Below are positions 1 to 64,000 of a DNA stretch of 64,000 nt, in pieces. The notes beneath the pieces were generated by a model. The model was not told the origin of the DNA. It did no database searches and saw only the letters and a list, made by a program, of their open reading frames with translations. The position numbers were made by a program, and so were the translations under genes. Numbering within the stretch: position 1 is the first letter of the stretch; the number at the start of each line of letters is the position of its first letter. The stretch covers positions 65,524 to 129,523 of the forward strand of contig CAVXTP010000017.1 in assembly GCA_963764715.1 (NCBI GenBank), written 5' to 3'. The stretch is from an uncultured Acidobacteriota bacterium. GTDB taxonomy: Bacteria > Acidobacteriota > Thermoanaerobaculia > UBA5066 > Gp7-AA6.

Positions 1-556
1 GGAGGACCGGGCGCTGGGCCCGCAGGTACGCGGCCCAGTTGACGATGAAGAGGATGTGCCGCGCCTCTTCCTGCATGATCGTCTCGAAGATCGCGATGAA
101 GGCCTTGGGGAAGATCTCCGCGCTCGTCCCGAGCCGGAAGAGGCCGAAGGCGAAAAACGAGTCCAAGCACTCCCCGTAGCCGGTCCGCAGGAACGCCAGG
201 GTCGGGTCCTTGGGGACCTCGGGCGGCGGGAACGGGCGGACATCGATCCCGTAATGGCGGGTCAGGCGCTGCAGGACCTCGGCGTGACGGGCCTCCTCGT
301 AGCCCTGGAGGCTGATCGCCTCGGCCAGGAGGGGGTCCTTCTCGGTGTCACCCAGAGACTGCACTTTGACGGCCGTGGCGGCCTCGGTCCGGGTGGCCTC
401 GTTCCAGATCGGCATGGATTTGAGCCGGGCCAGTTGCTCGGCGTCCATGTCCGGCCACCGGATCTCCTCCGGTTTGAAGGGATCGTGGGTGTCGATGAAC
501 ATCCGACAGAGCAGCTCTTTGTGCTCCGGGCTCCCGATCTTGAGCGTATTTGCCAT
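1..556 (-). CDS. ferritin-like diiron-carboxylate protein (N-terminal ~185 codons; the gene runs off the left edge)
   Basis: My own translation of the minus strand from the ATG (cat at 554-556) gives MANTLKIGSPEHKELLCRMFIDTHDPFKPEEIRW... It has two EEARH motifs (YEEARHAEV, QEEARHILF), as in diiron ferritin-like oxygenases, and GC-rich third positions. It is missing from the ORF track only because no stop lies inside the window. Confidence 0.6.
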   Translation of the reverse strand, partial: MANTLKIGSPEHKELLCRMFIDTHDPFKPEEIRWPDMDAEQLARLKSMPIWNEATRTEAATAVKVQSLGDTEKDPLLAEAISLQGYEEARHAEVLQRLTRHYGIDVRPFPPPEVPKDPTLAFLRTGYGECLDSFFAFGLFRLGTSAEIFPKAFIAIFETIMQEEARHILFIVNWAAYLRAQRPVL

Positions 557-611
557 ACGAAGTTGTAGAGTATCATCCGCGTTTCTCTTCGGCGGGGGGG
601 TAGGAAATCGT

Positions 612-2561
612 ATGTCCATTCTGAGCCGGATCGAGGGTCCGAAGGACCTCAAGACACTCTCCTATGGAGAGTTAGCCGAGCTTTCGCAGGACTGCCGGGA
701 GGTGATCGTCCAGACGATCACGAAGACCGGAGGCCACCTCGCCTCCAACCTGGGAGTCGTCGAGCTGACCATCGCCCTCCACCGCGCTTTCGACAGCCCG
801 AAAGACCGCCTGGTCTGGGACACCTCCAACCAGTGCTACACCCACAAGCTGGTGACCGGTCGGCGCGACCAGTTCTCGACGATCCGCACCCCGGGGGGTC
901 TCTCGGGCTTCGCCGAGCCTTCCGAGAGCGACCACGACACCCTCGCCGCCGGCCACGCCGGCACCGGGCTCTCCTACGGCCTCGGTGTCTCGATGGCGCT
1001 CCAGGATCGATCCAACGAACCGTACGTCATCGTGATCGTCGGCGACGGCGCCCTGACGTCGGGCCCGTCGTACGAGGCGATGAACAACATCGTCCACGTC
1101 AAGCCCAAGCGGATGATCGTCATCCTGAACGACAACGGCTGGTCGATCTCCGAGAACGTGGGCTGGCTCGCCCACTGGCGCAACCGTTTCGAGCTTCACC
1201 CGACCTACCAGAAGTTCGTCGACGCGGGCCACAGCTTCTTCAAGCGCCTGCCCAAGGGCGACATGGCATGGGAGCTCGCGCGGAAGCTGAAGAGCTCGGT
1301 CGAGGGCCTCTTCTTCCCCAACCTCATCTGGGACGAGCTCGGATTCCACTACGTCGGCCCCGTCAACGGCCACGACTTCAGGGAGCTCGAGGAGGCGCTG
1401 GCCCGCGCCAAGGACGTCTCCGCCGACGGCACGCCCGTCGTCATCCACGCGCTGACGCACAAGGGCCGCGGGTTCCAGCAGGCCGAGCAGAACCCCTCGA
1501 AGTTCCACCAGCCGGGCACTCCGACCGGCCCGGGCGGCGCCGGCACCCGCTACACCTACTCCCAGGTCTTCGCGAAGACGCTCATCTCCATGATGGAGAA
1601 GGACCCCAAGATCGTGGCCTTCTCGGCGGCGATGCTCGAGGGGACCGGGTTGATCGAGGTCCAGAAGAAGTTCCCCGGCCGCGTGTTCGACGTCGGCATC
1701 GCCGAGGAGCACGCCGTGATCTGCGCCGGCGGCATGGCCAAGGAGGGCTGGAAGCCGGTCGTCTCCATTTACTCGACCTTCCTGCAGCGGTCCTTCGACC
1801 AGCTGATCCACGACGTGGCGCTCCAGAACCTGCCCGTCACGATCTGCGTCGACCGGGCCGGCCTCGTCGGCGACGACGGAAAGACGCACCAGGGCGTCTT
1901 CGACATCTCCTACACCCGGATGATCCCGAACATGACGATCGCCGCGCCCAAGGACGAGAACGAGCTGCAGCACGTCCTCCACACCGCGATCAATTCCGGG
2001 CGGCCGTTCGTGGTGCGCTACCCCCGCGGCCTGGCGCTCGGGGTCGAGCTCGACGCCGAGCTGAAGACCATGCCGATCGGGAAGGGCGAGATCCTGCGCG
2101 AGGGACGCGATCTGACCTTCATCGCGTACGGCTCGATGGTTTCGGTCGCGAGCGCCGCGGCCGCGGAGCTCGAGGGCCGGGGGCTCTCGGTCGGCGTCGT
2201 CAACGCGCGCTTCGCCAAGCCCCTCGACATGGACCTGCTCGCGAAGGTCGCCGGCTCCTGCCCGCGCCTGATGACGCTCGAGGAGCACCTGGCGGCCGGC
2301 GGCTTCGGCGCCGGCGTGCTCGAGGCGTTCCATGCCGGGGGGCTGCCGACGGCGGGGCTCAAGGTCCACGCGATCCCGGACCAGTTCATCGACCACAGCC
2401 CGCAGCTCCAGCAGCGCCACAACCTCAAGCTCGACGTCGAGGGCGTCGTCGAGAAGACTTTCGAGCTCTTCCCGGACCTCGCGCGCCCGGCCGCGGCCGC
2501 CGCCGGCGCCGGCGACCCGCGCAGCAAGAAGGAAAAATTCGCCGAGACGGTGAACTGGTGA
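612..2561 (+). CDS. dxs: 1-deoxy-D-xylulose-5-phosphate synthase
   Basis: ORF 345..2561 trimmed to the ATG at 612 (MSILSRIEGPKDLKTLSYGELAELSQDCREVIV...). It has the ThDP motif GDGALTSG...LNDNGWSIS and a transketolase-like C-terminal half (IAEEHAV, GLVGDDGKTHQGVFDISY). The 649-aa length is typical. Confidence 0.95.
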   Translation: MSILSRIEGPKDLKTLSYGELAELSQDCREVIVQTITKTGGHLASNLGVVELTIALHRAFDSPKDRLVWDTSNQCYTHKLVTGRRDQFSTIRTPGGLSGFAEPSESDHDTLAAGHAGTGLSYGLGVSMALQDRSNEPYVIVIVGDGALTSGPSYEAMNNIVHVKPKRMIVILNDNGWSISENVGWLAHWRNRFELHPTYQKFVDAGHSFFKRLPKGDMAWELARKLKSSVEGLFFPNLIWDELGFHYVGPVNGHDFRELEEALARAKDVSADGTPVVIHALTHKGRGFQQAEQNPSKFHQPGTPTGPGGAGTRYTYSQVFAKTLISMMEKDPKIVAFSAAMLEGTGLIEVQKKFPGRVFDVGIAEEHAVICAGGMAKEGWKPVVSIYSTFLQRSFDQLIHDVALQNLPVTICVDRAGLVGDDGKTHQGVFDISYTRMIPNMTIAAPKDENELQHVLHTAINSGRPFVVRYPRGLALGVELDAELKTMPIGKGEILREGRDLTFIAYGSMVSVASAAAAELEGRGLSVGVVNARFAKPLDMDLLAKVAGSCPRLMTLEEHLAAGGFGAGVLEAFHAGGLPTAGLKVHAIPDQFIDHSPQLQQRHNLKLDVEGVVEKTFELFPDLARPAAAAAGAGDPRSKKEKFAETVNW

Positions 2562-3538
2562 ACGTGCCGGGCGACTTCTCCGGAATCCGGGTCGAGAAGC
2601 TCCTGATCGCGGGCCTGCGCGGCTTCTGCGCCGGCGTCGTCCGCGCGATCGACGTCGTCGAGAAGGCCCTCGAGGCGATCGACGGGCCCGTCTACGTGCG
2701 CAAGGAGATCATCCACAACCGCTACGTCGTCGACGAGCTGCGCGACAAGGGCGCCCGCTTCGTGGAGGAAGTCGACGAGGTCCCGGACAACGCCTCGCTC
2801 ATCTTCTCGGCCCACGGCATCGCGCCCCAGGTCCGCGCCCTCGCCCAGCAGAAGCGGCTGCAGACGATCGACGCGACCTGCCCGCTCGTCACGAAGGTGC
2901 ACCTCGAGGCCATCCACTACGCCAAGCAGGGCTACACGATCATCCTCGTCGGCCACCACGATCACGACGAGACGGTCGGCACGCTCGGCGAGGCGCCGGA
3001 CGCGATCCGCCTGGTCGAGACGCGCGAGGACGCCGAGAAGGTCACGGTGCCGGACCCCGACCGCGTGGCGTACCTGACGCAGACGACGCTCTCGATCGAC
3101 GACACGCGCGACATCCTCGCCGTCCTGAAGCGACGGTTCCCGAACCTGAAGGCCCCCTCGAAGCAGGACATCTGCTACGCCACGCAGAACCGCCAGGACG
3201 CCGTCAAGGCGATGGCGCCCCACGTCGACATGCTGCTGGTGCTCGGGGCGCCGAACTCCTCCAACTCGCTCCGGATGTGCGAGGTCGCCCGCGCCAACGG
3301 GGTCGCGTCGCACCTGATCGAGCGCGCCCGGGACATCCGGCCGGAGTGGCTCCAGGGCGTCCGGGTCCTCGGTCTCACCGCCTCGGCGTCGGCCCCCGAG
3401 ATCCTGGTCCAGGAGGTCGTGACCTTCGCGCGCGAGAAGCTCGGAGTCTCGGTCGTCGAGGAGTTCGAGACCGTCAAGGAAGACGTCCACTTCCCGCTGC
3501 CCCAGGAGTTGAAAGCCCTTCTGCCCGTCAGAGTCTGA
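2558..3538 (+). CDS. ispH: 4-hydroxy-3-methylbut-2-enyl diphosphate reductase
   Basis: This is the 3' part of ORF 833..3538, starting VNVPGDFSGIRVEKLLIAGLRGFCAGVVRAIDVVE... The three cluster-ligand cysteines sit in their usual contexts (GFCAGV, ATCPLVTKVH, ICYATQNRQ). The GTG at 2558 overlaps the dxs stop (GTGA). Confidence 0.93.
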   Translation: MNVPGDFSGIRVEKLLIAGLRGFCAGVVRAIDVVEKALEAIDGPVYVRKEIIHNRYVVDELRDKGARFVEEVDEVPDNASLIFSAHGIAPQVRALAQQKRLQTIDATCPLVTKVHLEAIHYAKQGYTIILVGHHDHDETVGTLGEAPDAIRLVETREDAEKVTVPDPDRVAYLTQTTLSIDDTRDILAVLKRRFPNLKAPSKQDICYATQNRQDAVKAMAPHVDMLLVLGAPNSSNSLRMCEVARANGVASHLIERARDIRPEWLQGVRVLGLTASASAPEILVQEVVTFAREKLGVSVVEEFETVKEDVHFPLPQELKALLPVRV

Positions 3539-3554
3539 CGCGTCGGGATCCGGC

Positions 3555-4652
3555 ATGACTCTCCCCACCGCGCCCGTCGCGGCCCCCCGCGGCATTTCGA
3601 AGCTGTCGGACGGCGGGTCGCGCCCCTCGGGCGCGCGACCGCGGGCCGGGCGGATCGCTCTCTTCGCCGCCGGCCTCGTCGTCCTCGGCGCCGGGCTCGC
3701 GCTCGTCGGCTGGACGCCGATCGCCGAGAACCTCGCCCGCATCGGCCCTTACTTCGTCCTGCTCGTCGGCCTCTACGCGGCCGCGCAGATCGCGTTCACG
3801 CTCGGCTGGTGGGTGATCGCCGGCCGGCGCGGCCCGGCGTCGTTCCGGGACCTCTTCGCCGCGTATCTCGCGGGCGACTCGATCAACTACTTCACGAGCG
3901 TCGGCGGCGAGCCCGTCAAGGCCCACCTGCTGCGCGGAAAGATGGGCTTCGGCCCGGCCTTCGCCACGATCTGGGTCAACCGCAACGCGGACGTGCTCGC
4001 GCAGTGGCTCTTCCTCGTCGCCGGAGCGGCCGTCGCGCTGACCCGGTATTCCCTGCCGCCGCTGCCCCGCTTCCTCGTGATCGCCGGCCTGACGGTGCTC
4101 GGCGCGCTCGCGCTCGGGTTCACCGGCATGCAGCGGCGGGGATTCTTCGGGCCGATCCTGAGGCTCCTGAAGAAGGTCCCGCTCCTCGAGAAGCGGCTGT
4201 CGGGGCTCGAGACGCATGCCGAGGAAGTCGACGCGCGGATCCGGCTCTATTACCGGAGCGAGGAGCACGGCCTGCAGTTCGCGATCGCCGTCGTCTGGGG
4301 CTTCCTCGGCTGGTGCGGCGGCCTCGTCGAGACGTGGATCGTCCTGAGGCTGCTCTCCCCGACCCACACGTTCGCATCGGCCTTCGCGGTCGAGTCGCTG
4401 GCGATGATCCTGAACGGCATCCTGCTCTTCATTCCGGCCCGGATCGGGAGCGCCGAAGCCATCCGCCTCGGAGTCGCGGCGCTCGTGGGCCTGACGCCCG
4501 CACAGGGCGCGGCCTACGCGCTCGTCCGGCGGGCCCGCGAGCTGCTGTGGCTCGCGCCGGGGGGCGTCGTGCTCCTGAAGCACCATTTGATCGACGTGGC
4601 GCACTTGCGGCTCGAGCGGCTGGAGCCCTCGGGCCGGGAGGCGCGGCCATGA
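3555..4652 (+). CDS. polytopic membrane protein, MprF-type 'LPG-synthase TM region'/flippase-like family
   Basis: A 365-aa ORF starting 16 nt after the ispH stop, with about 8 hydrophobic helices (IALFAAGLVVLGAGLALVGW, YFVLLVGLYAAAQIAFTLGWWVIA, ...). The GGEPVKAHLL loop and overall layout resemble the flippase-like UPF0104 family. This is recognition from memory, not a search. Confidence 0.7.
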   Translation: MTLPTAPVAAPRGISKLSDGGSRPSGARPRAGRIALFAAGLVVLGAGLALVGWTPIAENLARIGPYFVLLVGLYAAAQIAFTLGWWVIAGRRGPASFRDLFAAYLAGDSINYFTSVGGEPVKAHLLRGKMGFGPAFATIWVNRNADVLAQWLFLVAGAAVALTRYSLPPLPRFLVIAGLTVLGALALGFTGMQRRGFFGPILRLLKKVPLLEKRLSGLETHAEEVDARIRLYYRSEEHGLQFAIAVVWGFLGWCGGLVETWIVLRLLSPTHTFASAFAVESLAMILNGILLFIPARIGSAEAIRLGVAALVGLTPAQGAAYALVRRARELLWLAPGGVVLLKHHLIDVAHLRLERLEPSGREARP

Positions 4653-4749
4653 CGGGCTTCTACGGTAACCTTCCCGCCGTGTGCGCCGACGTCCGGATCG
4701 CACGCCGCCTGACGGCTCGCGCCGAAGAGGCCGCGCGGGGGATCGTCCC

Positions 4750-5439
4750 GTGAGCGCGATCGTCTCGGGCGCGGTCATCGCGGCCGGAGAGGGCTCCCGG
4801 CTGAAGCAGTTCGGCGTGCCCAAGCCTCTCCTCGAGGTCGCGGGGGTGCCGCTGATCGAGCACGTCCTGTCGAACTTCGAGGCCGCCGGGATCGCGTCGG
4901 CGGCGGTCATCTTCAACGAGTCCGAGCGGGACTGCGAGGCCTTCGTCCGCGAGCGCTTCGGGCGGCTCGTCCAGACCGTGCTCGTGAAGACGACGCGCTC
5001 CTCGCTCGAGAGCTTCCGGGCCGTGCTCGAGGTCGCCCCGAAGGGGCGGCTGCTCGTGTCGACCGTGGATGCGTTCTGCCCGCGGAAGGACTTCGTCCGC
5101 TTCGTCGAGCACGCCGGGGAGCTGCCGTCCCATTCCACCGTCCTCGCCGTGACCCGTTTCGTCGACGACGAGAAGCCCCTCTGGGTCAACGTCGCACGGC
5201 ATGGCCGGGTCTCGTCGATCGGCGGATCGACCGGCGACGCCGTGACCGCCGGGATCTACGTCTTCCCGGAGAGGGTCCGGCAGCTCGGCGTTCCGCCGGA
5301 GCTCGGGCGGCTGCGGGACTTCCTCGCGTGGCTCGCGAAGTCCGGCGAGCCGATCCAGGCCCTCGAGATCGAAAAGGTCGTCGACGTCGACCGCGCCGAG
5401 GACCTCGCCGTGGCCGAAGAGCTGGCGGCGGCGCGATGA
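4750..5439 (+). CDS. NTP-transferase (sugar/alcohol-phosphate nucleotidylyltransferase) domain protein
   Basis: The GTG at 4750 lies inside ORF 4681..5439. The N-terminus VSAIVSGAVIAAGEGSRLKQFGVPKPLLEVAGVPLIEHVL carries the G-x-G-x-R-L ... K-P-L nucleotidyltransferase signature. Confidence 0.8.
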   Translation: MSAIVSGAVIAAGEGSRLKQFGVPKPLLEVAGVPLIEHVLSNFEAAGIASAAVIFNESERDCEAFVRERFGRLVQTVLVKTTRSSLESFRAVLEVAPKGRLLVSTVDAFCPRKDFVRFVEHAGELPSHSTVLAVTRFVDDEKPLWVNVARHGRVSSIGGSTGDAVTAGIYVFPERVRQLGVPPELGRLRDFLAWLAKSGEPIQALEIEKVVDVDRAEDLAVAEELAAAR

Positions 5440-6305
5440 CGGGCTCCGCGCCGCGCTGCTGGGGCGTCTACCGGGAGCTCGCCCATTCGCCCGGCCGCGA
5501 GACCGACGACGCCGACATCCTGCGCGCGACGGGCGAGGAGCTGGCGGCGCGCGGGTTCGACGTCTCGCTCAAGACGACCGAGGAGCTGCCCGAGGCGGGG
5601 GACTTCGCTTCGGTGCCCCCGTTTCTCTTCGTCATGTGCGAGCGGGTCCCCGTCGTCGAAACGCTCGCGGCCTGGGAGCGGCGCGGCGCGCGGATCCTCA
5701 ACCGCCCGGCCGGCATCCGCAACACCGACCGCGAGCGGACCCTCGACCTCTTCGGGCGGCACGGCGTCCCGCACCCCCGAAGCGTCCTCGTCGAGACCGG
5801 GAAGGGCGACGCGGCGTTCCCCGGGGAGTGCTGGATCAAGCGCGGCGACGTCCACGCGACCGAGGCCGGCGACGTCGCCTTCGCCGGCGATCCCGGCGGG
5901 TTCGCCACGCACCTCGAGCGCTTCGCCGCCCGCGGGATCCTCTGCGCGGTCGTCCAGGACCACGTCCCGGGCGACCTGATCAAGTTCTACGGCGTCGCCG
6001 GCCTCGACGATCCGCCCGGCCGGCCGTCCTGGTTCCAGTGGTTCTACCACCGCGACCAGGCGCTCGCGAGCCACCCGTTCGACGCGTCCGCCCTGGAGGC
6101 GGCCACGGCCCGCGCCGCCGCCGCGCTCTCGCTCGAGGTCTACGGCGGCGACGCGATCGTGTCCGCGGACGGCCGCATCCACGTCATCGATCTGAACGCC
6201 TGGCCGAGCTTCGCGCTCTTTCGCGGCGTGGCCGCGGCGAAAATCGCGGCCCTGCTCGCCGCGCGCTTCTCCCGCGCCGGCGCCCCGCTCGAGGCCTCCC
6301 GATGA
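5436..6305 (+). CDS. ATP-grasp fold enzyme (ligase or ITPK-like kinase)
   Basis: The ATG at 5436 overlaps the upstream stop (ATGA). ATP-grasp hallmarks are present: RILNRPAGIRNTDRERT, CWIKRGDVH, VVQDHVPGDLIKFYGV. The C-terminal metal-binding motif is IHVIDLNAWPSF. Confidence 0.7.
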   Translation: MTGSAPRCWGVYRELAHSPGRETDDADILRATGEELAARGFDVSLKTTEELPEAGDFASVPPFLFVMCERVPVVETLAAWERRGARILNRPAGIRNTDRERTLDLFGRHGVPHPRSVLVETGKGDAAFPGECWIKRGDVHATEAGDVAFAGDPGGFATHLERFAARGILCAVVQDHVPGDLIKFYGVAGLDDPPGRPSWFQWFYHRDQALASHPFDASALEAATARAAAALSLEVYGGDAIVSADGRIHVIDLNAWPSFALFRGVAAAKIAALLAARFSRAGAPLEASR

Positions 6306-7639
6306 CCGAGGTCCGCCACCGCATCGAGGTCGGGCCGCGCTCGAAGGCGATCGTCGACCTGGAGCAGCGTCACATGGCGCCGGGCCTGCAGTCCTTCGCC
6401 CTGTACTCGGGGCTCGCCATGGCGCGCGGCCAGGGAAGCCGGATCTTCGACGAAGACGGCAACGGCTACGTCGACTTCATCGCCGGGATCGCCGTGGGCT
6501 CCGTCGGCCACTGCCACCCCTATTACGTGAAGGCGCTCCAGGACCAGGCCGCGAAGCTGACGTTCGGCAGCTTCACGACCGAGGTCCGCGCGAAGTTCCT
6601 CAACCTCCTCGGAAGCGTGACTCCCCCCGGCCTGACCCGCATCCAGCTCTTCTCGGGCGGCGCGGAGGCGGTCGAGGCGGCCTTCCGCCTCGCCAAGGCC
6701 GTCACGAAGAAGTTCGAGTTCGTCGGATACTCCGGCGCCTTCCACGGCAAGACCGGCGGCGTCCTGCCGCTCCTGTGGGGCGACTTCAAGGAGGGGCTCG
6801 GCCCCTTCGTCCCCGGCACGTACTCGGCGCCCTACGCCTACTGCTACCGCTGCCCGCTCCAGCTGACCTACCCCGACTGCGGGATCGCCTGCGCGGAAGA
6901 GACGCGCGACGTGATCCGCAACCAGACCGGCCGGCAGGTCGCCGCGATCATCGTCGAGCCGATGCAGGGCACCGCGGGCAACGTGATTCCCCCGCCGGGC
7001 TTCCTGTCCGCCGTCCAGGCGATCGCGAAGGAGAACGGCGCCCTCTTGATCGCCGACGAGATGATCACGGGCTTCGGGCGCACCGGGACGTTCTGGGGGG
7101 TCGAGCACGACGGCGTCGTCCCCGACGTCATGACGTGCGGCAAGGGCATCGGCGGCGGCTTCCCGCTCGCGGCCGTCGTCTCGACCGACGCACTGACGGC
7201 CGCGAAGCCCTGGTCGAACCCCTCGGGCAGCTCCTCCTCGTACGGCGGTAACCCGCTCGGCTCGGCGGCGGGGCTCGCGGCCCTCGAGATCATCACGCGC
7301 GAGAACCTCGTCGAGAACTCGCGCCGCGTCGGGGCCGCCATGCTCGCGCGCCTCCAGGCCATGCAGGAGAAGCACCGCGTCATCGGCGACGTCCGCGGGA
7401 AGGGCCTCCTCCTCGGCCTCGAGCTCGTGAAGGACCGGACGTCGAAGGAGCTGGTGCCGAAGGACTTCGCGAGGGCGCTCTTCCAGGAGTGCCTGCGGCG
7501 CGGCCTTCTGGCGATGTCCTACTCGCCCGTCATCCGCATCAACCCGCCGCTCTCGATCGACGAGGCGACCGCGCTCGAGGGGCTCGAGATCCTCGACGAG
7601 GCGATCGGCGCGACGGCGCGCGATTGGAAGCTGGCATGA
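6302..7639 (+). CDS. class-III (aspartate aminotransferase family) PLP aminotransferase
   Basis: The ATG at 6302 overlaps the upstream stop (ATGA). Motifs include SGGAEAVEAAFRLAK, IVEPMQGTAGNVIPP, and DEMITGFGRTGTFWGVEH...TCGKGIGGGFP, where the PLP lysine is in CGK. Confidence 0.9.
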   Translation: MTEVRHRIEVGPRSKAIVDLEQRHMAPGLQSFALYSGLAMARGQGSRIFDEDGNGYVDFIAGIAVGSVGHCHPYYVKALQDQAAKLTFGSFTTEVRAKFLNLLGSVTPPGLTRIQLFSGGAEAVEAAFRLAKAVTKKFEFVGYSGAFHGKTGGVLPLLWGDFKEGLGPFVPGTYSAPYAYCYRCPLQLTYPDCGIACAEETRDVIRNQTGRQVAAIIVEPMQGTAGNVIPPPGFLSAVQAIAKENGALLIADEMITGFGRTGTFWGVEHDGVVPDVMTCGKGIGGGFPLAAVVSTDALTAAKPWSNPSGSSSSYGGNPLGSAAGLAALEIITRENLVENSRRVGAAMLARLQAMQEKHRVIGDVRGKGLLLGLELVKDRTSKELVPKDFARALFQECLRRGLLAMSYSPVIRINPPLSIDEATALEGLEILDEAIGATARDWKLA

Positions 7640-7829
7640 GGACACGATCCGGCCGGTCCTCCCGGCCCCGGTCCGCGGCGCGAGTAGTCTCCCGAAGTAA
7701 CCGAGGGAGGAGGCTCGCGCCGCGGGAGCGAGCGCGCAGCGAGGGACCAGGCCCGCGGTCGAGCCGGCAGCCCGGCGAGCCGCGGGCCGGTGGCGACAGC
7801 CAGGTCCCGAGAGAGCGCTCGCGACGGTC

Positions 7830-8867
7830 ATGTTGAAGGGCGCGCTCCTCGGCTTCGGGCACGTCGCCGCGGAAGGCCACGTCCCCGGGTGGCTCGCCCG
7901 GAAGGACATCGAGATCGTCGCCGCGGCCGACGCGCGGCCCGGGCGAAGCACGGCGTTCTTCGAGACGTTTCCGCAGGGCCGCTGGTACACGACGGTCGAG
8001 GACCTCCTCGCGAAGGAGTCGCTCGACTTCGTCGACGTCTGCACGCCTCCCGCCTCCCACGCGATGATCGTGCGGCAGGCGCTCGCGCGCTCGCTCCACG
8101 TGCTCTGCGAGAAGCCCCTCGTCGTGTCTCCGATCGAGCTCCGGGGCCTGCCCGCGCTGTCGGCCGAGAAGGAGCGCGCGGTCGTCACGGTGCACAACTG
8201 GCGCTACGCGCCCGCCGTCGTCCGCATCGGCGAGATTCTCTCCGCCGGCGCGCTCGGCGAGATCCGGCGCGTGCGCTGGCAGACGCTCCGCAACAAGCCC
8301 GCCGCGAGCGTGGGCGAGGCCGACAACTGGCGCGTCGACCCGGCGCAGTCCGGCGGCGGCATCCTCGTCGACCACGGCTGGCACGCCCTCTACGTGGTCT
8401 CGGGCTGGATGGGCGCGGCGCCGCGCACCGTCGCGGCGTCCCTCGAGACGCGCAAGCACCACGAGTGGCCGATCGAGGACACCGCCGACCTCTTCCTCGT
8501 CTACCCGGCGGCCTCGGCCGAGATCCTGCTGACCTGGGCGGACCCGGAGCGGTCCAATCGCGCCGAGATCACCGGGACCCGGGGGGTCCTCCGGCTCGAC
8601 GGCGGCCGCCTGACGCTCTTCGACGCGGACGGGAAGCGGCCGAAGGACGAATGGACCGTGCCCTCGCTCTCCGAGGGCTCGCATCACCCCGACTGGTTCT
8701 CCGGCGTCATCGAGAGCTTCTTCGACGAGGTCGCCGACGCGAAGTGGCGCGGGCGCAACCTCGCCGAGGCGACGCTCTGCGCCAACGTGCTCGCCCTCGC
8801 GCGCGAGTCGAGCCGGCAGGGCGGCGTGCCCCTGCCGGTCGAGCGCATGGCGGGCACGCGACGGTGA
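7830..8867 (+). CDS. Gfo/Idh/MocA family NAD(P)-dependent oxidoreductase
   Basis: A 345-aa ORF with an N-terminal Rossmann fold (MLKGALLGFGHVAAEGHVPGW) and the motifs DVCTPPASHAMIV and EKPL. The C-terminal alpha/beta domain is typical of inositol/sugar dehydrogenases. Confidence 0.85.
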   Translation: MLKGALLGFGHVAAEGHVPGWLARKDIEIVAAADARPGRSTAFFETFPQGRWYTTVEDLLAKESLDFVDVCTPPASHAMIVRQALARSLHVLCEKPLVVSPIELRGLPALSAEKERAVVTVHNWRYAPAVVRIGEILSAGALGEIRRVRWQTLRNKPAASVGEADNWRVDPAQSGGGILVDHGWHALYVVSGWMGAAPRTVAASLETRKHHEWPIEDTADLFLVYPAASAEILLTWADPERSNRAEITGTRGVLRLDGGRLTLFDADGKRPKDEWTVPSLSEGSHHPDWFSGVIESFFDEVADAKWRGRNLAEATLCANVLALARESSRQGGVPLPVERMAGTRR

Positions 8868-9879
8868 GCCGCGTCCTCGTCCTCGGGCCCCCGGAGGGGC
8901 CGCCCGGAGTCGCGCCCGAATCGGTCCTCCTCGGACTGCCGATCGTGCGGCGGACGGCCCTCGCGGCCCGGCGCGCCGGCTTCGAGGAGATCGCGGTGAT
9001 CGAGCCGCCGCTTCCCGTCCTCGCCGCCCTCGTGGGCACCGACACCGAGGCGCTCGCCGAGGCGCCGCCCGACGCCGTGCGGATGGACTGGAACCGCGTC
9101 GTCGCGGTCCGCGACCTCGAGGCGATCCGCGACGGCGCGGCGCCCGCGTCGGTCGGCGTCGCGGTCGATTCCCCGGCCGATTTCCGGCGCGCCGAAGACC
9201 ACCTGCTCGCGAGCCTCGTCAAGGACACCGAGGGATTCATGTCGCGCCACGTCGAGCGCAAGATCTCGCTCGCGGTCAGCCGGCGCCTCGCCGCGACGAC
9301 GGTCACGCCGAACGCCATGACGCTTCTCTCGGTCTCGATCGGCCTCTTCGGGGCGACCTTCTTTCTCGACAGCACGGCGGCGAGCCAGACCGCGGGGGCC
9401 CTCCTCTTCCTGCTCCATTCGATCCTCGACGGCTGCGACGGCGAGCTCGCGCGACTGAAGTTCCAGGAGTCGCGCTCCGGCGGCCTGCTCGACTTCTGGG
9501 GAGACAACATCGTGCACGTCGCGGTCTTCGCGGCGATCGCGGCCGGCTGGAGCCGCGCGGTCGGCGCCGCGTGGCCGCTCGCGTTCGGCGCCCTCGCGGT
9601 CGGGGGCGCGCTCGCGTCCGCCTTCCTGGTCTACTCCCGCACGATGGCGGCGCCCCGCGAGGGGCCGCTCTACACCTCGGTCGCGACGGCCGCCGAGACT
9701 CGGCTTTCACGCGCTGCCGACGCCCTCTCACGGCGCGACTTCATCTACCTCGTTCTGATACTGTCCGCCTTCGGCAAGGCTGCCTGGTTCCTCGTTCTCA
9801 CGGCCGTCGGAGCGCCGGTTTACTTTCTCGTGCTGACGGCGATCGCGCTGGCCGAAAGACGCCGCCCAAGGAGTGCCTG

Positions 9880-9880
<1 letters not shown>
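8864..9880 (+). CDS. CDP-alcohol phosphatidyltransferase family protein with ~125-aa soluble N-terminal domain (AF2299/DIPP-synthase-like architecture)
   Basis: The GTG at 8864 overlaps the upstream stop (GTGA). The signature D-G-x2-D-G-x2-A-R-x8-G-x3-D-x3-D is intact (LDGCDGELARLKFQESRSGGLLDFWGDN), there are 6 hydrophobic helices, and a soluble N-domain precedes them (VSRVLVLGPPEG...LLGLPIVRRTALAARRAGFEEIAVI). Confidence 0.85.
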
Positions 9881-11229
<1,349 letters not shown>

Positions 11230-11245
11230 TTCGACTCCTTGGGCC

Positions 11246-11270
11246 GAGGGCGGCCGCCAGGGCCGCCCCT
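11246..11270 (+). terminator. GC-rich hairpin after the MIPS stop (AGGGCGGCC-GCCA-GGGCCGCCCCT), no U-tract
   Basis: A near-perfect inverted repeat read directly from the sequence, 17 nt after the TAG at 11227-11229. The core is shared with the hairpins at 44417-44440 and 48036-48058. Confidence 0.35.
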
Positions 11271-11330
11271 ACTCTTGAGGTGGCGGATGTTAAGCCCGGG
11301 CAGAGTAGGGGCGGGGCTTGTCCCCGCCCT
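11257..11330. repeat. composite palindromic element upstream of dinB (CCAGGGCCGCCCCTAC ... GTAGGGGCGGGGCTTGTCCCCGCCCT)
   Basis: CCGCCCCTAC at 11263-11272 is the reverse complement of GTAGGGGCGG at 11305-11314. The second unit also folds on itself (GGGGCGGGG/CCCCGCCC). The same two units recur at 12534-12626. Confidence 0.6.
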
Positions 11331-11356
11331 CTGACAGGCACAAACTCTCCCGCTGC

Positions 11357-12439
11357 GTGACCCTCCGCCGCATCCTGCACGTCGACATGGACGCGTTCTA
11401 CGCGTCCGTCGAACAGCGCGACGATCCGTCGTTGAAGGGCCGGCCGGTCGCGGTGGGCGGTTCTCCGGAGAGCCGCGGGGTGGTCGCGGCGGCGAGCTAC
11501 GAGGCGCGCAAGTTCGGCGTGCGTTCCGCCATCCCGATGGCCCGGGCCGTGCGGCTGTGCCCGGAGCTGACGATCCTGCGCCCGGACTTCAAGAAGTACG
11601 CGGCCGTCTCCGAGCAGGTCTTCGGCATCTTCCGCAGCGTGACGCCGCTCGTCGAGCCGCTCTCGCTCGACGAGGCGTATCTCGACGTCACGGAGAACTC
11701 CCTCGGCCTGCCGCTCGGCGTCGAGGTGGCGCGGCACCTCAAGCGGCGGATCCACGAGGAGACCCGCCTGACCGCCTCGGCCGGGGTCGCGCCGAACAAG
11801 TTCCTCGCCAAGATCGCCTCGGGCTGGAAGAAGCCGGACGGCCTGACCGTGATCGCGCCGGAGCGCGTCGAGCGGTTCCTCCAGGAGCTCCCGGTCGACG
11901 CCCTCTGGGGCGTCGGTCCCGTGACGGCCGGCCGGCTCCGGGCCGCCGGGATCCACCGTCTCGTCGACGTGCGCACCGCGCCGGCCGACGTGCTCCAGCG
12001 GGCCGTCGGAAGCTGGGCGGAGTCGCTCCGCCGCCTTTCCTTCGGCGAGGACGACCGGACGGTGGAGCCCAACCGGGAGCGCAAGTCGATCGGCTGCGAG
12101 GAGACGTACGCGAAGGACCTCCAGGACCTCGCGGCGATCGCGGGCGAGGTCGAGCGGCTGGCCCGCCGCACCGCCTCGATCCTCGAACGCAAGGCGCTCT
12201 TCGCGCGCACGGTGACGCTCAAGCTGCGATACGCCGACTTCACGACGATCACCCGGAGCGGCACGCAGGACCCCGCCTCGCGCGACGCCGACGGGATCGC
12301 CGCAAGGGCGGCCGCGCTGCTGGCGAAAACCGAGGCGGGAACCCGCCCGGTCCGCCTGCTCGGCGTCTCCGTCCACGGTCTCGCCTCCGAGCCCACCCCC
12401 GATGACGCCGAGCCGGACGATCTCCTGCCGCTCTCGTGA
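11357..12439 (+). CDS. dinB: DNA polymerase IV (Y-family translesion polymerase)
   Basis: VTLRRILHVDMDAFYASVEQRDDPSLKGRPVAVGG... has the same N-terminal layout as E. coli DinB (MRKIIHVDMDCFFAAVE). SLDEAYLDVT is also present. I trimmed the track start (a TTG at 11318, which lies inside a hairpin) to the GTG at 11357. Confidence 0.93.
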   Translation: MTLRRILHVDMDAFYASVEQRDDPSLKGRPVAVGGSPESRGVVAAASYEARKFGVRSAIPMARAVRLCPELTILRPDFKKYAAVSEQVFGIFRSVTPLVEPLSLDEAYLDVTENSLGLPLGVEVARHLKRRIHEETRLTASAGVAPNKFLAKIASGWKKPDGLTVIAPERVERFLQELPVDALWGVGPVTAGRLRAAGIHRLVDVRTAPADVLQRAVGSWAESLRRLSFGEDDRTVEPNRERKSIGCEETYAKDLQDLAAIAGEVERLARRTASILERKALFARTVTLKLRYADFTTITRSGTQDPASRDADGIAARAAALLAKTEAGTRPVRLLGVSVHGLASEPTPDDAEPDDLLPLS

Positions 12440-12533
12440 CTGCGCTCGCGGCGCGGCCCCGAGGGCGGCCGCAAGCCGGCCACCGGAGGCAGGCCCCCGA
12501 CCGTAGGCAACGCCGGCCGTAGGCCGGCGGTAA

Positions 12534-12626
12534 CCCAGGGCCGCCCCTACGACGGGGTTCAATACGGGAGTTCAAGATGTCGCGGGATCGCTCTGGTCGT
12601 AGGGGCGGGGCTCGTCCCCGCCCTAC
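12534..12626. repeat. second copy of the composite palindromic element, downstream of dinB; overlaps the stop codon of the convergent gene
   Basis: CCCAGGGCCGCCCCTAC lies at 12534-12550 and GTCGTAGGGGCGGGGCTCGTCCCCGCCCTAC at 12596-12626. The stop codon (cta, 12623-12625) of the minus-strand peptidase-like gene sits inside the hairpin. This is probably a bidirectional terminator. Confidence 0.6.
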
Positions 12627-13477
12627 TTCCCTGTCGTAATTCCTTTTCGAATGGAGGCGAGCGGCGCGGCGTCGTCGTAGACGGTCCGGCGGCCGTCCGC
12701 CGAGACGCCGAGCTCCTTCCACAGGGCCTCGAGGTCCACTCTGGTCGCCGCCTTTCCGAGCTTCGCGTAGAGCTCCGACAGGACCGGCACCCCCGTGGCG
12801 CGGTCGCCCGCCGCGAGGGCGCGCTCGATCGGCCACGAGACCGTGACGTTGCCCCCGGCCCTCACGATCCCGCGGAGCGCGTCGTCGAGCGATTTCCGGT
12901 TCCCCGTCCGCCTGCGGATCTCGACGTCGGCGAGAAAGCAGAAGGCGGCGCCTCCCCAGTACGTCGAGCCCCAGCTCCGGGCCTCGTCGAGGCCCGTGCT
13001 CCCGATCCCCTCGATCCCCTTCGGCAGGCCCCACAAGAGCCAGCGCCAGATCTCGTCCGGAGCGATGAGTCCCGCGCGGGCGCGGGCGAGCGGCTCGACG
13101 TACGTCGCGAGCCCTTCCTCGATCCACTCGTGGCCCGTCATCGAGGGAAAGGCGAGGTGCACCATCTCGTGGACGAGCACCCAGCTCGTCGCGAGGTCCT
13201 CGGCCGTGGTGTCTTCGCCGGCGGTGATCACGATCGCGGCCCGCCCCCGGTCGCCGAACGTGCGGCCCCCGGCGATCCCCCCGGCGCGGCCGGTGCGGAT
13301 CGTCAGGTCGACGCTCTCGACCGGGAACCCGCCGTAGTACACCGCCACGGCGCGAGCGGCTTTCCCGACCCACGCGAGCAGGTCGGCGCGCGACGGCGAG
13401 TCGCCGGCGCCCGCGAACGACACCTCGATCGTTCCGCCGGGAACCTCGATTCGGGAATCCGCCGGGGTCGCGAGCAA
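12623..13477 (-). CDS. MA-clan (gluzincin) zinc-metallopeptidase-like protein, probably secreted
   Basis: HEMVH plus a downstream EEGLATYVE form an HExxH...E zinc site, of the peptidase_MA-like type. The TTG at 13477 is the first canonical start, but a signal-peptide-like RRPSAILSLALAAALLA is encoded in frame just upstream (see finding). Confidence 0.75.
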   Translation of the reverse strand: MLATPADSRIEVPGGTIEVSFAGAGDSPSRADLLAWVGKAARAVAVYYGGFPVESVDLTIRTGRAGGIAGGRTFGDRGRAAIVITAGEDTTAEDLATSWVLVHEMVHLAFPSMTGHEWIEEGLATYVEPLARARAGLIAPDEIWRWLLWGLPKGIEGIGSTGLDEARSWGSTYWGGAAFCFLADVEIRRRTGNRKSLDDALRGIVRAGGNVTVSWPIERALAAGDRATGVPVLSELYAKLGKAATRVDLEALWKELGVSADGRRTVYDDAAPLASIRKGITTGK

Positions 13478-13517
13478 GGCCGCCGCGAGCGCCAGGGAAA
13501 GGATCGCCGAGGGCCTT

Positions 13518-14858
13518 CTAGCGCTTGTCCATCGGCTTGAACGGCCGCTCGCCCGGACCGAGGTACACCTGCCGCGGCCGCGCGATCTTCTCCTCCGGGT
13601 CCTCGAGGAGCTCCCCCCACTGCGCGAGCCAGCCGGAGGTGCGCGGGATCGCGAAGAGGACCGTGAAGGCCGCCGTCGGCAGGCCGATCGCCTGGTAGAT
13701 CAGGCCCGAGTAGAAGTCGACGTTGGGATAGAGCTTGCGCTTGACGAAGTACTCGTCCTGGAGGGCGATGCGCTCGAGCTCGAGCGCGATGTCGAGGAGC
13801 GGGTTGCGTCCCGTGACCTCGAAGACCTCCTCGGCCATCTTCTTGATGATCTTGGCGCGCGGGTCGAAGTTCTTGTAGACGCGGTGCCCGAACCCCATCA
13901 GCCGCTTCTCGCCCTTGCCTTCCTTGACTTCTTTGATGAACCCCGGCACCCGCGAAGTCGAACCGATCTCCGCCAGCATCTTCAGAACTTCCTCGTTGGC
14001 CCCGCCGTGGAGCGGCCCGTAGAGGGCCGCGGCCGCGCCCGCGAGCGCCGAGTAGGGGTCCGTGTGCGCCGAGCCGATCCCGCGCATGGCGTTGGTGCCG
14101 CAGTTCTGCTCGTGGTCCGCGTGGAGGATGAAGAGGACGTCGAGCGCGCGCACCAGTGTCGGGTTCGGCTTGTAGTTCTCGGCGGGCGTCTTGAAGAGCA
14201 TCGTGAGGAAGTTCGAGGTGTAGTCCAGGTCGTTCGAGGGGTAGACGTAGGGCATCCCCATCGAGTGCTTGTAGGCGAACGCCGCGATCGTCGGCATCTT
14301 GGCGATCAGGCGGTGGACCTGCTTGGTCCGCACGGCCGGGTCGTGGACCTCGCGCCCTTCGGGGTAGAAGGTCGACATCGCGGCGACCGTCGCGATCAGC
14401 ATCCCCATCGGGTGCGCGTCGTAGTTAAACGCGTCCATGACCTTCTTCAGGCTCTCGTGGATCATCGTGTGGTACGTGATCGCGTGGACCCACTCGTCGT
14501 ACTGCTTGCGGTTCGGCAGCTCGCCGTAGAGGAGCAGGTACGCGACCTCGAGGTAGGTGCACTTCTCGGCCAGCACCTCGATCGGGTAGCCGCGGTACTG
14601 CAGGATTCCCTTGTCGCCGTCGATGAAGGTGATGCGGCTCGTGCACGAGGCCGTGTTCAGGAACGCGGGGTCGTAGGCCATCAGGCCGAAGTCCTCGGGC
14701 CCGGTCTTGATCTGCCGCAGGTCCATCGCCTTGATCGTGCCGTTCTTTATCGGGACCTCGTAGACGCGCCCGGTTCGCTCGTCTTTGATCGTCAGCGCGT
14801 CCTTGCGCGTGCCGGCGGTCGACATCGTCTCTTCCTTCGCCGTTTCCACGGTGGCCAT
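13518..14858 (-). CDS. gltA: citrate synthase
   Basis: A 446-aa ORF with the motifs ITFIDGDKGILQYRGYPIE, LFILHADHEQNCGT and MGFGHRVYKNFDPRA (catalytic His/Asp contexts). GGAGG lies 6 nt upstream of the ATG. Confidence 0.95.
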   Translation of the reverse strand: MATVETAKEETMSTAGTRKDALTIKDERTGRVYEVPIKNGTIKAMDLRQIKTGPEDFGLMAYDPAFLNTASCTSRITFIDGDKGILQYRGYPIEVLAEKCTYLEVAYLLLYGELPNRKQYDEWVHAITYHTMIHESLKKVMDAFNYDAHPMGMLIATVAAMSTFYPEGREVHDPAVRTKQVHRLIAKMPTIAAFAYKHSMGMPYVYPSNDLDYTSNFLTMLFKTPAENYKPNPTLVRALDVLFILHADHEQNCGTNAMRGIGSAHTDPYSALAGAAAALYGPLHGGANEEVLKMLAEIGSTSRVPGFIKEVKEGKGEKRLMGFGHRVYKNFDPRAKIIKKMAEEVFEVTGRNPLLDIALELERIALQDEYFVKRKLYPNVDFYSGLIYQAIGLPTAAFTVLFAIPRTSGWLAQWGELLEDPEEKIARPRQVYLGPGERPFKPMDKR

Positions 14859-14904
14859 GAGAACCTCCGAGTCTTATTCTCTAACGAAAGCCTGCAACGC
14901 GTGC

Positions 14905-16245
14905 CTATGTCCGGCTCAGGCCCCGATCGAGGTGCTCGATCAGGACGTCGGGGCCTTCGAGCCCCACCGACAGCCGGATCAGCCCCGGGGTGATCCCCCG
15001 GGCGAGGCGGTCGGCCTCGGGCACGGCCGAGTGGGTCATCGACGCCGGGTGCTGGATGTACGAGATCGCGGAGCCGAGGCTCACGGCGAGCTCCATCGGG
15101 GTGTCCCGGCGGGCGAAGTAGTTCATCAGACGCTCCCCGGCGGGGGCTCCCCCGGCGAGGTCGAAGCTGATGACCCCGCCGCCGCGGCGCATCTGCCGGC
15201 GGGCGAGATCGGCCTGCGGGAAATCCGGGAACCCGGGGTAGTGGACGTGGGCGACTTCCGGGTGGCCGCGCAGGAACCCCGCGATGAGCGCGGCGCTCCG
15301 GCACTGCTCCTTCTGTCGCACGGCCAGGCTCTGCACGGTCATGGAGTTCAGCCAGGAGTCGAACGGCGAGGGGGTCGCCCCCAGATCCTTGTACCAGTTG
15401 AAGAGGCCTTCCTTCATGAACCGGAACGGGCCGAGCACCGCCCCGCCGACCGACGTCGAATGCCCGTTGACGTACTTGGTCAGCGAGTGCAGCACGAAGT
15501 CCGCGCCGAGGCGGAAGGGCTGCTGGAGGTAGGGCGAACAGAACGTGTTGTCGACGGCGAGCAGGATGCCGCGCTCCTCGGTCAGGCGCGAGATGCGCTC
15601 GATGTCGGCCAGGCGCAGCGTCGGGTTCTCGGGGCTCTCGAGGAAGACGAGCGCGACGTTCGGGTGCTCGTCGAGGGCGGCTTCGACGGCCGCGAGGTTT
15701 CCCATGTCGCAGAAGACGGAGCCCACGCCGAACTTGGCCATTCCGCGGAGCAGGCTGTCCGTGCAGCCGTAGACGTTGCCCGCGAGGACCGTGTCGCCGG
15801 CGCTCAAGACCGAGGCGAAGAGCGCGGAGACGGCGCCCATGCCGGAGGAAAAGATGAGGGTGCCGATCGTCGGCTCGAGCTCGTCCGCGGCCAGGGCCTT
15901 CTCGACGACGTGGTGGGCCTCGAGCTGGAAGAGGACGCGCTCGAGGTACTCGGTCGTCGGGTTGCCGAGGCGCGTGTAGATCCGGGCGTAGGGCCGCTCA
16001 CCCCCCCGGGTCAGCCCGAGGAAGCGGTCGGCGCCGTCCCGCACGCTGCGGAAGGCGAAGTTGGACCGCTGGTGGATCGGGGGCAGGCCGGTGCCCGCCG
16101 CGAGGGCGCGGAACACTCCCTCGGAAAGCTGCCGCTCTTCGTCCCGCACCCACCGGGTCTTCCGGTCTATCCACCAGTCCCACCAGGGCCAGCGACCGGC
16201 TCCCAGGGCCGAGACCAGACCGGGGCGCACCGTCTGGGTTTCCAT
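14905..16245 (-). CDS. Cys/Met-metabolism PLP enzyme (methionine gamma-lyase / O-acylhomoserine sulfhydrylase family)
   Basis: This is the C-terminal 446 aa of ORF 14905..16563. Motifs include YTRLGNPT, SSGMGAVS and VLHSLTKYVNGHS (PLP lysine). The start is set at the ATG at 16245 (METQTV...), which leaves a Trp-rich N-terminal extension. The start is uncertain. Confidence 0.85.
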   Translation of the reverse strand: METQTVRPGLVSALGAGRWPWWDWWIDRKTRWVRDEERQLSEGVFRALAAGTGLPPIHQRSNFAFRSVRDGADRFLGLTRGGERPYARIYTRLGNPTTEYLERVLFQLEAHHVVEKALAADELEPTIGTLIFSSGMGAVSALFASVLSAGDTVLAGNVYGCTDSLLRGMAKFGVGSVFCDMGNLAAVEAALDEHPNVALVFLESPENPTLRLADIERISRLTEERGILLAVDNTFCSPYLQQPFRLGADFVLHSLTKYVNGHSTSVGGAVLGPFRFMKEGLFNWYKDLGATPSPFDSWLNSMTVQSLAVRQKEQCRSAALIAGFLRGHPEVAHVHYPGFPDFPQADLARRQMRRGGGVISFDLAGGAPAGERLMNYFARRDTPMELAVSLGSAISYIQHPASMTHSAVPEADRLARGITPGLIRLSVGLEGPDVLIEHLDRGLSRT

Positions 16246-16348
16246 GAGAATGGAATACCCCAGGACGATGAGGCCGGGACGATGCGTTTGCATCAAGTTC
16301 GGGCGGAACCTCTCCCGGACGGGCGCGTCTCCCCGCCGGGAGGCCGAC

Positions 16349-17389
16349 ATGCGCCGGTTCCTTTCGCGTCTTGCCGCCGGGGCCCTGCTGGCCGCGGCCG
16401 CGACAGCCGCCCCGGGCCTTCGCCCGGACCCCCCCGCCCCGCCTCCGGGAGTCCCGGCCGAGGACCGGATCCGGCTCGCCGAGGCCTTTCGGCTGGCCGA
16501 CCACGTCGGGGACCGGATCTGGCCGGGCTGGAGCCGCGTCCCGTTCGCCGTGCTCCTCGTCACCGGCGAGACCGAGTACTTCGTCCGCCACGCAAGGCCT
16601 CCCGCGGACGCCCGGCCGATCGGAAGGGACCCCCTGCTCGGCTCCGAGATCTATGCCCGCCCGAGGAGCCTCCCGACGAATCTGCTCGCGACCTTCCCGA
16701 TCGAGGGCATCTCGACCGTCGTCGTCGGACAGGCCTCGAACACCGCGGCGGGCTCGCCGACCGACTGGGTCGTGACGCTCCTCCACGAGCACTTTCATCA
16801 GCTCCAGGACGCGCAGCCGGGATTCACCGAAAAAGTCGCCGCGCTCGGCCTCGCGCGCGGCGACGCGACGGGGATGTGGATGCTGAACTTTCCGTTCCCC
16901 TACGATTCGAAGCCCGTCGGCGAGGCCTACCGCGCGGCCGCCTCGGCGCTGCGCGAGGCCGTCGCCGGCGCCGATCCTGCGGCCTTCCTGGCCGCGCGGG
17001 CGAGGCTGCGCGCGACGCTCGCGCCGGACGACCTTCGGTACTTCGACTTCCAGCTCTGGAAGGAGGGCGTGGCGCGGTACACGCAGGTGCGCGTGGCGCG
17101 CTTCGCGGCCTCCGGGTACGCGCCGCTTCCCGACTTCGCGGCCCTGCCCGGGTTCGTGACGTACGCGGCCCTCGCGCAATCGCTCGCCGGCGCGATCTCG
17201 ACCGAGCTTTCCGAGCTCTCGCTGACCGAGGCGCGGCGCGTCGTCGTCTACCCGCTCGGCGCGGGCGAGGCGTTCCTGCTCGACCGCGAGCGGCCGTGCT
17301 GGCGGGAAGAATATTTTTCCAGGATGTTCACGCTGGCGCCCGCCTTCGATCGAAAGGATTGCGGGAAGGGGACGGCCGCGAGAGGATAG
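16349..17389 (+). CDS. secreted hypothetical protein with HExxH motif
   Basis: The ATG at 16349 lies inside ORF 16061..17389. It has a signal peptide (MRRFLSRLAAGALLAAAATAAP) and the motif LLHEHFHQLQ. I recognise no family. Confidence 0.65.
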   Translation: MRRFLSRLAAGALLAAAATAAPGLRPDPPAPPPGVPAEDRIRLAEAFRLADHVGDRIWPGWSRVPFAVLLVTGETEYFVRHARPPADARPIGRDPLLGSEIYARPRSLPTNLLATFPIEGISTVVVGQASNTAAGSPTDWVVTLLHEHFHQLQDAQPGFTEKVAALGLARGDATGMWMLNFPFPYDSKPVGEAYRAAASALREAVAGADPAAFLAARARLRATLAPDDLRYFDFQLWKEGVARYTQVRVARFAASGYAPLPDFAALPGFVTYAALAQSLAGAISTELSELSLTEARRVVVYPLGAGEAFLLDRERPCWREEYFSRMFTLAPAFDRKDCGKGTAARG

Positions 17390-17394
17390 CGGCC

Positions 17395-17865
17395 ATGACG
17401 ACACCGGCCGCGAGCCTCCAGGACACTTACGCGCCCCAGAACCGCTGCTTCGGTTGCGGGCCCGCCAACGAGAAGGGCCTCCGCATCAAGAGCTTCGTCG
17501 AGGGTGACACGGTCGTGGCCGAGTGGCGGCCGCAGCCCCATCACCTCGCCTTCGAGGGCGTGCTGAACGGCGGAATCTGCGGGGCGCTCCTCGACTGCCA
17601 CAGCAACTGGGCGGCGACGTACCATCTGATGAAGCAGTCCGGCAGCTCCACCCCGCCCTCCACGGTGACGGCGGATTTCCACGTGACGCTCAAGCGGCCC
17701 ACGCCTCTGGACGTTCCCCTGAAGCTGACCGCGCGCGTGGTCGAGTCGACGGAGGACCGGGCCGTCGTCGAGGCGACCATCGAGGCCAACGGCAAGGTCA
17801 CGGCGACCTGCCGCGGGACCTTCGTGGCCGTCCAGCCGGGCCACCCCGCGTACCACCGGTGGTGA
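17395..17865 (+). CDS. PaaI-family hot-dog thioesterase
   Basis: The tail of ORF 14785..17865 from the ATG at 17395. CFGCGPANEKGLRIK, then HLAFEGVLNGGICGALLD, is typical of PaaI/YbgC-like thioesterases with an N-terminal Cys motif. Confidence 0.8.
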   Translation: MTTPAASLQDTYAPQNRCFGCGPANEKGLRIKSFVEGDTVVAEWRPQPHHLAFEGVLNGGICGALLDCHSNWAATYHLMKQSGSSTPPSTVTADFHVTLKRPTPLDVPLKLTARVVESTEDRAVVEATIEANGKVTATCRGTFVAVQPGHPAYHRW

Positions 17866-18611
17866 GCGCCAGGCTGTCCCGGCGCCTGGCGGCGCTCCTG
17901 CTCTGCGCCCTTCCGGCGGCCGCGCTGGCGGGCGCGACCGTCGAGAAACGCACCGTGACCTCGCGCGGGAAGAAGCGCACCTACTACCTGTATGTCCCCG
18001 ACGGCCTCGCCGCCGACCGGAAGGCGCCCCTCCTCGTGACCGTCCACGGCTCTACGGCCGACGGCCGCTCGCTCGTCGAGCGCTGGAAGGAGATGGCCTC
18101 CGCGAAGGGAATCATCCTCGCCGGCCCCGACGCGACGGACAACGCGCGCTGGGCGTCGCCCCAGGACGGCCCGCTGTTCCTCAAGGACGTCGTCGACGAC
18201 GTCTCCGCGAGCCACGCGGTCGACGGCCGCCGCATGTATCTCTTCGGCCAGTCCGCCGGGGCGGTCTTCGCCCTGCAGATGGCGGTCCTCGAATCCGAGT
18301 ACTTCGCGGCCGCCGCCATCCACGCCGGGGCCATCAGCTCGGACTACTTCTCGATCTTCGACGCCGCGACCCGCAAGATCCCGCTCGCGATCTACATCGG
18401 CACGCGCGACCAGTTCTTCCCGCTCGACGTCGTGCGGGCCACGAGCGAGGCCCTGAAGGCGCGCGACTTCCCCCTGCTCTACAAGGAGATCCCGGACCAC
18501 CGGCACAGCTACGCCGAGGTGTCCGAAAAGATCAACCCCGAGATCTGGGAGTACTTCGAGAGCCACCCCCTCCCGGCCGACCCCCGCTACATCAACTACC
18601 GGGACCCCTGA
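17862..18611 (+). CDS. secreted alpha/beta hydrolase (PHB-depolymerase-family esterase-like)
   Basis: The GTG at 17862 overlaps the upstream stop (GTGA). It has a signal peptide, the motifs YYLYVPDGL...PLLVTVHG, and the nucleophile elbow GQSAG. Confidence 0.8.
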   Translation: MSARLSRRLAALLLCALPAAALAGATVEKRTVTSRGKKRTYYLYVPDGLAADRKAPLLVTVHGSTADGRSLVERWKEMASAKGIILAGPDATDNARWASPQDGPLFLKDVVDDVSASHAVDGRRMYLFGQSAGAVFALQMAVLESEYFAAAAIHAGAISSDYFSIFDAATRKIPLAIYIGTRDQFFPLDVVRATSEALKARDFPLLYKEIPDHRHSYAEVSEKINPEIWEYFESHPLPADPRYINYRDP

Positions 18612-18665
18612 GCCGGGCCTGGCGGTAAGATCGGCCGCACGAACCCCGAAGTCGTCGCCGCCATC

Positions 18666-19610
18666 GTGAATCTCCGTGCGAAGGGCGTCCTCTCGGACGC
18701 GCAGGCGGAAGCGTTCGCCCCGGTCGCCCGCGGAGAACGCCTCTCCATTCGTGGTGAGCTGCGGCTCCTTCTCTACGGCGGCGTTCTGCTCCTCGCCGGA
18801 GGCATCGGCCTCTTCCTGAAGGAGAACCACGAGCGCCTCGGCCCGGCCCTCATCGCCGCGCTCGCCGGCGCGGCCGCCCTGGGCTGCTTTGCCTACGTCG
18901 TCCGACGCGCGCCCCCCTTCTCCTGGGGCCCGGTCGCGTCGCCCCACATCGCGGTCGACTACCTGCTGCTGCTCGCCATGCTCGTCTTCGCCGCCGACCT
19001 CGCCTACGTCGAGACGCAGTTCCGGCTCCTCGGGCCGAACTGGCCCTATCACCTGCTCGTCGTCGCGATCGCTGGCTTCGCGGCGGCGTACCGCTTCGAC
19101 TCGCGCGCCGTGCTGACCCTCGCGCTGACCTCGTTCGCGGCGTGGCGCGGGGTCTCGGTCGGAATGCCCTTCGCCGACGGAGGGGCGGCGACCGGCTCGC
19201 CCGGCGCCGTCCGCGCCAACGCGATCGCCTGCGGGCTCCTCTACGTCGCGGCCGGAATCGTCTCCGTGCGATGGCGGCGCAAGGCCCACTTCGAGCCGGT
19301 CTGGGTGACGGGGGGCCTCGTCCTCGTCTTCGGCGCGCTGCTGTCCGGTGCGTGGGGGCACGGATCCGAGCCGTGGCCCCTCTGGGAGGCCGCGCTCTTC
19401 CTCCTCGCGGCCGTCGTCATGGCGATCGCCTACCGGCTCCGCCGGCCGCTCGACTTCGCGATCGCCCTCGCCGCCGTCTACCTCGGCGGCCTGCGCGCGC
19501 TCGAAGGCCTCATCTCGGGCCCCGACGACATGCTGATCGTCGCGGCCTGGAGCATCGGCGCGCTCGTCGTCCTCATCGCCGCGACACGGCGGCTGCGGAG
19601 AACGGAGTGA
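18666..19610 (+). CDS. polytopic membrane protein (DUF2157-like)
   Basis: A 314-aa ORF with a short soluble N-terminus followed by about 8 hydrophobic helices and GC-rich third positions. Confidence 0.6.
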   Translation: MNLRAKGVLSDAQAEAFAPVARGERLSIRGELRLLLYGGVLLLAGGIGLFLKENHERLGPALIAALAGAAALGCFAYVVRRAPPFSWGPVASPHIAVDYLLLLAMLVFAADLAYVETQFRLLGPNWPYHLLVVAIAGFAAAYRFDSRAVLTLALTSFAAWRGVSVGMPFADGGAATGSPGAVRANAIACGLLYVAAGIVSVRWRRKAHFEPVWVTGGLVLVFGALLSGAWGHGSEPWPLWEAALFLLAAVVMAIAYRLRRPLDFAIALAAVYLGGLRALEGLISGPDDMLIVAAWSIGALVVLIAATRRLRRTE

Positions 19611-20779
19611 AGAGCGCCTGGGCGGCGACCTCGCGGGCCGAAGCGGTCCGGGACGCGGCGCGCGGCTGGAAGGGCGCGGGAGCGATCGACGCCCCCGCCC
19701 TCGCCGCCATCCAGGCCGAGTATCCCGAGCCGCGGATCGCCCTCCACCGGGCGTGGCGGGTGCTCGTGTTCGTGCTCGTCTCGATCGCAACCGGCGCGGT
19801 CTTCGGCGTGTTCCACGGCAACGACGACATCCTCGCGCCCTGTCTCGTCTTCGGCGCGGCCCTCGCCGTGGCGACCGAGGTGCTCCGAGGCTCGCGCCTG
19901 TCGGGGACCGGGGCCGACGCCGCCACCGCGTCCTGGGCGACGGGATTCCTGCTCGCCGCGGCCGCCATCTTCCTGACGGATCGCCTCCACTTCGAAAGCG
20001 ACGACGCCGTCACCCTCGTCCTCGCGGCCGCGGTCCTCCTCGGTGCGCTGGCGGCGTGGCGCTGGGGATTCTGGTTCTTCGCCGCGGCGGCAATGGGGGC
20101 GTTCTTCTTTGCCGTCGCGCGGCAGCCCTTCGCGCGCAGCGCCTGGATCGTGCTCTCGATCCTCGCCATGGCCGCGACCTACCGCCGCCTCGATCGCGCC
20201 GCGATCGCGCCGGCGCACCGGTCCGGGCTCGCCGCCGTTTTCGCGGCATCCGCGGCCGCCCTGTACGCCGCGACGAACCTCTACTCCTTCGACATGCTGC
20301 TCGTGGAGCGCATCCGGCTCTCGCTGTCCGGCGGGGCCCGGCTGTCCGCTTCCGGGGCTTCGCCCGTCCGCATCGTCGCGATCCTCGCGACGGCGGCCTT
20401 CCCCGTCGTGTTCCTCGCCTGGGGAATCCGGGCCCGGCGCACGCTGCTTCTCGGGATCGGGATCGTCTCGGCCGCGCTCTCGGTCGCGACGTTCCGAAAC
20501 GAGTTCCCGATAGGGCCGCGTTGGGCGTTTCTCACGGCGTGCGGCGCCGTCCTCGTCGGCGCGGCGCTCTGGATCCACCGGCGGCTGCGCGAGGCACCCG
20601 GCCGGACCTGGCGCGGCCTCACGGCGGAGCCGCTGTATTCGGACGCCGAGCCCGGCATCTCGCCGCTCGGGGCCCTCGGCGCTCACTTCGCCGGGCCCGC
20701 GGCGCCCCACGAGCCGGAAAGCGGCCTCGCGACGGGCGGCGGGGAGTTCGGCGGCGGCGGTGCGTCGGGCCAGTACTAA
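19607..20779 (+). CDS. polytopic membrane protein with Gly-rich C-terminal tail
   Basis: The GTG at 19607 overlaps the upstream stop (GTGA). It has about 9 hydrophobic helices and ends GGGEFGGGGASGQY. Confidence 0.6.
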   Translation: MKSAWAATSRAEAVRDAARGWKGAGAIDAPALAAIQAEYPEPRIALHRAWRVLVFVLVSIATGAVFGVFHGNDDILAPCLVFGAALAVATEVLRGSRLSGTGADAATASWATGFLLAAAAIFLTDRLHFESDDAVTLVLAAAVLLGALAAWRWGFWFFAAAAMGAFFFAVARQPFARSAWIVLSILAMAATYRRLDRAAIAPAHRSGLAAVFAASAAALYAATNLYSFDMLLVERIRLSLSGGARLSASGASPVRIVAILATAAFPVVFLAWGIRARRTLLLGIGIVSAALSVATFRNEFPIGPRWAFLTACGAVLVGAALWIHRRLREAPGRTWRGLTAEPLYSDAEPGISPLGALGAHFAGPAAPHEPESGLATGGGEFGGGGASGQY

Positions 20780-20781
20780 GG

Positions 20782-22299
20782 CTAGTTCCCCTTGAGGATG
20801 TCGATCGACCCGTTCGAGTCGGTCAGCGTCAGCGGACACTTGCCGTCGCCGATGCGCCCGTTGAGGCTCTCGCCCGAGACCGAGCCGGCCACGGTCAGCG
20901 GCAGCTCGGTCTTGATCTTGCCGAACGACGTCCTCGCCTCGACCGTGTAGCCCGCGCCTTCCGGCAGGCGGACCGTGATCGGGCCGAACGAGGTCCGCAG
21001 GGAAACGGGCTGGCAGGCGCCGCCCTTGCCACCGGCGGCGCGCACCTCGATGCCGCCGTTGGAGTTGTCGACGTCGATCTTGCCGTCGACGTCCTGGAGC
21101 CAGACCGAGCCGAACGAGGTCCGTACCTGCGCTCCGCCCCGAATCCCCTGCGCCTTGATGGCGCCGTTGGAGTTCTCGACCGTCAGGTCGCCCGTGACGC
21201 GGTTCGCCTCGGCCGGACCGAAGCTCGTCTTGAGGAAGGCGCCGCCCAGGACGTCCGTCGCCGACACGGGTGCGTTCTCGGCCACGATCCGGAGGCCCTT
21301 CTTCACGTTGGAGGCCGCGACCCGCGCGAAGGAGCCTCGCAGCTCGGCCGTTCCGGCCACGTCGTTGACCGAGATGGCCCCGTTCGAATTCGTCACGGAC
21401 ACGTCGCCGCCGAGGGCCGACATGACGACGCTCCCGAAGGACGAGCGCACGGTTGCCGGGCCCTTGATCGTGTCCGCGCTGACGGCGCCGTTGGAGTTCT
21501 CGACCTCGAGCGAGGACGACAGGTTGCGCGCCTCCACGCTGCCGAACGAGTTGGTGACCGACACCGGCCCCTTCGCGTCGTTGACGCTGACCGCGCCGTT
21601 GGAGCCCGAGATCGTCAGCTTTCCCAGGATCCGCGCGGCCGAGATCGGGCCGAAGCGGTTGCGGACCTGGGCGGCACCCGCGACGTCGTTGACCCCGATG
21701 CTCCCGTTCGAGCCGCTGATCTCGACGTTGCCCGCGTTCGACGTCAGCTCGATCGCGCCGAAGGCGTTCTCGATCTTCTGGTCTCCGCGTCCGTTGCGGA
21801 AGAGAACCTTGCCATTGGCGTTGGTGATCGCGCCGGCGGCCTTCAGGCCTTCGACCGACACGTCGCCGAATTTGTTGCGCGCCGACAACGGCATCGTTTC
21901 CGGCAGGACGATCTCGAAGTCGACGGAGTAGGACACGAACCCGGAGCCCGAGAACCTCCACTTCTTCTCGGGGTACTTCGTTCTGACGACGATCGCCGCG
22001 GCCGTCTCCTCGACCGAGATCGCGATCCCGTCGCCGAACGCCTTCGCCTCGCCGCTCGCGGACGTCGAGACCGCGACGTGCGCGCGGATCCGGACCTCGG
22101 GCAGCGCATGCGTCGTGATCCGCACCGCGCCCTGGCTGTGATCGATTTCGAAGCGCTGGCCGGGCTTGACGGCGAGCGTCTTCGAGAAGTCGCGCTCGTA
22201 GTCGTCGCGGGCCTCGCGGCTCGCGGCGGACAGCGCGGGGGCGAGCGCGGCGAAGGCCAGGAGGGCGGCCGCGGCCCATCGGGAAGGACGAGCGTTCAT
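20782..22299 (-). CDS. DUF4097-family beta-strand-repeat protein (putative adhesin fold), secreted
   Basis: The ATG at 22299 lies inside ORF 20782..22950. It has a signal peptide (MNARPSRWAAAALLAFAALAPALSAA). About 12 degenerate units of type SNG(A/S)(I/V)xVxDxxGxxxVxxSFGxV follow. Confidence 0.8.
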   Translation of the reverse strand: MNARPSRWAAAALLAFAALAPALSAASREARDDYERDFSKTLAVKPGQRFEIDHSQGAVRITTHALPEVRIRAHVAVSTSASGEAKAFGDGIAISVEETAAAIVVRTKYPEKKWRFSGSGFVSYSVDFEIVLPETMPLSARNKFGDVSVEGLKAAGAITNANGKVLFRNGRGDQKIENAFGAIELTSNAGNVEISGSNGSIGVNDVAGAAQVRNRFGPISAARILGKLTISGSNGAVSVNDAKGPVSVTNSFGSVEARNLSSSLEVENSNGAVSADTIKGPATVRSSFGSVVMSALGGDVSVTNSNGAISVNDVAGTAELRGSFARVAASNVKKGLRIVAENAPVSATDVLGGAFLKTSFGPAEANRVTGDLTVENSNGAIKAQGIRGGAQVRTSFGSVWLQDVDGKIDVDNSNGGIEVRAAGGKGGACQPVSLRTSFGPITVRLPEGAGYTVEARTSFGKIKTELPLTVAGSVSGESLNGRIGDGKCPLTLTDSNGSIDILKGN

Positions 22300-22961
22300 G
22301 ACTTGACCTCTTTCATCAGATCCTGCAGGGTGCGCTGCTTCTCGCGGTACGCGGCGAGCAGCTCCCGGCGCAGGTGGGTGTTGTAGCGGTTCTGTTCGAT
22401 CGACGATTTCAGGTCCGCGATCGCGGAGTCGAGGACCGCGAGCTTCTCGCGGTAGTTCAGGGCGAGCGGGGAGCTCGCGGCCTGGAGCTTCGGCGCGGCC
22501 AGGCGGGACAGTTTCTCGATCGACTCGACGTAGCCCTTCTCGGCCGCTTCGACCTCGTCGGCGGCGGCGTCGGCGAGGATGGGATCGCGGGTCGTCTCCC
22601 AGCGGCTGGCGAGCGGGTCGCGCCCGCCGCTGTTGCGGAAGACCCACAGGCCCGCGGTCGCGATCGCGAAGAGAGCGATGAGGGCGCCGGCCGGAAGGAG
22701 CCGGAGCCACGACGTCGACGGCACGGACTCGGATCCGGCCGGCTTCGCGGACTCCTCGGCCAGGCGCTGCCGGATCGAGGGCCAGAGCTCCGGGGAGGAC
22801 CACCGGACCCGCAGGGACGGCGCGGCGGCCGAGAGGCGGCGCCATTCCGCGAGCTCGCCGGCGCAGGCGGCGCAATCCCGCGCGTGCTCTTCGACGGCTT
22901 CGAGGAGCCCCGGGGCGCCGCTTTCGAGCGCCCGTTCGAGATCGCGGCACGCGGCTTTCAC
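22296..22961 (-). CDS. anti-sigma factor (zf-HC2 type, single-pass membrane)
   Basis: The GTG at 22961 overlaps the sigma gene stop (GTGA). The N-terminal motif is HARDCAACAGELAEW. There is one TM segment (LLPAGALIALFAIATAGLWVF) and a coiled C-terminal domain. Its stop overlaps the DUF4097 start (ATGA). Confidence 0.8.
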   Translation of the reverse strand: MKAACRDLERALESGAPGLLEAVEEHARDCAACAGELAEWRRLSAAAPSLRVRWSSPELWPSIRQRLAEESAKPAGSESVPSTSWLRLLPAGALIALFAIATAGLWVFRNSGGRDPLASRWETTRDPILADAAADEVEAAEKGYVESIEKLSRLAAPKLQAASSPLALNYREKLAVLDSAIADLKSSIEQNRYNTHLRRELLAAYREKQRTLQDLMKEVKS

Positions 22962-23521
22962 GGGGCCTCCGGCGGGAGAAACGCGCCCGCGGCCGAAAGC
23001 GTCTTCTGCAGCCGCCGCTTGGCGCGAAACAGCAGGCCCCGGGAAGCCGCCTCGGGCACCTCGAGGATCTCGCCGGCTTCGCGATGCGAGAGGCCCTCGA
23101 CCTCGCAGAGGAGAAACGCCGCCCGTTCGCGGGCGTCGAGGCGCGCGAGCGCCGCCTCGATCGCCAGTCGCAGCGCAGGATCCGTGTCGCGGACCGGCTC
23201 CTGCGCGATCGTCTCCGGCAGCGGGCCCTCCGCGCGGCGTCGGTTCTTGCGCATCAGGTCGTAGCAGGTGTTGACGAGGATGCGGTAGAGCCAGGTCGAG
23301 AGACTCGCGCCGCCGCGAAAGCCGGGCGCGGCCCGGTAGGCTTTGAGCATCGCCTCCTGGACCGCGTCTTCGGCGTCGGCGGCGTTGCCGAGAAGATTGG
23401 CTGCGATCGACTTCATCCGGTCTCCGTGCTCCGTGAAGAGCCATTCGAAGGCGGGCAGGCGGCCTGCTCGTAGACCCTCGAGAAGCTCCCCTTCGCCGGG
23501 CCGGACGTCGCTGCCTGACAG
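22958..23521 (-). CDS. ECF-type sigma-70 family RNA polymerase sigma factor (apparent CTG start)
   Basis: Region 2 (DAEDAVQEAMLKAYR, STWLYRILVNTCYDLMRK) and region 4 (LSHREAGEILEVPEAASRGLLFRAKRRLQ) are both present. The track start (ATG at 23416) removes the conserved ELLEGLRAGRLPAFEWLFTEHGDR segment. The in-frame CTG at 23521 is preceded by AAGGAG with a 6-nt spacer. No ATG, GTG or TTG exists between it and the upstream stop. Confidence 0.85.
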   Translation of the reverse strand: MSGSDVRPGEGELLEGLRAGRLPAFEWLFTEHGDRMKSIAANLLGNAADAEDAVQEAMLKAYRAAPGFRGGASLSTWLYRILVNTCYDLMRKNRRRAEGPLPETIAQEPVRDTDPALRLAIEAALARLDARERAAFLLCEVEGLSHREAGEILEVPEAASRGLLFRAKRRLQKTLSAAGAFLPPEAP

Positions 23522-23581
23522 GACGAACTCCTTTGCCGTCTGTGCGATGCGAACGATACACCTGCCTCCGGTCCGGTCGAA

Positions 23582-23608
23582 GGAACCATTCCCGGCTACT
23601 TGGACGTC
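23582..23608 (+). promoter_or_regulatory. ECF-like promoter candidate GGAAC-N18-CGTC pointing toward the histidine-phosphatase gene
   Basis: GGAAC lies at 23582-23586 and CGTC at 23605-23608. A similar GGAAG-N18-CGTC lies at 47300-47326 upstream of the YceI gene. These are short motifs and a chance occurrence is plausible. Confidence 0.25.
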
Positions 23609-23629
23609 GGCCGGGGGCGTTTCGTTCGT

Positions 23630-23730
23630 GGGGTCAGGTCTTCAAATTTCGGATTTCGCCGTGGGGATCGACCCTGGCCATCGAGACCGGCGGCCAGGTT
23701 GAAAAATCCGAAAAATGAAGACCTGACCCC
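23630..23730. repeat. 28-bp imperfect inverted repeat (25/28) carrying the motif CCGAAA-N5-AGACCTGACCC, arms at 23630-23657 and 23703-23730
   Basis: The reverse complement of 23630-23657 is GAAATCCGAAATTTGAAGACCTGACCCC. Positions 23703-23730 read AAAATCCGAAAAATGAAGACCTGACCCC. A third copy of the core lies at 47360-47381. Confidence 0.7.
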
Positions 23731-23744
23731 CGCTATAAGGGGCC

Positions 23745-24248
23745 ATGCGCCGGGTCGTTCTGCTCGCCGCCGTCATCGCGATTTCGGGTGCCGCGCAGGC
23801 GGCCGCCCAGCAGGTCGTCTTCGTCGTCCGTCACGCGGAGAAGATTTCGGACGAGGACGAGCGGTTGACGGAGGCCGGGCGCGCCCGGGCCGCGCGCCTG
23901 GCCGGGATGCTGCGGCGCTCGGGGATCACGGCGATCTACTCGACCGACACCGAGCGCACGCTCGGCACGGCGCGGCCGCTCGCCGACGCGCTCGGAATCA
24001 AAATCGCCATCTACGAAGCGAAGGCGATGAGCGGCCGCGTGGATTCCGCGGCCCTCGTCGAGCGGCTGCGCCGCGAGGCGCCCCGCGGCACGGTGCTCGT
24101 CGTCGGCCACAGCAACACGGTCCCGTCGCTTCTCGCGGCGCTCGGCTGCGGGGAGACCGTCTCGATCGGCAACGACGAGTACGACAACCTGTTCGTCGTC
24201 ATCCCGAAGGAGACCGGAAGAGCGACCCTCGTGCGGCTGAGGTACTAG
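23745..24248 (+). CDS. secreted histidine-phosphatase (phosphoglycerate-mutase/SixA-like) family protein
   Basis: It has a signal peptide (MRRVVLLAAVIAISGAAQAAA), the catalytic motif VVRHAEK, and the second histidine in VVGHSNT. Confidence 0.8.
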   Translation: MRRVVLLAAVIAISGAAQAAAQQVVFVVRHAEKISDEDERLTEAGRARAARLAGMLRRSGITAIYSTDTERTLGTARPLADALGIKIAIYEAKAMSGRVDSAALVERLRREAPRGTVLVVGHSNTVPSLLAALGCGETVSIGNDEYDNLFVVIPKETGRATLVRLRY

Positions 24249-24262
24249 CGGCGGTTGCGCTT

Positions 24263-26455
24263 CTACTGAAGCGAGAACGTCTTGACGATGAACACCGCCA
24301 TCTGGCCACGGGTGCTGTTGGCCGAAGGACAGTAGAGCGGAGGGCTGGCGGAGCAACCGCCCGTCACGCCCTCGGCCGCGAGCTGTTCGATCCAGTCGGC
24401 GAACGGCGACGGACAGGCGACGTCGTCGAAGGTCCCGGCGCAGGGTGGAGGCGCGAATCCCGATCCGTGCTCGCCCTTCATGAGGAAGACGGCCATCTGG
24501 TCCCGTCGCACCGGATCTTGCGGGCAGAACTTCCCGCCGCCGCAGCCGCCCGTGATTCCCTCGGCGGCCATCTGCTCGATCCACGGCGCGAACGACGATG
24601 AACACGGCACGTCGGAGAACACGCCCTGGCAAGGCGGCGGCGCGTAGCAGAGCCCGTGCTCCGCCTTGAGGATGAACACCGCCATCTGCTGCCGCAGCGT
24701 CGGTTGATTGACACCGTACATGCCTCCTCCGACGCCGGCGGTGATTCCGTTGGACACGAGCGTCGTGACGAACGCGTAGAACTGCGTACCGGAGTCGACG
24801 TCGAGGAAGTTCGAGACCCAGCCCTTGACCAGCGTCCCGCTCGTGCCGTCCGTGTTCGTCACGACGAGATCGTTGACGGTCCCGGCCGCCAGGATCGGAC
24901 TCGTGGCGTTGATCTGACCTCCGTTGACGACGTTGACGCCCGTCGCCGCCTGGCCGCCGATCGTCACCGCCGCGCCCGCGGCGAAGTCCGTCCCGAAGAT
25001 CGTGATCGGGATACCGACGGTGGGCGGACCCGACGGGGGCGAGACCGAGAACGGCAGGCGCTGCGAGAACTCGGAGGTCCGGCCGGTCGCGTGGTTGGTC
25101 GCCGTCATGCTGATTCGGGCGCCCGCCTCGGTCGCGACGGGGAGCGTGGTGTCGATCGACACCGTTCCCGCGCCGTCGGTCGTGACCTGGTCCGAGCCCA
25201 GGTAGGTCTTCCCCTCGTCGAAATCACGGGGGAAGTTCGAGCATGCCGGGTTCGAATAAAAATCGATGTCGTACATCGTCGAAGCCAGCGAGTGCAGCGC
25301 GGCCTGGACGTGCGTGGTCGCTCCCGTCGTGACCGACTTCAGGAGCGGGAAGTTCTGGATGCCGTCCACGTCGCCGGGGTCGTTCCTGGTGACCCCGTCG
25401 GACAGCATGTCGATGCCGAGGCCCGAGAAGCCGGGGTCTCCCCCGTTGCCATAGATGGAGTTGCCCCGGATCGTGCCGCCGCTGAAGACGCTTCCGATCA
25501 CGCCGATGCGCGTCATACCCGTCACGATGTTGCCCTCGCCGGGATTGACGCCGCCGACGATGGCGTCGATGCCGGGATCGATGCCGTAGGCGGTCGCGGG
25601 GGGAAACACGACGGTTCCGCTGGCGTCGACGCCGATCCGGTTGCCCTGGATTACCGTGCCGTCACACTGCGCCTGGATCGCCGCCCCCCGAAAGCCGGCG
25701 ATGACATTGCCGAGGACCGAGTTCGTGGCGGCGGCGGCCGAGCAGGACCCCAGGGTCACGCCGGTGCTCGTCGGAGCCTGCGTCAGCGCGACCGTGCCGG
25801 TCGAGTCCGTGCCCATCAGGTTGTTCTGGACGACGAATCCACTCGGGTTGCTCGAGTGCGCCGCGGAATACGCCGAGCCGATGACGTTGCGCTGCGCGAG
25901 CGCCGGGCCCCCGACGGTGCCCGAAATCATGTCGACGCCGACGTGGTTCCCCGAGGCCGTCAGCCCCGAGGCGTCGATTCCGATGAAGCAGCCCTCGACA
26001 TGCGCGGCCACCTCGTCGAAGCACACGACGGCCTCGTTGAATCCCCCGTTGATCACGAGACCCCGGACCGTTCCCCCGTTGATCCCGAAGATGATGCCGT
26101 CGGCATTCGGAATATTGGCTGCCGAGAGGACGATTTTCAGGACGGCGTTCGAGCCGAAGGTCGCCGTGTTCACGGACGCGCCCGGCTGGGTGTACCCGTC
26201 GATCGTCGCGATGTCGTTGACACCGGGCAGCTGCGAGGTCGGCGCGATCGTGCACACGCCCGAGCCGTCGCAGCCGGCTCCGGTGACGTTGAACGCGACC
26301 GTGTCGGCGCCGGCGTTCGCGTTCGCGTCGAGGATCGCCTGCCGGAGCGAGCCGGCCCCTGCGTCGTTCGTGTTCGTGACGGTGAACGTGGCCGCGGAGA
26401 GTCTCGCGGCGACGATCACTCCCGCAGCGATGCACAGGCAGAGCGCGACTTTCAC
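24263..26455 (-). CDS. secreted CSLREA-motif / parallel beta-helix / IPT-TIG protein with three C-terminal Cys-rich SLH-like repeats (paralog A)
   Basis: The GTG at 26455 lies inside ORF 24263..27457 and is preceded by GAGGAGG. It starts with a signal peptide. Then comes ATFTVTNTNDAGAGSLRQAILDANANAGADTVAFNV. Next are repetitive G/N/V-rich beta-helix turns and an IPT-like segment (ITIFGTDFAAGAAVTIGGQAATGVNVV). Three SLH-like repeats follow, the last ending TRGQMAVFIVKTF. Confidence 0.85.
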   Translation of the reverse strand: MKVALCLCIAAGVIVAARLSAATFTVTNTNDAGAGSLRQAILDANANAGADTVAFNVTGAGCDGSGVCTIAPTSQLPGVNDIATIDGYTQPGASVNTATFGSNAVLKIVLSAANIPNADGIIFGINGGTVRGLVINGGFNEAVVCFDEVAAHVEGCFIGIDASGLTASGNHVGVDMISGTVGGPALAQRNVIGSAYSAAHSSNPSGFVVQNNLMGTDSTGTVALTQAPTSTGVTLGSCSAAAATNSVLGNVIAGFRGAAIQAQCDGTVIQGNRIGVDASGTVVFPPATAYGIDPGIDAIVGGVNPGEGNIVTGMTRIGVIGSVFSGGTIRGNSIYGNGGDPGFSGLGIDMLSDGVTRNDPGDVDGIQNFPLLKSVTTGATTHVQAALHSLASTMYDIDFYSNPACSNFPRDFDEGKTYLGSDQVTTDGAGTVSIDTTLPVATEAGARISMTATNHATGRTSEFSQRLPFSVSPPSGPPTVGIPITIFGTDFAAGAAVTIGGQAATGVNVVNGGQINATSPILAAGTVNDLVVTNTDGTSGTLVKGWVSNFLDVDSGTQFYAFVTTLVSNGITAGVGGGMYGVNQPTLRQQMAVFILKAEHGLCYAPPPCQGVFSDVPCSSSFAPWIEQMAAEGITGGCGGGKFCPQDPVRRDQMAVFLMKGEHGSGFAPPPCAGTFDDVACPSPFADWIEQLAAEGVTGGCSASPPLYCPSANSTRGQMAVFIVKTFSLQ

Positions 26456-26481
26456 GAAACCTCCTCGTGTCGTTGGAACTC

Positions 26482-28641
26482 TCAAAACGACAGACCGAAC
26501 GTCTTGACCATGAACACGGCCATCTGGCCGCGGGTGTTGTTGTTGCCCGGGCAGTAGTTGCCTCCCCCGCAGCCTCCGGTGATGTTCTCGGCCGCGAGGC
26601 GCTCGATCCAGTCCGCGAAGGTCGACGGGCAGGGAACGTCGCCGAAGACCCCCACGCAGGCCGGCGGCACGTAGCTCGATCCGTGCTCTCCCTTGAGGAG
26701 GAACACCGCCATCTGGTCGCGCCGCACCGGGTTCTGCGGGCAGAACTTCCCGCCGCCGCAGCCGCCGGTGATCCCTTCGGCGGACATGGCCTCGATCCAC
26801 GCCGCGAAACTGGACGGGCAGGGCACGTCGGAGAACGTGCCCGCACACGGCGGCGGCGTGTAGCACAGCCCGTGCTTGGCCTTCAGCAGGAAGACCGCTA
26901 TCTGCTGGCGCAGCGTCGGGTTGTCGACGCCATAAAGCCCGCCGCCGATGCCGACCGTGATCGCGTTCGAGACGAGGCCGGTGACGTAGAAGTAGAACTG
27001 GTTGCCGGAATCCACGTCGAGGAAGTTCGAGACCCAGCCCTTCACGAGGGTCCCCGACGTTCCATTGGTGTTCGTGACGACGAGGTCGTTGACGGAACCG
27101 GGCGTCAACGCCGGAGTCCCGCCGGTGATCTGGTTGAAGCCGTTGACCGAGATGTCCGTCGCCGGCTGGCCGCCGACCGTCACCGTCGCGCCGGCCTCGA
27201 AATCGGTGCCGGCGATCGTCATCCCGTTTCCGGCCGCGGCGGGGCCGGCGGCCGGCGTCACCGAGAAGGGCAGGCGCTGCGAGAACTCCGAGGTCCTTCC
27301 GCCGGGCGTCGTCGCCGTGACCGAGATCCGCGCGCCCGCCGCCGTCGCCACGGGCAGCGAGACGTCGAAGGACCCGACGCCCGCGCCGTCCGTCGTGACC
27401 TGGCTCGAGCCGAGATACGTCTCCCCTTCGAGGAACTCCCGCGGGAAGTTCGAGCACGCCGCGTTCGAGTAGAAGTCGAGGTCGAACACCGTGGACGGCG
27501 TCGAGTGCAGCAGGCCCTGAACGTGCGTCGGGTTGCCGGTCGTCACCGACTTCAGGACCGGAAAGTTCTGGATGCCGTCCGCCTCGGCCAGATCGTTCGG
27601 CGTTGCCCCGTCGTTGCCCACGTCGATCCCGAGGCCCGCGTTGTCGTGGATGGAGTTGCCGCGGATCGTCACGCCGTCCACGACGTTCACGAAGATTCCG
27701 TTCCCGGAGCTGTACGCGATGATGTTGCCCTGGCCGGTCCCGATCCCCCCGATGGTGACATCGTCGTTCATCACGGTGATCGCGCCCGGCCCCGTGCCGA
27801 GCGGCAGAGTTCCCGTCACGTCCGTGCCGAGCTTGTTGCCCTGGATCACGGTTCCGAGCCCCGCGCCGTCGATCAGGCTGAATTCGGCGGCGGCCATGAC
27901 GTTGTCGCGGATCGTGACGCTCGGCGACGCACCGGCGACGGCGGTGCCGGGACCGATGGCCGAGGTTCCCGCCGCGTCGGTTCCGAAGAGGTTGTTCCGC
28001 ACCAGCAGGCCGGGCTGCCCTTCACACTCGATGTGATAGATCGTCGCGGCGGCGAAGAGATTCCGATCGGCCGGGTTCGGGCCGCCGACGACCGTCCCGG
28101 ACCCCACCACGTCGACGACCGAGACGGCGGTCGGATCGGCCGTGTGCCCGTCCGGCGCGACACCGAAGAAGCAGCCCGTGATGTGGGTGTCCGTTCCGCC
28201 CAGGATGTCGATGGCCGGATGCCAGTCCTTCCGGAAGACGAGGCCCCGCACGGTCGCCGGGCCCGTCACCGTGAAACAGAGCTGGTTCGAGAGGTTGACC
28301 GCCGAGAGGACGATCTTCAGGACCGCGTTCGTGCCCTGCGCGAGCGTGTTGACCGAGGCCCCCGGCTGGGTGTAGCCGTCGATCGTGACGGGGTCGGTGA
28401 CGTTGACCAAAGGATTGAGCGGCGCGATCGTGCAGACGCCGCTGCCGTCGCAGCCCGAATCGGACCCCGGAATGTTGAACGCGATCGTGTCGGCGCCGGC
28501 GTTGTTGTCGGCGTCGATGATCGCCTGCCGGAACGAGCCCGCGCCCGAGTCGTTGGTGTTGGTCACCGTGAACGTCGCCGCCGAGAGATTCGAGATCAGG
28601 AGAACGCCCGAGGCGAGGCCGACGCCGAGTCGATGTCTCAT
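26482..28641 (-). CDS. secreted CSLREA-motif / parallel beta-helix / IPT-TIG protein with three C-terminal Cys-rich SLH-like repeats (paralog B)
   Basis: The ATG at 28641 lies inside ORF 26482..29040. It has the same architecture as paralog A (ATFTVTNTNDSGAGSFRQAIIDADNNAGADTIAFNI ... TRGQMAVFMVKTF). The C-terminal thirds are about 80% identical by eye. Confidence 0.85.
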   Translation of the reverse strand: MRHRLGVGLASGVLLISNLSAATFTVTNTNDSGAGSFRQAIIDADNNAGADTIAFNIPGSDSGCDGSGVCTIAPLNPLVNVTDPVTIDGYTQPGASVNTLAQGTNAVLKIVLSAVNLSNQLCFTVTGPATVRGLVFRKDWHPAIDILGGTDTHITGCFFGVAPDGHTADPTAVSVVDVVGSGTVVGGPNPADRNLFAAATIYHIECEGQPGLLVRNNLFGTDAAGTSAIGPGTAVAGASPSVTIRDNVMAAAEFSLIDGAGLGTVIQGNKLGTDVTGTLPLGTGPGAITVMNDDVTIGGIGTGQGNIIAYSSGNGIFVNVVDGVTIRGNSIHDNAGLGIDVGNDGATPNDLAEADGIQNFPVLKSVTTGNPTHVQGLLHSTPSTVFDLDFYSNAACSNFPREFLEGETYLGSSQVTTDGAGVGSFDVSLPVATAAGARISVTATTPGGRTSEFSQRLPFSVTPAAGPAAAGNGMTIAGTDFEAGATVTVGGQPATDISVNGFNQITGGTPALTPGSVNDLVVTNTNGTSGTLVKGWVSNFLDVDSGNQFYFYVTGLVSNAITVGIGGGLYGVDNPTLRQQIAVFLLKAKHGLCYTPPPCAGTFSDVPCPSSFAAWIEAMSAEGITGGCGGGKFCPQNPVRRDQMAVFLLKGEHGSSYVPPACVGVFGDVPCPSTFADWIERLAAENITGGCGGGNYCPGNNNTRGQMAVFMVKTFGLSF

Positions 28642-28701
28642 GGGACCTCCGTCGTGCGGGGATCGGCGGCAATCTAGGGGCCGGAGGCGGCTCCGGAAAT
28701 A

Positions 28702-28713
28702 GCATGGCCATGC
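28702..28713. promoter_or_regulatory. 12-bp perfect palindrome GCATGGCCATGC upstream of paralog B (possible operator)
   Basis: Read directly from the sequence, 61 nt upstream of the ATG at 28641. It lies in the 116-nt gap between the NarL-type regulator and paralog B. Confidence 0.3.
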
Positions 28714-28757
28714 GGTCCGGCCGCGAGCACGATCGGTGCGATTCCGGGGACGGGCGC

Positions 28758-29423
28758 CTACTCGATCAAGCCGCGCCGCAGCCCGCGGCTCACGGCCTCG
28801 GACTTCGAGTGCACGTGGAGCTTGTCGTAGACGCTCCGCACGTGGTCCCGGACCGTGTTGATCGACACGCCCAGCCGATCCGCGCAGGTCTGGTAGCTGT
28901 GCCCCTCCGCCAGCAGACGCAGGAGACTTCGCTCCTGGGCCGTCAGGGGCGACTCTCCCGGAGGCCGCGCCGGCGAACGCTGGAAGTGCTCGACCATCCG
29001 GCGGGCGATCTCGGGCGACAGCGGGGAGCCGCCGCTCCATGCCTGGCGCACCGCTTCCGCGATCTGCGCCGGGGGCGTCTTCTTGAGGAGGTACCCGCAG
29101 GCGCCGTTGCGGATCGACGCGAAGACCTGCTCCTCTTCCTCGTACACCGTCAGCATCAGGACCCGCGTTTCGGGGAAACGATCGCGGATGACCGCGACGC
29201 CCTCGACGCCGGACATGCCCGGGAGATGGATGTCGAGAAGGAGCACGTCGCAGGGAGCCGCGTCGAGCCTCGCGACGGCCTCTTCGACGGACGGAAAGGC
29301 GCCGACGCAGGCGAGCCCCGGCGAGCGGTCGAGGATCGCGCCGAGACCCTCGCGGATCAGGCGCTTGTCCTCGACGAGGGCCACGCGGATCCGGCTCGGA
29401 GGCGGCGTCGGCATCGAACGCAT
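28758..29423 (-). CDS. NarL/FixJ-family two-component response regulator
   Basis: It has a receiver domain (VALVEDKRLIREGL..., DVLLLDIHLPGMSG, KT in LLKKT). It also has a LuxR-type HTH (LTAQERSLLRLLAEGHSYQTCADRLGVSINTVRDHVRSVYDKLHV). Confidence 0.92.
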   Translation of the reverse strand: MRSMPTPPPSRIRVALVEDKRLIREGLGAILDRSPGLACVGAFPSVEEAVARLDAAPCDVLLLDIHLPGMSGVEGVAVIRDRFPETRVLMLTVYEEEEQVFASIRNGACGYLLKKTPPAQIAEAVRQAWSGGSPLSPEIARRMVEHFQRSPARPPGESPLTAQERSLLRLLAEGHSYQTCADRLGVSINTVRDHVRSVYDKLHVHSKSEAVSRGLRRGLIE

Positions 29424-29458
29424 CCTCCGGCGCTACGCGGCCGGCCGCAACCGCATCC

Positions 29459-32400
29459 TCATGCGGAGCGCGCCGCCCGGCCGCGCAGGGGCACCCGCAC
29501 GCGGATCCGCGTGCCTCCCGGCCTCCGGGAATCCGCCTCGAAGGTGCCGCCGAGGCCGAGGGCGCGCGCCTTCATGTTGGCGAGGCCGTGCCCCGCGCAC
29601 GCGCCGGCCGCGCCTTCCGCGAACCCGATCCCGTCGTCCTCGACCTCGATCGAAAGCGTCTGCGCCTCCGGCGCGATGCGGATCGAGGCCCGTCCCGCGC
29701 GGGAATGGCGGGCGACGTTCGTCAGGGCCTCCTTGAGCACCAGGTAGATCTGCCGCCGGGTCTCGGGCTCGAGCGCGCGCTTCTCGAAATCCGGCGCGAC
29801 CTCGAGGGTCCAGGCGATCCCCCGGCCCTCGAGGGCGTTCGCGGCGAAGTGCCGGATCCGCGCGAGCAGGCTCGCGGCGTCGTCCCGGCGCGGGTCCGTG
29901 GACCACACGATGTCGCTCATGGAGTCGACGAGCGCACGCGCCCGCTCGCCGATCTCCTGGAGCACCTTTCCGGGATCGCGGCCGGGCGATCCCCGCGGCA
30001 GCTCCGAGAGGATCGCGATCTCCGAGAGGCCGGCGCCGACGTCGTCGTGGAGGTCGGTGGCGACGCGCGTGCGGACCCGGTCGATCGCGAGCGCCCGCTT
30101 GAGGCGGCTGCGGTGGAGGGCGTAGGCCGCGGCGAGGGCCAGGAGAGCGAGGCCTCCGATCACCTCCGGCCGCTTCCAGAACGACGGGAGAACGCGGAAG
30201 CGGACCTCGGCCTCCCTCCCTCCCATCGATCCGTCGTTGGCGATGGCGCGCACGCGGAAGCGGTAGGCGCCCGACGGCAGCCTCGCGTAGACGACCGACG
30301 GCCGGGACGTCGGCGCGCTCCAGTCGCGGTCGAGGCCGTCGACCCGGTACTGGTAGCGCGGCCGGCCACCCGGCGCGAAATCGAGCGCGACGAAGTCGAT
30401 CTCGACGGAGGTCGGCTCGGTCGCGCGCGCCGACAGCTGCGCCGAGGTCACGCCGAGCTCGGCGAAGGGCTCGCGGACGCCGTTGACGAGCACGCGCGTG
30501 ACCCGCAGCGGCAGCGCCTTCCGAGGCGCGTCGGGGACCGGCTCGAGCCACGAGAGGCCCTCCGAGGAGCCGAACCAGAGACGTCCCCGGCGGTCCCGGA
30601 GGCAGGTCTCGATCACTCCGCGGGCGAGACCGTCGTCGCTCGTGAAGTGCTGGACGTTCCCGCTCGCCGGATCGACCCGGTCGAGGCCCCGCTCGGTCCC
30701 GGCGTAGATGCGCCCCTGCGGGTCCTCGGCCAGCGAATACGCGTTGTCGCTCGCCAGGCCCTGCGCCGAGGAGACGCGTTCGAAACGCACGGAAGCCTCG
30801 GCCGGCCGGTCGACCCGGGCGAGGCCGCCGCGGCTCGTCGCGATCCATAGCCGTCCCGCGCGGTCGACGTGGAGGGCGCGGACCGATCCCGGCGGCAGCC
30901 CTTCGCGCTCGCCGAACGCGGCGGACTTCCCGCCGTGCCGGCGGACGAGCCCGCCCCGAAGGAAGCCGATCCACACGCCCCCGCCCGGGTCTTCGGCGAA
31001 CGCCATCGGCAGCTCCGCCGGGATGCCGTCGGCCGCCGAAAGAGTCTCGATCCGGTCCGTCGAGCGTTCCCAGCGCGCGAGCGGCCGATCCGTGCCCGCG
31101 AGCCCCATCCAGAGGTCCCCCCGGCGGTCTTCGAAGAGACGGTAGACCTGGTCGGAGGGCAGCCCGTCGCGCTGCGTGTAGACCCGTCGCGGCGCGACCT
31201 GCCCGAGCCGCTCGAAGGGCACCGCGGGAAACCGGAAGAGCCCCGCGAAGGTCGGCACCCACCACTCGCCGGCGGAGTCCCGCAGCGTGAGTTGATTCCA
31301 TCCCCATCCGTAGGACGTACCCGCCGGAAGGCGCACGCGCTGCGTGTGAAAGCGCTCCCCGTCGAAGCACTCGAGGAAGCCGTCGTCGCCCCCGACGTCC
31401 TCGGGTCGCCGGCCACGGGTGAATGCGCAGGGCGCGCCGCCGACGCCCGCGAAGAGGGCGCTCACCCGGTCGCTCGAGAGCCCGTCGCGGGAGTCGAGCC
31501 GCCGGAAGCCGTTCCGGGCGAGCCGCATGACGCCCGCGTCGTCGCTTCCGATCCAGAGGTTCCCCTCGCCGTCTTCCGCGAGCGACCAGATCCCGAAGCC
31601 CGCCAGCCCCTGCGCCATCGTGTGGCTCCGGACCGACGCGCGATCGGCGGCGATCTCGGAGACGCCGCCGAAGCAGGCCGCCCAGATTTCTCCGTCGGAA
31701 GTTCTCTTCAGCGCCGTGACGTGGTTTCCGGCCAGGCCGTTCTCGCTCCCGAACGCGTGCCGGGCGACGAGCTCGCCCGATGCGGAGCGGCGGACCTCCG
31801 CGATTCCCTCGGCGAGCGTCCCGACCCACAGCGGGCCGTCGGGCTCGGCGAGCAGGGCGCGGACCGTTCGCGGCGGCCCGTTCGGACCGCCGACCCGAAC
31901 GGCCGTGCTCCCCGCCCGAAGCCGGAAGAGGCCGCCCTCGGTTCCGACGAAGAGATCTCCGCCGGGGCCCCGGGCGAGCGCGTTGACGATGCGGGCGTCC
32001 GCATTGCCCGGGGGTTCGAAACGGACGCGCTCCGCCGCCCAGCTCCGCCCCGAGGGCGACACACGATAGAGCCCGTCGCGCGTTCCCGCCCAGAGCACGC
32101 CGCCGTCCTCGAGCAGCGCCTCCACCTCGTCGCCGCCTCCCGCGCCGGCGGGATGGACCACGAGCATCGACGCCGGCGGCCCGGTCGGCTCCCGGGCCGG
32201 ATTCCAGCGCACGATCCCCCGGTTGGTCGCGGCCCAGTACGCACCGTCGCCCGCCTCCAGGAGGTCGCCCACCTCGGGACCGGGCAGTCCCTCGGGCACG
32301 CCGAGGCCGGTGAACCCGTAGCCGTCGAAGCGCGCGATCCCGTCGGACGTTCCGAGCCAGAGGTAGCCGTGCGAGTCGGGAAGGATCGCGTGGATCCGGT

Positions 32401-32521
32401 CGCTCGGGAGGCCGTCGGCCGTCGTGTAGAGCTTGAGGGGGAGCTGCTCGCCGAACGTGGTGCCGGCGACCGCCGCGATGGCGGCGAACGAGACGGCGCG
32501 GAGCGCGCGTCCGGGATTCAT
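29459..32521 (-). CDS. sensor histidine kinase with periplasmic beta-propeller repeats and Y_Y_Y domain (HisKA_3 type)
   Basis: It contains many 'two-component regulator propeller' units (GLPSDRIHAILPDSHGYLWLGTSDGIARFDG...) and a Y_Y_Y-like segment (RYQYRVDGLDRDWS...YRFRVRAI). One TM segment follows (VIGGLALLALAAAYAL). The kinase part has an H-box (VATDLHDDVGAGLSE) and an HATPase domain (EVEDDGIGF, GHGLANM). Confidence 0.9.
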   Translation of the reverse strand: MNPGRALRAVSFAAIAAVAGTTFGEQLPLKLYTTADGLPSDRIHAILPDSHGYLWLGTSDGIARFDGYGFTGLGVPEGLPGPEVGDLLEAGDGAYWAATNRGIVRWNPAREPTGPPASMLVVHPAGAGGGDEVEALLEDGGVLWAGTRDGLYRVSPSGRSWAAERVRFEPPGNADARIVNALARGPGGDLFVGTEGGLFRLRAGSTAVRVGGPNGPPRTVRALLAEPDGPLWVGTLAEGIAEVRRSASGELVARHAFGSENGLAGNHVTALKRTSDGEIWAACFGGVSEIAADRASVRSHTMAQGLAGFGIWSLAEDGEGNLWIGSDDAGVMRLARNGFRRLDSRDGLSSDRVSALFAGVGGAPCAFTRGRRPEDVGGDDGFLECFDGERFHTQRVRLPAGTSYGWGWNQLTLRDSAGEWWVPTFAGLFRFPAVPFERLGQVAPRRVYTQRDGLPSDQVYRLFEDRRGDLWMGLAGTDRPLARWERSTDRIETLSAADGIPAELPMAFAEDPGGGVWIGFLRGGLVRRHGGKSAAFGEREGLPPGSVRALHVDRAGRLWIATSRGGLARVDRPAEASVRFERVSSAQGLASDNAYSLAEDPQGRIYAGTERGLDRVDPASGNVQHFTSDDGLARGVIETCLRDRRGRLWFGSSEGLSWLEPVPDAPRKALPLRVTRVLVNGVREPFAELGVTSAQLSARATEPTSVEIDFVALDFAPGGRPRYQYRVDGLDRDWSAPTSRPSVVYARLPSGAYRFRVRAIANDGSMGGREAEVRFRVLPSFWKRPEVIGGLALLALAAAYALHRSRLKRALAIDRVRTRVATDLHDDVGAGLSEIAILSELPRGSPGRDPGKVLQEIGERARALVDSMSDIVWSTDPRRDDAASLLARIRHFAANALEGRGIAWTLEVAPDFEKRALEPETRRQIYLVLKEALTNVARHSRAGRASIRIAPEAQTLSIEVEDDGIGFAEGAAGACAGHGLANMKARALGLGGTFEADSRRPGGTRIRVRVPLRGRAARSA

Positions 32522-32564
32522 GACGTCGTGCGGGAAGTCTCCGCTTCGAACCCCCGGGACAGGC

Positions 32565-34379
32565 CTACCAGCCGACCGGCTTTCCCTTGTTCTGCTCGTC
32601 GAGCCACTTCTGGAGCGGGGCGAAGTAGTCGCGGATCGCGGTCGCGTCCATCTGCCGCTGGCCCGTCAGGGCCTCGAGCGCGTCGGGCCAGGGACGGGAC
32701 TGCCCCATCGCCAGCGTGTCGCGCAGGCGCTTGCCCGCCGCCGCGTTTCCGTAAATCGAGCAACGGTTGAGCGCTCCCGTGCAACCCGCGGTCTTCGTCA
32801 GCGCCCGGTGGAACTGGAACTGCAGGATGTCGGCGAGGAAGTAGCGCGTGTACGGAACGCCCGCGGGCACGTGGTACTTCGCGCCCGGGTCGAACGCGTC
32901 GGCCGGACGCGCGATCGGCGGCGCGACGCCCTGGTACTTCAAGCGCAGGTCCCAGAACGCCTTGTTGTAGTCGGCGGGCGGAATCTCCCCGGAGAAGACC
33001 TTCCAGCGCCACTGGTCGATCAGGAGGCCGAAGGGCAGGAAGGCCACTTTCTCGAGCGCCTTCTGGAGAAGCAGGCCGATGTCCCTGGACGCGTCGGGGG
33101 CCGAGGAGAGGAGGCCGAGCTTCACGAGGTACTCCGGCGTCACCGAGAGCGCGACCGTGTCGCCGATCGCTTCGTGAAAGCCGTCGTTGGCGCTGTCGCG
33201 GAAGAGCACGGGCTGCGTGTCGTAGGCCCGCTGGTAGTAGTTGTGGCCGAGCTCGTGATGCACGGTGACGAAATCCTCGGCCGTGATGTCGATGCACATC
33301 TTGATCCGGAGGTCGTCCACGTAGTCGATGTCCCAGGCGCTCGCGTGGCAGACGACCTCGCGGTCCTGCGGCTTCACGAACATCGAGCGCTCCCAGAAGG
33401 TCTTCGGGAGCGGGTCGAAGCCGAGGGAGCTGAAGAAGCCCTCGCCGTACCGGACCATCTGGCGCGCGTCGGTCTTCCGGGACTTGAGGATCTCGGTCAG
33501 GTCGTAGCCGGGATCGGCCCCCTTCGGCGCGACCAGCGGATAGACGTTGTCCCAGGTCTGGGCCCACATGTTGCCGAGCAGATGGGCCGGGATCGGTCCG
33601 GTCGCCGGCACGGCGTCGCCGTACTTTTCCCGCAGCTTCCACCGCACGTACGCGTGGAGCGAGACGTAGAGCGGACGCACCTGCTCCCAGAGCCGGTCGA
33701 GCTCGGCTGCGAACGCCTCCGGCGCCATGTCGTACTTCGAGCGCCACATCGCGCCCGTGTCCTTGTAGCCGAGCTCCCGCGCGCCCTTGTTGGCGAGCTC
33801 GACGTACCGCACGTAGTTCGGCTGGATGGGCGGCGCGATCGTGTGCCAGCCGGCCCAGACGTCGAGGAGCTGCTTCGCGTCCCGCGACGTGGCCATGATC
33901 TTCGTGATGTCCTCGAGGTCGAGGCACTTTCCCTCGGGCGGGCAGTACTTGCCCTTGCCGTACATGCCCTCCATCGCCGCCCCGAGCCGCGTCAGCTCCG
34001 CCGCCTCGGCCGGGTCCCCGGGTGCCGCGACCGTCAGCGCGAGCTTCAGAAGCTTCAGCTTGCGCGCCGTCTCGGCGTCGGCAGGGACGCCGTCGAACCG
34101 CGTCGCCTGCTTGGCATACCGGACCCCGGCCGAGATCGCCTTCTCGTTGGCCTGGGCCGCCAGAATCTCGGTGTCGTCCGTGATGTACGTCGACTTGACC
34201 CAGTCGGCGCGGCTCGAGTCGATCCAGAGCCTCAAGAGGTCCTTCTCGGCCGCCTCGACGAAGGCCTTCGCCTCGCCGGCGGTCGGCGCCGCCGCCGCGG
34301 TCTGGGCCGCAGCCTCAGCGGACACGAGTGCCCCCGCCAGTAACAAACCGGCCGCGAGGCCGGAAAGCGGTCTCCTCAT
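32565..34379 (-). CDS. peptidyl-dipeptidase A (M2 family; angiotensin-converting-enzyme homolog), secreted
   Basis: A 604-aa ORF with a signal peptide. The zinc site is HHELGH followed by HEAIGD (HExxH + E). End-to-end it resembles single-domain ACE. Confidence 0.88.
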   Translation of the reverse strand: MRRPLSGLAAGLLLAGALVSAEAAAQTAAAAPTAGEAKAFVEAAEKDLLRLWIDSSRADWVKSTYITDDTEILAAQANEKAISAGVRYAKQATRFDGVPADAETARKLKLLKLALTVAAPGDPAEAAELTRLGAAMEGMYGKGKYCPPEGKCLDLEDITKIMATSRDAKQLLDVWAGWHTIAPPIQPNYVRYVELANKGARELGYKDTGAMWRSKYDMAPEAFAAELDRLWEQVRPLYVSLHAYVRWKLREKYGDAVPATGPIPAHLLGNMWAQTWDNVYPLVAPKGADPGYDLTEILKSRKTDARQMVRYGEGFFSSLGFDPLPKTFWERSMFVKPQDREVVCHASAWDIDYVDDLRIKMCIDITAEDFVTVHHELGHNYYQRAYDTQPVLFRDSANDGFHEAIGDTVALSVTPEYLVKLGLLSSAPDASRDIGLLLQKALEKVAFLPFGLLIDQWRWKVFSGEIPPADYNKAFWDLRLKYQGVAPPIARPADAFDPGAKYHVPAGVPYTRYFLADILQFQFHRALTKTAGCTGALNRCSIYGNAAAGKRLRDTLAMGQSRPWPDALEALTGQRQMDATAIRDYFAPLQKWLDEQNKGKPVGW

Positions 34380-34491
34380 TCGATCCTCCAGCGTACGACT
34401 TCGTTTTCGACACCGGAGAAATCTACATCAGGCCCGCAGGGCGAAAGGGCCCTCCGCAAAGTGAGTCAAACGACCCTTGCGCGGCCCGCCC

Positions 34492-35997
34492 TCAGCCGAT
34501 CCGCACGAAGTCGATGAAGCCGCGCTCGACGTCCGTCGAGATGAGCTTGACGCGGAGGCGGTCGCCGACCTCGAGATCTTCCCAGCCGTGGACGAGCTTG
34601 CCCTCGACGGGCGGCTGGAAGATCCGGACCCAGGTCCCCTTCTCCGACGCGCCCGTGACGATGGCGTCGAAGGCCTGGCCGATCCGCGGCTCGAGGAGAA
34701 GCGCGGCCGCGGATTTGCGGACCTGCCGCTCGACCTTGTCGGCGTCGTCCTCCTGCTCCGTGCAGTGGGTCGCGAGGAAGCCGAGCTCGGCGACGTCGTA
34801 GGCCGGCGGCTCGCCCGCGAGCGCCGCCTTGACGAGGCGCTGCGTGATGAGGTCGGGGTACCGGCGGTTCGGCGCCGTCGAGTGCGTGTAGTCGCGGACC
34901 GCCAGGCCGAAGTGGCCGATCGCCGCCTGGCCGGGCCGCTCGACGACGTACTCGCCGGCGCCCATCAGCTTGATGATCACGAGAGAGAGATCCGGGAACC
35001 TCAGGGGATCGGCGCGGCGACGCTTCACGAGGAAGGCCTCGAGGGCCCGCGCGTCCGGCTCGGCGGGCAGGCGCTCCCCCGACTGGGCCGCGACCGACAC
35101 GATCTTCGACCACCGCTCGGGCGAGCGGACGACGCGGCGGAGCGACGCGATGCCGCGCGACGCGAGAAACCGGGCGGTCACGCCGTTGGCGGCGATCATG
35201 AAATCCTCGATGAGCTCGCGGGCCCGGTTCTTGGGCTGGACCGCGAGGTCCGTCACGGTGTCGTCGACGAAAACCGCGCGGGGCTCGATCGTTTCGAGGT
35301 CGAGCGCACCCTCCTCGTGGCGCCGCGTGCGGAGCGCCTGCGCCACCGCGTCCTGGGCGCGGAGCTGCTCGGCCGCCCCCGGGGTTCCGTCGACCTTCTC
35401 CGGCATCGCTCCGCCCTCGAGACCGACGGAGACGCTGTCGTAGGCGAGCTTGGCCCGGTTGTGGACGGCGGCGCGGTAGATGTCGGAGCGGACGAGGGTC
35501 CCGTCCTTCTCGAAATCCATCTCGGCGACGACGGCGAGCCGGTCTGCGGCCTCGTTCAGCGACGTCAGGTCGGTCGAGAGCTTCTCCGGCAGCATCGGAA
35601 AGATCTCCGCCGCCGTGTAGATCGAGGTCGTGTTCGTCCGCGCGTGCTCGTCGATCGACGAGCCCTTCGGAACGAGCGCGTCGACGTCGGCGATCGCGAC
35701 GAAGATCCGCGTGCGCCCGCCGGGGATGGCCTCGGACACGGACAGCTGGTCGAGGTCGCGCGAGTCGTCGTTGTCGATCGAGACCCAGAGCCGGTCGCGC
35801 AGGTCCCGGATGCCGGCGCCCGAGGCCGTCGCCGGGCCCCGGATCGCGGAGAGCTCCGCGAGAACGTCGCGCGAAAAGTCGGGGGCGAGCCCCCGGTCGA
35901 CCATCGCCTTTCGGGCGATCGCCTTCAGGTCCGCGCGGTCGTGCCGCCCGGTGCGCGCCTTGCGCCGATCGAGCCCGCTGCGCCGCTCGCGTTCCAC
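34492..35997 (-). CDS. RNB-domain exoribonuclease (RNase II/R family, short form) with C-terminal S1-like domain
   Basis: RNB motifs are present (SIDNDDSRDLDQ, HFGLAVRDYTHSTAPNRRYPDLI), along with a C-terminal S1-like segment (GQAFDAIVTGASEKGTWVRI). The start is uncertain: GTG at 35997, GTG at 36036, or the ATG (MVDRG) further in. Confidence 0.8.
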   Translation of the reverse strand: MERERRSGLDRRKARTGRHDRADLKAIARKAMVDRGLAPDFSRDVLAELSAIRGPATASGAGIRDLRDRLWVSIDNDDSRDLDQLSVSEAIPGGRTRIFVAIADVDALVPKGSSIDEHARTNTTSIYTAAEIFPMLPEKLSTDLTSLNEAADRLAVVAEMDFEKDGTLVRSDIYRAAVHNRAKLAYDSVSVGLEGGAMPEKVDGTPGAAEQLRAQDAVAQALRTRRHEEGALDLETIEPRAVFVDDTVTDLAVQPKNRARELIEDFMIAANGVTARFLASRGIASLRRVVRSPERWSKIVSVAAQSGERLPAEPDARALEAFLVKRRRADPLRFPDLSLVIIKLMGAGEYVVERPGQAAIGHFGLAVRDYTHSTAPNRRYPDLITQRLVKAALAGEPPAYDVAELGFLATHCTEQEDDADKVERQVRKSAAALLLEPRIGQAFDAIVTGASEKGTWVRIFQPPVEGKLVHGWEDLEVGDRLRVKLISTDVERGFIDFVRIG

Positions 35998-36048
35998 GCG
36001 GCGGAGTTTACGCGAGGGCGGCCGCGCCGCGGGCACTATGATTTCGGC

Positions 36049-37008
36049 GTGACCACGGCAGCCGCGCCGATCCCCGCCCGCTCCGCGCGGTTCTACGCCT
36101 TCGTGTCGATCGGCGCGGCGGTCGTGACGATCGTGTTGAAGCTCGCGGCCTGGAAGCTGACCGGCTCGGTCGGCCTTCTCTCGGACGCCGCGGAGTCGGT
36201 CGTCAACCTCGTCGCGGCGTTGATCGCCCTGTGGGCGCTGACCGTGGCCGCGAAGCCCCCCGACCAGAAGCACGCCTTCGGTTATACGAAGGCCGAGTAC
36301 TTCTCGAGCGGCGTCGAGGGCTTTCTCATCATCGCCGCGGCGGCCGGCATCGTGGTGGCCGCGTGGGAGCGCTGGAAGACGCCGCAACCCCTGACCGACG
36401 CGTGGCTCGGCGTCGGCGTGTCCGTCGTCGCCTCCGCGATCAACGGGTCGGTCGCCGTGATGCTTCTCGCCGCCGGCCGGAGACTGCGCTCGATCACGCT
36501 GACCGCCGACGCGCACCACCTGCTGACCGACGTCTGGACCTCGGCGGGCGTCATCGTGGGGATCGCGCTCGTCGCGCTGACGGGCTGGGTCCGCCTCGAC
36601 CCTCTCATCGCCGCCGCCGTCGCCGTGAATATCGTCTGGACCGGCTGGAGGCTGGTGCGCGACACGGGCCTCGGGCTCATGGACTCTTCGCTTCCGGAGG
36701 ACGAGCGCAAGGTCGTGACCGAGGCCCTCGCGCCCTTCCAGGAGCAGGGCATCCTCTTCCACGCGATCCTGTCGCGCGTGGCCGGCCGCCGCCGCTTCGT
36801 GACGATGCACGTCCTCGTGCCCGGCACGTGGACCGTGCAGAGGGGCCACGACCTCTGCGAATCGATCGAGGCGGCCGTTCGCCAGACCCTTCCCGGCTCC
36901 CACGCGATCACGCATCTCGAGCCGCGCGAGGACCCCGTCTCCTGGGACGACCGTGGGCTCGACCGGCCCTCGCCGGAAATCAGTCCTGGAGCGCGGCCGG
37001 CAGGGTGA
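36049..37008 (+). CDS. cation diffusion facilitator (CDF) family metal efflux transporter
   Basis: The GTG at 36049 lies inside ORF 34477..37008. It has six TM helices with the CDF motifs LLSDAAESVVNL and ADAHHLLTDVWTS, plus a cytoplasmic C-terminal domain. Confidence 0.85.
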   Translation: MTTAAAPIPARSARFYAFVSIGAAVVTIVLKLAAWKLTGSVGLLSDAAESVVNLVAALIALWALTVAAKPPDQKHAFGYTKAEYFSSGVEGFLIIAAAAGIVVAAWERWKTPQPLTDAWLGVGVSVVASAINGSVAVMLLAAGRRLRSITLTADAHHLLTDVWTSAGVIVGIALVALTGWVRLDPLIAAAVAVNIVWTGWRLVRDTGLGLMDSSLPEDERKVVTEALAPFQEQGILFHAILSRVAGRRRFVTMHVLVPGTWTVQRGHDLCESIEAAVRQTLPGSHAITHLEPREDPVSWDDRGLDRPSPEISPGARPAG

Positions 37009-38250
37009 CGATGTCGACGAGCCCCGCGCAGCCGTAGATCGCCGGCAGGACCTTCTCCGGAGGGTGGTTCCGGCGCAGGTCGGCGACGACCTCGGTGCCG
37101 GCGCGGTAGGCGGGCAGGTTCATGCGGCCGAAGAGAGGATGCTTTCCCCACGCCCCCCGAATTTCCCGGCGCGCTCTTCGGAGACCAGGAAGTCGCGCCG
37201 CAGCGCCGCGACGATCTCTTCCTGCGGCGCGCGCTCGCCCCAGGTCCGGTACGACGCCTGGTTCTTGGCGTCGTCCTGGAGGTGGGCGAGCCAGAGGCCG
37301 ATCTGGAGGTCCTCGTCGGGCACCTGTTCGACCTCGGTCAGGCCCATCGCCATCAGGACCGCGTTGTTGCCGATGCCCTCGGCGAGCGTTCCCCAGCGCG
37401 TGTTCATCGCGAGGATCGTGGCCTCGAAGCCGACGCGGCCCCGCACGTAGAGGCCCTGCATCAGCGCCGCCGTCGTAACGTGGCCGGGGACGACCTCGTG
37501 GCCGACGAGCTGCTCGAACTCGGGCACGGAAATCTGCAGCGAGGCGTTGATCTCGTAGAGCGCCTCGTACTGCGGCGAACCGTCGGGGTTGCGGGCGCGG
37601 CCGACGTAGCTCATGAAGCCCGAGAAGAACGCGTCCTTGATGGGCACGAACGTCATGTTCGAGCGCGGGACTCCTCGTAACTCGGCGGGCAGGTGGGGCG
37701 CGAGGTTCTTCGTCGTCCCGGCGTCGAAGCGGGCGATGAAGGCGTTGGCGAGCGTCGCGATCGTTTTCGGCGGCACCATCCGCTCGCGCCGCCAGGCGTC
37801 GACCGCGGCGAGGAGCTCGTCGCCGGTCTTCGACGGATATCCGGCTTTCGCCAGGAGCTCGGCGAGCCGCCGCCGCTTCTCCTCGGGGCGCGAGGGCGAG
37901 GGCGGCCTCCCCGTCGATGCGACGACGCAGCGCTCGTAGGGAACCTCCGGACCGCGGCCGAGCAGGTGCATCGAGAGGTCCCACATCACCGACATGCACT
38001 CGCCGAGGCCGTCGAAGAACGCGCCGCGCAGGCCCGGAAGCGTCGCGCCAGCGGCGGCGACGGCGTCGATCGCCCCTTTCACGTCGATCGCGGCGAGGTA
38101 GGCGTCGACGGCCGCGCGGTCCGGCTCCTTCGCGGCGACGCCCCCGGCGGCCCGGAGAGTCGCCGCGGCCGGATGCGTGTACGCCTCGGGCATCGGCTCG
38201 TCCGAGAACCAGGAATCGACGACCGCCCGCCCGGTCCCGGACGGGTTCAT
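36980..38250 (-). pseudogene. DUF885-like protein gene with a 1-nt frame change at a C6 tract (true pseudogene or sequencing indel)
   Basis: The frame of ORF 37120..39714 reads MNPSGTGRAVVDSWF ... GHEVVPGHVTT ... RDFLVSEERAGKFGG and then stops at 37120. Protein-like sequence with GC-rich third positions continues in the frame of ORF 36980..37999 (WGKHPLFGRMNLPAYRAGTEVVADLRRNHPPEKVLPAIYGCAGLVDIVTLPAALQD). The switch coincides with CCCCCC at 37153-37158. The total length of 1271 nt is not a multiple of 3. Confidence 0.55.
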
Positions 38251-38318
38251 GACGTCGCCGCCCCAGAGCGTGTCGATCCCGAGGAGGGCCGTCGCCGTGA
38301 GCGTCCCGAGCCGGTCGG

Positions 38319-40319
38319 TCAGGCGGGCTTCTCCTTCTTCATGGAGCCGTACCAGAGGTAGAGACACAGCAGGACGAAGCCCGCGGCGCTCACGGTCTGG
38401 GAAACCGGGTCGATGTCGTAGAAGGGCAGCTTGATCAGGTCCTCGCGGAACCCGGGCACGACGCGCAGCCCCGCGCCGAAAACGCCGCCGAGCGCGCCGC
38501 CGGCCATCAGTCCCGACGCGATGATGATCGCCCGCTCGCGCATCGACCGGCCGGTCACGCCGCCGGCCGCCTCGGAGCGCTTGTTGACGAAGTGCGAGAT
38601 GACTCCCCCGACGAGCGCCGGCGTATTGAGCTCGAGCGGCAGGTACATCCCGAGGGCGAAGATCAGGGGGGGAACCTGCAGCATCTCCATGGCGACCGCG
38701 ATCATCGCGCCCGCGCCGAAGAGGATGTAGGCGACCGGCTGGCGGCTCATGAAGCCCTCGACGAGGGCCTTCATGATCGAGGCCTGCGGGGAGGCCAGGA
38801 CCGGCCGCAGGTCGCCCGGCGCGGACTCGCCGAACTGGAAGGTCTTCGCGAGGAGCACGATCACGAGGCCCACGACGACCGACGAGACCAGCACGCCGTA
38901 GAACTTGACGCGCTCCTGGACGGCGGGGGTCGACCCCAGCCAGTAGCCCGTCTTCAGGTCCGTGATGGTCTGGCCGGACACCGACAGCGCCGTGCAGACC
39001 ATCCCGGCGATCGCCATGACGAAGAACATGCCCGTCCGCCCCGACACGCCGAACTCGAGGAGGATCAGGGACGAGATGATGATCGTCAGCATCGTCATCC
39101 CCGAGACCGGGTTGCGCGCCGTCGTCGCGATCGCGTTGGCCGCCACGGACGTGAAGAAGAACGAGAACACCATCGTCAGCCCGAGGCCGATGAGGACGAT
39201 GACGGCCCTGGCGTCGAGATTGCCCAGGAAGATCGCGACGGCCACGGTCGACACCACGACGCCGACCAGGATCTTCATGATCGCCATGTCCCGGTCCGTC
39301 CGTTCCAGCCCTTCGGCCTCGCCGTGGCGGAAGGCTTTGGCGGCGATCGAGAACGAACCGGCGACGATCTTGAGCGACTTGATGATGCCGAAGATGCCGG
39401 CGGTCGCGATGGCCCCGACGCCCATGAACCGCACGTAGGCGCGGTAAATGTCCGTCCCGGTCATCTCGGCGATCGGGAGCGTGCCCGGGTAGACGACCGC
39501 GTCGGGAAACTTCCGGCCGATGAACCAGATCACCGGCACGAGCACGAAGTTCGACAGCACGCCCCCGGCGCACAGCAGCGTCGAGGCCCGCAGGCCCATC
39601 ACGTAGCCGAGGCCGAGAATGAAGGCGACGGCGTCGAAACGCAGGACCATGCGGGCCTTGACCGCCAGATCGTCGAAGACCTTCACGAACCGGAAATCGA
39701 CGAACTCCTTCCACACCTGAAAGGTCGTCACGAAGAAGTCGTACACGGCCGAGATGCCGGTCGCCTGGAGCAGGAGCTTCGCCTGCGAACCTCCCCTCTC
39801 GCCGGTGACGAGAACCTCGGTGATGGCCGTCGCCTCGGGGAAGGGAAACTGCCCGTGCATGTCCCGGACGAAATAGCGGCGAAGCGGAATGATGAACAGG
39901 ACCCCGAGGGCGCCGCCGGCGAGGCAGATGAAGATCGTCTGCCAGGGATGAGGATCGAGCTTCAGGATGTAGAGGGCCGGGAGCGTGAAGATCGCGCCGG
40001 CGACGACCGACGCCGAGACGCCCCCGATCCCGGTGATGATGACGTTTTCGAGGATCGACGAACGTCGGCCGTAGACGCGCGCCAGGCCGATCGCCAGGAT
40101 CGAGATCGGGATGGCGGCCTCCATGACCTGCCCGACCTTGAGCCCGGAATATGCCGATGCCGCGGTAAAGATCGCGCAGAGGAAGAGCCCCCAGAGGACC
40201 GAGCGCCAGGTCGCCTCGGGGAGATTGGCGGAGGCCGGGACGATCGGCTGGTAGACCTCGCCGGACCCGAGCGGACGGTAGGCGTTTTCCGGCAGGGATT
40301 TCGTCTCGGACGCGTCCAT
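38319..40319 (-). CDS. OPT-family oligopeptide transporter
   Basis: The ATG at 40319 (MDASETKSLPENAYRPLG...) lies inside ORF 38319..40526 and is preceded by GGAGGG. It has about 16 TM helices. The motifs FPFPEATAITEVL and NPVSGMTM are typical of the OPT superfamily. Confidence 0.88.
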   Translation of the reverse strand: MDASETKSLPENAYRPLGSGEVYQPIVPASANLPEATWRSVLWGLFLCAIFTAASAYSGLKVGQVMEAAIPISILAIGLARVYGRRSSILENVIITGIGGVSASVVAGAIFTLPALYILKLDPHPWQTIFICLAGGALGVLFIIPLRRYFVRDMHGQFPFPEATAITEVLVTGERGGSQAKLLLQATGISAVYDFFVTTFQVWKEFVDFRFVKVFDDLAVKARMVLRFDAVAFILGLGYVMGLRASTLLCAGGVLSNFVLVPVIWFIGRKFPDAVVYPGTLPIAEMTGTDIYRAYVRFMGVGAIATAGIFGIIKSLKIVAGSFSIAAKAFRHGEAEGLERTDRDMAIMKILVGVVVSTVAVAIFLGNLDARAVIVLIGLGLTMVFSFFFTSVAANAIATTARNPVSGMTMLTIIISSLILLEFGVSGRTGMFFVMAIAGMVCTALSVSGQTITDLKTGYWLGSTPAVQERVKFYGVLVSSVVVGLVIVLLAKTFQFGESAPGDLRPVLASPQASIMKALVEGFMSRQPVAYILFGAGAMIAVAMEMLQVPPLIFALGMYLPLELNTPALVGGVISHFVNKRSEAAGGVTGRSMRERAIIIASGLMAGGALGGVFGAGLRVVPGFREDLIKLPFYDIDPVSQTVSAAGFVLLCLYLWYGSMKKEKPA

Positions 40320-40419
40320 CGGCCCTCCGGCGGCGGTTGGGCTATCGTGTCCGAACGGTGCCCGCCGCGAAACTCCGCGGATCTTACCGGAGTCGGGGCG
40401 GACGAAGGAGGGCCGGGGC

Positions 40420-40866
40420 GTGAGCGGGAGCGCGAGCGATGCGGCGGGCCGGGCCTGGGCGGTCCTCTTCGCCCGCGGCGTGCTCGGCCTGATCTTCTTC
40501 ATGGCCGGCTTCTGGAAGGTCTTCACCCTGACGCCGTCGGGCCACGCGCACCGGTGGTTCGTCGATCCCTACGCCGACACGTTTCTTCCGGCGTGGTCGC
40601 TCTGGATCGCCGGCGTGACGATTCCCTTCGTCGAGCTCGCGGGCGGCGCGCTCATGCTCGCCGGCTGGCGCGTGCGCGAGGCCTCGCTCGCCCTCGGCGC
40701 GGTGCTCCTCGTCGTCACGTTCGGCCACCTGCTGAAGGAGCCGCTCTACGAGTTCCACACGCACGTCATTCCGCGCCTCGCCCTGGTCGTTTTCGTCCTG
40801 ATGGTTCCGCGCGATGCGGACCGCTTCTCGCTCGACGCGCTCGCCACGCGGCGGGCCCGCGCATGA
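40420..40866 (+). CDS. DoxX-family membrane protein
   Basis: A 148-aa ORF with four hydrophobic helices. The LFARGVLGLIFFMAGFWK opening is typical of DoxX. Confidence 0.6.
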   Translation: MSGSASDAAGRAWAVLFARGVLGLIFFMAGFWKVFTLTPSGHAHRWFVDPYADTFLPAWSLWIAGVTIPFVELAGGALMLAGWRVREASLALGAVLLVVTFGHLLKEPLYEFHTHVIPRLALVVFVLMVPRDADRFSLDALATRRARA

Positions 40867-41462
40867 AAGGAGCTCTCGTGAAAAAGCCCGTGCTCGCCCT
40901 CGTCGCCCTGCTGCTCTCCTCGATCGCCGCCGCCCAGGCGACCCGGCCGCCCTCGTCGGCCCCGCCGAGCGACGCGGCTCGCCGCCCCGGCGCGCCGCCC
41001 GCCGGCGACGGCGCCTCGATCGACTCCATCCTCGCCGCGCTCTACGCGTCGGTCAGCCATCCCGACGGCGCCGAGCCCGACTGGGCGCGGATGCGCGCGG
41101 TGATGCTGCCCGTCGGGATGTTCATCCCGCCCAAGCGCCCGAAGGAAGAGCTCTTCACGGTCCTCGACGTGGACGGCTTCCGCGACCGGGTGCGCAAGGG
41201 CGCCGCCGAGGCGAAGGAGAAGGGCAACTCGACCGCCTTCTACGAGAAGGAGGTCGCGCGCCGGCTCGACTGCTTCGGGAACGTCTGCCAGGCCTTCTCG
41301 ACCTACGAGGCGCGCCGCGCGCCGTCCGACGAGAAGCCCTTCGTCAGCGGCATCAACAGCATCCAGATGCTCAACGACGGCGAGCGCTGGTGGGTGGCCT
41401 CGGTCGTCTGGGACGTCGAGCGGCCCGGCAACCCGATCCCCGACCAGTACAAGCCGAAGTAA
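40863..41462 (+). CDS. secreted hypothetical protein (NTF2/SnoaL-like fold suspected)
   Basis: The ATG at 40863 overlaps the DoxX stop (ATGA). It has a signal peptide (MKGALVKKPVLALVALLLSSIAAAQA). The C-terminal WWVASVVWDVE is reminiscent of DUF4440/NTF2-like proteins. Confidence 0.55.
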   Translation: MKGALVKKPVLALVALLLSSIAAAQATRPPSSAPPSDAARRPGAPPAGDGASIDSILAALYASVSHPDGAEPDWARMRAVMLPVGMFIPPKRPKEELFTVLDVDGFRDRVRKGAAEAKEKGNSTAFYEKEVARRLDCFGNVCQAFSTYEARRAPSDEKPFVSGINSIQMLNDGERWWVASVVWDVERPGNPIPDQYKPK

Positions 41463-41501
41463 CGGTCAGGGAGGCGGGCGCGATCGGCGAAGGAGGACAC
41501 C

Positions 41502-41924
41502 ATGGGCCGGATCAACTTTTCCCGCGTCGTCCTCGGCGGCATCCTGGCCGGCATCCTGATCAACATCTCCGAGTACCTGCGCTACGACGTCGTCATGCGG
41601 GGAGAGTACGAGTCCGGCATGCGCGCGCTCGGGAAGGGACTGCCGCAGGGCGGCGCGGTGACCGCGGTCTGGACGCTCTGGGGATTCGGGCTCGGCATCG
41701 CCGCGGTCTGGCTCTACGCCGCCATCCGGCCGCGCTTCGGCGCCGGCGCCGCGACCGCCGTGCGGGCCGGCGTGGCGGTCTGGTTCTTCACGTCGCTGCT
41801 CGCGATCATCGCCATGCGGGCGATGGGCCTCTTCGGGATCTCGGCGCTCGCGCTCGCGTGGACGCTCGTCGAGTGCGTCGCCGCGACGCTCGCCGGCGCC
41901 TGGCTCTACCGCGAGACGGACTGA
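41502..41924 (+). CDS. hypothetical 4-TM membrane protein
   Basis: A 140-aa ORF with four hydrophobic segments and GC-rich third positions. I recognise no family. Confidence 0.55.
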   Translation: MGRINFSRVVLGGILAGILINISEYLRYDVVMRGEYESGMRALGKGLPQGGAVTAVWTLWGFGLGIAAVWLYAAIRPRFGAGAATAVRAGVAVWFFTSLLAIIAMRAMGLFGISALALAWTLVECVAATLAGAWLYRETD

Positions 41925-41928
41925 TCCG

Positions 41929-43053
41929 TCAGGCGAGGGCCTGCCGGAAGTCCTCGACGAGGTCGTCGGGGTGCTCGAGGCCGACCGAGACCCGGAGGAG
42001 GTTCGGCGGCGTCCTGGACCCCGGGCCCTCGCTCGAGGCGCGGTGCTCGAGCAGGCTCTCGGTCCCGCCGAGGCTCGTCGCGTTGACGAAGAGCTTCATG
42101 CGCGAGGCCGCGCGCAGGGCGCCCTCGCGGCCGCCCTGGATGCGCACCGACACCATCCCGCCGAAGGCGCTCATCTGCCGCCGGGCGACCGCGTGGCCGG
42201 GGTGCGAGGGCAGCCCCGGGTAGTGCACCGCCTCGACGGCCGGATGGGCCTCGAGCGCCCGGGCCAGGGCGAGGGCGTTTTCGGAATGGCGCTCCATCCG
42301 GCAGGCCAGCGTCCGGAGGCCCCGGAGCACGAGCCAGGAGTTGAAGGGCGCCGCCACCGCGCCGAGGATGTACCGCACCTCCTCGGCCTTCGAAAAGGTC
42401 TCGTCCTTCTTCCGGAACACGAGGGCCCCGCCCTGCACGTCGCTGTGGCCGCCGAGGTACTTCGTCGTCGAGTGCAGGACCGCGTCGGCGCCGAGGTCGA
42501 GCGGGCGCTGCAGGGCGGGCGTCGCGAACGTCCCGTCGACGACGAGCTTCGCGCCTGCCCGGCGCGCGATCTCCGCGAGGCCCGCGAGGTCGGCGATCTT
42601 CATCAGCGGGTTCGACGGGGTCTCGGCCCAGATCAGACGCGTCGCGGGCGTCACCGCCGCCTCGACCCGGCCGAGGTCCCCCATGTCGACGGCGGACGCC
42701 GTCATCCCCCAGCGCGGAAGGAACTCGTCGGCCATGTGCCGGAAGCCGTAGTAGACGTCGTCCGGGAAGAGCACGTGCGACCCCGGCGGCATGGCCTGTA
42801 GGTACGCCGCCCCGGCCGCGAGGCCCGACGCGAACACGAGCGTGTCCTCGCCGCCCTCGATCGCCGCGAGGGCCTCGGCGAGCTGGCTCTGGTTCGGGTT
42901 GGACTCCCGGATGTAGATGTGCCCCCCCGGCCGCTCGGCCGCGGGGCCGTGCTCGAAGGTCGTCGAGAGGTGGATCGGCGGCGCAACGTCGAAGGTCGCC
43001 CGGTCGCGGCCTCCCCCGGCATGGATCGCGAGCGTTTCGAACTTCATGAACAT
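41929..43053 (-). CDS. cystathionine gamma-synthase / beta-lyase family PLP enzyme
   Basis: Motifs include [25 protein letters not shown] and [14 protein letters not shown] (PLP lysine). It is 374 aa. Confidence 0.9.
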
Positions 43054-43087
43054 CCCCCCGGTTTGCGCGCAACTCTCTCACGGGGGG
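43054..43087 (-). promoter_or_regulatory. leader hairpin sequestering the ribosome-binding G-run of the upstream-adjacent Cys/Met gene
   Basis: The mRNA sense reads CCCCCCG-(20 nt)-CGGGGGG-AUG. The 7-bp perfect stem has its 3' arm directly abutting the start codon at 43053. Confidence 0.3.
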
Positions 43088-43206
43088 AGGCTTGCCTGCC
43101 ACGGAATCCGCGGCGCCGTTCGGGACGTACTCCGTGCGAAACCCGCGAGCCCCGCCGGAATCTAAGGCAGTCCGGCAGGGTTCTCGCCGGAGGAGGATCC
43201 ATACCC

Positions 43207-43821
43207 TTGAAGACCCGGTGGCTCGCCCGTCTGATCCTGTCTCTCGCCCTCGGCGTCCTGGCCCGGGCCGCGCTCGCCGCGCCCAACGAGAAGGCCATCT
43301 TCGCCGGAGGCTGCTTCTGGTGCGAGGAGAGCGCGTTCGAGGACCTTCCCGGCGTCGTGTCGGCCGTCTCGGGTTACACCGGCGGCCGGACCGCGGACCC
43401 GACGTACGAGCAGGTCTCGACCGGCATGACCGGCCACGCCGAGTCGGCGGAGATCACCTTCGACCCGGCGAAGATCTCCTACGAGCAGCTTCTCCAGGTC
43501 TTCTGGCACAACATCGATCCGACCCAGGCCGACGGACAGTTCTGCGACCACGGGTCGCAGTACCGGTCCGCGATCTTCTACTTGAACGACGCGCAGAAGA
43601 AGGCGGCCGAGGCCTCGAAGGCGAAGCTCGAGCAGGACCCCCGGTTCCGCGGGAAGATCGCGACCCAGATCGTGCCGGCCTCGAAGTTCTATCCGGCCGA
43701 GGAGCATCACCAGAACTACTGCAAGGTCAATCCGCTCCGCTACAAGATGTACGCCGCGGGCTGCGGCCGCGCCGCGCGCCTCAAGGCGATCTGGGGCGAG
43801 GACGCCGGGAGCCACCCGTGA
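43207..43821 (+). CDS. msrA: peptide-methionine (S)-S-oxide reductase with signal peptide
   Basis: The TTG at 43207 is preceded by GGAGGAGG. It has a signal peptide ([26 protein letters not shown]), the catalytic motif GGCFWCEE, and [12 protein letters not shown]. Confidence 0.92.
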
Positions 43822-44399
43822 CGCGCGCCCTGCTCGCCGCCTTCGCCGGCGTTCTCGTGCTCGGCGCGACGCTCGCCGCGACCCTCGCGCCGTCTCCCGC
43901 TCCGACGCCCGCACCCGCCGCCGCGGCCTCGACGCCGCGCTGGAACGGCGCCGGCGCGTTCCAGAAGCCCTCGAGCGCGGAACTGCGCCGGCTGCTGACG
44001 CCCCTCCAGTTCGCCGTCACCCAGCAGGAGGGGACCGAGCGCGCGTTCTCCAACGAGTACTGGGACAACAAGCGGGCCGGGATCTACGTCGACATCGTGT
44101 CGGGCGAGCCCCTCTTCTCCTCGTTCGAGAAGTACGACTCGGGCACCGGCTGGCCGAGTTTCTGGAAGCCCCTCGAGCCCGCGAACGTGAAGGCGGGGGC
44201 CGAGATCTCCTTCATCATGCCGTATGCGGAAGTCCGGTCGGCCCACGCCGACTCCCATCTCGGCCACGTCTTCCACGACGGCCCGAAGCCGACGGGATTG
44301 CGTTACTGCATGAACTCGGCGGCGATGCGGTTCATCCCGGCCGAGGACCTCGAGAAGGAAGGCTACGGGCAGTACAGGGCGCTGTTCGAGAAGAGATAG
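43818..44399 (+). CDS. msrB: peptide-methionine (R)-S-oxide reductase with N-terminal hydrophobic anchor/signal
   Basis: The GTG at 43818 overlaps the msrA stop (GTGA). It has [15 protein letters not shown] and the catalytic RYCMNS. The zinc CxxC pairs and the resolving Cys are absent ([17 protein letters not shown]). Confidence 0.92.
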
Positions 44400-44412
44400 T
44401 CTCCGCCCCGGG

Positions 44413-44500
44413 TCGTAGGGGCGGCCCTTGTGGCCGCCCTTCGAGCGAGGGCGGGGGCAAGCCCCGCCCCGACGACGGGAGCCGCCCTTCGTCCTACGGC
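44413..44500. repeat. cluster of GC-rich palindromes between convergent genes (same family as the dinB-flanking units)
   Basis: AGGGGCGGCC-CTTGT-GGCCGCCCT lies at 44417-44440 and GGGCGGGGG-CAA-GCCCCGCCC at about 44447-44470. The outer GTCGTAGG / CCTACGGC arms also pair. The cluster sits between the msrB stop (44399) and the M55 peptidase stop (44494). Confidence 0.6.
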
Positions 44501-45393
44501 GACAGCCCCGGCTCGTAGTTCTCGACGAACTCGAGGAACCGGATCGTCTCGAGCATGTCCTTGCCGCGGAACCGGATCGCGTGGGCGTCGGTGCGCTCGA
44601 CGATCGGGAGGTACGCGAGGACCTCCGACGGCCGGTAGTTCTTGAAGCGGAGGTCGAGAGTCACGGGCGCCTTGACCTCGTAGACCTTCATCGCCGAAAG
44701 CCGGCCGAGCGCCGCCTTCGCGGCCGCGCGGATCCGGTCGCAGCTTGCCTCGGGCGTCAGCGTCCGGGCCGAGTGGAAGCCGGCGTTCCACTTCACGACG
44801 GCGCCCTCGATCGGCCCGAGCAGCGCCTGGGCCTCTTTCACCGCGGCGTCGTCGCCCGAGATCATCGCGACCGGAACGTGGAAGTGCCCCGCGATCGCGG
44901 CGTTGAGGCCCGCCTCCAGCACGGAGACGCCGTTGAGCCGCACGTCGGCGAGCGTCGCCGAGGACATCGTGTGCGCGCGGACGCCCTGCGGGTTGGTCGT
45001 CGACGCGTGGTAGCCGACGAAGAGGACCGCGTCGAAGCTCGCGTCGATTCCTTCCATCATCGCGAGCGGGCGCGGCCACGACCGGACGATCTGCACGTCC
45101 TTCGGGAAGCGCTCGATGAGGAGGTTTTCGCCGTTGCCGTGGGAATCGGAGACGAGGATCTCCGTCGCGCCCGCGGCCCGGGCCCCGTCGATCGCCGCCA
45201 GCACCTCGTTCGTCATGAACCCGCGGAACCGCTCGTACTCGAATCCCTGGGGGCCGAGCTGGTCGCCCGTCACGACCCCGGCGACGCCTTCCATGTCGGC
45301 CGAGATGTAGACCTTGAGCTTCGGCTGCGCGGCGGCGGGAAGCGCCGCGGCGAGAGCGAAGACGAGGGCCGCGGCGGTCCGGCCGCTCTTCAT
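44494..45393 (-). CDS. M55-family D-aminopeptidase (DppA-like) with signal peptide
   Basis: The ATG at 45393 lies inside ORF 44494..46497. The sequence is MKSGRTAAALVFALAAALPAAAQP followed by KVYISADMEGVAGV and SDSHGNG. Confidence 0.85.
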   Translation of the reverse strand: MKSGRTAAALVFALAAALPAAAQPKLKVYISADMEGVAGVVTGDQLGPQGFEYERFRGFMTNEVLAAIDGARAAGATEILVSDSHGNGENLLIERFPKDVQIVRSWPRPLAMMEGIDASFDAVLFVGYHASTTNPQGVRAHTMSSATLADVRLNGVSVLEAGLNAAIAGHFHVPVAMISGDDAAVKEAQALLGPIEGAVVKWNAGFHSARTLTPEASCDRIRAAAKAALGRLSAMKVYEVKAPVTLDLRFKNYRPSEVLAYLPIVERTDAHAIRFRGKDMLETIRFLEFVENYEPGLSP

Positions 45394-46166
45394 CGGCCGC
45401 CCCCGCCGCCGACGCCCGGGGGCTCGGATTTCGCGGGCATCGCGAAGCGCGAGTCGTCGATCGGGACGTTGAGCTCGATCTTGTCGAACTTGAGCGACTG
45501 GGTCTGGTCGACGCCGGACGCCGCCGCCTCGAAGGAGTGCGGCAGCATCAGGCCCGACACGTCGCGGTAGTCGCCGATCCGGCTCCGGATCTCGACGTCG
45601 CGGCCGTCGACCGACCGCTTCGTCACGGCGAGGATCTGCAGATAGGTCTTCGCATCGAGGTACACGTCGCGGGTGTCGCCGGTCTTGCGCTTGATCCGGA
45701 GGTGCCACGCGTCGACGTCCTCCTCGATCTTCTCGCGCCCGATGACCTCGATCGTGTTGCCCTTGGCCGCGGCGTCGACGAGCGGCCCGTCGATGTCGGC
45801 CTGAAGCTCGATGTCCGCGGTCTCGGACGGCGACATCTTCTGGGGCTCGGTGACCCCGGCGAACGGCATCAGCATCCACGCGGTCTTTCCGTCGTAGGCC
45901 TGGATGGCCGTCTGCCCGTCGAAGATGAATTCCCAGCGCGTCATCGCGGGGCGCTTGATCTCGAGCGTCGTCGGCAGGGTCTCGTCGGCGAGCTTCATCT
46001 TGCCGGTCATCCGCATCGACTGGATCGACTTGATCTTCTCGAGTCCGCCGCGCGCCTGGATGCTCCGGGCGACGAGCTCGTCGGCGGTCGGTTTCTCCGT
46101 CTGCGCCGCGAGCGCCCGGGCGAGCCCCAGCGCGGCGAGGAGCGCGATCGTTCGTGTCCGTTTCAT
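45390..46166 (-). CDS. outer-membrane lipoprotein-sorting (LolA-like) fold protein, secreted
   Basis: A 258-aa ORF with a signal peptide. The opening TADELVARSIQARGGLEKIKSIQSMRMTGKM is typical of LolA-like/DUF4292-type proteins. Its stop overlaps the downstream start (ATGA). Confidence 0.6.
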   Translation of the reverse strand: MKRTRTIALLAALGLARALAAQTEKPTADELVARSIQARGGLEKIKSIQSMRMTGKMKLADETLPTTLEIKRPAMTRWEFIFDGQTAIQAYDGKTAWMLMPFAGVTEPQKMSPSETADIELQADIDGPLVDAAAKGNTIEVIGREKIEEDVDAWHLRIKRKTGDTRDVYLDAKTYLQILAVTKRSVDGRDVEIRSRIGDYRDVSGLMLPHSFEAAASGVDQTQSLKFDKIELNVPIDDSRFAMPAKSEPPGVGGGGGR

Positions 46167-46258
46167 GGGGACCTCCCGTTCGCGGGGACTCTACCCCAGC
46201 GTCCCCGGGCGCGCCCGGGCCCGTCCGGCCGCGGCGCCGCGCGATAGGCTCTCGCCCC

Positions 46259-47350
46259 ATGCAATCGATCGAAGACCTCCCGACCCCTTCGGTCCTCGTC
46301 GACCTCGACGTCCTCGAGTCGAACGTCCGGGGAATGCAGGCCCGCGCCCGCGAGGCGGGACTCAAGCTGCGTCCCCACGCCAAGACGCACAAGTCGCCGG
46401 AGGTCGGGCGGCTGCAGCTCGCGGCCGGCGCCGCGGGCCTCACGCTCGCGAAGACCTCCGAGGCCGAGGTCTTCGCCTCCCTCGGGTTCGAGGACATCTT
46501 TCTGGGCTATCCGATCTACGGAGCGGACAAGGCCCGCCGACTGCTCGCGCTCGCGGACCGCATCCGGCTCGCCGTCGGCGTCGACAGCGAGGCGGGGGCG
46601 AAGAGCCTCGGCGACGTCTTCCACGCCGCCGGGCGCCGGCTCCCGGTGCGCCTCAAGATCGACTGCGGCTACCACCGGGTCGGCGTCGCCCCCGAGCAGG
46701 CCGTCGCCATGGCGCAGCGCATCGCGTCCCTGCCCGGACTGTCGTTCGCCGGCGTCTTCACGCACGGCGGGCAGGGCTACGCGGGACGGACCCCCGAGGA
46801 GGTCGCCGAGGCGGGCCACCTCGAGGGCCGCGTCGTCGCCGCCGCGGCCGAGGCGATCCGGTCCTCCGGGCTTCCGGTCGGCGAGGTCTCCCTCGGCTCG
46901 ACCCCGACGGCGCGGGCGGGCATGTCGGAGCGCGGGGTCACCGAGACGCGGCCCGGGACCTACGTCTACAACGACTTCTCGCAGGTGCAGCTCGGGAGCT
47001 GCCGGCTCGAGGACTGCGCCATGACGATCGTCGCCACCGTCGTGAGCTCTCCCGCGGCGGACCGCGCCGTCGTCGACGCCGGATCGAAGACGCTTTCGAA
47101 CGATCCCCTGCGGCCCGAGGGCCCCGGCCACGGCGCCATCCTCGGCCGCCGCAGCCGCCTCGCGCGGCTCTCCGAGGAGCACGGCGTCATCGCGGTCGAG
47201 CCCGGCGAGTCGTTCGCCGTCGGCGATCGCGTCCGCATCCTGCCCAACCACGCCTGCATCGTGTCGAACCTCCACGACCGTCTCGTCGCCGTCCGCGGCG
47301 GAAGGGTCGAAGGCTGGATCACCGTCGCGGCGCGGGGCTGCGTGCAATAG
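46259..47350 (+). CDS. alanine-racemase-N-domain PLP enzyme (D-serine dehydratase-like / D-threonine aldolase family)
   Basis: The ATG at 46259 lies inside ORF 46154..47350. Motifs include TPSVLVDLDVLESN, RPHAKTHK (PLP lysine) and a C-terminal RILPNHAC. Confidence 0.85.
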   Translation: MQSIEDLPTPSVLVDLDVLESNVRGMQARAREAGLKLRPHAKTHKSPEVGRLQLAAGAAGLTLAKTSEAEVFASLGFEDIFLGYPIYGADKARRLLALADRIRLAVGVDSEAGAKSLGDVFHAAGRRLPVRLKIDCGYHRVGVAPEQAVAMAQRIASLPGLSFAGVFTHGGQGYAGRTPEEVAEAGHLEGRVVAAAAEAIRSSGLPVGEVSLGSTPTARAGMSERGVTETRPGTYVYNDFSQVQLGSCRLEDCAMTIVATVVSSPAADRAVVDAGSKTLSNDPLRPEGPGHGAILGRRSRLARLSEEHGVIAVEPGESFAVGDRVRILPNHACIVSNLHDRLVAVRGGRVEGWITVAARGCVQ

Positions 47351-47359
47351 ACTGGCGGC

Positions 47360-47381
47360 CCGAAAAAACCAGACCTGACCC
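47360..47381 (+). repeat. third copy of CCGAAA-N5-AGACCTGACCC, 23 nt upstream of the YceI-family gene start
   Basis: CCGAAAAAACCAGACCTGACCC, read directly from the sequence. Compare 23708-23729 and the inverted copy at 23631-23652. Confidence 0.6.
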
Positions 47382-47404
47382 TGGACTTTTTCGTAAGGAG
47401 AAAG

Positions 47405-48013
47405 ATGATGTTCCGTACCCGGTTGCTCGCCCTCGTCCTCGCTGCCGCGGCCGCGCCGCTCGCCGCCGCCGACACCTACACCATCGACAAGAACCACTCG
47501 GACGTCAGCTTCCGCGTCCGGCACTTCGCCTCGAAGGTCCGTGGCACCTTCGGCGACTTCGAGGGGGCGATCCAGGCCGATCCCGCCAGGCCCGAGATCT
47601 CCTCGGTGGTCTTCACGATCAAGACCGCCTCGATCAACACGAACACCCCCGACCGGGACAAGCACCTCCAGTCCCCCGACTTCTTCGACGCCGCGAAGTG
47701 CCCGGAGCTGTCCTTCAAGAGCGCGAAGATCGTCCCGGCCGGGAAGGACAAGTACACGGTGACGGGCACGCTCACGATGCACTGCGTCTCGAAGGAGGTG
47801 ACCCTTCCGGTCGAGTACCTCGGAAGCACCAAAGACCCCTGGGGCAACGAGCGCGCGAGCTTCGAGGTGACGACGAAGCTGAACCGCAAGGACTGGGGCA
47901 TCAACTGGAACAAGGCGCTCGACGCGGGCGGATTCATGCTGTCCGACGACGTCGACGTCACCGTCAGCCTGGAGACGGTCAAGAAGAAGCCCGAGGCGGC
48001 CCCGGCCAAGTAG
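47405..48013 (+). CDS. YceI-family periplasmic polyisoprenoid-binding protein
   Basis: It has a signal peptide. IDKNHSDVSFRVRHFASKVRGTF, RDKHLQSPDFFD and the lipocalin-like length are typical of the family. AAGGAG lies 5 nt upstream of the ATG. Confidence 0.9.
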   Translation: MMFRTRLLALVLAAAAAPLAAADTYTIDKNHSDVSFRVRHFASKVRGTFGDFEGAIQADPARPEISSVVFTIKTASINTNTPDRDKHLQSPDFFDAAKCPELSFKSAKIVPAGKDKYTVTGTLTMHCVSKEVTLPVEYLGSTKDPWGNERASFEVTTKLNRKDWGINWNKALDAGGFMLSDDVDVTVSLETVKKKPEAAPAK

Positions 48014-48035
48014 CTCTCGTCGCTCCACCGATCCG

Positions 48036-48068
48036 AGGGCGGCCCGCGCGGCCGCCCTGCGCTTTTCT
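48036..48068 (+). terminator. intrinsic terminator after the YceI-family gene
   Basis: AGGGCGGCC-CGCGC-GGCCGCCCT forms a 9-bp stem and is followed by GCGCTTTTCT. Confidence 0.7.
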
Positions 48069-48163
48069 GGACAACTTTTCCGCCCCCGAAGGGGCCCGCC
48101 TAGCATCCACAGCCCGCTCCGGACCGTACTCCGGCGGACGGAGCCAGCGGTAAAGTTCCTCTC

Positions 48164-49348
48164 ATGAAGACCTCAGTCGCAATCGTCGGGCGTCCCCGGA
48201 CCGTACGGGCCTCCGCCGTGGCGGGCTTCGCGCTCGTCCACGCCGCCGCCCTGGGCGTCATCGCCCTCGGCTTCTCCTGGCGGGGAGTCGCCCTGTGCGT
48301 GGCCTCCTATTACCTGCGGATGTTCGCGGTCACCGCGGGCTTCCACCGCTACTTCAGCCACCGGACGTTCCGCCTCGCCCGCGGGCCGCAGTTCCTGCTC
48401 GCCTTTCTCGGGCAGACCGCCGCCCAGAAGGGCGTTCTCTGGTGGGCCTCCAACCACCGCCATCACCACAAGTACTCGGACCGGCCCGAGGACATCCACA
48501 GTCCCCTCCAGCGCGGTCTCTGGTGGAGCCACATGGGCTGGATCCTGTCGCCGGACTACGTCGAGACCGACCTGTCCAGGGTCCCGGACCTGGCGAAGTA
48601 CCCGGAGCTCCGGTGGCTCGACCGGCACCAGTACGTCCCGACCGTCCTCTACGGCGTCGCGCTGGCCCTCGCGTTCGGCCCGGTGGGCCTCTTCTACGGT
48701 TACTTCCTCTCGACCGTCCTCCTGTGGCACGGCACGTTCTCGATCAACAGCCTCATGCACGTCTTCGGCCGCCGCGCCTTCGCGACGACCGACGACTCTC
48801 GCAACAGCTTCCTGCTCGCTCTCGTCACCATGGGCGAGGGCTGGCACAACAACCATCACTGGGCCCAGGGCTCGGCCGCGCAGGGGTTCCGCTGGTGGGA
48901 GATCGACGCGAGCTACTACCTCCTCTGGCTCGGAGAGAAGCTCGGCCTCGTGCACGAGCTGCACCGCCCGCCGCAGCGGTGGCGCGAGGCCGCGCTCGAG
49001 GCCGCCCGGACCGGGCGCGCCTTCACGTCGGCGAGACTCCACGTCGAGGTCAAGACCCTGACCGAGCGCTGGGCGAGAGATGCGCGCGTCCGTGCGTCTG
49101 ACGGCGCACGACGCGCTCGCCGAGCTCGAGGCGGCCCGGGTGCGCGCCGCGGTGCGGCTCGAGCACCTCCACGCCGAAGCCGCCGCCGCCGGCGCGCGGG
49201 CCGGCCGGCGTCTCGACGAGATCCACCGCGAGATCGAGAAGGCGCGCGCGATCCTCGTCGAGATCCTCCGGCGCCTCGTCGCGACCGCCGAGTCCCTGGG
49301 ACTGCCGGATCCCCAGACGGGATAGCCATGTCGCCCGGAGCCGCTTGA
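48164..49348 (+). CDS. membrane acyl-CoA/acyl-lipid (delta-9 type) fatty-acid desaturase; coding frame changes near 49062-49080
   Basis: Three His boxes are present (HRYFSH, HRHHHKYSD, HNNHHW). After about codon 305 the listed frame becomes Arg-rich with AT-rich third positions, while the +1 frame (ORF 49080..49325) carries the coding signature. Confidence 0.85.
   Translation: MKTSVAIVGRPRTVRASAVAGFALVHAAALGVIALGFSWRGVALCVASYYLRMFAVTAGFHRYFSHRTFRLARGPQFLLAFLGQTAAQKGVLWWASNHRHHHKYSDRPEDIHSPLQRGLWWSHMGWILSPDYVETDLSRVPDLAKYPELRWLDRHQYVPTVLYGVALALAFGPVGLFYGYFLSTVLLWHGTFSINSLMHVFGRRAFATTDDSRNSFLLALVTMGEGWHNNHHWAQGSAAQGFRWWEIDASYYLLWLGEKLGLVHELHRPPQRWREAALEAARTGRAFTSARLHVEVKTLTERWARDARVRASDGARRARRARGGPGARRGAARAPPRRSRRRRRAGRPASRRDPPRDREGARDPRRDPPAPRRDRRVPGTAGSPDGIAMSPGAA
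49080..49325 (+). CDS. coiled-coil segment in the +1 frame (probable frameshifted C-terminus of the desaturase, or a small separate ORF)
   Basis: MRASVRLTAHDALAELEAARVRAAVRLEHLHAE...IEKARAILVEILRRL. In 49141-49200 the third codon positions of this frame are 19/20 G/C, against 12/20 for the desaturase frame. In this frame a stop lies just upstream, at 49059-49061. Confidence 0.45.
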   Translation: MRASVRLTAHDALAELEAARVRAAVRLEHLHAEAAAAGARAGRRLDEIHREIEKARAILVEILRRLVATAESLGLPDPQTG

Positions 49349-50595
49349 GTCGCATCGCCGTCATCGGCTCCGGGATCTCCGGTCTTTCCGCCGCGTACTT
49401 TCTGTCGCGCCGGCACTCCGTCACGCTCTTCGAGCGGGAGGAGCGCCTGGGCGGCCACACGCACACGCACCGGGTCCAGGCGCCCGAGGGCATCCTTCCC
49501 GTCGACACCGGGTTCATCGTCCACAACCCGCGCAACTACCCGAAGCTCTCGCGCCTCCTGCGCGAGCTCTCCGTCGAGACCCAGCCAAGCGACATGTCCT
49601 TCTCGGTTTCCTCCGGCGGGGACGGACCCGACTGGTCGAGCCGCGAGCCGCTCCGCCTCGCGCTTCGCTCGGCCAACCTCCTCGACCGCGCCTGGCGGGG
49701 CTTTCTCCCCGAGATCGCGCGGTTCAACCGCCGCGCGCCGTGCCTGCTCGACGAGCCTGCTCCCGATCGCCTGACGCTCTCCGAGTACCTGACGCGGGAG
49801 CGCTTCGGAAAGCGCTTCCGGGACCACTATCTCTACCCGCTCGCGGCCTCGGTCTGGTCGGCCTCGGCCGACCGGATGGACGACTTCCCCGCGGCGACGG
49901 TCGTGCGTTTCTTCAAGAACCACGGCTTCCTCGGATTCTTCACGCAGAGCCCGTGGCGGTCGATCCGCGGCGGAAGCGCCTCGTACATCCCGCCCCTGAC
50001 TGCCCCGTTCCGGGAGCGCATCCGCCTCGCGGCGCCGATCGAGCGGGTCGTGCGGGACGCGCGCGGCGTCACGGTCCGCGCGCGCGGCCTCGCCGACGAG
50101 CGCTTCGACGAGGTGGTCTTCGCCTGCCACGGCGACCAGGTGCTCCCGATGCTCGCCGACCCGACCCCCGCGGAGACGAGCGTCTTCTCCGTCTTCAAGA
50201 CGAGCGCGAACGAGGCCAGGCTCCACACCGACACTTCGGTGCTGCCCCGCCGGCGGCGGGCCTGGGCGTCGTGGAACTTCCGGCGGTCCAGGGCGCAGGA
50301 CGGCCGCCTCTCCGTCACGTACCACATGAACCGGCTCCAGGCGCTGCCGACCGCGACGGACTACTGCGTCAGCCTGAACGCGAACGGCGAGGTCGACTCT
50401 TCGCGCCTTCTCGCCCGCATGGAGTACCGCCATCCGCTTTTCACCCGCGAGTCCGCCGCGGCCCAGAGGCGCTGGGCCGAGGTGTCCGGAGTCTTCCGCA
50501 CCCACTACTGCGGGGCGTACTGGGGACACGGCTTCCACGAGGACGGGCTCGTCTCGGCCCTCGCCGTGGCCGGGCGCCTGGGAGTCGCCTGGTGA
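49345..50595 (+). CDS. FAD-dependent oxidoreductase (amine-oxidase/phytoene-desaturase-like; UfaD-like context)
   Basis: The TTG at 49345 is preceded by GGAG and overlaps the upstream stop (TTGA). It has a dinucleotide-binding N-terminus (RIAVIGSGISGLSAAYFLSRRHSVTLFERE) and is 416 aa. Confidence 0.88.
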   Translation: MSRIAVIGSGISGLSAAYFLSRRHSVTLFEREERLGGHTHTHRVQAPEGILPVDTGFIVHNPRNYPKLSRLLRELSVETQPSDMSFSVSSGGDGPDWSSREPLRLALRSANLLDRAWRGFLPEIARFNRRAPCLLDEPAPDRLTLSEYLTRERFGKRFRDHYLYPLAASVWSASADRMDDFPAATVVRFFKNHGFLGFFTQSPWRSIRGGSASYIPPLTAPFRERIRLAAPIERVVRDARGVTVRARGLADERFDEVVFACHGDQVLPMLADPTPAETSVFSVFKTSANEARLHTDTSVLPRRRRAWASWNFRRSRAQDGRLSVTYHMNRLQALPTATDYCVSLNANGEVDSSRLLARMEYRHPLFTRESAAAQRRWAEVSGVFRTHYCGAYWGHGFHEDGLVSALAVAGRLGVAW

Positions 50596-51374
50596 GCGCG
50601 GCGCTCCCCACGCCCGCCTTGTACCGTGGAACGCTCCGGCACCGCCGGTTCGCGCCGAAGCTCCACGCCTTCACCTATCCCGTCTTCATGGTCTTCCTGG
50701 ACGTCGACCGCATCGCGGAGCTCTCCCGCGTCTCGCCGTTTCTCTCGGTCAACCGCTGGAACTGGGCGAGCTTCGACGACCGCGACCACCTGGGCGCCCC
50801 GGGGCGCCGACTGCGCGACCGGCTCGCCGACAGCGCGGCCGAGCGGGGCCTGCGGCTTCCCGACGGGCCCATCTTCCTCCTCACGAACCTGCGCTATCTC
50901 GGATACTGTTTCAATCCGGTCTCGTACTTCTACTGCTACGACGGGGCCGGGGAGCTTTCGCTCGTGATGGCGGAAGTCAGCAACACGTTCGGGGAGATGC
51001 ACCCGTACTGGCTCGACGGATCCCTCGAGACCCGCACGGGCGCCGGCCGGCACTACGACTTCGACAAGGCCTTCCACGTGTCCCCGTTCATGCCGATGGA
51101 TTGCCGCTACCGGTTCGGGTTCACCGACCCCGGCGACTCGCTCGTCGTGCAGGTCTCCGAGTGGAGGGCCGCCGACCTGTTCTTCGACGCGACGCTCCGG
51201 CTCCAGCGCGAGCCGTGGGGCGCCGCGGCGCTGCATCGGGCGCTGTGGCGGCACCCGTGGATGACGCTGAAGGTGATCGCCGCGATTCACTGGCAGGCGC
51301 TGCGGCTCTGGGTCAAACGGGTTCCGGTCTTCACGCACCCGAAAAGACTCGACGGGAAGGAGGGCGCGCCATGA
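50592..51374 (+). CDS. DUF1365-family protein (UfaO-like context)
   Basis: The GTG at 50592 overlaps the upstream stop (GTGA). Motifs are LYRGTLRHRRFAPKLHAFTYPVFMVFLDVD, NLRYLGYCFNPVSYFYC and HVSPFMPMD. Confidence 0.85.
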   Translation: MSAALPTPALYRGTLRHRRFAPKLHAFTYPVFMVFLDVDRIAELSRVSPFLSVNRWNWASFDDRDHLGAPGRRLRDRLADSAAERGLRLPDGPIFLLTNLRYLGYCFNPVSYFYCYDGAGELSLVMAEVSNTFGEMHPYWLDGSLETRTGAGRHYDFDKAFHVSPFMPMDCRYRFGFTDPGDSLVVQVSEWRAADLFFDATLRLQREPWGAAALHRALWRHPWMTLKVIAAIHWQALRLWVKRVPVFTHPKRLDGKEGAP

Positions 51375-52603
51375 GCGTTTCTCGCAATCTCTTCCTCCGC
51401 GGTCTCGAGCGGATCGCCGATGGCCGGCTCGAGGTGCGGCTTCCCGGCGGCCGCGTACGGGAGTTCGGCGACCCCGCCTCGGATCTCCACGCGACAGTCG
51501 AGATCCGCGACGAAGCGGCATTTGCCCGGTTCGTGTTCGGCGGCGACATCGCCTTCGGCGAGGCCTACGCGGAGGGGCTCTGGTCCTCGCCGGATCTGCC
51601 GTCGGTCGTGCGCCTGGCGGTCCGCAACATTGCCGCCTTCGACGCCGGCAACCGCGCGACCGCCGCCCTCTCGCGCTGGGCGGCGCGCCTGCGGCACTGG
51701 CTGCGCCGCAATACCGTCTCCGGCAGCCGCCTCAACATCTCGTATCACTACGACCTCGGGACCGACTTCTACTCGCTCTTCCTCGACCCGACGCTGACGT
51801 ACTCGTGCGGGCTCTTCGAGAGGCCGGGCCTCTCGCTCGAGGAGGCCCAGGTTGCGAAGTTCGACCGCATCGCGCAGATGCTCGAGCTCGCGCCGGGGGA
51901 CCGGCTCGTCGAGATCGGCTCGGGCTGGGGCTCCTTCGCTCTGCACGCCGCCCGCCGCTACGGCTGCCGGGTCACGACGACGACGATCAGCCGTTCCCAG
52001 TACGACCACGTCCGCGACCGGCTCGCTCGCGAGGACGGGGGCGGACAGGTAGAGCTCCTCTTCGAGGACTACCGCCAGCTGACCGGCCGGTATGACAAGG
52101 CCGTTTCGATCGAGATGTTCGAGGCGGTCGGCCTCGCCTATTACGACGACTACTTCCGCGCCGTCGACCGGCTGCTCGAGCCCGGCGGGACGATGCTGCT
52201 GCAGACGATCTGGATCAACGAGGAGCGGTTCCCGCGCTACCACGCCCAGCCCGACTTCATCCAGCGCCACGTCTTCCCCGGCAGCGAGCTCGCGTCGATC
52301 GGGCAAATCCGCCGGTCGCTCGCACGGGCCACGACGCTTTCCGTCGCCGCGCTCGAGGAGATCGGGCTCCACTACGTTTCGACGCTCACCGCCTGGCGCC
52401 AGGCCTTCCTCGCCCACCGCGACAGGGTCCGCGCCCTCGGCTTCCCCGAGACGTTCGTGCGCCTGTGGGACTACTACCTCGCCTACTGCCAGGGGGCGTT
52501 CGCGGAGCGGTACATCGGCGACGCGCAGATCCTCCTCGCGAAGGTGGCGGCGCCGGCCGGCCGGGCCGCGGTCCGCTCCGGGGCGGCGGGAGCGAAGGCG
52601 TGA
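51371..52603 (+). CDS. cfa: cyclopropane-fatty-acyl-phospholipid synthase family SAM methyltransferase
   Basis: The ATG at 51371 overlaps the upstream stop (ATGA). Motifs are ISYHYDLGTDFYSLFLDPTLTYSCG, the SAM site LVEIGSGWGSFALHAA, and SIEMFEAVG. Confidence 0.9.
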   Translation: MSVSRNLFLRGLERIADGRLEVRLPGGRVREFGDPASDLHATVEIRDEAAFARFVFGGDIAFGEAYAEGLWSSPDLPSVVRLAVRNIAAFDAGNRATAALSRWAARLRHWLRRNTVSGSRLNISYHYDLGTDFYSLFLDPTLTYSCGLFERPGLSLEEAQVAKFDRIAQMLELAPGDRLVEIGSGWGSFALHAARRYGCRVTTTTISRSQYDHVRDRLAREDGGGQVELLFEDYRQLTGRYDKAVSIEMFEAVGLAYYDDYFRAVDRLLEPGGTMLLQTIWINEERFPRYHAQPDFIQRHVFPGSELASIGQIRRSLARATTLSVAALEEIGLHYVSTLTAWRQAFLAHRDRVRALGFPETFVRLWDYYLAYCQGAFAERYIGDAQILLAKVAAPAGRAAVRSGAAGAKA

Positions 52604-52932
52604 AGACCGCGCTCATCGCCCTCTTCGGGGCCATCCTCGCCGGCATGCTCGCGGTCACCGGCTGGGCGAGCCTGCGCATCCCGATCTGGAAGGCGGGCCC
52701 GGACATCTCGGACCCCTGGTCGCTCGCGACGCTCGCCGACGCCTACGCCGGGTTCCTCACCTTCTTCGTCTGGGTCGCGTACCGGGAGTCGAAGCTCGCC
52801 GCCAGGGCCCTGTGGTTCGTCCTCATCATGGCCCTGGGCAACATCGCGATGTCGATCTATGTCCTTCGGGAGCTCCTGCAGCTCGCGCCGGGCGAGCCGC
52901 CCTCGCGCCTGCTCGAGAAGCGCCGCGCATGA
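52600..52932 (+). CDS. small 3-TM membrane protein (DUF1475-like, from memory)
   Basis: The GTG at 52600 overlaps the upstream stop (GTGA). It is 110 aa with three hydrophobic helices. Confidence 0.6.
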   Translation: MKTALIALFGAILAGMLAVTGWASLRIPIWKAGPDISDPWSLATLADAYAGFLTFFVWVAYRESKLAARALWFVLIMALGNIAMSIYVLRELLQLAPGEPPSRLLEKRRA

Positions 52933-53447
52933 GCCTCCGGGAATTCCTCCGCTCGTGGATCGCCGCGCCGATCCGCGAGCAGCTCACGCAGGGCCTCTCG
53001 CCCGAAAAGATCGCCCTGACGATCGGCGTGGGCCTGGCGATCGCCGTCATCCCGGTCGTCGGCGTGACGACGGTCATGAGCTTCCTCGCCGCCTGGGCGC
53101 TCCGGCTCAACCAGCCCATCATCCAGACGATCAACTGGTCCTCGTATGCGCTCCAGCTGCTGATGATCTTCCCCTTCATCCGCCTGGGCGAGAAGCTCTT
53201 CCGCGCGCCGCGCCTCCGTCTCTCCCTCGACGAGCTCGTCGCGATGGGCAAGGCCGATCCTCTCGGGACGCTGTCGCGCCTCGGCTCGACGATCGGGCAC
53301 GCGGTCGTCGCCTGGGCGCTCGTCGCGCCGCTGATCGTGGCCGCCGCGTACTACGGGACCCGACCCGCGCTGCGCGCCCTGTCCCGCCGGCTCGCGCCGC
53401 CGGCCGCGAGGCCGGACGACGCCAGGGGAGTGGACGATGTGGCGTGA
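52929..53447 (+). CDS. DUF2062-family membrane protein
   Basis: The ATG at 52929 overlaps the upstream stop (ATGA). LSPEKIALTIGVGLAIAVIPVVGVTTVMSFLAAWALRLNQP matches the DUF2062 pattern I recall. Confidence 0.65.
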   Translation: MSLREFLRSWIAAPIREQLTQGLSPEKIALTIGVGLAIAVIPVVGVTTVMSFLAAWALRLNQPIIQTINWSSYALQLLMIFPFIRLGEKLFRAPRLRLSLDELVAMGKADPLGTLSRLGSTIGHAVVAWALVAPLIVAAAYYGTRPALRALSRRLAPPAARPDDARGVDDVA

Positions 53448-54222
53448 GGCCGCCGCGCTCGCCCTCTGGGGCGCCCTCCTCGTGACGGCGGTCATGTTCG
53501 CCGCCTGGGCCGCGCACTTGAAGGCCCGGAACGCCGGCGTCGTCGACGTCGCCTGGTCGGCCAACATCGCGCTCCTCGCCGTGCTGTACGCGGCGCTGGG
53601 ACCGGGGCTTGTGCTGCGGCGCGTCCTCGTCGCGCTCATGGGCGGCGTCTCCGGCTTGCGTCTGGCATGGCACATCCACGCCCGCGGGCACGGCAAGCCC
53701 GAGGACGGCCGCTATGCGACCCTGCGAAAGGAGTGGGGCGGGAACGTCGAGGTGAAGTTCCTCTTCTTCTTCCTCTTCCAGGGACTCCTCGATCTCGTCC
53801 TCGGAATCCCGTTCCTCTTCGCCTCGCTCGACGAATCCGCTCCGGTCTCGCCTCTCGCATGGGCCGGCGTCGCGCTGTGGTGCGTCGCCGTCACCGGCGA
53901 GACGACGGCCGACCGGCAGCTCGAGCGTTTCAAGTCGGACCCGGCCAACAAGGGCCGGACGTGCCGCGCCGGCCTCTGGCGGTTCTCGCGCCACCCCAAT
54001 TACTTCTTCGAGTGGCTCGTGTGGGTCGCCTGGGCCGTCTTCGCGCTCGCCTCGCCCGGCGGGTGGCTCGCGCTCGTCTGCCCGGCCCTGATGCTGTTCT
54101 TCCTGCTGCGGGTCACCGGCATCCCCGCGACCGAAGCCCAGGCCCTGAAGTCCCGCGGCGACGACTACCGCGACTACCAGCGCACGACGTCGGCGTTCGT
54201 GCCGTGGCTCCCGAAAGCATGA
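53437..54222 (+). CDS. DUF1295 / steroid-5-alpha-reductase-like membrane protein
   Basis: A 261-aa multi-TM ORF containing GLWRFSRHPNYFFEWLVW. It overlaps the upstream gene by 11 nt. Confidence 0.75.
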   Translation: MWREAAALALWGALLVTAVMFAAWAAHLKARNAGVVDVAWSANIALLAVLYAALGPGLVLRRVLVALMGGVSGLRLAWHIHARGHGKPEDGRYATLRKEWGGNVEVKFLFFFLFQGLLDLVLGIPFLFASLDESAPVSPLAWAGVALWCVAVTGETTADRQLERFKSDPANKGRTCRAGLWRFSRHPNYFFEWLVWVAWAVFALASPGGWLALVCPALMLFFLLRVTGIPATEAQALKSRGDDYRDYQRTTSAFVPWLPKA

Positions 54223-55271
54223 GCGCCCGGGCGAAGCTCGAGATTCCGGCCGCGGGCCTCGTCGAGCGGGGCCTCGTCCCGGACGCCATCCTGCGCCTGG
54301 CGATCCGGCGCCTCCTCGCCGCGCGACTCCGCGAGGAAGACGCCGGAGACCCCGAGGCCGCGCGCCGCCGCACCGACGCGTTCGCCGCGAGGATGCGGGA
54401 GAGCCCGATCGCCATCGCGACTTCCGACGCCAACGCCCAGCACTACGAGGTCCCGCCGCGGCTCTTCGAGCTCGTCCTCGGGAAACGCATGAAGTACAGC
54501 TGCGGTCTCTACGAGAGCACGACGGTGACGCTCGACGAGGCCGAGGAGGCGATGCTCGCCCTGACGGGCGCCCGGGCGCAGCTCCAGGACGGCCAGGAGG
54601 TCCTCGAGCTCGGCTGCGGCTGGGGCTCGCTCACCCTCTGGATGGCGGAGCGGTTTCCGCGTTCCAGGATCACGGCCGTCTCCAACTCCCGCGACCAGCG
54701 CGGATTCATCGAGATGCGCGCCCGGGAGCGCGGCCTCTCGAACGTCACGATCGCGACGGCGGACATGAACGTGTTCGACCCCGGCCGGACGTTCGATCGG
54801 ATCGTGTCCGTCGAAATGTTCGAGCACATGCGCAACTGGCCGAAGCTGCTCGAGCGGATCGCCTTCTGGATGCGCCCCGACGCGCGTCTCTTCCTGCACG
54901 TCTTCTCCCACCGGGCGGTCGCCTACCCCTTCGACGTGCGGGACGCCTCCGACTGGATGGCGCGCGAATTCTTCACCGGGGGGCTCATGCCCTCCGACGA
55001 CCTGCTCGACCGGTTCCCGGACCACGTCCGGATCGAGGCGCGCTGGCAGGTCGACGGCACCCACTACCAGCGAACCGCCGAGGACTGGCTCGCGAACCTC
55101 GACGCCCGGCGCGACGAGGCCCTCGCGCTCTTCGCCGCGACGTACGGAGAGACCGAAGCGCGCGCGCGGCTCGCGGCCTGGCGCCTCTTCTTCCTCGCCT
55201 GCGCCGAGTGCTGGGGCTACCGCGGCGGAACGGAGTGGATCGTCTCGCACTACCGGCTGCGCCGGTCCTGA
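54219..55271 (+). CDS. second CFA-synthase/mycolic-acid-methyltransferase family SAM methyltransferase
   Basis: The ATG at 54219 overlaps the upstream stop (ATGA). Motifs are AQHYEVPPRLFELVLGKRMKYSCGLY, the SAM site VLELGCGWGSLTLWMA, and SVEMFEHM. Confidence 0.88.
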   Translation: MSARAKLEIPAAGLVERGLVPDAILRLAIRRLLAARLREEDAGDPEAARRRTDAFAARMRESPIAIATSDANAQHYEVPPRLFELVLGKRMKYSCGLYESTTVTLDEAEEAMLALTGARAQLQDGQEVLELGCGWGSLTLWMAERFPRSRITAVSNSRDQRGFIEMRARERGLSNVTIATADMNVFDPGRTFDRIVSVEMFEHMRNWPKLLERIAFWMRPDARLFLHVFSHRAVAYPFDVRDASDWMAREFFTGGLMPSDDLLDRFPDHVRIEARWQVDGTHYQRTAEDWLANLDARRDEALALFAATYGETEARARLAAWRLFFLACAECWGYRGGTEWIVSHYRLRRS

Positions 55272-55288
55272 GGTAGCCTGCCCGGAGA

Positions 55289-56206
55289 GTGAACCTCCCC
55301 ACGCCGCTCGAGGCGGCGCCGGCGGAGCTCGCCGGCGGCCGGCCCCTGGACTTGAAGCGCGAGGACGCGCACGAGCTCGGCGCGTTCAAGTGGCGCGGAG
55401 CGCTGCCCACGGTCGAGGCGTACAAGCGGCAGGGCGCCTCGGCCGTCGTCACCGCCTCGACCGGGAACCACGGGGCCGCGGTCGCCTGGGCCTCGCGGCG
55501 GCTGGGCCTGCGCGCGATGGTCTACGCGCCCGCGGGCGCTTCGCTCGCGAAGCTCGCGCTGATCGACTCGCTCGGCGCCGAGATCCGGCTCATCGGCACC
55601 GACCTCGACTTCGCCAAGGACGAGGGCAAGCGCTTCGCGGCCGAAGCCCGGCTTCCCTTCTTCGAGGACGGCGTCGAGCCCACGCAGTACCAGGGATACG
55701 GGGCGATCGCCGACGAGATCCTCGACCAGGGCACAGAGCCGCCGGCCGCCGTCGTCGTGCCGGTCGGCAACGGCGCGCTGATCGGCGGGATCGGCCGGAC
55801 CCTGAAGCGCCGCTCCCCCGCGACGTCCCTCGTCGGCGTCGCCGCGAAGGAGGCGCCGGTCATGGCGCTGTCCCACCGGGCGGGCCGCGCCGTCGAGAGC
55901 GACCGCATGGGGACCTTCGCCGACGGCCTCGCGGTCCGCGTCGCGATCCCCGAGGCGGTCGAGCTCGTCAACGGGGTCGTCGACCGGATGCTCCTGGTGT
56001 CCGAGCGGTCCATGGCGGAAGCGATCGGCGCGTTTCACCGTGCCGGAATTCGCGCCGAGGGCGCCGCCGCCGCGGGCCTCGCCGCGCTGCCTCAGCTTCC
56101 GCTTCCGGTCGACGTGGGACGGATCGTCCTCGTCGTCACCGGCCGCAACATCGACGAGGCTCTCCACCGCCGCGCCGTCGAGGACCCCGGCTCCTTCCCG
56201 GACTGA
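55289..56206 (+). CDS. fold-type-II PLP enzyme (threonine/serine dehydratase-like)
   Basis: A GTG start. The PLP lysine is in GAFKWRGAL. Other motifs are ASTGNHGAAVA and VVVPVGNGALIGG. Confidence 0.8.
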   Translation: MNLPTPLEAAPAELAGGRPLDLKREDAHELGAFKWRGALPTVEAYKRQGASAVVTASTGNHGAAVAWASRRLGLRAMVYAPAGASLAKLALIDSLGAEIRLIGTDLDFAKDEGKRFAAEARLPFFEDGVEPTQYQGYGAIADEILDQGTEPPAAVVVPVGNGALIGGIGRTLKRRSPATSLVGVAAKEAPVMALSHRAGRAVESDRMGTFADGLAVRVAIPEAVELVNGVVDRMLLVSERSMAEAIGAFHRAGIRAEGAAAAGLAALPQLPLPVDVGRIVLVVTGRNIDEALHRRAVEDPGSFPD

Positions 56207-56223
56207 GCCCGTCTTCGGCCCCG

Positions 56224-56258
56224 GCTTACTGCTTACCGCTTACCGCTTACCGCTTACT
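56224..56258. repeat. heptanucleotide tandem repeat (GCTTACY)x5
   Basis: GCTTACT GCTTACC GCTTACC GCTTACC GCTTACT. The amidase stop codon (tta at 56247-56249, which is TAA on the minus strand) lies inside the array. Confidence 0.9.
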
Positions 56259-57878
56259 GACCCTCAAATCCACCGTCGGCAGATACCGCGGCGGCCGCCG
56301 CACCTTCGTCGCCTGCTCGAACGCGTAGGCGATCTTCAGGAGCGTCGGCTCGCTGCCGGCCCGGCCGAAGAACGACAGCCCGACCGGCAGCCCGAAGTGC
56401 CAGCCCGCGGGCACGGTGATGTCGGGATAGCCGGCGATCGCCGGGATCGACGAGCTCCCGTCGGCGCCGTAGCCGCCGTTGACGAGGTCGATCAGCGACG
56501 CGGGGCCCGAGGTCGGCGCGACGAGGCAGTCGAGACGATGTTCGTCCATGGTCTTGTCGATGCCCTCGACGCGCGACAGCCGGAGGTCCTTGGCGAGCGC
56601 GTCGACGTAGGCCTTGTCCGTCAGCGGGCCCTTGGCTTCCGCCTTCTCGAAGATCTCCTGCCCGAAGTACGGCATCTCGCTCTCGCGGTTCTTCGCGTTG
56701 AAGAGGATCAGGTCCGAGAGCGTCCGGTACCGCGTCCGGGAGCCGAGCCCCGCGAGATGGGCGTTGAGGTCCGCCTTGAACTCGTAAAGGAGCACTTCGA
56801 ATTCGGACTCGCCGATCTCGCCCGCCGATGCGATGTCGGCCGGGTCCACGATGACGGCGCCCTCCCGCCGCATGACCGCGAGGGCATCCTCGGCGACGGC
56901 GTCGGCCGCCGGGCTCTGCCCGTAGAGCTTTTTGCGCGGCACGCCGATGCGGGCGCCGGCGAGGCCGCGGGGATCGAGGAAGGTCGCGTAGTCGATCGGC
57001 GCCCTCCCGGCGAGGTCGCGTGTCGCCGGGTCCGCCGGATCGAAGCCGCACATCGCGGTCAGCAGGATCGCGGCGTCGGCGACGGTGCGGGTCATCGGGC
57101 CGGCGGTGTCCTGGCTGTGCGCGATGGGGATGATCCCGCTCCGCGACACGAGGCCGAGCGTCGGTTTCAGCCCGACGAGGCCGCAGTTGTTGGACGGCGA
57201 GACGATCGAGCCGTCGGTCTCCGTCCCGATCGTGATCGCGCAGAGGCTCGCCGCCGCCGCGGCCCCCGAGCCCGAGCTCGAGCCCGACGGATCGCGGTCG
57301 AGGGCGTACGGGTTGCGGCACTGCCCGCCGCGGCCGCTCCAGCCGCTCTGGGAGTGCGTCGAGCGGAAGTTGGCCCACTCCGAGAGGTTCGTCTTGCCGA
57401 GGATCACCGCGCCCGCGTCGCGCAGCCGCTGGACGATGTGGGCGTCCTTCTCGGGAACCGCTCCGACGAGGGCGAGCGAGCCGGCCGTCGTCTGCATGCG
57501 GTCGGCGGTCCCGATGTTGTCCTTGATCAGCACGGGGATCCCGTGGAGGGGCCCGCGGACCTTGCCGGCCTTGCGCTCGGCGTCGAGGCGGTCGGCGATC
57601 GCCAGGGCGTCGGGGTTCACCTCGAGGACCGCCCGCAGCGTCGGGCCCTTCCGGTCGATCGCCTCGATGCGCGCGATGTACTTCTCGGCGAGCGTGCGGG
57701 CGGAGTCCGCGCCCGAGGCCAGCCGCTTCTGGAGATCGGCGACCGTCAGCTCGTCGAGCTCGCCCGCCGGCGGCGGCGGAGGGTCGGCCGGCGGCGGCCC
57801 CGCCGCAGCGTTGCGGGAGACCGCCGCGGCGGCGCCTCCCAGGACTCCGCTCTTCAACAGGGACCGGCGATCGATCAT
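56247..57878 (-). CDS. amidase-signature (Ser-cisSer-Lys) amidase with twin-arginine signal peptide
   Basis: The ATG at 57878 is preceded by GGAGGA. It has a Tat-type signal (MIDRRSLLKSGVLGGAAAAV) and the amidase signature GGSSSGSGAAAAASL...GTETDGSIVSPS. Confidence 0.92.
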   Translation of the reverse strand: MIDRRSLLKSGVLGGAAAAVSRNAAAGPPPADPPPPPAGELDELTVADLQKRLASGADSARTLAEKYIARIEAIDRKGPTLRAVLEVNPDALAIADRLDAERKAGKVRGPLHGIPVLIKDNIGTADRMQTTAGSLALVGAVPEKDAHIVQRLRDAGAVILGKTNLSEWANFRSTHSQSGWSGRGGQCRNPYALDRDPSGSSSGSGAAAAASLCAITIGTETDGSIVSPSNNCGLVGLKPTLGLVSRSGIIPIAHSQDTAGPMTRTVADAAILLTAMCGFDPADPATRDLAGRAPIDYATFLDPRGLAGARIGVPRKKLYGQSPAADAVAEDALAVMRREGAVIVDPADIASAGEIGESEFEVLLYEFKADLNAHLAGLGSRTRYRTLSDLILFNAKNRESEMPYFGQEIFEKAEAKGPLTDKAYVDALAKDLRLSRVEGIDKTMDEHRLDCLVAPTSGPASLIDLVNGGYGADGSSSIPAIAGYPDITVPAGWHFGLPVGLSFFGRAGSEPTLLKIAYAFEQATKVRRPPRYLPTVDLRVSKR

Positions 57879-57933
57879 CGCGTCCTCCGCTTTCGTGCGG
57901 CCGAGAGATATCACGGAGCGGCGCGGGCCCGCG

Positions 57934-59340
57934 TCAGAAGAGGTGCGCGATCGAGTTGGCGTAGTAGCGCAGCAGCGGCACCTCGTCCGGGCGGGCGCGG
58001 AAGAGGCCGCCGGCCTCCTCGACGAGGCGGCGCAGCGTCAGCATGCGGAGGCCCACCGTGATCGCGTAGTCCTGGTCGCCCCGCGGGACGTAGACGTGGG
58101 CCCCCCGCCCCTCGAGCTCCCGGATCAGCCGCAGCACCTCGCCCTTGAGCTCGAGCTCGCTCCAGCTCCGCTCCGGCGCCCGCACGAAGACCGTCGCGAC
58201 GAGCGAGACCGGGACGACCGGGATGACCCGCGCGATCTCCCCCATCAGCTCCCGCGCCAGGTCCGACAGGCGCCGGGAGCGCTCCTCTCCCGCGAGGGAG
58301 CGAAAGTCGAACGCGTGGCGCTGGAGGTGGCGCCGGAGCGAAACGGGCGAGCCGAAGTTCACGCACGCGTAGCCGAACCGGTGCCAGCGATTGAGGGCCC
58401 TCAGCCAGACGTTGCGGCCGATGAACCGCGCCGTCGTCCCCGCCGCGGCCGGCGCGCTCCGGGGAGAGGCCTCCGGGTCGAGCTCGCGCAGGAAGCTGCG
58501 GTCCTCGAACGTCCGGTCGTAGTTGATGCCGACCGGGATGAAGACGATGTCGCGCTCCCCCGCCGGGTCGAACGACCGGACCATGTAGTCGAGGATGCCG
58601 AGCCTGGGCGGCCGCAGCTTCCCGTCGCGCGAGAGGCCGCCCTCCGGGAAGACCGCCTGCGTCACGCCCGCCGCGGTGGCCATCCCGACGTAACGCTCGA
58701 GGACCTTGCGGTAAAGGGGGTCCTTCGAGTTGCGCCGCACGAAGTACGCGCCCATCGAGCGGATCAGCGTCTGCAGCGGCCAGATGCGCGCCCACTCGCC
58801 GACGGCGTAGGAGAGCGCGGCCTTCTCCGCCGCGAGATACGAGACGAGGACGTAGTCCATGTTGCTGCGGTGGTTGATGAGGAAGACGACCGTCGCCTTC
58901 GGAGGCATCGACGCGAGGCCTTCCTCGTCCTCGTAGCCGAGGCGCACCCGGTAGAGCGAGCGCGCCAGGTTGCGGGCGAGCCAGTAGCCGATGCGGAAGT
59001 AGGCGTACGCGTTGAAGGCCGGGACGATCTCGCGCGCGTAGCGGCCGACGCGCTGCATGACGACCTCGCGCGGCATCGCCTTCTCCCTCGCCTCGGCCTC
59101 CGCGGCCTGCTGCACCTGGGGGTCGTAGAGCAGGCGGTCGATCAGGACCTCGCGCTTCGTCAGCTCGAAGTGCGCGATGCGGATCTTCAGGCGGGTGTTG
59201 ATCTCCTCGAGGACCCGGTTGACCCGGCGCCGGAGAAACCACCGGACGCTCGGGATGAGCAGCCGGTCGAGGGCGGCCCACGCCGCGAGGATCGCGAGCA
59301 GGATGGCGAGCCAGGTCGGAAGCTCGACGGTGCCGCGCAT
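57934..59340 (-). CDS. PlsB-like glycerol-3-phosphate / lysophospholipid acyltransferase
   Basis: The ATG at 59340 (MRGTVELPTWLAILLAILAAW) lies inside ORF 57934..59475. It has the acyltransferase H-x4-D motif (NHRSNMD) and the blocks FVRRNS and VFPEGGLSRDG. Confidence 0.85.
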   Translation of the reverse strand: MRGTVELPTWLAILLAILAAWAALDRLLIPSVRWFLRRRVNRVLEEINTRLKIRIAHFELTKREVLIDRLLYDPQVQQAAEAEAREKAMPREVVMQRVGRYAREIVPAFNAYAYFRIGYWLARNLARSLYRVRLGYEDEEGLASMPPKATVVFLINHRSNMDYVLVSYLAAEKAALSYAVGEWARIWPLQTLIRSMGAYFVRRNSKDPLYRKVLERYVGMATAAGVTQAVFPEGGLSRDGKLRPPRLGILDYMVRSFDPAGERDIVFIPVGINYDRTFEDRSFLRELDPEASPRSAPAAAGTTARFIGRNVWLRALNRWHRFGYACVNFGSPVSLRRHLQRHAFDFRSLAGEERSRRLSDLARELMGEIARVIPVVPVSLVATVFVRAPERSWSELELKGEVLRLIRELEGRGAHVYVPRGDQDYAITVGLRMLTLRRLVEEAGGLFRARPDEVPLLRYYANSIAHLF

Positions 59341-59381
59341 GGGAAGTGCTTGCCGAGCATAGGACAGTCGTCGGCCAGTGA

Positions 59382-59436
59382 GCAGGAGGCAGGAGGCAGG
59401 CAGTAAGCAGTAAGCAGTAAGCAGTAAGCAGTAAGC
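59382..59436. repeat. heptanucleotide tandem repeats: (GCAGGAG)x2-3 followed by (AGTAAGC)x5; the latter is the reverse complement of the 56224-56258 array
   Basis: AGTAAGC occurs five times at 59402-59436. Its reverse complement, GCTTACT x5, matches the left array at 32/35 positions. It lies 62 nt upstream of the acyltransferase start. Confidence 0.9.
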
Positions 59437-59443
59437 AGGGATA

Positions 59444-59473
59444 CGAAAAGGGGCGGCCGTGCGGGGCCGCCCC
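59444..59473 (-). terminator. intrinsic terminator after the 59495..60055 gene
   Basis: The minus strand reads GGGGCGGCC-CCGCAC-GGCCGCCCC-TTTTCG, starting 22 nt after the stop. Confidence 0.75.
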
Positions 59474-59494
59474 ACCTGGTCCGACCGGCCTGAC

Positions 59495-60055
59495 CTAGCG
59501 CGGCCAGAGCCAGCCGAAGACGCCGGCCGTCAGGAGCCCGTACACGATCCCGTCGATCACTTCCTTGATCGTCGAGGACCAGGACCGGCCCCACCAGATC
59601 GCGTTCGGCACGATCCCGGCGGCGTAGGCCAGCGCGGCGGCCCCGCCCGCGGTGTGGAAGACCGTGCGGTAGGAGGAGCCCACCGGCAGGACGCGGCCGG
59701 CGACGCAGGCGACCACCGTCGAGACCACCAGCAAATAGACGAACCAGAGGCCGAGCTGCTTGCCCATCCCCATCGGTCCGGGCGGCCAGACGACCATCGT
59801 GCCCATCGGGCCTTCTTCCATCTTCTTCTTCGTCTCGGGGCTCTTGTCGCGCGGGTCGCAGAACGGGAAGCGGTACTGCCCGCGCCCCACGCCCGCGCGG
59901 CGCATGGCCTCGAGCACTCCCGCCTCGCCGGGAAGCTGGGCCCAGTCCTTCTTGTGGTGCGGCAGGAACATCCAGACGATGGAGCTCGCGATGTAGACGA
60001 GGACCGCGGAGCCCAGGATGGGAAGCCAGAGTGAGCCGAGGGCGACCATACCCAC
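59495..60055 (-). CDS. hypothetical 4-TM membrane protein
   Basis: A 186-aa ORF with hydrophobic helices flanking a charged loop (DPRDKSPETKKKMEEGP). Third codon positions are GC-rich. Confidence 0.6.
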   Translation of the reverse strand: MGMVALGSLWLPILGSAVLVYIASSIVWMFLPHHKKDWAQLPGEAGVLEAMRRAGVGRGQYRFPFCDPRDKSPETKKKMEEGPMGTMVVWPPGPMGMGKQLGLWFVYLLVVSTVVACVAGRVLPVGSSYRTVFHTAGGAAALAYAAGIVPNAIWWGRSWSSTIKEVIDGIVYGLLTAGVFGWLWPR

Positions 60056-60114
60056 CTCCTTGTGCGGTTGGAGCGAAGTGGCGGAATTATCCTCCCGAAT
60101 CCGCGCGGCGTAGG

Positions 60115-60570
60115 ATGCGCCCCATGGAATGGCGCCGCGGCGGTTATGCGATCTCGACCGACCCGCAACGGCTGGACCGGGCCGCCATTCACGGCTTCCT
60201 GTCCGGTTCCTACTGGGCGAAGGGCATCCCGCGCGAGGTCGTCGAGCGCTCGATCGAGGGGGCCCTCTGCTTCGGCCTCTACGAGGGAGAACCCCAGGTC
60301 GGTTTCGCCCGGGTGATCACCGACCGTGCGACCTTCGCCTACCTCGCCGACGTCTTCGTCGTCGAATCGCACCGCGGCCGGGGGCTCGCCGCCTGGCTCA
60401 TGGAGACCGTCATGGGGCACCCCGAGCTCCAGGGGCTCCGCCGCTGGATCCTCATGACCCGGGACGCGCACGGGCTCTACCGGAAGTTCGGCTTCCGCGA
60501 GATCGCCGATTCCGGCCGCTGCATGGAGATCGTGGACCGCGAGGTGTACACGCGGGCTCCGCGACGCTAG
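60115..60570 (+). CDS. GNAT-family N-acetyltransferase
   Basis: The ATG at 60115 lies inside ORF 60031..60570. The acetyl-CoA motif is VVESHRGRGLAAWLMETVM, and the C-terminus contains HGLYRKFGF. Confidence 0.85.
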   Translation: MRPMEWRRGGYAISTDPQRLDRAAIHGFLSGSYWAKGIPREVVERSIEGALCFGLYEGEPQVGFARVITDRATFAYLADVFVVESHRGRGLAAWLMETVMGHPELQGLRRWILMTRDAHGLYRKFGFREIADSGRCMEIVDREVYTRAPRR

Positions 60571-60695
60571 AATCGCCCCGCTGCCTATGATCGTCCCTCG
60601 GTAAAAAGCGCGGTTCCCCGGACGGCCCGGCCGTCCGATCACGAAGCCACGAACGCGGGGCGCCCGCGCACGGGCGCTCGCCGAGAGGAGATCCC

Positions 60696-61472
60696 TTGAA
60701 CGCACCCACGGACTGGTGGAAGACCTTCTTCGACGGCCTCGCCGTCGGCTTCTGGCGGGCCGCCGTCCCGCCGGAAGCGACCCGGGCCGACGCCGACTTT
60801 CTCTGGAAGCACCTGAATCTCGCGCCGGGCGCCCGCGTCCTCGACGTGCCCTGCGGCGCCGGGCGGCTGACGCTGCCGCTCGCCGAACGCGGCTGCGCGA
60901 TGTCGGGCGTCGACATCTCGACCGAGTCCGTCGAGGCCGCGGCGGCCGCCGCCGCCGAGCAGGGGCTCGCCGTCGACTTCCGGTGCGCCGACATGCGCGA
61001 CCTGCCCGCGTCGTCCGGGTTCGACGCGGCGTTCTGCTTCGGCAACAGCTTCGGGTACCTCGACGACGCCGGCAACGAGGCCTTCGTCGCGGCCGCCGCG
61101 CAGGCGCTCTCGCCCGGCGGACGCCTGGCCATCGACTTCGGGCAGACGGCCGAGGGCGTCTTTCCGCGGCTCGAGCCCCGGCTCGAGGGCGAGCTCCACG
61201 GATTCCGGTTCGTGGAAGAGACGCGCTTCGACCCGGTCACCTCGCGCATCGAGAACGTCTTCGAGTTCTCGAAGGACGGCCGGTCCGAGCGCAAGCTCGC
61301 TTCGCAGCGCGTCTACCTGGCGGGCGACCTCGTCCGCATGCTCGGCCGCGCGGGCCTTCGGGTCCTCGGCCTCTACGGATCGCCGGAGGAGGAGCCCTTC
61401 GCCCTCAGCTCGCAGCGCCTCCTGATCGTGGCGGAGAAGCCGCGAGCTTCCGGACGAGGGACACGAGGCTGA
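60696..61472 (+). CDS. class-I SAM-dependent methyltransferase
   Basis: A TTG start. The SAM motif is RVLDVPCGAGRLTLPLAERG, with an acidic loop at GVDIS and motif II at DAAFCFGNSFGYL. Confidence 0.85.
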   Translation: MNAPTDWWKTFFDGLAVGFWRAAVPPEATRADADFLWKHLNLAPGARVLDVPCGAGRLTLPLAERGCAMSGVDISTESVEAAAAAAAEQGLAVDFRCADMRDLPASSGFDAAFCFGNSFGYLDDAGNEAFVAAAAQALSPGGRLAIDFGQTAEGVFPRLEPRLEGELHGFRFVEETRFDPVTSRIENVFEFSKDGRSERKLASQRVYLAGDLVRMLGRAGLRVLGLYGSPEEEPFALSSQRLLIVAEKPRASGRGTRG

Positions 61473-61668
61473 TGACCGACCAGGAGCCCTCGAGCACGAT
61501 CAGGCCGGCGTTCTTCGCTTCGACGGCGAACCACGTCAGGATGACGGCCCCCAGGAGATTGAGAACGAGGTAGGCGCGGTCCTCGCCGCCGAGCTTCCCG
61601 GCCTGCTGGGCGGCGAAGGCGGCGAGGATCATCGCCGCGCCGAGAAGCGAGACGAGCTGGGCGATCAC
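61405..61668 (-). CDS. small membrane protein (about 3 TM)
   Basis: An 87-aa ORF, MIAQLVSLLGAAMILAAFAAQQ...LNLLGAVILTWFAV...GLIVLEGSWSVISLVSL. It overlaps the convergent methyltransferase gene by 68 nt. Confidence 0.5.
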   Translation of the reverse strand: MIAQLVSLLGAAMILAAFAAQQAGKLGGEDRAYLVLNLLGAVILTWFAVEAKNAGLIVLEGSWSVISLVSLVRKLAASPPRSGGAAS

Positions 61669-61756
61669 GACGCCGCCCGTTCGGCCTCGCCCGGCGTGGC
61701 CCGGGTCCGCATTGCGACTTCGAGGCGTCGTCCGCGATGGGTTCGTTCGGTCACGA

Positions 61757-62341
61757 TCAGGTCTCCTCTTCCGAAACCGGTCCTTCGGGCGCTTCGGCGA
61801 CGGGGTAGCAGGCGAGGACGAGACGGTAGGGGCGGCCCTTCCCCGGGCGGCCGTTCTCGCGCAGATTCGGCATCGAGTGCCGGGCGATGACCTCGACGAT
61901 CGCCGCCCGCATCGCCTCGGCGAACCGGGTCCGCTGTTCCGGAGTCTCGAACCGGAACTGCGACTTCACGGACAGGGTCGCCAGGCGCTTGCCCTCGGCG
62001 GCGGCTTCCCGAGCGGCGCGACCGACGTCCGACCGGACCTGGTCGGCGAGGGCGAGGAGGTAGTCGGAGGAGGCCGTGTCGGCGATCTGCCGCCAGTCCG
62101 CCGCGAGGGGCCCGAGAAGGTCGGGCGAGAGCGTGTAAGAACGGGCCGTGGCCACATAGCGCTGCTCGATCAGGTTTCGCCGCCGGCGGCGGCCGGCCGG
62201 GCGCAGAAGCCCGGCCCTCTCGAGGGCCCGGACGTGGTAGTTGACCCGCTGCCTCGGGAGCCCGAGTCGGCGCGCCAGCTCGGTCGAGGAGGCAGGCTCC
62301 CGGGCGAGGGCCAGCAGGCGCGAGCGCAGCGGGTGGAGCAT
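61757..62341 (-). CDS. ArsR-family winged-helix transcriptional regulator with C-terminal extension
   Basis: The HTH is LHPLRSRLLALAREPASSTELARRLGLPRQRVNYHVRALERAGLL. The start is uncertain: ATG at 62341, GTG at 62368/62404/62410, or the track's TTG at 62434. The last would lie inside the predicted promoter. Confidence 0.75.
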   Translation of the reverse strand: MLHPLRSRLLALAREPASSTELARRLGLPRQRVNYHVRALERAGLLRPAGRRRRRNLIEQRYVATARSYTLSPDLLGPLAADWRQIADTASSDYLLALADQVRSDVGRAAREAAAEGKRLATLSVKSQFRFETPEQRTRFAEAMRAAIVEVIARHSMPNLRENGRPGKGRPYRLVLACYPVAEAPEGPVSEEET

Positions 62342-62417
62342 CGCGCTCGCCCGCCGCGCGCTTTGCACCGCTTCGAGTCCGATGGCCCCGGGAGTTGGCT
62401 GCACCTCCACAGACAGT

Positions 62418-62447
62418 ATTATCTGTACAGACAAATCTACTTGTCAA
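62418..62447 (-). promoter_or_regulatory. sigma-70-type promoter (TTGACA-N18-GATAAT) with an embedded palindrome TCTGTACAGA, in an AT-rich island
   Basis: The minus strand reads TTGACA (62447-62442), an 18-nt spacer, then GATAAT (62423-62418). The 10-bp perfect palindrome at 62422-62431 overlaps the -10 element and the spacer. GGAGG follows about 10 nt downstream. Confidence 0.5.
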
Positions 62448-62587
62448 TACGGCGGTCCTGCTCCCATTCGGGCCGGCGAGCGTATTTGGAGGGTGAACAC
62501 TTCTCCCGTCTTCCCCGGATCCCGTCGGTACAATCCGTCGGTGGTGCCCTCTTTCCTCCTCGTCCGCGCTTTCAGGGTCGCCTGACA

Positions 62588-64000
62588 ATGCCGAAGCTCG
62601 GGCTGACGGGAGGCGGATTCTCCTCCCGCTCGATGCGCGCGGAGCGCCGCGGCCGCGCCGGCTCCGACCGGCCGGACGAAGCCGGCAGGCCGAAAAAGAA
62701 GCTGCCGGTAAAGGTCATCCTCCGGGACGCGTCCGAGCTCATCGCGGCACGCAAGGGCCGGCTCGCCCTCGGCTTCGGCCTTCTCCTCGTCAGCCGGCTC
62801 TGCGGCCTGGTGCTGCCCGGGACGACCAAGATCCTCCTGGACGACGTGATCGGGAAGGGGCGCCGCGACCTCCTCGTGACGATCGTCCTGGTTTCGGGGG
62901 CTGCAACCCTCGTCCAGGCGATCACCGGTTTCGCCCTCTCCCAGGTCCTCGGAAAGGCGGCCCAGCGCTCGATCACCGACATGCGCCGGTCGGTGCAGCG
63001 CCACGTGGGCCGTCTGAAGGTGGCCTTCTTCGACCAGACGAAGACGGGAATCCTCCTCTCCCGGGTCATGACCGACGCCGAAGGGGTCCGGAACCTCGTC
63101 GGCACCGGGCTCGTCGAGCTCGCCGGGGGGCTCGTCACCGCCCTCTTCGCCCTCGGAATCCTCTTCTATTTCAGCGCCAAGCTGACGCTCATCGCCCTCG
63201 CGGTCCTGTCCCTCTTCGGCCTCGTCCTGCTCTTCGCGTTCAAGACCCTCCGGCCGCTCTTCCGCGAGCGCTCGAAGATCAACGCCGAGGTCTCGGGACG
63301 CCTGACGGAGTCCTTCTCGGGGATCCGCGTGGTCAAGGCCTACCGGGCCGAGCGCCGGGAGGCCCTGGTCTTCACCCGGGGGGTCCACCGGCTCTTCAGC
63401 AACGTGGCGAAGACGATGACGGGCTTTTCCGCCGTGGCGGCCTTCTCGACGCTGCTGCTCGGCGTCGTGGGCGTCTCGATCATGTGGGTCGGCGCCCATG
63501 AGATCGAGGCCGGCCGCATGACGGTCGGCTCGTTCGTCTCGTTCACGCTGTACCTGGGCCTCCTCGTCGGGCCGGTGATCCAGATCGTCTCGATCGGCAG
63601 CCAGATCACCGAGGCCTTCGCCGGCCTCGAGCGGATCCGGGAGCTGCGGGACGAGCTCGCCGAGGACGCCGGCGACCGCGAGCGCGAGCCGCTCCCGCCG
63701 CTCGAAGGGAGAGTCGAGTTCCGGGACGTCTCCTTCTCCTACGAGGAGAACGTGCCGGTCCTGAACGACGTCTCGTTCGTCGCCTCGCCGGGGACCGTCA
63801 CGGCCCTCGTCGGCCCGTCGGGCTCGGGCAAGAGCACGATCATCGGCCTCGTCGCGGCCTTCCACCGGCCCACGGCGGGAACGATCTTCGTCGACGGCCG
63901 CGACCTCTCGAAGGTCCGCCTCTCCGACTACCGCGGCCAGATCGGGGTCGTCTTCCAGGACAACTTCCTCTTCGACGGCAGCGTTTACGAGAACATCGCC
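62588..64000 (+). CDS. ABC exporter, fused permease/ATPase (MsbA/ABCB-like); 3' end beyond the window
   Basis: My own translation from the ATG at 62588 gives MPKLGLTGGGFSSRS... It has six TM helices of the ABC_membrane type and the motif FFDQTKTGILLSRVMTDAEGVRN. The Walker A is GPSGSGKST at about 63810-63836. It is not in the ORF track because no stop lies in the window. Confidence 0.92.
   Translation, partial: MPKLGLTGGGFSSRSMRAERRGRAGSDRPDEAGRPKKKLPVKVILRDASELIAARKGRLALGFGLLLVSRLCGLVLPGTTKILLDDVIGKGRRDLLVTIVLVSGAATLVQAITGFALSQVLGKAAQRSITDMRRSVQRHVGRLKVAFFDQTKTGILLSRVMTDAEGVRNLVGTGLVELAGGLVTALFALGILFYFSAKLTLIALAVLSLFGLVLLFAFKTLRPLFRERSKINAEVSGRLTESFSGIRVVKAYRAERREALVFTRGVHRLFSNVAKTMTGFSAVAAFSTLLLGVVGVSIMWVGAHEIEAGRMTVGSFVSFTLYLGLLVGPVIQIVSIGSQITEAFAGLERIRELRDELAEDAGDREREPLPPLEGRVEFRDVSFSYEENVPVLNDVSFVASPGTVTALVGPSGSGKSTIIGLVAAFHRPTAGTIFVDGRDLSKVRLSDYRGQIGVVFQDNFLFDGSVYENIA

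What the first reader, a model, noticed from the sequence alone, without database searches (positions are those of the whole stretch)
4750..9880. Split cytidylyltransferase / CDP-alcohol transferase arrangement: an intact stand-alone NTP-transferase, plus a transferase whose N-domain looks like a degenerate nucleotidyltransferase
Seen: the 8864-9880 protein has the complete catalytic signature (DGCDGELAR-x8-GGLLDFWGD). About 125 soluble residues precede it (LLGLPIVRRTALAARRAGFEEIAVI). These resemble the beta-alpha-beta start of a nucleotidyltransferase fold but lack the G-x-G-x-R-L signature. A separate gene at 4750-5439 retains that signature (AAGEGSRLK...KPLL).

Established knowledge: hyperthermophile IPCT/DIPPS enzymes fuse both activities. 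Archaeoglobus AF2299 has a similar short cytosolic domain.

Inference: CDP-inositol (or a CDP-aminocyclitol) may be made in trans and handed to the membrane enzyme.
Basis: partly seen in the sequence, partly recalled or inferred. Interest (0 to 1): 0.5.

Follow-up and report, generated by a model that had tools for sequence, protein, structure and literature searches.

The report
Split inositol-activating enzyme pair in operon
A membrane phosphotransferase carrying a dead remnant of a nucleotide-activating domain sits in a conserved eight-gene operon with an intact stand-alone version of that enzyme and an inositol-phosphate synthase. The operon probably builds an unknown (amino)inositol-phosphate compound, and in other soil-bacterial phyla it lies inside hopanoid lipid gene clusters.

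Summary

- **G (8864-9880)** is a six-helix CDP-alcohol phosphotransferase with the full D-x2-D-G-x2-A-R-x8-G-x3-D-x3-D motif.
- **C (4750-5439)** is a complete NTP-transferase. Its best full-length solved relative is Archaeoglobus inositol-1-phosphate cytidylyltransferase.
- **G's closest solved relative** is Archaeoglobus AF2299, which has the same two-domain architecture. The architecture itself is therefore already known.

The context appears to be undescribed. C and G belong to a translationally coupled module: HpnL-like membrane protein, (HAD phosphatase, absent here), NTP-transferase, RimK-like ATP-grasp enzyme, class-III aminotransferase, Gfo/Idh/MocA dehydrogenase, G and inositol-phosphate synthase. 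This module recurs in Acidobacteriota, Nitrospirota, Methylomirabilota, Alphaproteobacteria and Chloroflexia. Outside Acidobacteriota it often lies beside shc, hpnN and true hpnL.

The most likely function is synthesis of a CDP-activated (amino)inositol made in trans and transferred by G. The product is unknown: a membrane or hopanoid-associated head group is slightly favoured over a DIP-like solute. No biochemistry has been tested.

The parts
612..2561 (+). dxs (1-deoxy-D-xylulose-5-phosphate synthase). It lies directly upstream, and this position is conserved in Acidobacteriota.
   Evidence: tblastn gives 75% identity to the dxs of L001 over its full length. L001's gene carries the Pfam DXP_synthase_N and transketolase domains. 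dxs plus ispH precede the module in 28 of 29 Acidobacteriota loci.
2564..3538 (+). ispH / lytB (HMBPP reductase), the last step of the MEP isoprenoid pathway.
   Evidence: Pfam LYTB 3.8e-90. NCBIfam NF002190 scores 428 bits against a cutoff of 389.
3555..4652 (+). B: HpnL-like, flippase-like polytopic membrane protein (LPG_synthase_TM family).
   Evidence: Pfam PF03706 6.9e-26. The best NCBIfam match is HpnL TIGR03476 at 118.7 bits, below the 195.65 cutoff. A B homolog lies beside G in 46 of 51 loci. The alphaproteobacterial counterpart passes the HpnL cutoff at 303 bits.
4750..5439 (+). C: intact stand-alone NTP-transferase, the putative cyclitol-phosphate cytidylyltransferase. The signature AAGEGSRL is at nt 4780-4803 and KPLL at 4822-4833.
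   Evidence: Pfam NTP_transf_3 2.1e-13. The ortholog profile's best full-length PDB matches are A. fulgidus IPCT 2xme at 1.2e-10 and 4mnd at 3.4e-10. The signature residues are invariant. The stop codon overlaps the start of D.
5436..6305 (+). D: ATP-grasp enzyme of the RimK/LysX type with no Pfam hit. It is either a carboxylate-amine ligase or, less likely, an inositol-type kinase.
6302..7639 (+). E: class-III (GABA/ornithine-type) PLP aminotransferase.
   Evidence: Pfam Aminotran_3 3.3e-100. Present in 41 of 51 loci.
7830..8867 (+). F: Gfo/Idh/MocA NAD(P)-dependent dehydrogenase acting on secondary alcohols of sugars or cyclitols.
   Evidence: Pfam GFO_IDH_MocA plus C-terminal domains. PDB relatives include glycoside 3-dehydrogenases, scyllo-inositol dehydrogenase and inositol 2-dehydrogenase. 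The stop codon overlaps the start of G.
8864..9229 (+). G, residues 1-122: truncated cytidylyltransferase-like domain without the catalytic signature.
9230..9880 (+). G, residues 123-338: juxtamembrane helix plus a six-helix CDP-alcohol phosphotransferase domain. The catalytic motif is at nt 9428-9505.
   Evidence: Pfam PF01066. Profile against PDB: AF2299 2.2e-32, IPCT/DIPPS 1.6e-24, PIP synthases 1e-12 to 4e-7. The motif is invariant. Six hydrophobic segments are seen. A conserved Arg-rich loop (R283, R290, R291, D292) lies before TM5.
9880..11229 (+). [quoted passage not shown]
   Evidence: Pfam NAD_binding_5 2.5e-95 and Inos-1-P_synth 1.1e-31. The start codon abuts the stop of G. A MIPS lies beside G in 44 of 51 loci. 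In Alphaproteobacteria, Chloroflexia and Rokubacteria-like loci it is replaced by the non-orthologous short type.

Best explanation
C and G are the two halves of a split IPCT/DIPPS-type system, and they work inside a larger conserved operon.

**Proposed pathway**
1. MIPS (H) converts glucose-6-phosphate into inositol-3-phosphate.
2. The dehydrogenase F and the aminotransferase E turn one ring hydroxyl into an amine, through an inosose intermediate. This happens either before or after activation.
3. C, a catalytically complete NTP-transferase, condenses CTP with the (amino)inositol phosphate to give a CDP-cyclitol.
4. G is an AF2299-type six-helix CDP-alcohol phosphotransferase. Its N-terminal domain is a shrunken, catalytically dead remnant of the cytidylyltransferase domain of a fused ancestor. 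G transfers the cyclitol-phosphate to an acceptor alcohol. The acceptor is probably phosphorylated, because G has a conserved Arg-rich loop and most relatives carry a HAD phosphatase in the operon.
5. The RimK-like ATP-grasp enzyme D adds a carboxylate to the amine, or possibly phosphorylates the cyclitol.
6. The HpnL-like membrane protein B handles the product at the membrane.

The remnant domain most likely serves as a structural brace on the membrane domain, as in AF2299. It may also be a docking site for C.

**Shown:** gene structure, motifs, folds, translational coupling and cross-phylum co-occurrence.
**Inferred:** all substrates, the order of steps, the acceptor and the final product.
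For: **Genes, motifs and folds**
- Motifs and domains are confirmed.
- The N-domain fold is confirmed.
- Homology of the N-domain to the region after the G-x-G-x-R loop of fused enzymes that keep the signature is confirmed.
- The N-domain shares local similarity with that of AF2299: KLLGLTLRERIEKTLQRAGFD against VLLGLPIVRRTALAARRAGFE.
- G ranks AF2299 (2.2e-32) above DIPPS (1.6e-24), and both far above PIP synthases. It therefore resembles enzymes that use soluble CDP-alcohols (PMC4634129).
- C's best full-length solved relative is IPCT.

**Operon structure**
- Stop and start codons overlap or abut at C/D, D/E, F/G and G/H.

**Co-occurrence in 51 loci with at least 6 kb on both sides of G**

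| Gene | Loci |
|---|---|
| B | 46 |
| any NTP-transferase | 44 |
| MIPS | 44 |
| D | 42 |
| F | 42 |
| E | 41 |
| HAD | 35 |

- MIPS is kept even where its type is swapped for a non-orthologous one.
- A MIPS-NTP_transferase fusion protein lies next to G in L058 and L068.
- D has an ATP-grasp fold closest to RimK/LysX.
- F resembles cyclitol and sugar secondary-alcohol dehydrogenases.

**Precedent**
- An unconfirmed MIPS + NTP-transferase + CDP-alcohol transferase + HAD cluster, with an LPG-synthase-like neighbour, has been proposed for Bacteroides/Prevotella species that do make inositol lipids (PMC9246714).
Against: - No enzyme activity was tested, and nucleotide and substrate specificity cannot be read from sequence.
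- C matches IPCT only weakly as a single sequence: 0.0067 to 2xme and 1.7e-7 to the NCBIfam IPCT half.
- Some loci (L043, L060, L071) hold a second, more IPCT-like transferase as well as C. C may therefore activate something other than plain inositol phosphate.
- Three loci (L038, L069, L081) keep D but lack E and F. This does not fit D being an amine-acylating ligase.
- The window's clade has no HAD gene in the operon.
- Profile-profile comparison of the N-domain with C is not significant (probability 5.7%).
- Four alphaproteobacterial loci have hpnN-MlaA-B-G but no NTP-transferase or MIPS within 10 kb.
- The 82 loci are the best 80 of at least 499 confirmed hits plus two looked up separately (L002 duplicates L003). 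They are biased towards relatives of this G protein.
Confidence: 0.6

Rival explanations
1. The module makes a soluble compatible solute of the di-myo-inositol-phosphate (DIP) type, perhaps an amino- or acyl-amino derivative. C acts as IPCT. G acts as a DIPP-synthase-like enzyme joining CDP-inositol to inositol-3-phosphate. HAD removes the remaining phosphate. The membrane protein B and the hopanoid or isoprenoid neighbours are then coincidental, or B exports the solute.
For: - G's closest characterised relatives, DIPPS and AF2299, are stated not to process lipids. Six-helix CDP-alcohol phosphotransferases are described as using soluble acceptors (PMC4634129; similarity).
- The Arg-rich loop conserved in G and the HAD phosphatase in 35 of 51 loci fit a phosphorylated soluble acceptor, as in the DIPP to DIP step.
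- MIPS is universal.
- A true fused IPCT/DIPPS-like gene is present in L043.
Against: - B, a flippase-like polytopic membrane protein, accompanies G in 46 of 51 loci.
- G lies beside hpnN, MlaA, hpnL or shc in 13 of 22 non-acidobacterial loci drawn from three phyla.
- In Bacteroidetes the comparable cluster is linked to inositol lipids.
- By established knowledge, DIP is a solute of hyperthermophiles, whereas these are soil and groundwater MAGs.
Confidence: 0.25
2. G is an ordinary phosphatidylinositol-phosphate synthase that uses CDP-diacylglycerol plus inositol-3-phosphate. HAD is the PIP phosphatase. C is an unrelated sugar-1-phosphate nucleotidyltransferase that, with D, E and F, serves a separate amino-sugar pathway.
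For: - G belongs to the same superfamily as PIP synthases, with significant similarity (6wm5 7.8e-13, 6h53 3.5e-7).
- MIPS plus a phosphatase plus a CDP-alcohol transferase is the mycobacterial and Bacteroides PI route.
- C also matches sugar-1-phosphate nucleotidyltransferases.
- F's best NCBIfam match is UDP-GlcNAc 3-dehydrogenase.
Against: - G scores 39 bits against the NCBIfam PIP-synthase model, whose cutoff is 170. It is much closer to AF2299 and DIPPS.
- A dedicated NTP-transferase accompanies G in 44 of 51 loci, which a CDP-diacylglycerol user would not need.
- MIPS-NTP_transferase fusions lie next to G.
- G keeps a remnant of a cytidylyltransferase domain, as DIPPS-type enzymes do.
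- Codon overlap links F to G and G to MIPS in one translational unit.
Confidence: 0.08
3. The N-terminal extension of G is not derived from a nucleotidyltransferase. It would be a generic Rossmann-like soluble domain, or else still catalytically active.
For: - Sequence searches of the domain alone are weak. Profile hits against PDB reach only E about 0.09, and hhalign against C is not significant.
Against: - Six of the nine weak PDB sequence hits are cytidylyltransferases aligned at the equivalent position.
- The profile finds fused enzymes that keep the signature, with the match placed just after their G-x-G-x-R loop.
- The domain is about half the size of a working transferase. It lacks the G-x-G-x-R/K loop in all 52 homologs and in all other phyla examined.
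Confidence: 0.03

Closest known systems
AF2299 of Archaeoglobus fulgidus (PDB 4O6M/4O6N/4Q7C), a CDP-alcohol phosphotransferase with an N-terminal cytidylyltransferase-like domain
   Same: - It is G's best solved relative (profile E 2.2e-32).
- It has the same two-domain architecture: a soluble cytidylyltransferase-like domain, a juxtamembrane helix and six membrane helices.
- The catalytic stretch is almost identical: HSIIDGCDGEIARLKFMESK against HSILDGCDGELARLKFQESR.
- The N-domains share the LLGL...RAGF and S..DL..AE..LL.SLIK motifs.
   Different: - AF2299 is archaeal and hyperthermophilic, and its physiological reaction is not established. It was crystallised with CDP-glycerol.
- The window protein is bacterial, from soil Acidobacteriota, and its N-domain is shorter (about 122 residues).
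- It is encoded in an operon with MIPS, an NTP-transferase, an aminotransferase, a dehydrogenase and an ATP-grasp enzyme. The genomic context of AF2299 was not examined here.
Bifunctional IPCT/DIPPS of (hyper)thermophiles (A. fulgidus AF0263, PDB 4MND; NCBIfam NF041135)
   Same: - The membrane domain and linker align (1.6e-24).
- C aligns with the IPCT domain over its full length (3.4e-10).
- Taken together, C plus G reproduce the domain content of the fusion.
   Different: - G scores 102 bits against the family model, whose cutoff is 580.
- G's N-domain is half-sized and lacks the catalytic loop. The active transferase is a separate gene four genes upstream.
- The operon adds amination and ATP-grasp steps and a flippase-like protein, none of which has a counterpart in DIP synthesis.
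Putative alternative inositol-lipid cluster of Bacteroides vulgatus and Prevotella (Heaver et al. 2022, PMC9246714)
   Same: - The core gene set is the same: MIPS, an NTP-transferase-domain protein, a CDP-alcohol phosphatidyltransferase and a HAD hydrolase, with an LPG-synthase-like gene nearby.
- The proposed logic is the same: CDP-inositol is made first and then transferred.
   Different: - That pathway is itself unconfirmed.
- No aminotransferase, dehydrogenase or ATP-grasp genes are described there.
- Sequence relatedness to the Bacteroides proteins could not be tested with these tools.
- The window lacks the HAD gene.
Bacterial phosphatidylinositol-phosphate synthases (RsPIPS 5D92, M. tuberculosis PgsA1 6H53)
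   Same: The superfamily, the catalytic motif and the six-helix topology are shared, and the inositol comes from MIPS.
   Different: - Similarity is much weaker (1e-12 to 4e-7), and G scores below the NCBIfam cutoff.
- PIP synthases have no native N-terminal soluble domain and need no dedicated cytidylyltransferase, because they use CDP-diacylglycerol.
Hopanoid (hpn) loci and the uncharacterised HpnL family
   Same: - B belongs to the HpnL/LPG_synthase_TM family.
- In Alphaproteobacteria the protein beside G is a true HpnL (303 bits against a cutoff of 195.65), next to a true HpnN (1236 bits against 1100) and an MlaA-type lipoprotein.
- In Methylomirabilota and Rokubacteria-like loci, and in one alphaproteobacterium, shc (with hpnE in L070) is adjacent.
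- In Acidobacteriota dxs and ispH are adjacent. ispH is a regular member of hpn clusters by established knowledge.
   Different: - There is no shc, hpnN or hpnH in this 64-kb window.
- B here scores below the HpnL cutoff.
- No known bacteriohopanepolyol carries an inositol phosphate. Two recent surveys do not mention inositol.
scyllo-inosamine routes (streptomycin and rhizopine biosynthesis); comparison from established knowledge, not tested here
   Same: The chemical logic is shared: myo-inositol is oxidised by a Gfo/Idh/MocA-type dehydrogenase to an inosose and then transaminated to an inosamine.
   Different: Those pathways use DegT/StsC-type aminotransferases rather than a class-III enzyme. 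They involve no CDP activation and no membrane phosphotransferase.

Membership tests
CDP-alcohol phosphotransferase (Pfam PF01066), for G | Signature D-x2-D-G-x2-A-R-x8-G-x3-D-x3-D on membrane helices 2-3 | tested here: met
   The motif is D189-G-C-D192-G193-E-L-A196-R197-(8)-G206-G-L-L-D210-F-W-G-D214. All motif residues are invariant in 52 homologs. The Pfam hit scores 49 bits against a cutoff of 22.
CDP-alcohol phosphotransferase (Pfam PF01066), for G | Polytopic membrane protein; six helices in the prokaryotic class | tested here: met
   A hydropathy scan gives segments at about 150-170, 173-190 (carrying the motif), 216-235, 236-259, 292-312 and 310-332. The protein aligns with six-helix AF2299 and DIPPS. 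No full-length structural model was made.
AF2299-type architecture (cytidylyltransferase-like domain plus CDP-alcohol phosphotransferase), for G | An N-terminal soluble domain with a nucleotidyltransferase-like fold, joined by a juxtamembrane helix to the membrane domain | tested here: met
Bifunctional IPCT/DIPPS (NCBIfam NF041135), for G | A full-length, catalytically competent cytidylyltransferase domain (G-x-G-x-R loop, about 230 residues) fused to DIPPS, scoring above the family cutoff | tested here: not met
   The score is 102 bits against a cutoff of 580, and only residues 99-316 match. The N-domain is about 122 residues and has no G-x-G-x-R in any of 52 homologs.
Phosphatidylinositol-phosphate synthase (NCBIfam NF045883 / NF052561), for G | A score above the family cutoff, and use of CDP-diacylglycerol | tested here: not met
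   NF045883 scores 39 bits against a cutoff of 170, and there is no hit to the BT_1523 model. Substrate use cannot be tested here.
CTP:inositol-1-phosphate cytidylyltransferase (IPCT), for C | A nucleotidyltransferase fold with the G-x-G-x-R-(L)...K-P signature | tested here: met
   The sequence is AAGEGSRLK...PKPLL. G13, G15, R17, L18, K25 and P26 are invariant. Pfam NTP_transf_3 scores 51 bits against a cutoff of 27.
CTP:inositol-1-phosphate cytidylyltransferase (IPCT), for C | Specific relatedness to characterised IPCTs and specificity for CTP and inositol-1-phosphate | tested here: inconclusive
   With the ortholog profile, the best full-length PDB matches are IPCT 2xme (1.2e-10) and 4mnd (3.4e-10), but mannose-1-phosphate guanylyltransferase follows at 1e-9. 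The single sequence gives only 0.0067. A second transferase type in related loci is far more IPCT-like. Specificity needs an assay.
HpnL (TIGR03476), for B | A score above the curated cutoff, and location in a hopanoid locus | tested here: not met
   The window protein scores 118.7 bits against a cutoff of 195.65, and there is no shc or hpnN in the window. The counterpart beside G in alphaproteobacterial locus L049 scores 303 bits. A true HpnN lies beside G in other alphaproteobacterial loci such as L055.
ATP-grasp superfamily (RimK/LysX branch), for D | The ATP-grasp fold with nucleotide and Mg-binding residues | tested here: met
Bacteroides vulgatus-type alternative inositol-lipid cluster (Heaver 2022) | MIPS, an NTP-transferase, a CDP-alcohol phosphatidyltransferase and a HAD hydrolase clustered together | tested here: inconclusive
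   MIPS, an NTP-transferase, a CDP-alcohol transferase and an LPG-synthase-like gene are present. HAD is absent from the window but present in 35 of 51 related loci. Orthology to the Bacteroides proteins could not be tested.

The most novel reading that the evidence does not exclude
The module makes a new class of membrane lipid: a phospho-(amino)inositol head group, possibly N-acylated by the ATP-grasp enzyme. The head group would be attached to a bacteriohopanepolyol or another isoprenoid or glycerolipid alcohol. G would be the head-group transferase, and the long-unexplained HpnL-family protein would be its flippase or partner. That would give HpnL its first function and predict an unrecognised inositol-bearing hopanoid or lipid in abundant soil and nitrogen-cycle bacteria (Acidobacteriota, Nitrospira, Methylomirabilis, Rhizobiales).
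Probability: 0.2. Interest if true: 0.8.

Novelty: new variant of a known kind. Interest (0 to 1): 0.55.

Why it matters
- **The pairing is not new in principle.** A dead cytidylyltransferase remnant on the membrane enzyme, together with an intact stand-alone transferase, is already known structurally from AF2299. By established knowledge, split IPCT and DIPPS genes also occur in some thermophiles.
- **The module around the pair appears to be undescribed.** MIPS, activation, transfer, oxidation, amination and an ATP-grasp step, together with an HpnL-like membrane protein, are conserved with translational coupling across at least five phyla of mesophilic environmental bacteria.
- **It predicts an unknown aminoinositol-phosphate metabolite or lipid head group.**
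- **It links inositol chemistry to hopanoid loci for the first time.** The neighbours include shc, hpnE, hpnN, MlaA/HpnS-like and MlaC/HpnM-like genes and true hpnL.
- **It offers a testable handle on HpnL.** Recent papers still call its function unknown.
- **It corrects an annotation.** Public annotation of G as 'phosphatidylglycerophosphate synthase' is probably wrong.

Tried and rejected
- **hhalign of the N-domain profile against the C profile.** It aligned at the expected place but was not significant (probability 5.7%), so it is not used as evidence of homology.
- **N-domain profile against PDB sequences.** Only sub-threshold hits were found (E at least 0.087). Six of nine were cytidylyltransferases at the right position, which is suggestive only.
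- **Structure prediction of D from locus-derived orthologs.** It was redone with database homologs.
- **Exact-sequence lookup of the window's own G protein.** It found no contig.
- **Rfam scan of the whole window.** No hit.
- **Promoter and terminator scan of 1-13600.** Nothing above the shuffle expectation, so the operon boundaries rest on spacing and codon overlap only.
- **Literature searches.** None found a description of this module. The searches covered inosamine phospholipids, MIPS plus CDP-alcohol transferase plus aminotransferase clusters, hpnL plus inositol, and shc plus MIPS.
- **Papers not held.** Sciara 2014 (AF2299) and Rodrigues 2007 (IPCT/DIPPS) could not be read. Statements about split IPCT/DIPPS genes in thermophiles and about AF2299's substrates rest on Clarke 2015 and on general knowledge.
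- **dxs-ispH adjacency as proof of a hopanoid link in Acidobacteriota.** This was rejected as proof. No shc lies within 10 kb in any of 29 acidobacterial loci, and whole genomes could not be searched.
- **MIPS-NTP_transferase fusions as direct evidence about C.** This was rejected. C shares only its first ~70 residues with that transferase type. The fusions support G pairing with an inositol-phosphate transferase in general.

Full report
**1. What is in the sequence**

The window has about 70% G+C, so raw ORF lists are unreliable. A third-position G+C frame plot and translations resolve one co-directional row of genes on the + strand.

| Gene | Coordinates | Identity |
|---|---|---|
| dxs | 612-2561 | DXP synthase |
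| ispH | 2564-3538 | HMBPP reductase |
| B | 3555-4652 | HpnL-like membrane protein |
| C | 4750-5439 | NTP-transferase |
| D | 5436-6305 | ATP-grasp enzyme |
| E | 6302-7639 | class-III aminotransferase |
| F | 7830-8867 | Gfo/Idh/MocA dehydrogenase |
| G | 8864-9880 | CDP-alcohol phosphotransferase |
| H | 9880-11229 | inositol-phosphate synthase (MIPS) |
| dinB | 11387-12439 (approx.) | DNA polymerase IV |

Stop and start codons overlap or abut at C/D, D/E, F/G and G/H. Pfam and NCBIfam give these assignments:
- B is LPG_synthase_TM. Its best named match is HpnL, below the cutoff.
- C is NTP_transf_3.
- D has no Pfam family.
- E is Aminotran_3.
- F is Gfo/Idh/MocA.
- G is CDP-OH_P_transf. 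Its best named match is the DIPPS half of bifunctional IPCT/DIPPS, at 3e-29.
- H is myo-inositol-1-phosphate synthase.

**2. Checking the observation**

Both sequence statements hold.
- G residues 189-214 read DGCDGELARLKFQESRSGGLLDFWGD (nt 9428-9505). This is the complete family motif, and it is invariant in 52 homologs.
- C begins MSAIVSGAVIAAGEGSRLKQFGVPKPLLEVAG. The G-x-G-x-R-L and K-P residues are invariant in 25 orthologs.
- The first ~122 residues of G precede a juxtamembrane helix and six hydrophobic segments. They have no G-x-G-x-R. The loop after the first strand is proline-rich instead.

**3.

- IspD, CMP-NeuAc synthetase and LicC;
- the T. maritima and A. fulgidus IPCTs;

The domain is about half the length of a working transferase. 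It keeps the first strand-helix-strand units and the C-terminal helix that runs into the juxtamembrane helix.

Sequence-only tests on the domain were weak:
- The profile against PDB gave E at least 0.087. Six of the nine hits were cytidylyltransferases aligned at the equivalent position.
- hhalign against the C family aligned P18-P49 with P26-E57, the expected place, but without significance.

A full HMMER scan of 1.84 billion representative proteins with the domain profile closed the gap. It found only 185 proteins at E up to 1e-3. Among them are fused NTP_transferase plus CDP-alcohol transferase proteins that still carry the signature. The match falls just after their G-x-G-x-R loop:
- P0356 (E 7e-6): IIAAGQGNRIRR...PKPLRKLLGLTLLKRIVLSAKRAGIEEF;
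- P0372 (E 3e-5).

The same scan found P0368, which has a full-length N-domain without the signature. In other phyla the N-domain of G orthologs is about 185 residues and also lacks the signature.

The family therefore shows a graded series:
1. active and fused;
2. full-length but dead;
3. shortened;
4. the ~122-residue stub seen here.

The stub still has invariant residues (L23, G24, P26, R29, R30, R37, G39, N77, D106). It evolves faster than the membrane part, averaging 54% against 73% identity. It is a retained, non-catalytic domain and not decaying sequence.

**4. What G and C are closest to**

With the family profile, G matches:
- AF2299 at 2.2e-32;
- IPCT/DIPPS at 1.6e-24;
- PIP synthases at only 1e-12 to 4e-7.

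The catalytic stretch is nearly identical to that of AF2299. The N-domains also share LLGL...RAGF and the S..DL..AE..LL.SLIK linker.

Clarke et al. 2015 (PMC4634129) state three relevant points:
- AF2299 and AfDIPPS both have an N-terminal cytidylyltransferase-like domain.
- Neither enzyme processes lipids, and AF2299 binds CDP-glycerol.
- Six-helix enzymes use soluble acceptors.

G is a bacterial AF2299-type enzyme.

It fails the membership tests for bifunctional IPCT/DIPPS (102 bits against a cutoff of 580, with no catalytic loop) and for PIP synthase (39 bits against 170).

With its ortholog profile, C has A. fulgidus IPCT as its best full-length solved relative: 2xme at 1.2e-10 and 4mnd at 3.4e-10. 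Sugar-1-phosphate transferases follow closely, and the single sequence is weak.

**5. The surroundings change the picture**

G has more than 3000 database homologs. The nearest 120 are all about 338 residues long, and those that carry a name are from Thermoanaerobaculia (Acidobacteriota) MAGs. Public annotation calls them 'phosphatidylglycerophosphate synthase'.

Two look-ups and a scan of one genome per species gave 82 loci. I annotated them by tblastn and Pfam.

Counts below are for 51 non-redundant loci with at least 6 kb on both sides of G.

| Gene beside G | Loci (of 51) |
|---|---|
| B | 46 |
| any NTP-transferase | 44 |
| MIPS | 44 |
| D | 42 |
| F | 42 |
| E | 41 |
| HAD phosphatase | 35 |

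- The HAD phosphatase usually lies between B and C. The window's own clade lacks it.
- The order B-HAD-C-D-E-F-G-H, with overlapping codons, is kept in Acidobacteriota, Nitrospirota and Methylomirabilales.
- In Alphaproteobacteria and Chloroflexia the arrangement is MIPS-HAD-C-D-E-F on one strand, converging on G. In Alphaproteobacteria B lies on the other side of G.
- In those lineages the MIPS is the non-orthologous short type. Keeping the function while swapping the gene is strong evidence that inositol phosphate is the pathway's input.
- In L058 (Rhodospirillales) and L068 (Zetaproteobacteria) a MIPS-NTP_transferase fusion protein lies next to G. This links G-type enzymes directly to nucleotide activation of inositol phosphate.

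That fused transferase belongs to a second, more IPCT-like type. Its matches to the NCBIfam IPCT half are 1e-19 to 7e-72, against 1.7e-7 for C. It shares only the first ~70 residues with C.

Some loci have both types (L043, L060, L071). C travels almost strictly with D, E and F, and usually with HAD. This suggests that C may be specialised for the modified (aminated) cyclitol phosphate.

**6. The other enzymes**

- **F.** F resembles dehydrogenases for secondary alcohols of sugars and cyclitols. These include scyllo-inositol and inositol 2-dehydrogenases and glycoside 3-dehydrogenases.
- **F and E together.** With the class-III aminotransferase E, F gives the standard hydroxyl to ketone to amine conversion. 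This is the logic of scyllo-inosamine formation (established knowledge).

**7. Link to hopanoid and isoprenoid loci**

*In other phyla*
- In Methylomirabilales and Rokubacteria-like loci (L043, L047, L060, L071), squalene-hopene cyclase and an HpnM-like MlaC protein lie a few kilobases upstream of B. In L043, shc is the adjacent gene.
- In alphaproteobacterial L070 the order is hpnE-shc-MIPS-HAD-C-D-E-F on one strand.
- In at least 13 alphaproteobacterial loci G is preceded by a hopanoid transporter HpnN and an MlaA lipoprotein. In L055, HpnN scores 1236 bits against an equivalog cutoff of 1100.
- The protein between these genes and G scores 303 bits against the HpnL model cutoff of 195.65 in L049.
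- Nitrospirales L041 has HpnN, MlaA and MlaC nearby.

*In Acidobacteriota, including the window*
- None of these hopanoid genes lies within 10 kb.
- dxs and ispH precede B in 28 of 29 loci.

*Literature*
- Two recent hopanoid surveys state that the function of HpnL is unknown, and neither mentions inositol or CDP-alcohol transferases.
- Further searches found nothing linking the two.
- In Bacteroidetes, an LPG-synthase-like gene accompanies both the proven and the putative inositol-lipid clusters (PMC9246714).

**8. Most likely mechanism**

1. MIPS supplies inositol-3-phosphate.
2. F and E aminate the ring, either before or after activation.
3. C makes the CDP-cyclitol.
4. G transfers cyclitol-phosphate to an acceptor.
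5. HAD, where present, removes a phosphate. That phosphate is either on the acceptor, as in the DIPP to DIP or PIP to PI steps, or on inositol-3-phosphate to give free inositol for F.
6. D adds a carboxylate or a phosphate.
7. B acts on the product at the membrane.

My confidence is about 0.6 for this outline. The substrates, the order of steps and the product are inferred.

*Evidence bearing on the product*
- **For a soluble phosphorylated acceptor, and so a DIP-like solute (rival, 0.25):** enzyme-family knowledge, the conserved Arg-rich loop in G and the HAD gene.
- **For a membrane-bound product:** the near-universal flippase-like partner, the embedding in hopanoid loci and the Bacteroidetes precedent.
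- **Against an ordinary PIP-synthase reading (0.08):** the similarity ranking, the constant presence of a dedicated transferase and the MIPS-transferase fusions.

**9. Caveats**

- The loci are the best 80 of at least 499 confirmed hits, so they are biased towards relatives of this protein.
- Taxon labels are those of the MAG records. One 'Patescibacteria' label (L080) is probably a binning error, given its near-identity to a Methylomirabilis locus.
- Apparent E-F-G or F-G fusion proteins in the database (P0278, P0288, P0281) may be gene-calling artefacts caused by the overlapping codons.
- No full-length model of G was made, and its donor and acceptor pockets were not analysed.

**10. Verdict**

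The structural interpretation is correct, but it describes an architecture already known from AF2299.

The functional inference is well supported by context and remains untested. The evidence favours a CDP-aminocyclitol at least as much as CDP-inositol.

The new element is the conserved eight-gene aminoinositol-phosphate module and its recurrent association with HpnL and hopanoid loci. I rate it a new variant of a known kind, with interest 0.55.

Noticed in passing
window 32565-34346 (-): A full-length Peptidase_M2 (angiotensin-converting-enzyme family) protein of 593 aa, with a Pfam E-value of 4.8e-228, in an Acidobacteriota MAG.
   Followed up: no
window 24263-26455 (-) and 26482-28641 (-): Two adjacent paralogous proteins of about 720 aa, each with an IPT/TIG domain and a C-terminal S-layer-homology domain. 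They suggest cell-surface proteins anchored in the S-layer manner.
   Followed up: no
window 49345-55271 (+): A co-directional run containing a flavin amine oxidase-like gene (49345-50595) and two cyclopropane-fatty-acyl-phospholipid-synthase-like methyltransferases (51533-52603 and 54204-55271). It is probably a separate lipid-modification cluster.
   Followed up: no
window 7640-7829: A 190-nt non-coding gap between E and F inside an otherwise tightly coupled operon. It has no Rfam match and no promoter or terminator consensus. The equivalent gap in the 92%-identical relative L002 is about 110 nt.
   Followed up: partly
L043:13290-14783 (+): A Methylomirabilales locus carries a true fused NTP_transferase plus CDP-alcohol transferase (497 aa; NCBIfam IPCT/DIPPS 7e-72) about 2 kb downstream of the AF2299-type G and its module. 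Two related phosphotransferases therefore coexist in one locus.
   Followed up: partly
L058:11048-12937 (-) and L068:10-1145 (-): MIPS fused to an IPCT-like NTP-transferase in one 629-aa protein, lying next to a G-type gene. In L058, G is also preceded by a radical-SAM gene and a metallophosphoesterase gene.
   Followed up: partly
L061:1045-5055 and L076:8416-12464: A minimal alphaproteobacterial variant: a divergent HpnL-like gene, then G, an IPCT-like NTP-transferase and a PhyH-family dioxygenase. It has no C, D, E or F.
   Followed up: partly
L001:12424-17209 (+): In a relative with 61% identity, two large YfhO-family membrane glycosyltransferase-like genes follow MIPS directly, where the window has dinB. 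One other locus (L017) has a YfhO homolog.
   Followed up: no
window 8864-9880 and database homologs: Public annotation names this family 'phosphatidylglycerophosphate synthase' (JGI) or generic 'CDP-alcohol phosphatidyltransferase family protein' (NCBI). The evidence here suggests the first name is wrong.
   Followed up: yes

Follow-up and report, generated by a model that had tools for sequence, protein, structure and literature searches.

Gene organization

The window considered here is the whole analysed stretch of 64,000 nucleotides from an uncultured bacterium of the Thermoanaerobaculia (Acidobacteriota; assembly GCA_963764715.1, contig CAVXTP010000017.1). On its minus strand lie, in this order, the genes for a sensor histidine kinase (29459..32521, 1020 aa), a NarL/LuxR-type response regulator (28758..29423) and two large paralogous proteins, called A (26482..28641, 719 aa) and B (24263..26455, 730 aa) in this paper. 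Gene A begins with ATG and has GGAGG 4 nt upstream, and gene B begins with GTG and takes its ribosome-binding site, also GGAGG, from the 26-nt spacer between the two genes (26456..26481, minus strand). The gene calls therefore agree with an earlier note on this DNA, in which two genes of 719 and 730 codons were described as lying head-to-tail, 26 nt apart, on the strand of the kinase and regulator genes. Because neither the sequence of the spacer nor a terminator scan reveals a terminator there, A and B are probably co-transcribed. A family member listed as P0010 is identical to B.

The GC content at third codon positions (GC3) of A and B is 0.90-0.92, the same as in the neighbouring genes, and the lower total GC of the pair (0.68) is due to codon positions 1 and 2, so a horizontal origin was rejected. 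Rfam gave no match in 23000-33000. Genes for an M2 peptidase, a histidine phosphatase and an ECF sigma factor adjoin the system in the window and are not conserved at this place in other genomes.

The kinase and the response regulator

The kinase begins with a signal or anchor segment, continues with about 750 periplasmic aa that comprise Reg_prop propeller repeats and a Y_Y_Y domain, and ends, after one transmembrane segment, in HisKA_3 and HATPase_c, with Pfam scores of 151 (Reg_prop), 47 (Y_Y_Y), 26 (HisKA_3) and 49 bits (HATPase_c). The transmembrane-like segment near residues 786-802 and the H-box LHDDVG were read from the sequence; a hydropathy scan with a threshold of 1.6 flagged no segment. 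Among PDB entries the kinase matches the periplasmic domains of Bacteroides hybrid sensors, namely 4a2l (E 4e-47), 3v9f and 3ott/3va6, and also DesK. The ligand class of the hybrid sensor 4a2l we take to be glycan, and the double-propeller/Y_Y_Y domain of the present kinase would likewise sense an extracytoplasmic ligand.

The regulator has a receiver domain (Response_reg, 80 bits) and a GerE helix-turn-helix (48.7 bits), and the residues E18/D19, the phospho-acceptor Asp64, Thr92 and Lys113-114 are all present. Its true start is probably Met4 at 29414, giving 218 aa, the length at which the gene is called in the near-identical contig L071. Orthologous kinase (55-61% identity) and regulator (71-78%) genes are found immediately upstream of a relative of A and B in seven other contigs (L001, L002, L003, L012, L023, L060 and L071), which answers the survey of the arrangement that had been proposed before: it is kept.

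Architecture of A and B and the SLH anchor

Both proteins carry a Sec-type signal peptide, as expected of the exported proteins which they had been taken to be, and would be cleaved at LSA|ATF after Sec export. In A, the signal peptide (aa 1-21, 28579-28641) is followed by a beta-helix head (aa 22-345, 27607-28578) containing a variable core (aa 116-335, 27637-28296), a stalk of beta-sandwich and IPT/TIG domains (aa 355-539, 27025-27579) and three SLH repeats (aa 540-719, 26485-27024). B has the same order, that is, signal peptide (aa 1-21, 26393-26455), head (aa 22-355, 25391-26392), stalk (aa 364-549, 24809-25366) and three SLH repeats (aa 550-730, 24266-24808), all on the minus strand. AF2 models (pLDDT 92.1 for A and 91.5 for B; pTM 0.88 and 0.87) show this common layout of beta-helix, beta-sandwich, IPT and three helical SLH repeats. 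Pfam supports it with IPT/TIG (PF01833; 28.5 bits in A and 31.2 bits in B, cut-off 20.9) and SLH (PF00395, in PROSITE PS51272; 40.6 and 52.5 bits, cut-off 20.8), so the shared architecture described in the earlier note is borne out; Beta_helix appears below threshold and in A only. The IPT domains also give PDB profile matches to those of Met and plexin, and the two Ig-like domains of each protein, one of them IPT/TIG, would form the stalk.

The SLH region shows a DNA periodicity of 189 nt, three times in each gene, and the modelled triplet adopts a three-pronged spindle fold, a three-helix core with three lobes. The ligand residues of SLH domains are Trp13, Gly29 of the GIIxG motif and Arg43 of the TRAE motif (PMC6081394). 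The corresponding residues are Y550/G564/R578, W615/G627/R641 and W678/G690/R704 in the three repeats, so that Tyr550 replaces Trp13 in repeat 1 and the Gly and Arg are kept in all three. These residues are invariant in 84 family members, except Y550 (at least 90%), and the same alignment contains nine invariant cysteines in repeats 2 and 3 and the linkers. Judged from the alignment, the SLH repeats have retained their binding residues for pyruvylated wall glycan, and the spindle would dock non-covalently onto such a wall-linked glycan. No csaB-type pyruvyl transferase was found among the scanned genes of the window, and this was counted against the model.

A location at the cell surface, as had been proposed, is not established for A and B. 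The SLH domains that have been studied to date in two-membrane bacteria are periplasmic (PMC10628300). Because Acidobacteriota have two membranes, an SLH anchor would put A and B in the periplasm, barring a further export step.

The beta-helix head

The head is modelled as a right-handed parallel beta-helix of the pectin-lyase-like fold. Its cap motif is GSFRQA in A and GSLRQA in B, which had been called a CSLREA motif. The literal motif is not there, and the NCBIfam CSLREA model matches neither the N-terminal 97-98 residues (E <= 10) nor the full proteins. At the cap position of the 150 best relatives of the module, GSLRQA occurs 236 times, CTLRAA 18 times, CSLREA 15 times and CTLREA 12 times. 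By this alignment the position is homologous to the CSLREA-type motif with a different signature, and what stands of the former assignment is a homologous cap motif of a far larger module superfamily: there are 30,021 cluster representatives that match the complete head module of about 340 aa, cap and helix together.

The function would be carried by this beta-helix of about 325 residues, with conserved N- and C-terminal caps and a fast-evolving core. The most likely role of the heads is to bind glycan-like ligands as specificity-determining modules; some members might in addition be catalytic. Alternatively, the heads may be enzymes, either depolymerases, lyases or epimerases of envelope or environmental polysaccharides or small-molecule dehydratases similar to PDB 8wm1. 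On this view the family would supply a set of enzymes tethered to the wall, and the kinase would respond to their reaction products, much as sensors do in polysaccharide-utilisation loci. The solved structure closest to the head is indeed 8wm1 (464 aa), deposited as a 3-dehydroshikimate dehydratase, and its deposition as a small-molecule enzyme was counted against glycan binding. It shows no sequence similarity to A and B by HMMER and has no evident SLH anchor, and HMMER searches with a single sequence, a two-sequence profile and an 84-sequence profile found no sequence relatives of the head in the PDB. The sequence alignment of the eight-member clade to which A and B belong (see below) shows no obvious catalytic cluster. 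In the core (116-335), the residues invariant throughout the family are limited to Gly, Asn and Arg at repeat positions; they point to neither a ligand nor an active site, which also weighs against the binding model. An enzymatic role of the heads is possible but less likely. A literature search found no paper describing 8wm1 or a beta-helix dehydroshikimate dehydratase, and nothing usable on CSLREA or on SLH in Thermoanaerobaculia or Acidobacteria.

Divergence of the paralogs and their family

A and B are 59% identical overall, and the divergence is strongly non-uniform, in agreement with the conserved ends and diverged middle that had been noticed in the sequence. Identity is 35% in the signal peptide (residues 1-20), 78% in residues 21-60, 75% in residues 21-115, 33% in the helix core (116-335), 71% in residues 336-719 and 74% in the last 180 residues. 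The near identity claimed for the N-terminal 60 residues therefore applies to the mature part and not to the signal peptide, and the C-terminal third, put at about 80%, is really 72-74% identical. Whether paralogs or orthologs are compared, dS is even over the length of the gene (0.5-1.0), while dN in the core is two to three times that elsewhere. The idea of a ligand-binding face diverged in the core finds no positive selection in its favour, as dN/dS is at most about 1 along the gene, with dS compressed by the extreme GC3.

Gene conversion was rejected as the cause of the conserved ends: dS is even, and the longest stretches of DNA shared by A and B match at only 73-89%, without any long identical tract. 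Because dS is even along the gene, it is selection that, on these substitution rates, conserves the ends. The tandem paralogs might also form a variation system, in which the conserved ends serve as recombination handles for swapping heads, like antigenic or phage-receptor variation. Large same-strand arrays of genes with conserved 5' and 3' ends and variable centres, which occur in the family, are what such a system would look like. However, dS is no lower in the ends than in the core, the longest DNA matches are no closer than given above, the heads of orthologs are recognisable between genomes, and the trees of heads and of tails agree with each other, so that there is no signal of cassette shuffling. 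A variation system is thus very improbable.

The conserved-ends, variable-core profile is a property of the whole family, which comprises more than 4,700 proteins in Thermoanaerobaculia. At least 25 copies are found in one genome, in same-strand arrays of up to eight genes per 20-kb locus, and one stretch of 82 kb contains about 19 family genes. Therefore, A and B are not a private tandem duplicate, as the earlier note had supposed, but a two-gene outpost of this family. In a tree of 136 members, A, B and the genes linked to a kinase-regulator pair make up one eight-member clade, which is recovered in the full-length, head and tail trees alike. B is 66-69% and A 61-62% identical to regulator-linked relatives in other genomes; because each is closer to these than to its neighbour, A and B are, as far as sequence comparison tells, old paralogs.

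Operator-like palindromes and probable control of the pair

Each locus has two copies of the inverted repeat CCGCAT-N4-ATGCGG, one preceding the regulator gene and the other preceding gene A; this holds for the window and for the six kinase-regulator loci compared (L001, L002, L003, L012, L023 and L060). The first copy in the window is the perfect 6-4-6 inverted repeat CCGCATGAGGATGCGG (29451..29466, minus strand), which overlaps the stop codon of the kinase gene. It has counterparts at the equivalent place in L002, L003, L012, L023 and L060 and a degenerate one in L001. The second copy is CCGCATGGCCATGCTAT, with the core palindrome GCATGGCCATGC (28699..28715, minus strand), in the spacer between the regulator gene and gene A. 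This element is unique in the window. A search with the pattern GCATNNNCATGCTAT gave a single match in every one of the six kinase-regulator loci and no match in the 64 other loci of the family. Palindrome matches in the window number four, against 0.27 expected. A third GCAT-N4-ATGC, inside gene B (25405-25416), was rejected as a regulatory site because it encodes the peptide G-I-D-M conserved in B-type orthologs.

In the locus alignment a hexamer resembling a -10 element, TAGATT (28671..28676, minus strand), whose promoter role is putative, lies 22 nt past the TAT that ends the operator-like element. The distance from palindrome to hexamer is conserved at 25 nt, the 22-nt spacer being kept in six of seven aligned loci and measuring 23 nt in L023; the equivalents of TAGATT in other loci are CACAAT, GACAAT and CAGAGT. 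The predicted transcription start, near 28664, lies about 43 nt past the centre of CCGCATGGCCATGCTAT, and the promoter of the A-B operon would carry the inverted repeat CCGCAT-N4-ATGC(GG/TA) centred near -43. A generic promoter and terminator scan gave no sigma-70 consensus promoter, no convincing terminator and matches at chance level, and the lack of a sigma-70 promoter fits a weak -35 region and dependence on an activator. Near the regulator gene, the hexamer GAGGAT is located 25 nt after CCGCATGAGGATGCGG and 7 nt before the likely start. At this copy no more than 7-13 nt separate the '-10-like' hexamer from the start codon; the hexamer may have another role, or the mRNA may be almost without a leader, and this was counted against the model.

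The palindrome at two positions per locus supports control of A and B by the two-component system, which the earlier note had called probable. Conserved synteny in the seven contigs and the shared operator-like element are observed; binding and activation by the regulator are what we infer from them. The NarL-type regulator, phosphorylated by the neighbouring kinase, would probably bind the inverted repeat as an activator, and the copy upstream of its own gene suggests autoregulation.

Alternatively, the two gene pairs could be mere neighbours inherited together, with A and B expressed independently and the palindromes serving some other factor or reflecting constraint on the kinase C-terminus or a ribosome-binding site. 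Of the 136 family members in the tree, about 128 lack a neighbouring two-component system; other arrays have Ser/Thr kinases in its stead, and the palindrome near the regulator gene does overlap coding sequence and a stop codon. However, adjacency is confined to one monophyletic clade and has persisted there down to protein identities of 55-78% and in spite of different outer flanks (the M2 peptidase gene in the window, a radical-SAM gene elsewhere). In addition, the element upstream of A is invariant within otherwise unalignable non-coding DNA and absent from the 64 other loci. Independent neighbours are therefore improbable, and the adjacent kinase and regulator very probably control A and B.

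Taken as a whole, the reading that we favour, with a confidence somewhat above even, is that A and B are exported envelope proteins which combine a conserved anchor-stalk cassette with a paralog-specific head and are regulated by the adjacent two-component system.

Significance and comparison with known systems

Thermoanaerobaculia are abundant, mostly uncultured bacteria of soil and sediment. The family of A and B carries only automatic names in spite of tens of genes per genome, and with such numbers it is likely to be central to the interaction of its hosts with their surroundings. The A-B locus is the most tractable entry to it, since here an operon of two genes is accompanied by a dedicated sensor and regulator and by a candidate operator with sharp limits. 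It also raises the question what a canonical-looking SLH triplet does in a two-membrane phylum not known for SLH tethers.

Among the closest known systems are the SLH-anchored S-layer and associated proteins of Firmicutes such as Sap of B. anthracis and SpaA and SlhA of P. alvei (3pyw, 6bt4, 6cwc), whose hosts have a single membrane, unlike the two-membrane host of A and B. Compared with these, A and B have Tyr in place of Trp13 in the first repeat, and their family, with dozens of copies in a genome, does not form S-layer lattices. Their nine invariant cysteines are not mentioned with the SLH consensus motifs quoted in PMC6081394. OmpM/SlpA of two-membrane Terrabacteria share with A and B the SLH domain in a two-membrane host, where it binds the wall, through a pyruvylated polymer, from the periplasmic side (PMC10628300). 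OmpM, however, has one SLH domain, which is combined with a coiled-coil stalk and a beta-barrel in the outer membrane, and is reported to be absent from Gracilicutes (PMC10628300), whereas A and B lack a barrel and join three SLH repeats to a beta-helix head. The same head module is found in an unannotated superfamily of giant proteins of 1-7 kaa, mostly with GSLRQA at the cap but also with the variants CSLREA, CTLREA and CTLRAA, and with 3-30 matched stretches per protein listed (6-19 in the top-scoring ones), while in A and B a single head is joined to a stalk and an SLH anchor.

The kinase is of the same sensor type (Reg_prop and Y_Y_Y, E 4e-47) as the hybrid sensors of Bacteroides polysaccharide-utilisation loci (4a2l/4a2m, 3v9f, 3ott), and as in those loci the sensor lies beside genes whose exported products might interact with glycans. 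In the Bacteroides hybrid sensors, kinase, receiver and AraC-type DNA-binding domain are fused, whereas here a DesK-like HisKA_3 kinase that ends after HATPase_c is paired with a separate NarL-type regulator; moreover, SusC and SusD genes are missing from the A-B locus. A bolder view, unlikely as it stands, is that the system is an acidobacterial, SLH-anchored counterpart of the polysaccharide-utilisation locus. Dozens of heads, a repertoire specific to the Thermoanaerobaculia lineage, would be held by cysteine-stapled SLH triplets on a pyruvylated wall polymer within the envelope of two-membrane Gracilicutes, and one clade, A and B with their orthologs, would be the output of a sensor and regulator with a defined operator, the head binding or processing an extracytoplasmic polymer and the double-propeller kinase sensing that polymer or its products.

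Genes A and B and Their Uneven Divergence

Genes A (26482-28641, 719 aa, ATG start) and B (24263-26455, 730 aa, GTG start) lie in this order on the minus strand, each with a GGAGG ahead of the start codon and with a spacer of 26 nt between them. The G + C content of the window is about 70%, and the codon usage of both genes is native (GC3 0.92 in A and 0.90 in B). No further family member was found by tblastn of the whole window; the remaining genes are those for housekeeping and lipid metabolism, and no wall-polymer or secretion genes were present among the window genes scanned. In the databases, P0010, from a 210-kb contig (NCBI/ENA), is identical to the B protein, while no record with the exact sequence of A was found, its nearest relative being P0001 (96% identity) from a forest-soil contig with the order kinase-regulator-A likewise.

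The two proteins are 59% identical overall, but the identity is 35% in the signal peptide, 75% in the N-cap (residues 21-115), 33% in the helix core (residues 116-335) and 71% in residues 336-719, with 74% in the SLH region. In a sliding Nei-Gojobori analysis, dS is about 0.5-1.0 along the whole length, whereas dN rises from 0.1-0.3 in the ends to 0.55-0.78 in the core. Comparison of each gene with its orthologs in other genomes shows core dN raised by the same factor of two to three. In every lineage the core is the faster-evolving part. Recent gene conversion is ruled out as the cause of the conserved ends, because dS is even throughout and the DNA matches between A and B are at most 73-89% identical; together with the low dN of the ends, this indicates that purifying selection on the protein keeps them conserved. 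The earlier note was right, apart from small numerical corrections, in its observation of conserved ends and a divergent middle. An adaptive diversification of the head does not follow from these values: dN/dS in single sliding windows reaches about 1.3, but a GC3 of nearly 0.9 compresses dS, which is probably saturated, and absolute dN/dS cannot establish positive selection.

A Large Lineage-Specific Family

A word-indexed search (E <= 0.001) gave more than 4,700 proteins of like architecture among 8,000 scored candidates, the sole names attached to them being automatic ones from Thermoanaerobaculia metagenome-assembled genomes (MAGs), and at least 517 stretches were confirmed in species-representative genomes. 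From the genome scan 70 loci were kept, every one from a Thermoanaerobaculia or Acidobacteriota MAG, and 230 genes in them end in the SLH cassette; these are arrayed nearly all on one strand with up to eight per 20-kb locus. Single MAGs carry at least 25 and at least 23 copies, and one contig has 19 copies within 82 kb, spread over four adjacent loci. Column conservation in the family parallels the comparison of A with B: the N-cap (21-115) is conserved, the core (116-330) is variable except for Gly/Asn/"GTD" repeat positions, and the columns from about residue 330 to the end are conserved again. In some members, the same stalk-and-anchor cassette (beta-sandwich, IPT/TIG and SLH triplet) carries a different or a longer N-terminal part. 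The A-B pair represents a minor branch of a lineage-specific family of very large size, in which the ends-versus-core pattern is generic, and is not a private tandem duplicate.

In addition, Ser/Thr protein kinases of about 960-1170 aa are located inside family arrays of other genomes on the opposite strand (minus strand, locus coordinates: L008, 5588-8695; L011, 16893-19865; L012, 14744-18244; L022, 12184-15072). Three of them have long TPR regions and that of L008 has only a sub-threshold TPR_9 match. For arrays lacking the two-component system, these kinases may provide another signalling input.

Domain Architecture, SLH Anchor and Location

SLH and IPT/TIG domains are above the Pfam threshold in both proteins, and Beta_helix gives a sub-threshold match in A only. 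AlphaFold2 models built with an 84-sequence alignment are of high confidence (pLDDT 92.1 and pTM 0.88 for A, 91.5 and 0.87 for B) and lay out A as a signal peptide (aa 1-21), a capped right-handed beta-helix (aa ~22-345), a beta-sandwich (aa ~362-445), an IPT/TIG domain (aa ~458-538) and three helix-loop-helix SLH repeats (aa ~545-719). A "TD..GN.SE.S" segment in the beta-sandwich resembles Bap-type Ig domains. The ligand pocket of SLH domains is formed by SLH-Trp13, SLH-Gly29 and the Arg of the TRAE motif (Blackler et al., PMC6081394). The corresponding positions here are Y550/G564/R578, W615/G627/R641 and W678/G690/R704, which are invariant in 84 family members except for Y550 (>=90%). These members also share nine invariant cysteines, distributed over the linkers and SLH repeats 2 and 3, which is consistent with an oxidising, extracytoplasmic location.

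Both proteins have Sec-type signal peptides with the cleavage site LSA|ATF, a pattern also found in the family consensus, so that export, as predicted from sequence, is well supported. The Acidobacteriota are part of the Gracilicutes. In two-membrane bacteria, the SLH domains studied to date act in the periplasm and bind a wall-linked pyruvylated polymer, and OmpM-type tethers are reported to be absent from Gracilicutes (PMC10628300). Because of these periplasmic precedents, the default reading, by analogy, is that A and B would be wall-tethered inside the envelope, barring a further secretion step; of the exported cell-surface protein proposed in the earlier note, export has good support and the cell-surface location does not.

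The Head Module

When the two heads were used as a profile, 30,021 cluster representatives matched, of which 4,237 had E <= 1e-30, and the best matches are proteins of 2-7 kaa with 6-19 complete module copies each. The cap motif in these relatives is mostly GSLRQA, with CSLREA, CTLREA and CTLRAA in a minority. The CSLREA label previously given to the pair therefore points to the right homologous position, though the NCBIfam CSLREA model itself matches neither A nor B; no family-specific NCBIfam name was found for the relatives sampled. An HMMER search of the PDB gave no sequence relative for the head. The nearest solved fold to the heads of A (27607-28578) and B (25391-26392) is PDB 8wm1, whose resemblance is undetectable by sequence. 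This entry, on which no publication was found in the literature, was deposited as a 3-dehydroshikimate dehydratase, an activity normally borne by unrelated folds.

The Two-Component System and Its Conserved Synteny

The response regulator (28758-29423, minus strand, Response_reg + GerE) and the 1020-aa histidine kinase (29459-32521, minus strand, Reg_prop repeats, Y_Y_Y, HisKA_3 and HATPase_c) are directly upstream of A on the same strand. At 29412-29423, the annotated regulator start (ATG 29423) abuts GGAGG directly, whereas ATG 29414 (Met4) has proper spacing and agrees with the 218-aa regulator call in the near-identical forest-soil contig L071, where the order is kinase, regulator, A. The phospho-acceptor pocket of the regulator is intact. 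Hydrophobic at its N-terminus, the kinase continues with about 750 periplasmic residues, crosses the membrane once near residue 790 and ends in a cytoplasmic part that is DesK-like. Its periplasmic region matches those of Bacteroides hybrid sensors, 4a2l (E 4e-47), 3v9f and 3ott/3va6, which bind oligosaccharide products of polysaccharide-utilisation loci; a glycan signal for the kinase is, by this analogy, a lead.

Orthologs of the kinase and regulator were found by tblastn in only six of the 70 loci (55-61% and 71-78% identity, respectively), each pair directly upstream of a family member. In the case of L060, which extends past the end of the locus, the gene starting after the regulator is an A-type member. 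Neighbour-joining trees of 136 full-length members place A and B in one eight-member clade, whether full length, head or tail is used, together with the regulator-adjacent genes of L001, L002, L003, L012 and L023 and one L015 gene without a kinase-regulator pair nearby. B is nearest to the genes of L023, L003, L012 and L015 (66-69% overall, head 52-57%), and the nearest to A are the L001 and L002 genes (61-62% overall, head 40-41%). Since each is nearer to regulator-adjacent genes of other genomes than to its neighbour, the A/B duplication is old and occurred within the two-component-system-associated lineage.

The outer flanks vary, being an M2 peptidase and a histidine phosphatase in the window and, in other genomes, a radical-SAM/DUF2344 gene, with arrays ending at typA. 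The kinase-regulator-array block is downstream of the radical-SAM/DUF2344 gene in L002, L003, L023 and L060, and arrays in L004, L005 and others end at a convergent typA/bipA gene; this genomic position is conserved across several genomes and differs from that in the window. The full-length, angiotensin-converting-enzyme-like M2 peptidase (32565-34379, minus strand, Pfam Peptidase_M2 E 5e-228) shares the strand of the kinase and lies 43 nt upstream of it; beside the kinase in the other genomes it was not found.

A Candidate Regulatory Element

Only three features of the regulator-to-A spacer can be aligned from genome to genome: an invariant CCGCAT-N3-CATGCTAT (28699-28715), a -10-like hexamer that follows after 22 nt (23 nt in L023; TAGATT, 28671-28676, in the window) and a ribosome-binding site. 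The CCGCAT-N3-CATGCTAT pattern is unique in the window and occurs once per locus in all six kinase-regulator loci and in none of the 64 others. A second copy, CCGCATGAGGATGCGG (29451-29466), is a full palindrome and overlaps the stop codon of the kinase gene, again with a hexamer, nAnGAT, 25 nt downstream; it has counterparts at the matching place in the other kinase-regulator loci, degenerate in L001. The CCGCATNNNNRTGC pattern was observed four times in the window against 0.27 expected. The layout, a 6-4-6 inverted repeat centred near -43 at a putative promoter with a poor -35, is as would be expected for a dimeric helix-turn-helix activator. At the regulator-proximal copy, the hexamer is only 7-13 nt before the likely start codon, and either the regulator mRNA would be nearly leaderless or the element works differently there. 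The conserved synteny and the shared operator-like element support the functional tie to the two-component system that had been suggested. A third palindrome, GCAT-N4-ATGC in gene B (25405-25416), was rejected as a regulatory site; it encodes G-I-D-M, recurs at the corresponding codons of B-type orthologs and looks like a coding coincidence.

Other Genes of the Window

An ECF sigma factor (22958-23416, minus strand) is followed by a 722-aa ORF (20782-22950) without a Pfam match, which could be its large anti-sigma or sensor partner. Long ORFs overlap on both strands at 34477-37008, with RNB and RNase II S1 domains in the C-terminal 440 residues of the minus-strand ORF and Cation_efflux and ZT_dimer in the last 300 residues of the plus-strand ORF; the true genes are probably convergent and shorter. 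A one-strand cluster (3555-11229, plus strand) of an LPG_synthase_TM protein, a nucleotidyl transferase, a class-III aminotransferase, a GFO/IDH oxidoreductase and a myo-inositol-1-phosphate synthase suggests the making of an inositol-derived lipid or solute. Furthermore, a lipid-modification cluster (48164-55271, plus strand) includes a fatty-acid desaturase, an amine-oxidase-type flavoprotein, two cyclopropane-fatty-acid-synthase-like methyltransferases and a DUF2062 protein.

Comparison with Known Systems

As an interpretation of the pair, the earlier note is partly supported: it holds for non-uniform divergence, export and the tie to the two-component system, whereas surface exposure and adaptive diversification go beyond the evidence. 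Each building block is of a known kind: SLH anchor, IPT domain, beta-helix module and NarL-type system with a propeller sensor. What is new is the combination of these parts, the extent to which the family has expanded in a phylum with two membranes, the SLH variant rich in cysteines and a defined candidate operator.

Follow-up and report, generated by a model that had tools for sequence, protein, structure and literature searches.

Mirrored heptanucleotide arrays beside an acyltransferase-amidase gene pair in Thermoanaerobaculia: probable members of a dispersed intergenic microsatellite family

Introduction

The window (the whole 64,000-nt stretch of DNA that was analysed) carries two five-copy heptanucleotide arrays, here called B and C, which are mirror images of each other and enclose two minus-strand genes, one for an acyltransferase and one for an amidase. 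Such an arrangement raises the question whether the arrays are the ends of an invertible or excisable cassette, a length-dependent control of the acyltransferase promoter, or two members of a dispersed repeat family, all three of which a preliminary description of the locus had put forward. We addressed this by analysing the arrays and their flanks and by comparison with related loci of Thermoanaerobaculia (Acidobacteriota), for which about 110 kb of DNA from the clade was available.

Results

Sequence and Context of the Two Arrays

Pattern search and shuffling confirmed that the two mirrored five-copy arrays are real (Table 1), and their excess in the window is above chance: GCTTACY occurs 10 times in 64 kb against 2.95 expected, every time within arrays B and C, and the two-unit pattern has 8 matches against 0.01 expected, a number that none of 100 shuffles equalled. 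TRF reports both with period 7, at 4.9 and 5.6 copies and 96-100% matches. Array C has GCTTACT as its first and last unit and GCTTACC as the three units in between. The reported complementarity of 32/35 was reproduced, and with the CCC/GGG flanks included the inverted repeat grows to 40 nt at 90% identity, its arms lying 3141 nt apart. The heptamers are indeed AT-richer than their surroundings (43-57% G+C in the unit, 70% in the window). The GCAGGAG repeats that precede the right array were also recovered; on the minus strand they continue array B as degenerate units, and the two together are a compound microsatellite. A CCTGCCTCCTGCC-like stretch also follows the arrays at site D of locus L324 and in contig L123.

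Table 1. Features around arrays B and C, with positions in the window
Feature	Position	Strand	Description	Basis
PLP-dependent enzyme (PALP) gene	55289..56206	+	convergent with amidase gene	PF00291
Array C	56224..56258	+	(GCTTACY)x5; Y = T,C,C,C,T	pattern search, TRF
Amidase gene	56247..57878	-	543 aa	PF01425
Acyltransferase gene	57934..59340	-	468 aa	PF01553 Acyltransferase, PF19277 GPAT_C
TATGCT, inside conserved box CCTATGCTC	59356..59361	-	putative -10 element	cross-relative conservation
Degenerate G+C-rich units	59381..59401	-	GCCTGCC, TCCTGCC, TCCTGCT, in heptamer phase	TRF, GCAGGAG x2.7
Array B	59402..59436	-	(GCTTACT)x5; (AGTAAGC)x5 on plus strand	pattern search, TRF
Flank TTTTCGTATCCCT	59437..59449	-	terminator T-tail + CGTATCCC; links terminator to array B	
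Intrinsic terminator hairpin	59450..59473	-	of upstream membrane-protein gene; 9 G-C pairs, 6-nt loop, then TTTT	
Membrane-protein gene	59495..60055	-	upstream of acyltransferase gene	no Pfam family

Array C lies in the convergent spacer between the PALP (+) and amidase (-) genes, 17 nt behind the stop codon of the former, and array B separates the terminator of the membrane-protein gene from the acyltransferase gene. That terminator had been predicted beyond the right array and is present there as a 9-bp all-GC hairpin with a T-tail. The TTTTCGTATCCCT junction that follows it recurs unchanged at the paralogous site A of loci L001 and L124, behind a different hairpin, and CCGTATCCC plus array is present in the JGI contig L123. 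The amidase, whose N-terminus MIDRRSLLKSG resembles a twin-arginine signal, owes its final three codons (SKR) and its TAA stop to array C; the stop was correctly located within the array (56247-56249, minus strand), and the statement that the unit carries TAA in every frame applies to all three frames of the minus strand. Conservation of the amidase stops at ...DL, behind which the tails vary by genome (RVSKR, KIGKQ, AVTSPRS and TP, each directly before the stop).

The conserved box CCTATGCTC is the only promoter-like box conserved in the acyltransferase spacer, and TATGCT within it is taken as a putative -10 element for acyltransferase transcription. Array B lies 40 nt upstream of TATGCT and the ATG 15 nt downstream, and the box is kept in all relatives with an intergenic spacer, the array-less L002, L125 and L127 included. 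The spacer outside it is not conserved among the relatives. A sigma-70 consensus scan of 55900-59800 called no promoter, nor did it call the TATGCT box. The preliminary description placed the array 62 nt upstream of the acyltransferase start, exactly where the promoter must be; its position upstream of the ATG at 59340 stands, but the distance is 61 nt and the placement at the promoter is only partly right, the conserved box lying 40 nt downstream of the array. Array B is therefore not the -35/-10 spacer of this putative promoter. With array B outside the putative -35/-10 and array C at the extreme 3' end of the amidase gene, neither has the placement of a phase-variable promoter repeat.

The Same Sites in Related Genomes

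Same-genus relatives have arrays of the unit at the positions of B and C too. The genome behind L001 and L324, a single 492-kb contig, has heptamer arrays at four spacers, A-D, which came from 43 kb sampled of that contig; the 64-kb window contains two of these sites. Site A is a convergent spacer between a Bax1-I and an ABC-transporter gene, with five units in the L001 genome and five-unit arrays in two genomes altogether. Site B, the upstream spacer of the acyltransferase gene, has repeat units in the window, L001, L124 and L126, and site C, the convergent amidase/PALP spacer, in the window, L001 and L124. Site D has four units; it is flanked by a cytochrome c gene and an LPG-synthase gene and is separated by about 46 kb from the other three, which all fall within about 9 kb. 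Site A is about 5 kb from the window's pair; by extrapolation from the L001 gene coordinates it would fall about 0.6 kb past the window's right end, and site D about 1.3 kb past its left end, so that both are seen in relatives only. L324 was chosen regardless of repeats and still carried one array in 22 kb. The same unit also occurs behind CCC in the unlinked contigs L123 (JGI) and L143 (phage), and a metagenome scan for the junction TATCCCTGCTTACTGCTTAC matched one contig.

Among the window, L001, L124 and L126, sites B and C are fixed in position and variable in copy number and sequence. Site C has five units in the window and two in L001 and L124. Site B has five in the window, 3+1 in L124, 2+1+(TTATCTCTCTG)x2+2 in L001 and the proto-array TGCTTGC TGCTTAC in L126. 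Site B differs even between L001 and L124, whose overall identity is 97.9%. Loci named 'contig_NNNN' may, judging from their naming, be long-read assemblies with small errors in repeat length; the differences in unit number are far larger than such errors. Further away, at DNA identities of about 85% or below, arrays are missing from these sites: none occupies the orthologous site B in L002, L125, L127 and L128, and array-less orthologous spacers are found in the relatives at 82-85% DNA identity (L002, L125), in L127/L128 and, for site D, in L323. All four sites adjoin a gene 3' end, with the stop codon inside the array at C and D, and the sense strand reads GCTTAC at B and GTAAGC at D.

Survey of Heptamer Arrays in Other Genomes

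In a rough survey with rough gene calls, 84 (GCTTACN)n arrays had both flanking genes called, of which 57 lay between tandem, 25 between convergent and 2 between divergent genes; the divergent share (2/84) compares with a background of 17.7%. (GCTTACN)3 was found in genome contigs of many phyla among the matches listed. Viral contigs contained 30 such stretches; two control heptamers gave 43 and at least 120. Since the controls are equally or more frequent there, the idea that GCTTACN is a specially widespread heptamer was dropped. A general rule of a terminator hairpin followed by an array in GCTTAC orientation was likewise rejected across 115-148 arrays, where the counts of terminator-like sites were 9 versus 3 and folding energy did not differ between the upstream and the downstream side (Wilcoxon p=0.90). 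The arrays have no general polarity relative to terminators, and the clade's sites B and D are opposite in sense. Close inverted pairs in other loci were arranged GTAAGC...GCTTAC in 13/13 cases, and transcripts arriving from either side would therefore reach all-frame stops before the hairpin.

Discussion

Origin of the Arrays

We consider it probable, at roughly 0.8, that arrays B and C belong independently to a family of intergenic heptanucleotide microsatellites (unit TGCTTAC / GCTTACY) that is young and confined to one lineage. The family's range is likely one genus-level clade of Thermoanaerobaculia, a soil Acidobacteria group. The preliminary description listed a dispersed microsatellite family among its options, and this is the one that the comparison upheld: the same unit stands at four spacers of one relative as well as in the unlinked L123 and L143, and copy number varies at fixed sites between relatives. 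Arrays would originate in spacers adjoining gene 3' ends and terminators, and replication slippage, the mechanism suggested by the pattern of variation, would lengthen, shorten and degrade them; the difference at site B between two 98%-identical genomes is typical of slippage. The opposite orientation and equal copy number of B and C in the window would then be coincidence. Array C occupies a convergent spacer and array B the next spacer but one, and neither would bound a mobile or invertible unit; the orientation of TGCTTAC arrays relative to transcription is not fixed. Such effects as the sequence reveals are probably incidental, array C giving the amidase its stop and a non-conserved three-residue tail and array B widening the gap from the terminator to the next promoter.

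Sites A and B also share the 12-nt flank TTTTCGTATCCC, which slippage alone leaves unexplained; neighbouring arrays may have exchanged sequence by gene conversion, or a small repeated module may play a part. A single mobile module of hairpin, TTTTCGTATCCC and array was rejected because A and B have different hairpins and the flank is missing from sites C and D. A length of five units was seen repeatedly, at site A in two genomes and at B and C in the window, and may point to a preferred length.

Alternative Explanations

An inverted repeat of 40 nt is in principle long enough for rare RecA-dependent exchange, and recombination between arms of 35-40 bp would invert or remove the 3.1-kb acyltransferase-amidase segment, as the preliminary description proposed. 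The relatives make such a cassette very improbable. The segment has a single orientation in the window, L001, L124 and the array-less L002 and L125-L128, with no inverted copy in the genomes compared, and its presumed arms amount to just 2 and 2-3 units in L001 and L124. No recombinase, integrase or transposase family was found by Pfam among the genes within +-10 kb (syntenic loci of L001 and L124; window genes), and the outer flanks TCGGCCCC and AGGGATAC are not direct repeats, so that the arms lack the target-site duplication, as well as the transposase, of a composite transposon or MITE. The two-gene 'cassette' is itself a recent deletion product, because relatives have another gene between the two, YfhO-like in L002 and an uncharacterised minus-strand gene in L125-L128, and a remnant persists in L001; acyltransferase and amidase are syntenic chromosomal genes in all relatives. 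Inversion would, moreover, part the genes from their promoter and delete the amidase stop codon. The proposal that array B tunes the acyltransferase promoter, with slippage shifting expression stepwise, seems unlikely. Other bacteria provide established cases of phase variation driven by intergenic repeats (PMC12721329), and the AT-richer array could act above the core promoter as an UP-like element, as a spacer from the terminator or as tandem -35-like boxes. Upstream of the conserved TATGCT box come array B, at 40-75 nt, and, at 16-17 nt in the window, L001, L124 and L126, a TGCTYRC unit; the site varies between 98%-identical genomes. However, the window's perfect array is outside -35/-10, and changes in unit number therefore leave the core promoter spacing unaltered, contrary to the spacing rheostat that had been suggested. 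TGCTYRC matches a -35 box poorly (2-3 of 6), the consensus scan called no sigma-70-like site, array-less relatives retain an identical TATGCT box, and in L128/L129 the acyltransferase gene starts only 32 nt behind the upstream gene. Two of the four sites, A and C, are convergent spacers without a promoter, for which reason the amplified -35 box was discarded as an account of the arrays in general, and across bacteria the arrays avoid divergent, promoter-only spacers.

The arrays might also act as RNA, either by offering an RNA-binding protein an unstructured, multivalent binding platform at 3' ends or by B/C pairing over 35 bp in read-through RNA, as an RNase III target or an end-to-end clamp on a bicistronic mRNA. 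In RNA of minus-strand (mRNA) sense, G.U pairs take the place of the three mismatches and pairing is complete at 35/35, and the CCC/GGG-flanked ends of B and C in L001 can still pair over about 17 bp; the arrays alone fold as single-stranded, and a role for an RNA-binding protein has been proposed, not shown, for the TAACTGA heptamers (MacGregor, 2015; PMC4679880). We nevertheless regard an RNA function as quite unlikely. Array B follows a strong terminator and precedes the putative -10 box and is therefore probably absent from the acyltransferase mRNA. The three C variants are most simply explained by one substitution that slippage then spread, so that the G.U argument counts as a single event. 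Neither copy number nor sequence is conserved, close relatives have the same genes without arrays, and a search of both strands of 55000-61000 against Rfam 15 found nothing at E<=1. If the pairing were real, it could tie the fate of the acyltransferase-amidase transcript to read-through of the terminator. That the arrays are selected 3'-end elements and not neutral products of slippage is a related and doubtful alternative. Their position next to gene 3' ends, with hardly any between divergent genes, in the clade and across phyla, the TAA in all three frames of one strand, and the uniform GTAAGC...GCTTAC arrangement of close inverted pairs elsewhere would agree with it.

Relation to Known Heptameric Repeats

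A slippage-driven microsatellite family has close counterparts. Heptameric intergenic repeats are known from Xanthomonas (GGGAATC) and Nostoc PCC 7120 (GGGGAYT), where some 185 per genome are dispersed with usually about four units, near or over stop codons, under-represented between divergent ORFs and often as inverted pairs, their length varying among related species (Rehm et al., 2015; PMC4692102). The present arrays resemble them in the head-to-tail 7-nt unit of few copies, the multiple spacers, the proximity to stop codons, the rarity between divergent ORFs, the inverted pairs on plus and minus strand, and the fixed positions with lengths differing between related species. In contrast, no G-quadruplex can form from TGCTTAC, which is not G-rich, the host belongs to the Thermoanaerobaculia (Acidobacteriota), and the window's arrays are 3.1 kb apart, unlike the close hairpin-forming pairs of Xanthomonas and Nostoc. 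Of the features that define dispersed heptameric SSRs, tandem 7-nt copies, kept position with variable copy number, and location at ORF ends with depletion between divergent genes were found here. We know of no established function for the short tandemly repeated repetitive (STRR) heptanucleotides of heterocystous cyanobacteria such as Calothrix PCC 7601. As recounted in PMC4692102, they too are lineage-specific and occupy many intergenic sites; their unit and phylum are different, and per-genome copy numbers are documented for them, whereas any number of arrays per genome in the present clade is an extrapolation, because about 110 kb of its DNA was read. The TAACTGA direct repeats of marine Beggiatoaceae, with 2-6 copies at about 170 intergenic sites and occurrence across distant phyla, are likewise intergenic heptamers containing a stop codon, but mostly lie a few nt upstream of start codons, with a proposed role in translation, while the arrays here adjoin 3' ends and terminators (MacGregor, 2015; PMC4679880).

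Phase-variable contingency loci of Haemophilus and Neisseria (for example PMC12721329), which are driven by simple-sequence repeats in promoters or 5' regions, share the slippage-prone tandem repeat near a promoter with a length that differs between close strains. Unlike in these loci, array B is outside both -35/-10 and the 5' coding region and array C alters only a non-conserved C-terminal tail, and no on/off consequence of array length can be derived. Invertons and composite transposons also bracket a DNA segment with inverted repeats; here there is no recombinase or transposase, no target-site duplication and a single orientation, and the arms are variable microsatellites. Nearby mirrored arrays without a recombinase or orientation variants should not be taken as mobile-element ends or invertible switches. 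The general biological importance of the finding is small: it adds an example from the Thermoanaerobaculia, with a unit that is not G-rich, to the known and functionally unexplained dispersed heptameric intergenic repeats. For annotation it means that such arrays can cause gene-end artefacts, in the form of repeat-supplied stop codons and short C-terminal tails, and that they, being hypervariable between near-identical genomes, could serve as strain markers.

Mirrored Arrays and Their Neighborhood

The host belongs to the Thermoanaerobaculia (Acidobacteriota), judging by the names of its homologs. Two arrays of five heptamers face each other in the window: array C, in the spacer between the amidase and PLP-dependent enzyme (PALP) genes, and array B, upstream of the acyltransferase gene (see table). 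Tandem Repeats Finder (TRF) assigned both a period of 7 (4.9 and 5.6 copies, 96–100% matches); any other heptamer array in the 64-kb window reached at most 2.7 copies. All 10 occurrences of the unit GCTTACY in the window (G+C content 70%; 2.95 occurrences expected) fall within arrays B and C, and the two-unit pattern matches 8 times (0.01 expected). Together with their CCC/GGG flanks the arrays form a 40-nt inverted repeat of 90% complementarity, with arms 3141 nt apart. These counts and the inverted-repeat match indicate that the mirrored arrays, reported in a preliminary description, are real and beyond chance. That description also rightly placed the amidase stop codon within the left array, which holds the TAA (56247–56249) and the final three codons, and a terminator of the upstream gene beside the right one.

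The amidase N-terminus (MIDRRSLLKSGVLGGAAAA; 57840–57878, minus strand) resembles a twin-arginine export signal, which suggests that the enzyme is periplasmic. Elsewhere in the window, 26548–26922 is a tandem duplication (189-nt period, 2.0 copies, 74% matches, TRF score 408).

Features at the arrays and related sites (positions without a locus are those of the window)
Feature	Locus	Position	Strand	Details
PLP-dependent enzyme gene		55289–56206	plus	convergent
Array C		56224–56258	plus	GCTTACT GCTTACC GCTTACC GCTTACC GCTTACT
Amidase		56247–57878	minus	PF01425
Acyltransferase		57934–59340	minus	PF01553 + PF19277
Array B		59402–59436	plus	AGTAAGC x5
Intrinsic terminator		59473–59450	minus	3' of membrane-protein gene; 9 G-C pairs plus TTTT
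Membrane protein		59495–60055	minus	no Pfam family
(TTTT)CGTATCCC junction before array		59437–59449		
(TTTT)CGTATCCC junction before array	L001	4704–4717; 9887–9900		
(TTTT)CGTATCCC junction before array	L123	282–290		
Site B repeat zone				(TGCTTAC)5, then degenerate G+C-rich units
Site B repeat zone	L124			(TGCTTAC)3 CGCTCTAC TGCTTAC
Site B repeat zone	L001			(TGCTTAC)2 TGCCTTAC TGC(TTATCTCTCTG)2TAC (TGCTTAC)2
Site B repeat zone	L126			TGCTTGC TGCTTAC only
Site D array	L324	8102–8128		4 units
Phage array	L143	3497–3555		hairpin, then (GCTTACC)x3
Close inverted pair	L005	2019–2102		between convergent genes
Close inverted pair	L007	6153–6256		
Close inverted pair	L025	336–496		
Close inverted pair	L031	5016–5102		

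Variation in Related Genomes

Syntenic loci from related genomes were retrieved via acyltransferase homologs. L001 and L124 share 97.9% DNA identity and are each about 89% identical to the window, followed by L126 (87.5%) and by L002 and L125 (83–85%). At site B, the spacer from terminator to acyltransferase, conserved flanks (the hairpin with TTTTCG and, opposite it, GCGACTGTCCTATGCTC with the ATG) enclose a repeat zone that is hypervariable among the window, L124, L001 and L126. The array is absent from L002, L125, L127, L128 and L129, most of which also lack the terminator. Site C, the amidase/PALP spacer, has five units in the window, two in L001 and L124 and none in L125 and L002; conservation of the amidase stops at ...DL, beyond which the tails vary (RVSKR, KIGKQ, AVTSPRS or TP, then the stop). 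Since these sites differ in the relatives or hold no array, the arrays are young and limited to a genus-level clade, and they change even between 98%-identical genomes. The amidase and PALP block (55230–57916) is 93.4% identical to L001 and the adjoining acyltransferase-to-ABC block (57931–63999) 88.7%, a contrast that could reflect interspecies recombination or stronger constraint.

Further Arrays of the Unit

Site A, about 5 kb from site B and just past the right end of the window, is the spacer between a Bax1-I gene and a convergent ABC-transporter gene; in L001 and L124 it carries five perfect units immediately 3' of the Bax1-I intrinsic terminator, so that five-unit arrays recur. Despite different hairpins, sites A and B have a common junction, TTTT(TT)CGTATCCC directly followed by TGCTTAC, with a shared flank of 12 nt, which may stem from gene conversion between neighboring arrays or from a small repeated module. 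A fourth array (site D) was found in L324, which was chosen solely for its dxs gene and belongs to the same 492-kb contig as L001. It lies about 46 kb from the A-B-C cluster, about 1.3 kb past the left end of the window, between cytochrome c and LPG-synthase genes. The cytochrome c gene has no stop of its own and runs through 18 codons of degenerate G+C-rich heptamers to a TAA inside the array; the orthologous spacer of another species (L323) has no array and a normal cytochrome c stop. With GCTTAC on the sense strand at site B and GTAAGC at site D, array orientation is not tied to transcription.

CCC+TGCTTAC arrays also occur on two unlinked contigs. On the JGI metagenome contig L123 the array follows CCGTATCCC; the gene beside it (1–260, minus strand) looks, by eye, like a four-helix-bundle ('23S rRNA intervening sequence') protein. 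On the IMG/VR phage contig L143 an 11-bp hairpin (CAGGGCCGGCC...GGCCGGCCCTG) leads directly into the array, which lies between scaffold-like and capsid-like genes of a phage structural operon.

More widely, (GCTTACN)3 was present in many phyla among the matches listed in a genome scan. Viral contigs had 30 such stretches vs. 43 and at least 120 for two control heptamers, and therefore the GCTTAC unit itself is not special. Of 84 arrays from other genomes, rough gene calls placed 57 between tandem, 25 between convergent and 2 between divergent genes, compared with 17.7% divergent pairs in the background (binomial P ~1e-5). Tandem-flanked arrays showed no strand preference (29 vs. 28), and a general polarity of hairpin followed by array was not found across the arrays tested for it. 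Close inverted pairs (gaps 24–225 nt) read GTAAGC...GCTTAC in 13 of 13 loci from many phyla, never the reverse; arrays B and C, 3.1 kb apart, have the reverse arrangement.

Possible Functions of the Pair

It had been proposed that slippage in array B controls promoter spacing. Besides the terminator, the sole conserved element of the site B spacer is CCTATGCTC (TATGCT, 59361–59356), 15 nt before the ATG, which is kept even in relatives without the array and is a putative -10 box of the acyltransferase gene; a consensus scan of the locus called no sigma-70-like sites. Because 40 nt separate this box from the end of the perfect array upstream, gain or loss of units in the window cannot shift the -35/-10 spacing; at sites A and C, both flanked by convergent genes, no promoter is needed. 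Spacing control was thus not borne out, and a weaker upstream effect of array B on this promoter is conceivable but improbable. Pairing of arrays B and C in a minus-strand RNA may also be considered, as their three mismatches would turn into G.U pairs. However, the three C's are most simply one substitution spread by slippage, and array B is probably outside the acyltransferase mRNA because a strong terminator precedes it and the putative -10 box follows. The arrays folded alone are unstructured, and Rfam gave no match at the locus.

Inversion or excision of the enclosed segment is likewise very unlikely. All genomes examined carry the acyltransferase-amidase segment in one and the same orientation, the genes within ±10 kb include no members of recombinase, integrase or transposase families, and no target-site duplication was found at the arrays. 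In the window the arrays do enclose exactly two minus-strand genes. L002 and L125–L128 have an extra minus-strand gene between acyltransferase and amidase, YfhO-like in L002 and without a called Pfam family in L125–L128. In L001 this spacer measures 285 nt (11408–11692) vs. 55 nt in the window (57879–57933), and part of it matches, at 83%, the L126 minus-strand gene 3' of the acyltransferase, which is located where L002 has its YfhO-like gene. The L001 spacer thus keeps a remnant of a deleted gene, and the two-gene layout is a recent deletion product.

The third proposal, a dispersed microsatellite family, agrees with the TGCTTAC arrays at sites A–D, L123 and L143 and with the varying copy number between relatives. 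We consider it probable (about 80%) that arrays B and C are neighboring members of a heptameric microsatellite family specific to this lineage and that they are mirror-symmetric and of equal length by coincidence.

Relation to Known Heptamer Repeats

The same behavior has already been documented in Xanthomonas (GGGAATC repeats) and Nostoc (GGGGAYT repeats), where arrays of a few units are dispersed over many spacers, lie close to stop codons, are scarce between divergent ORFs, often occur as inverted pairs and differ in length between related species (PMC4692102). That paper also cites an excess of heptameric repeats found earlier in bacterial genomes, possibly caused by polymerase slippage (PMC4692102). 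The TAACTGA repeats of Beggiatoaceae are a further example (PMC4679880). Arrays B and C add a lineage-specific example to these heptameric intergenic repeats.
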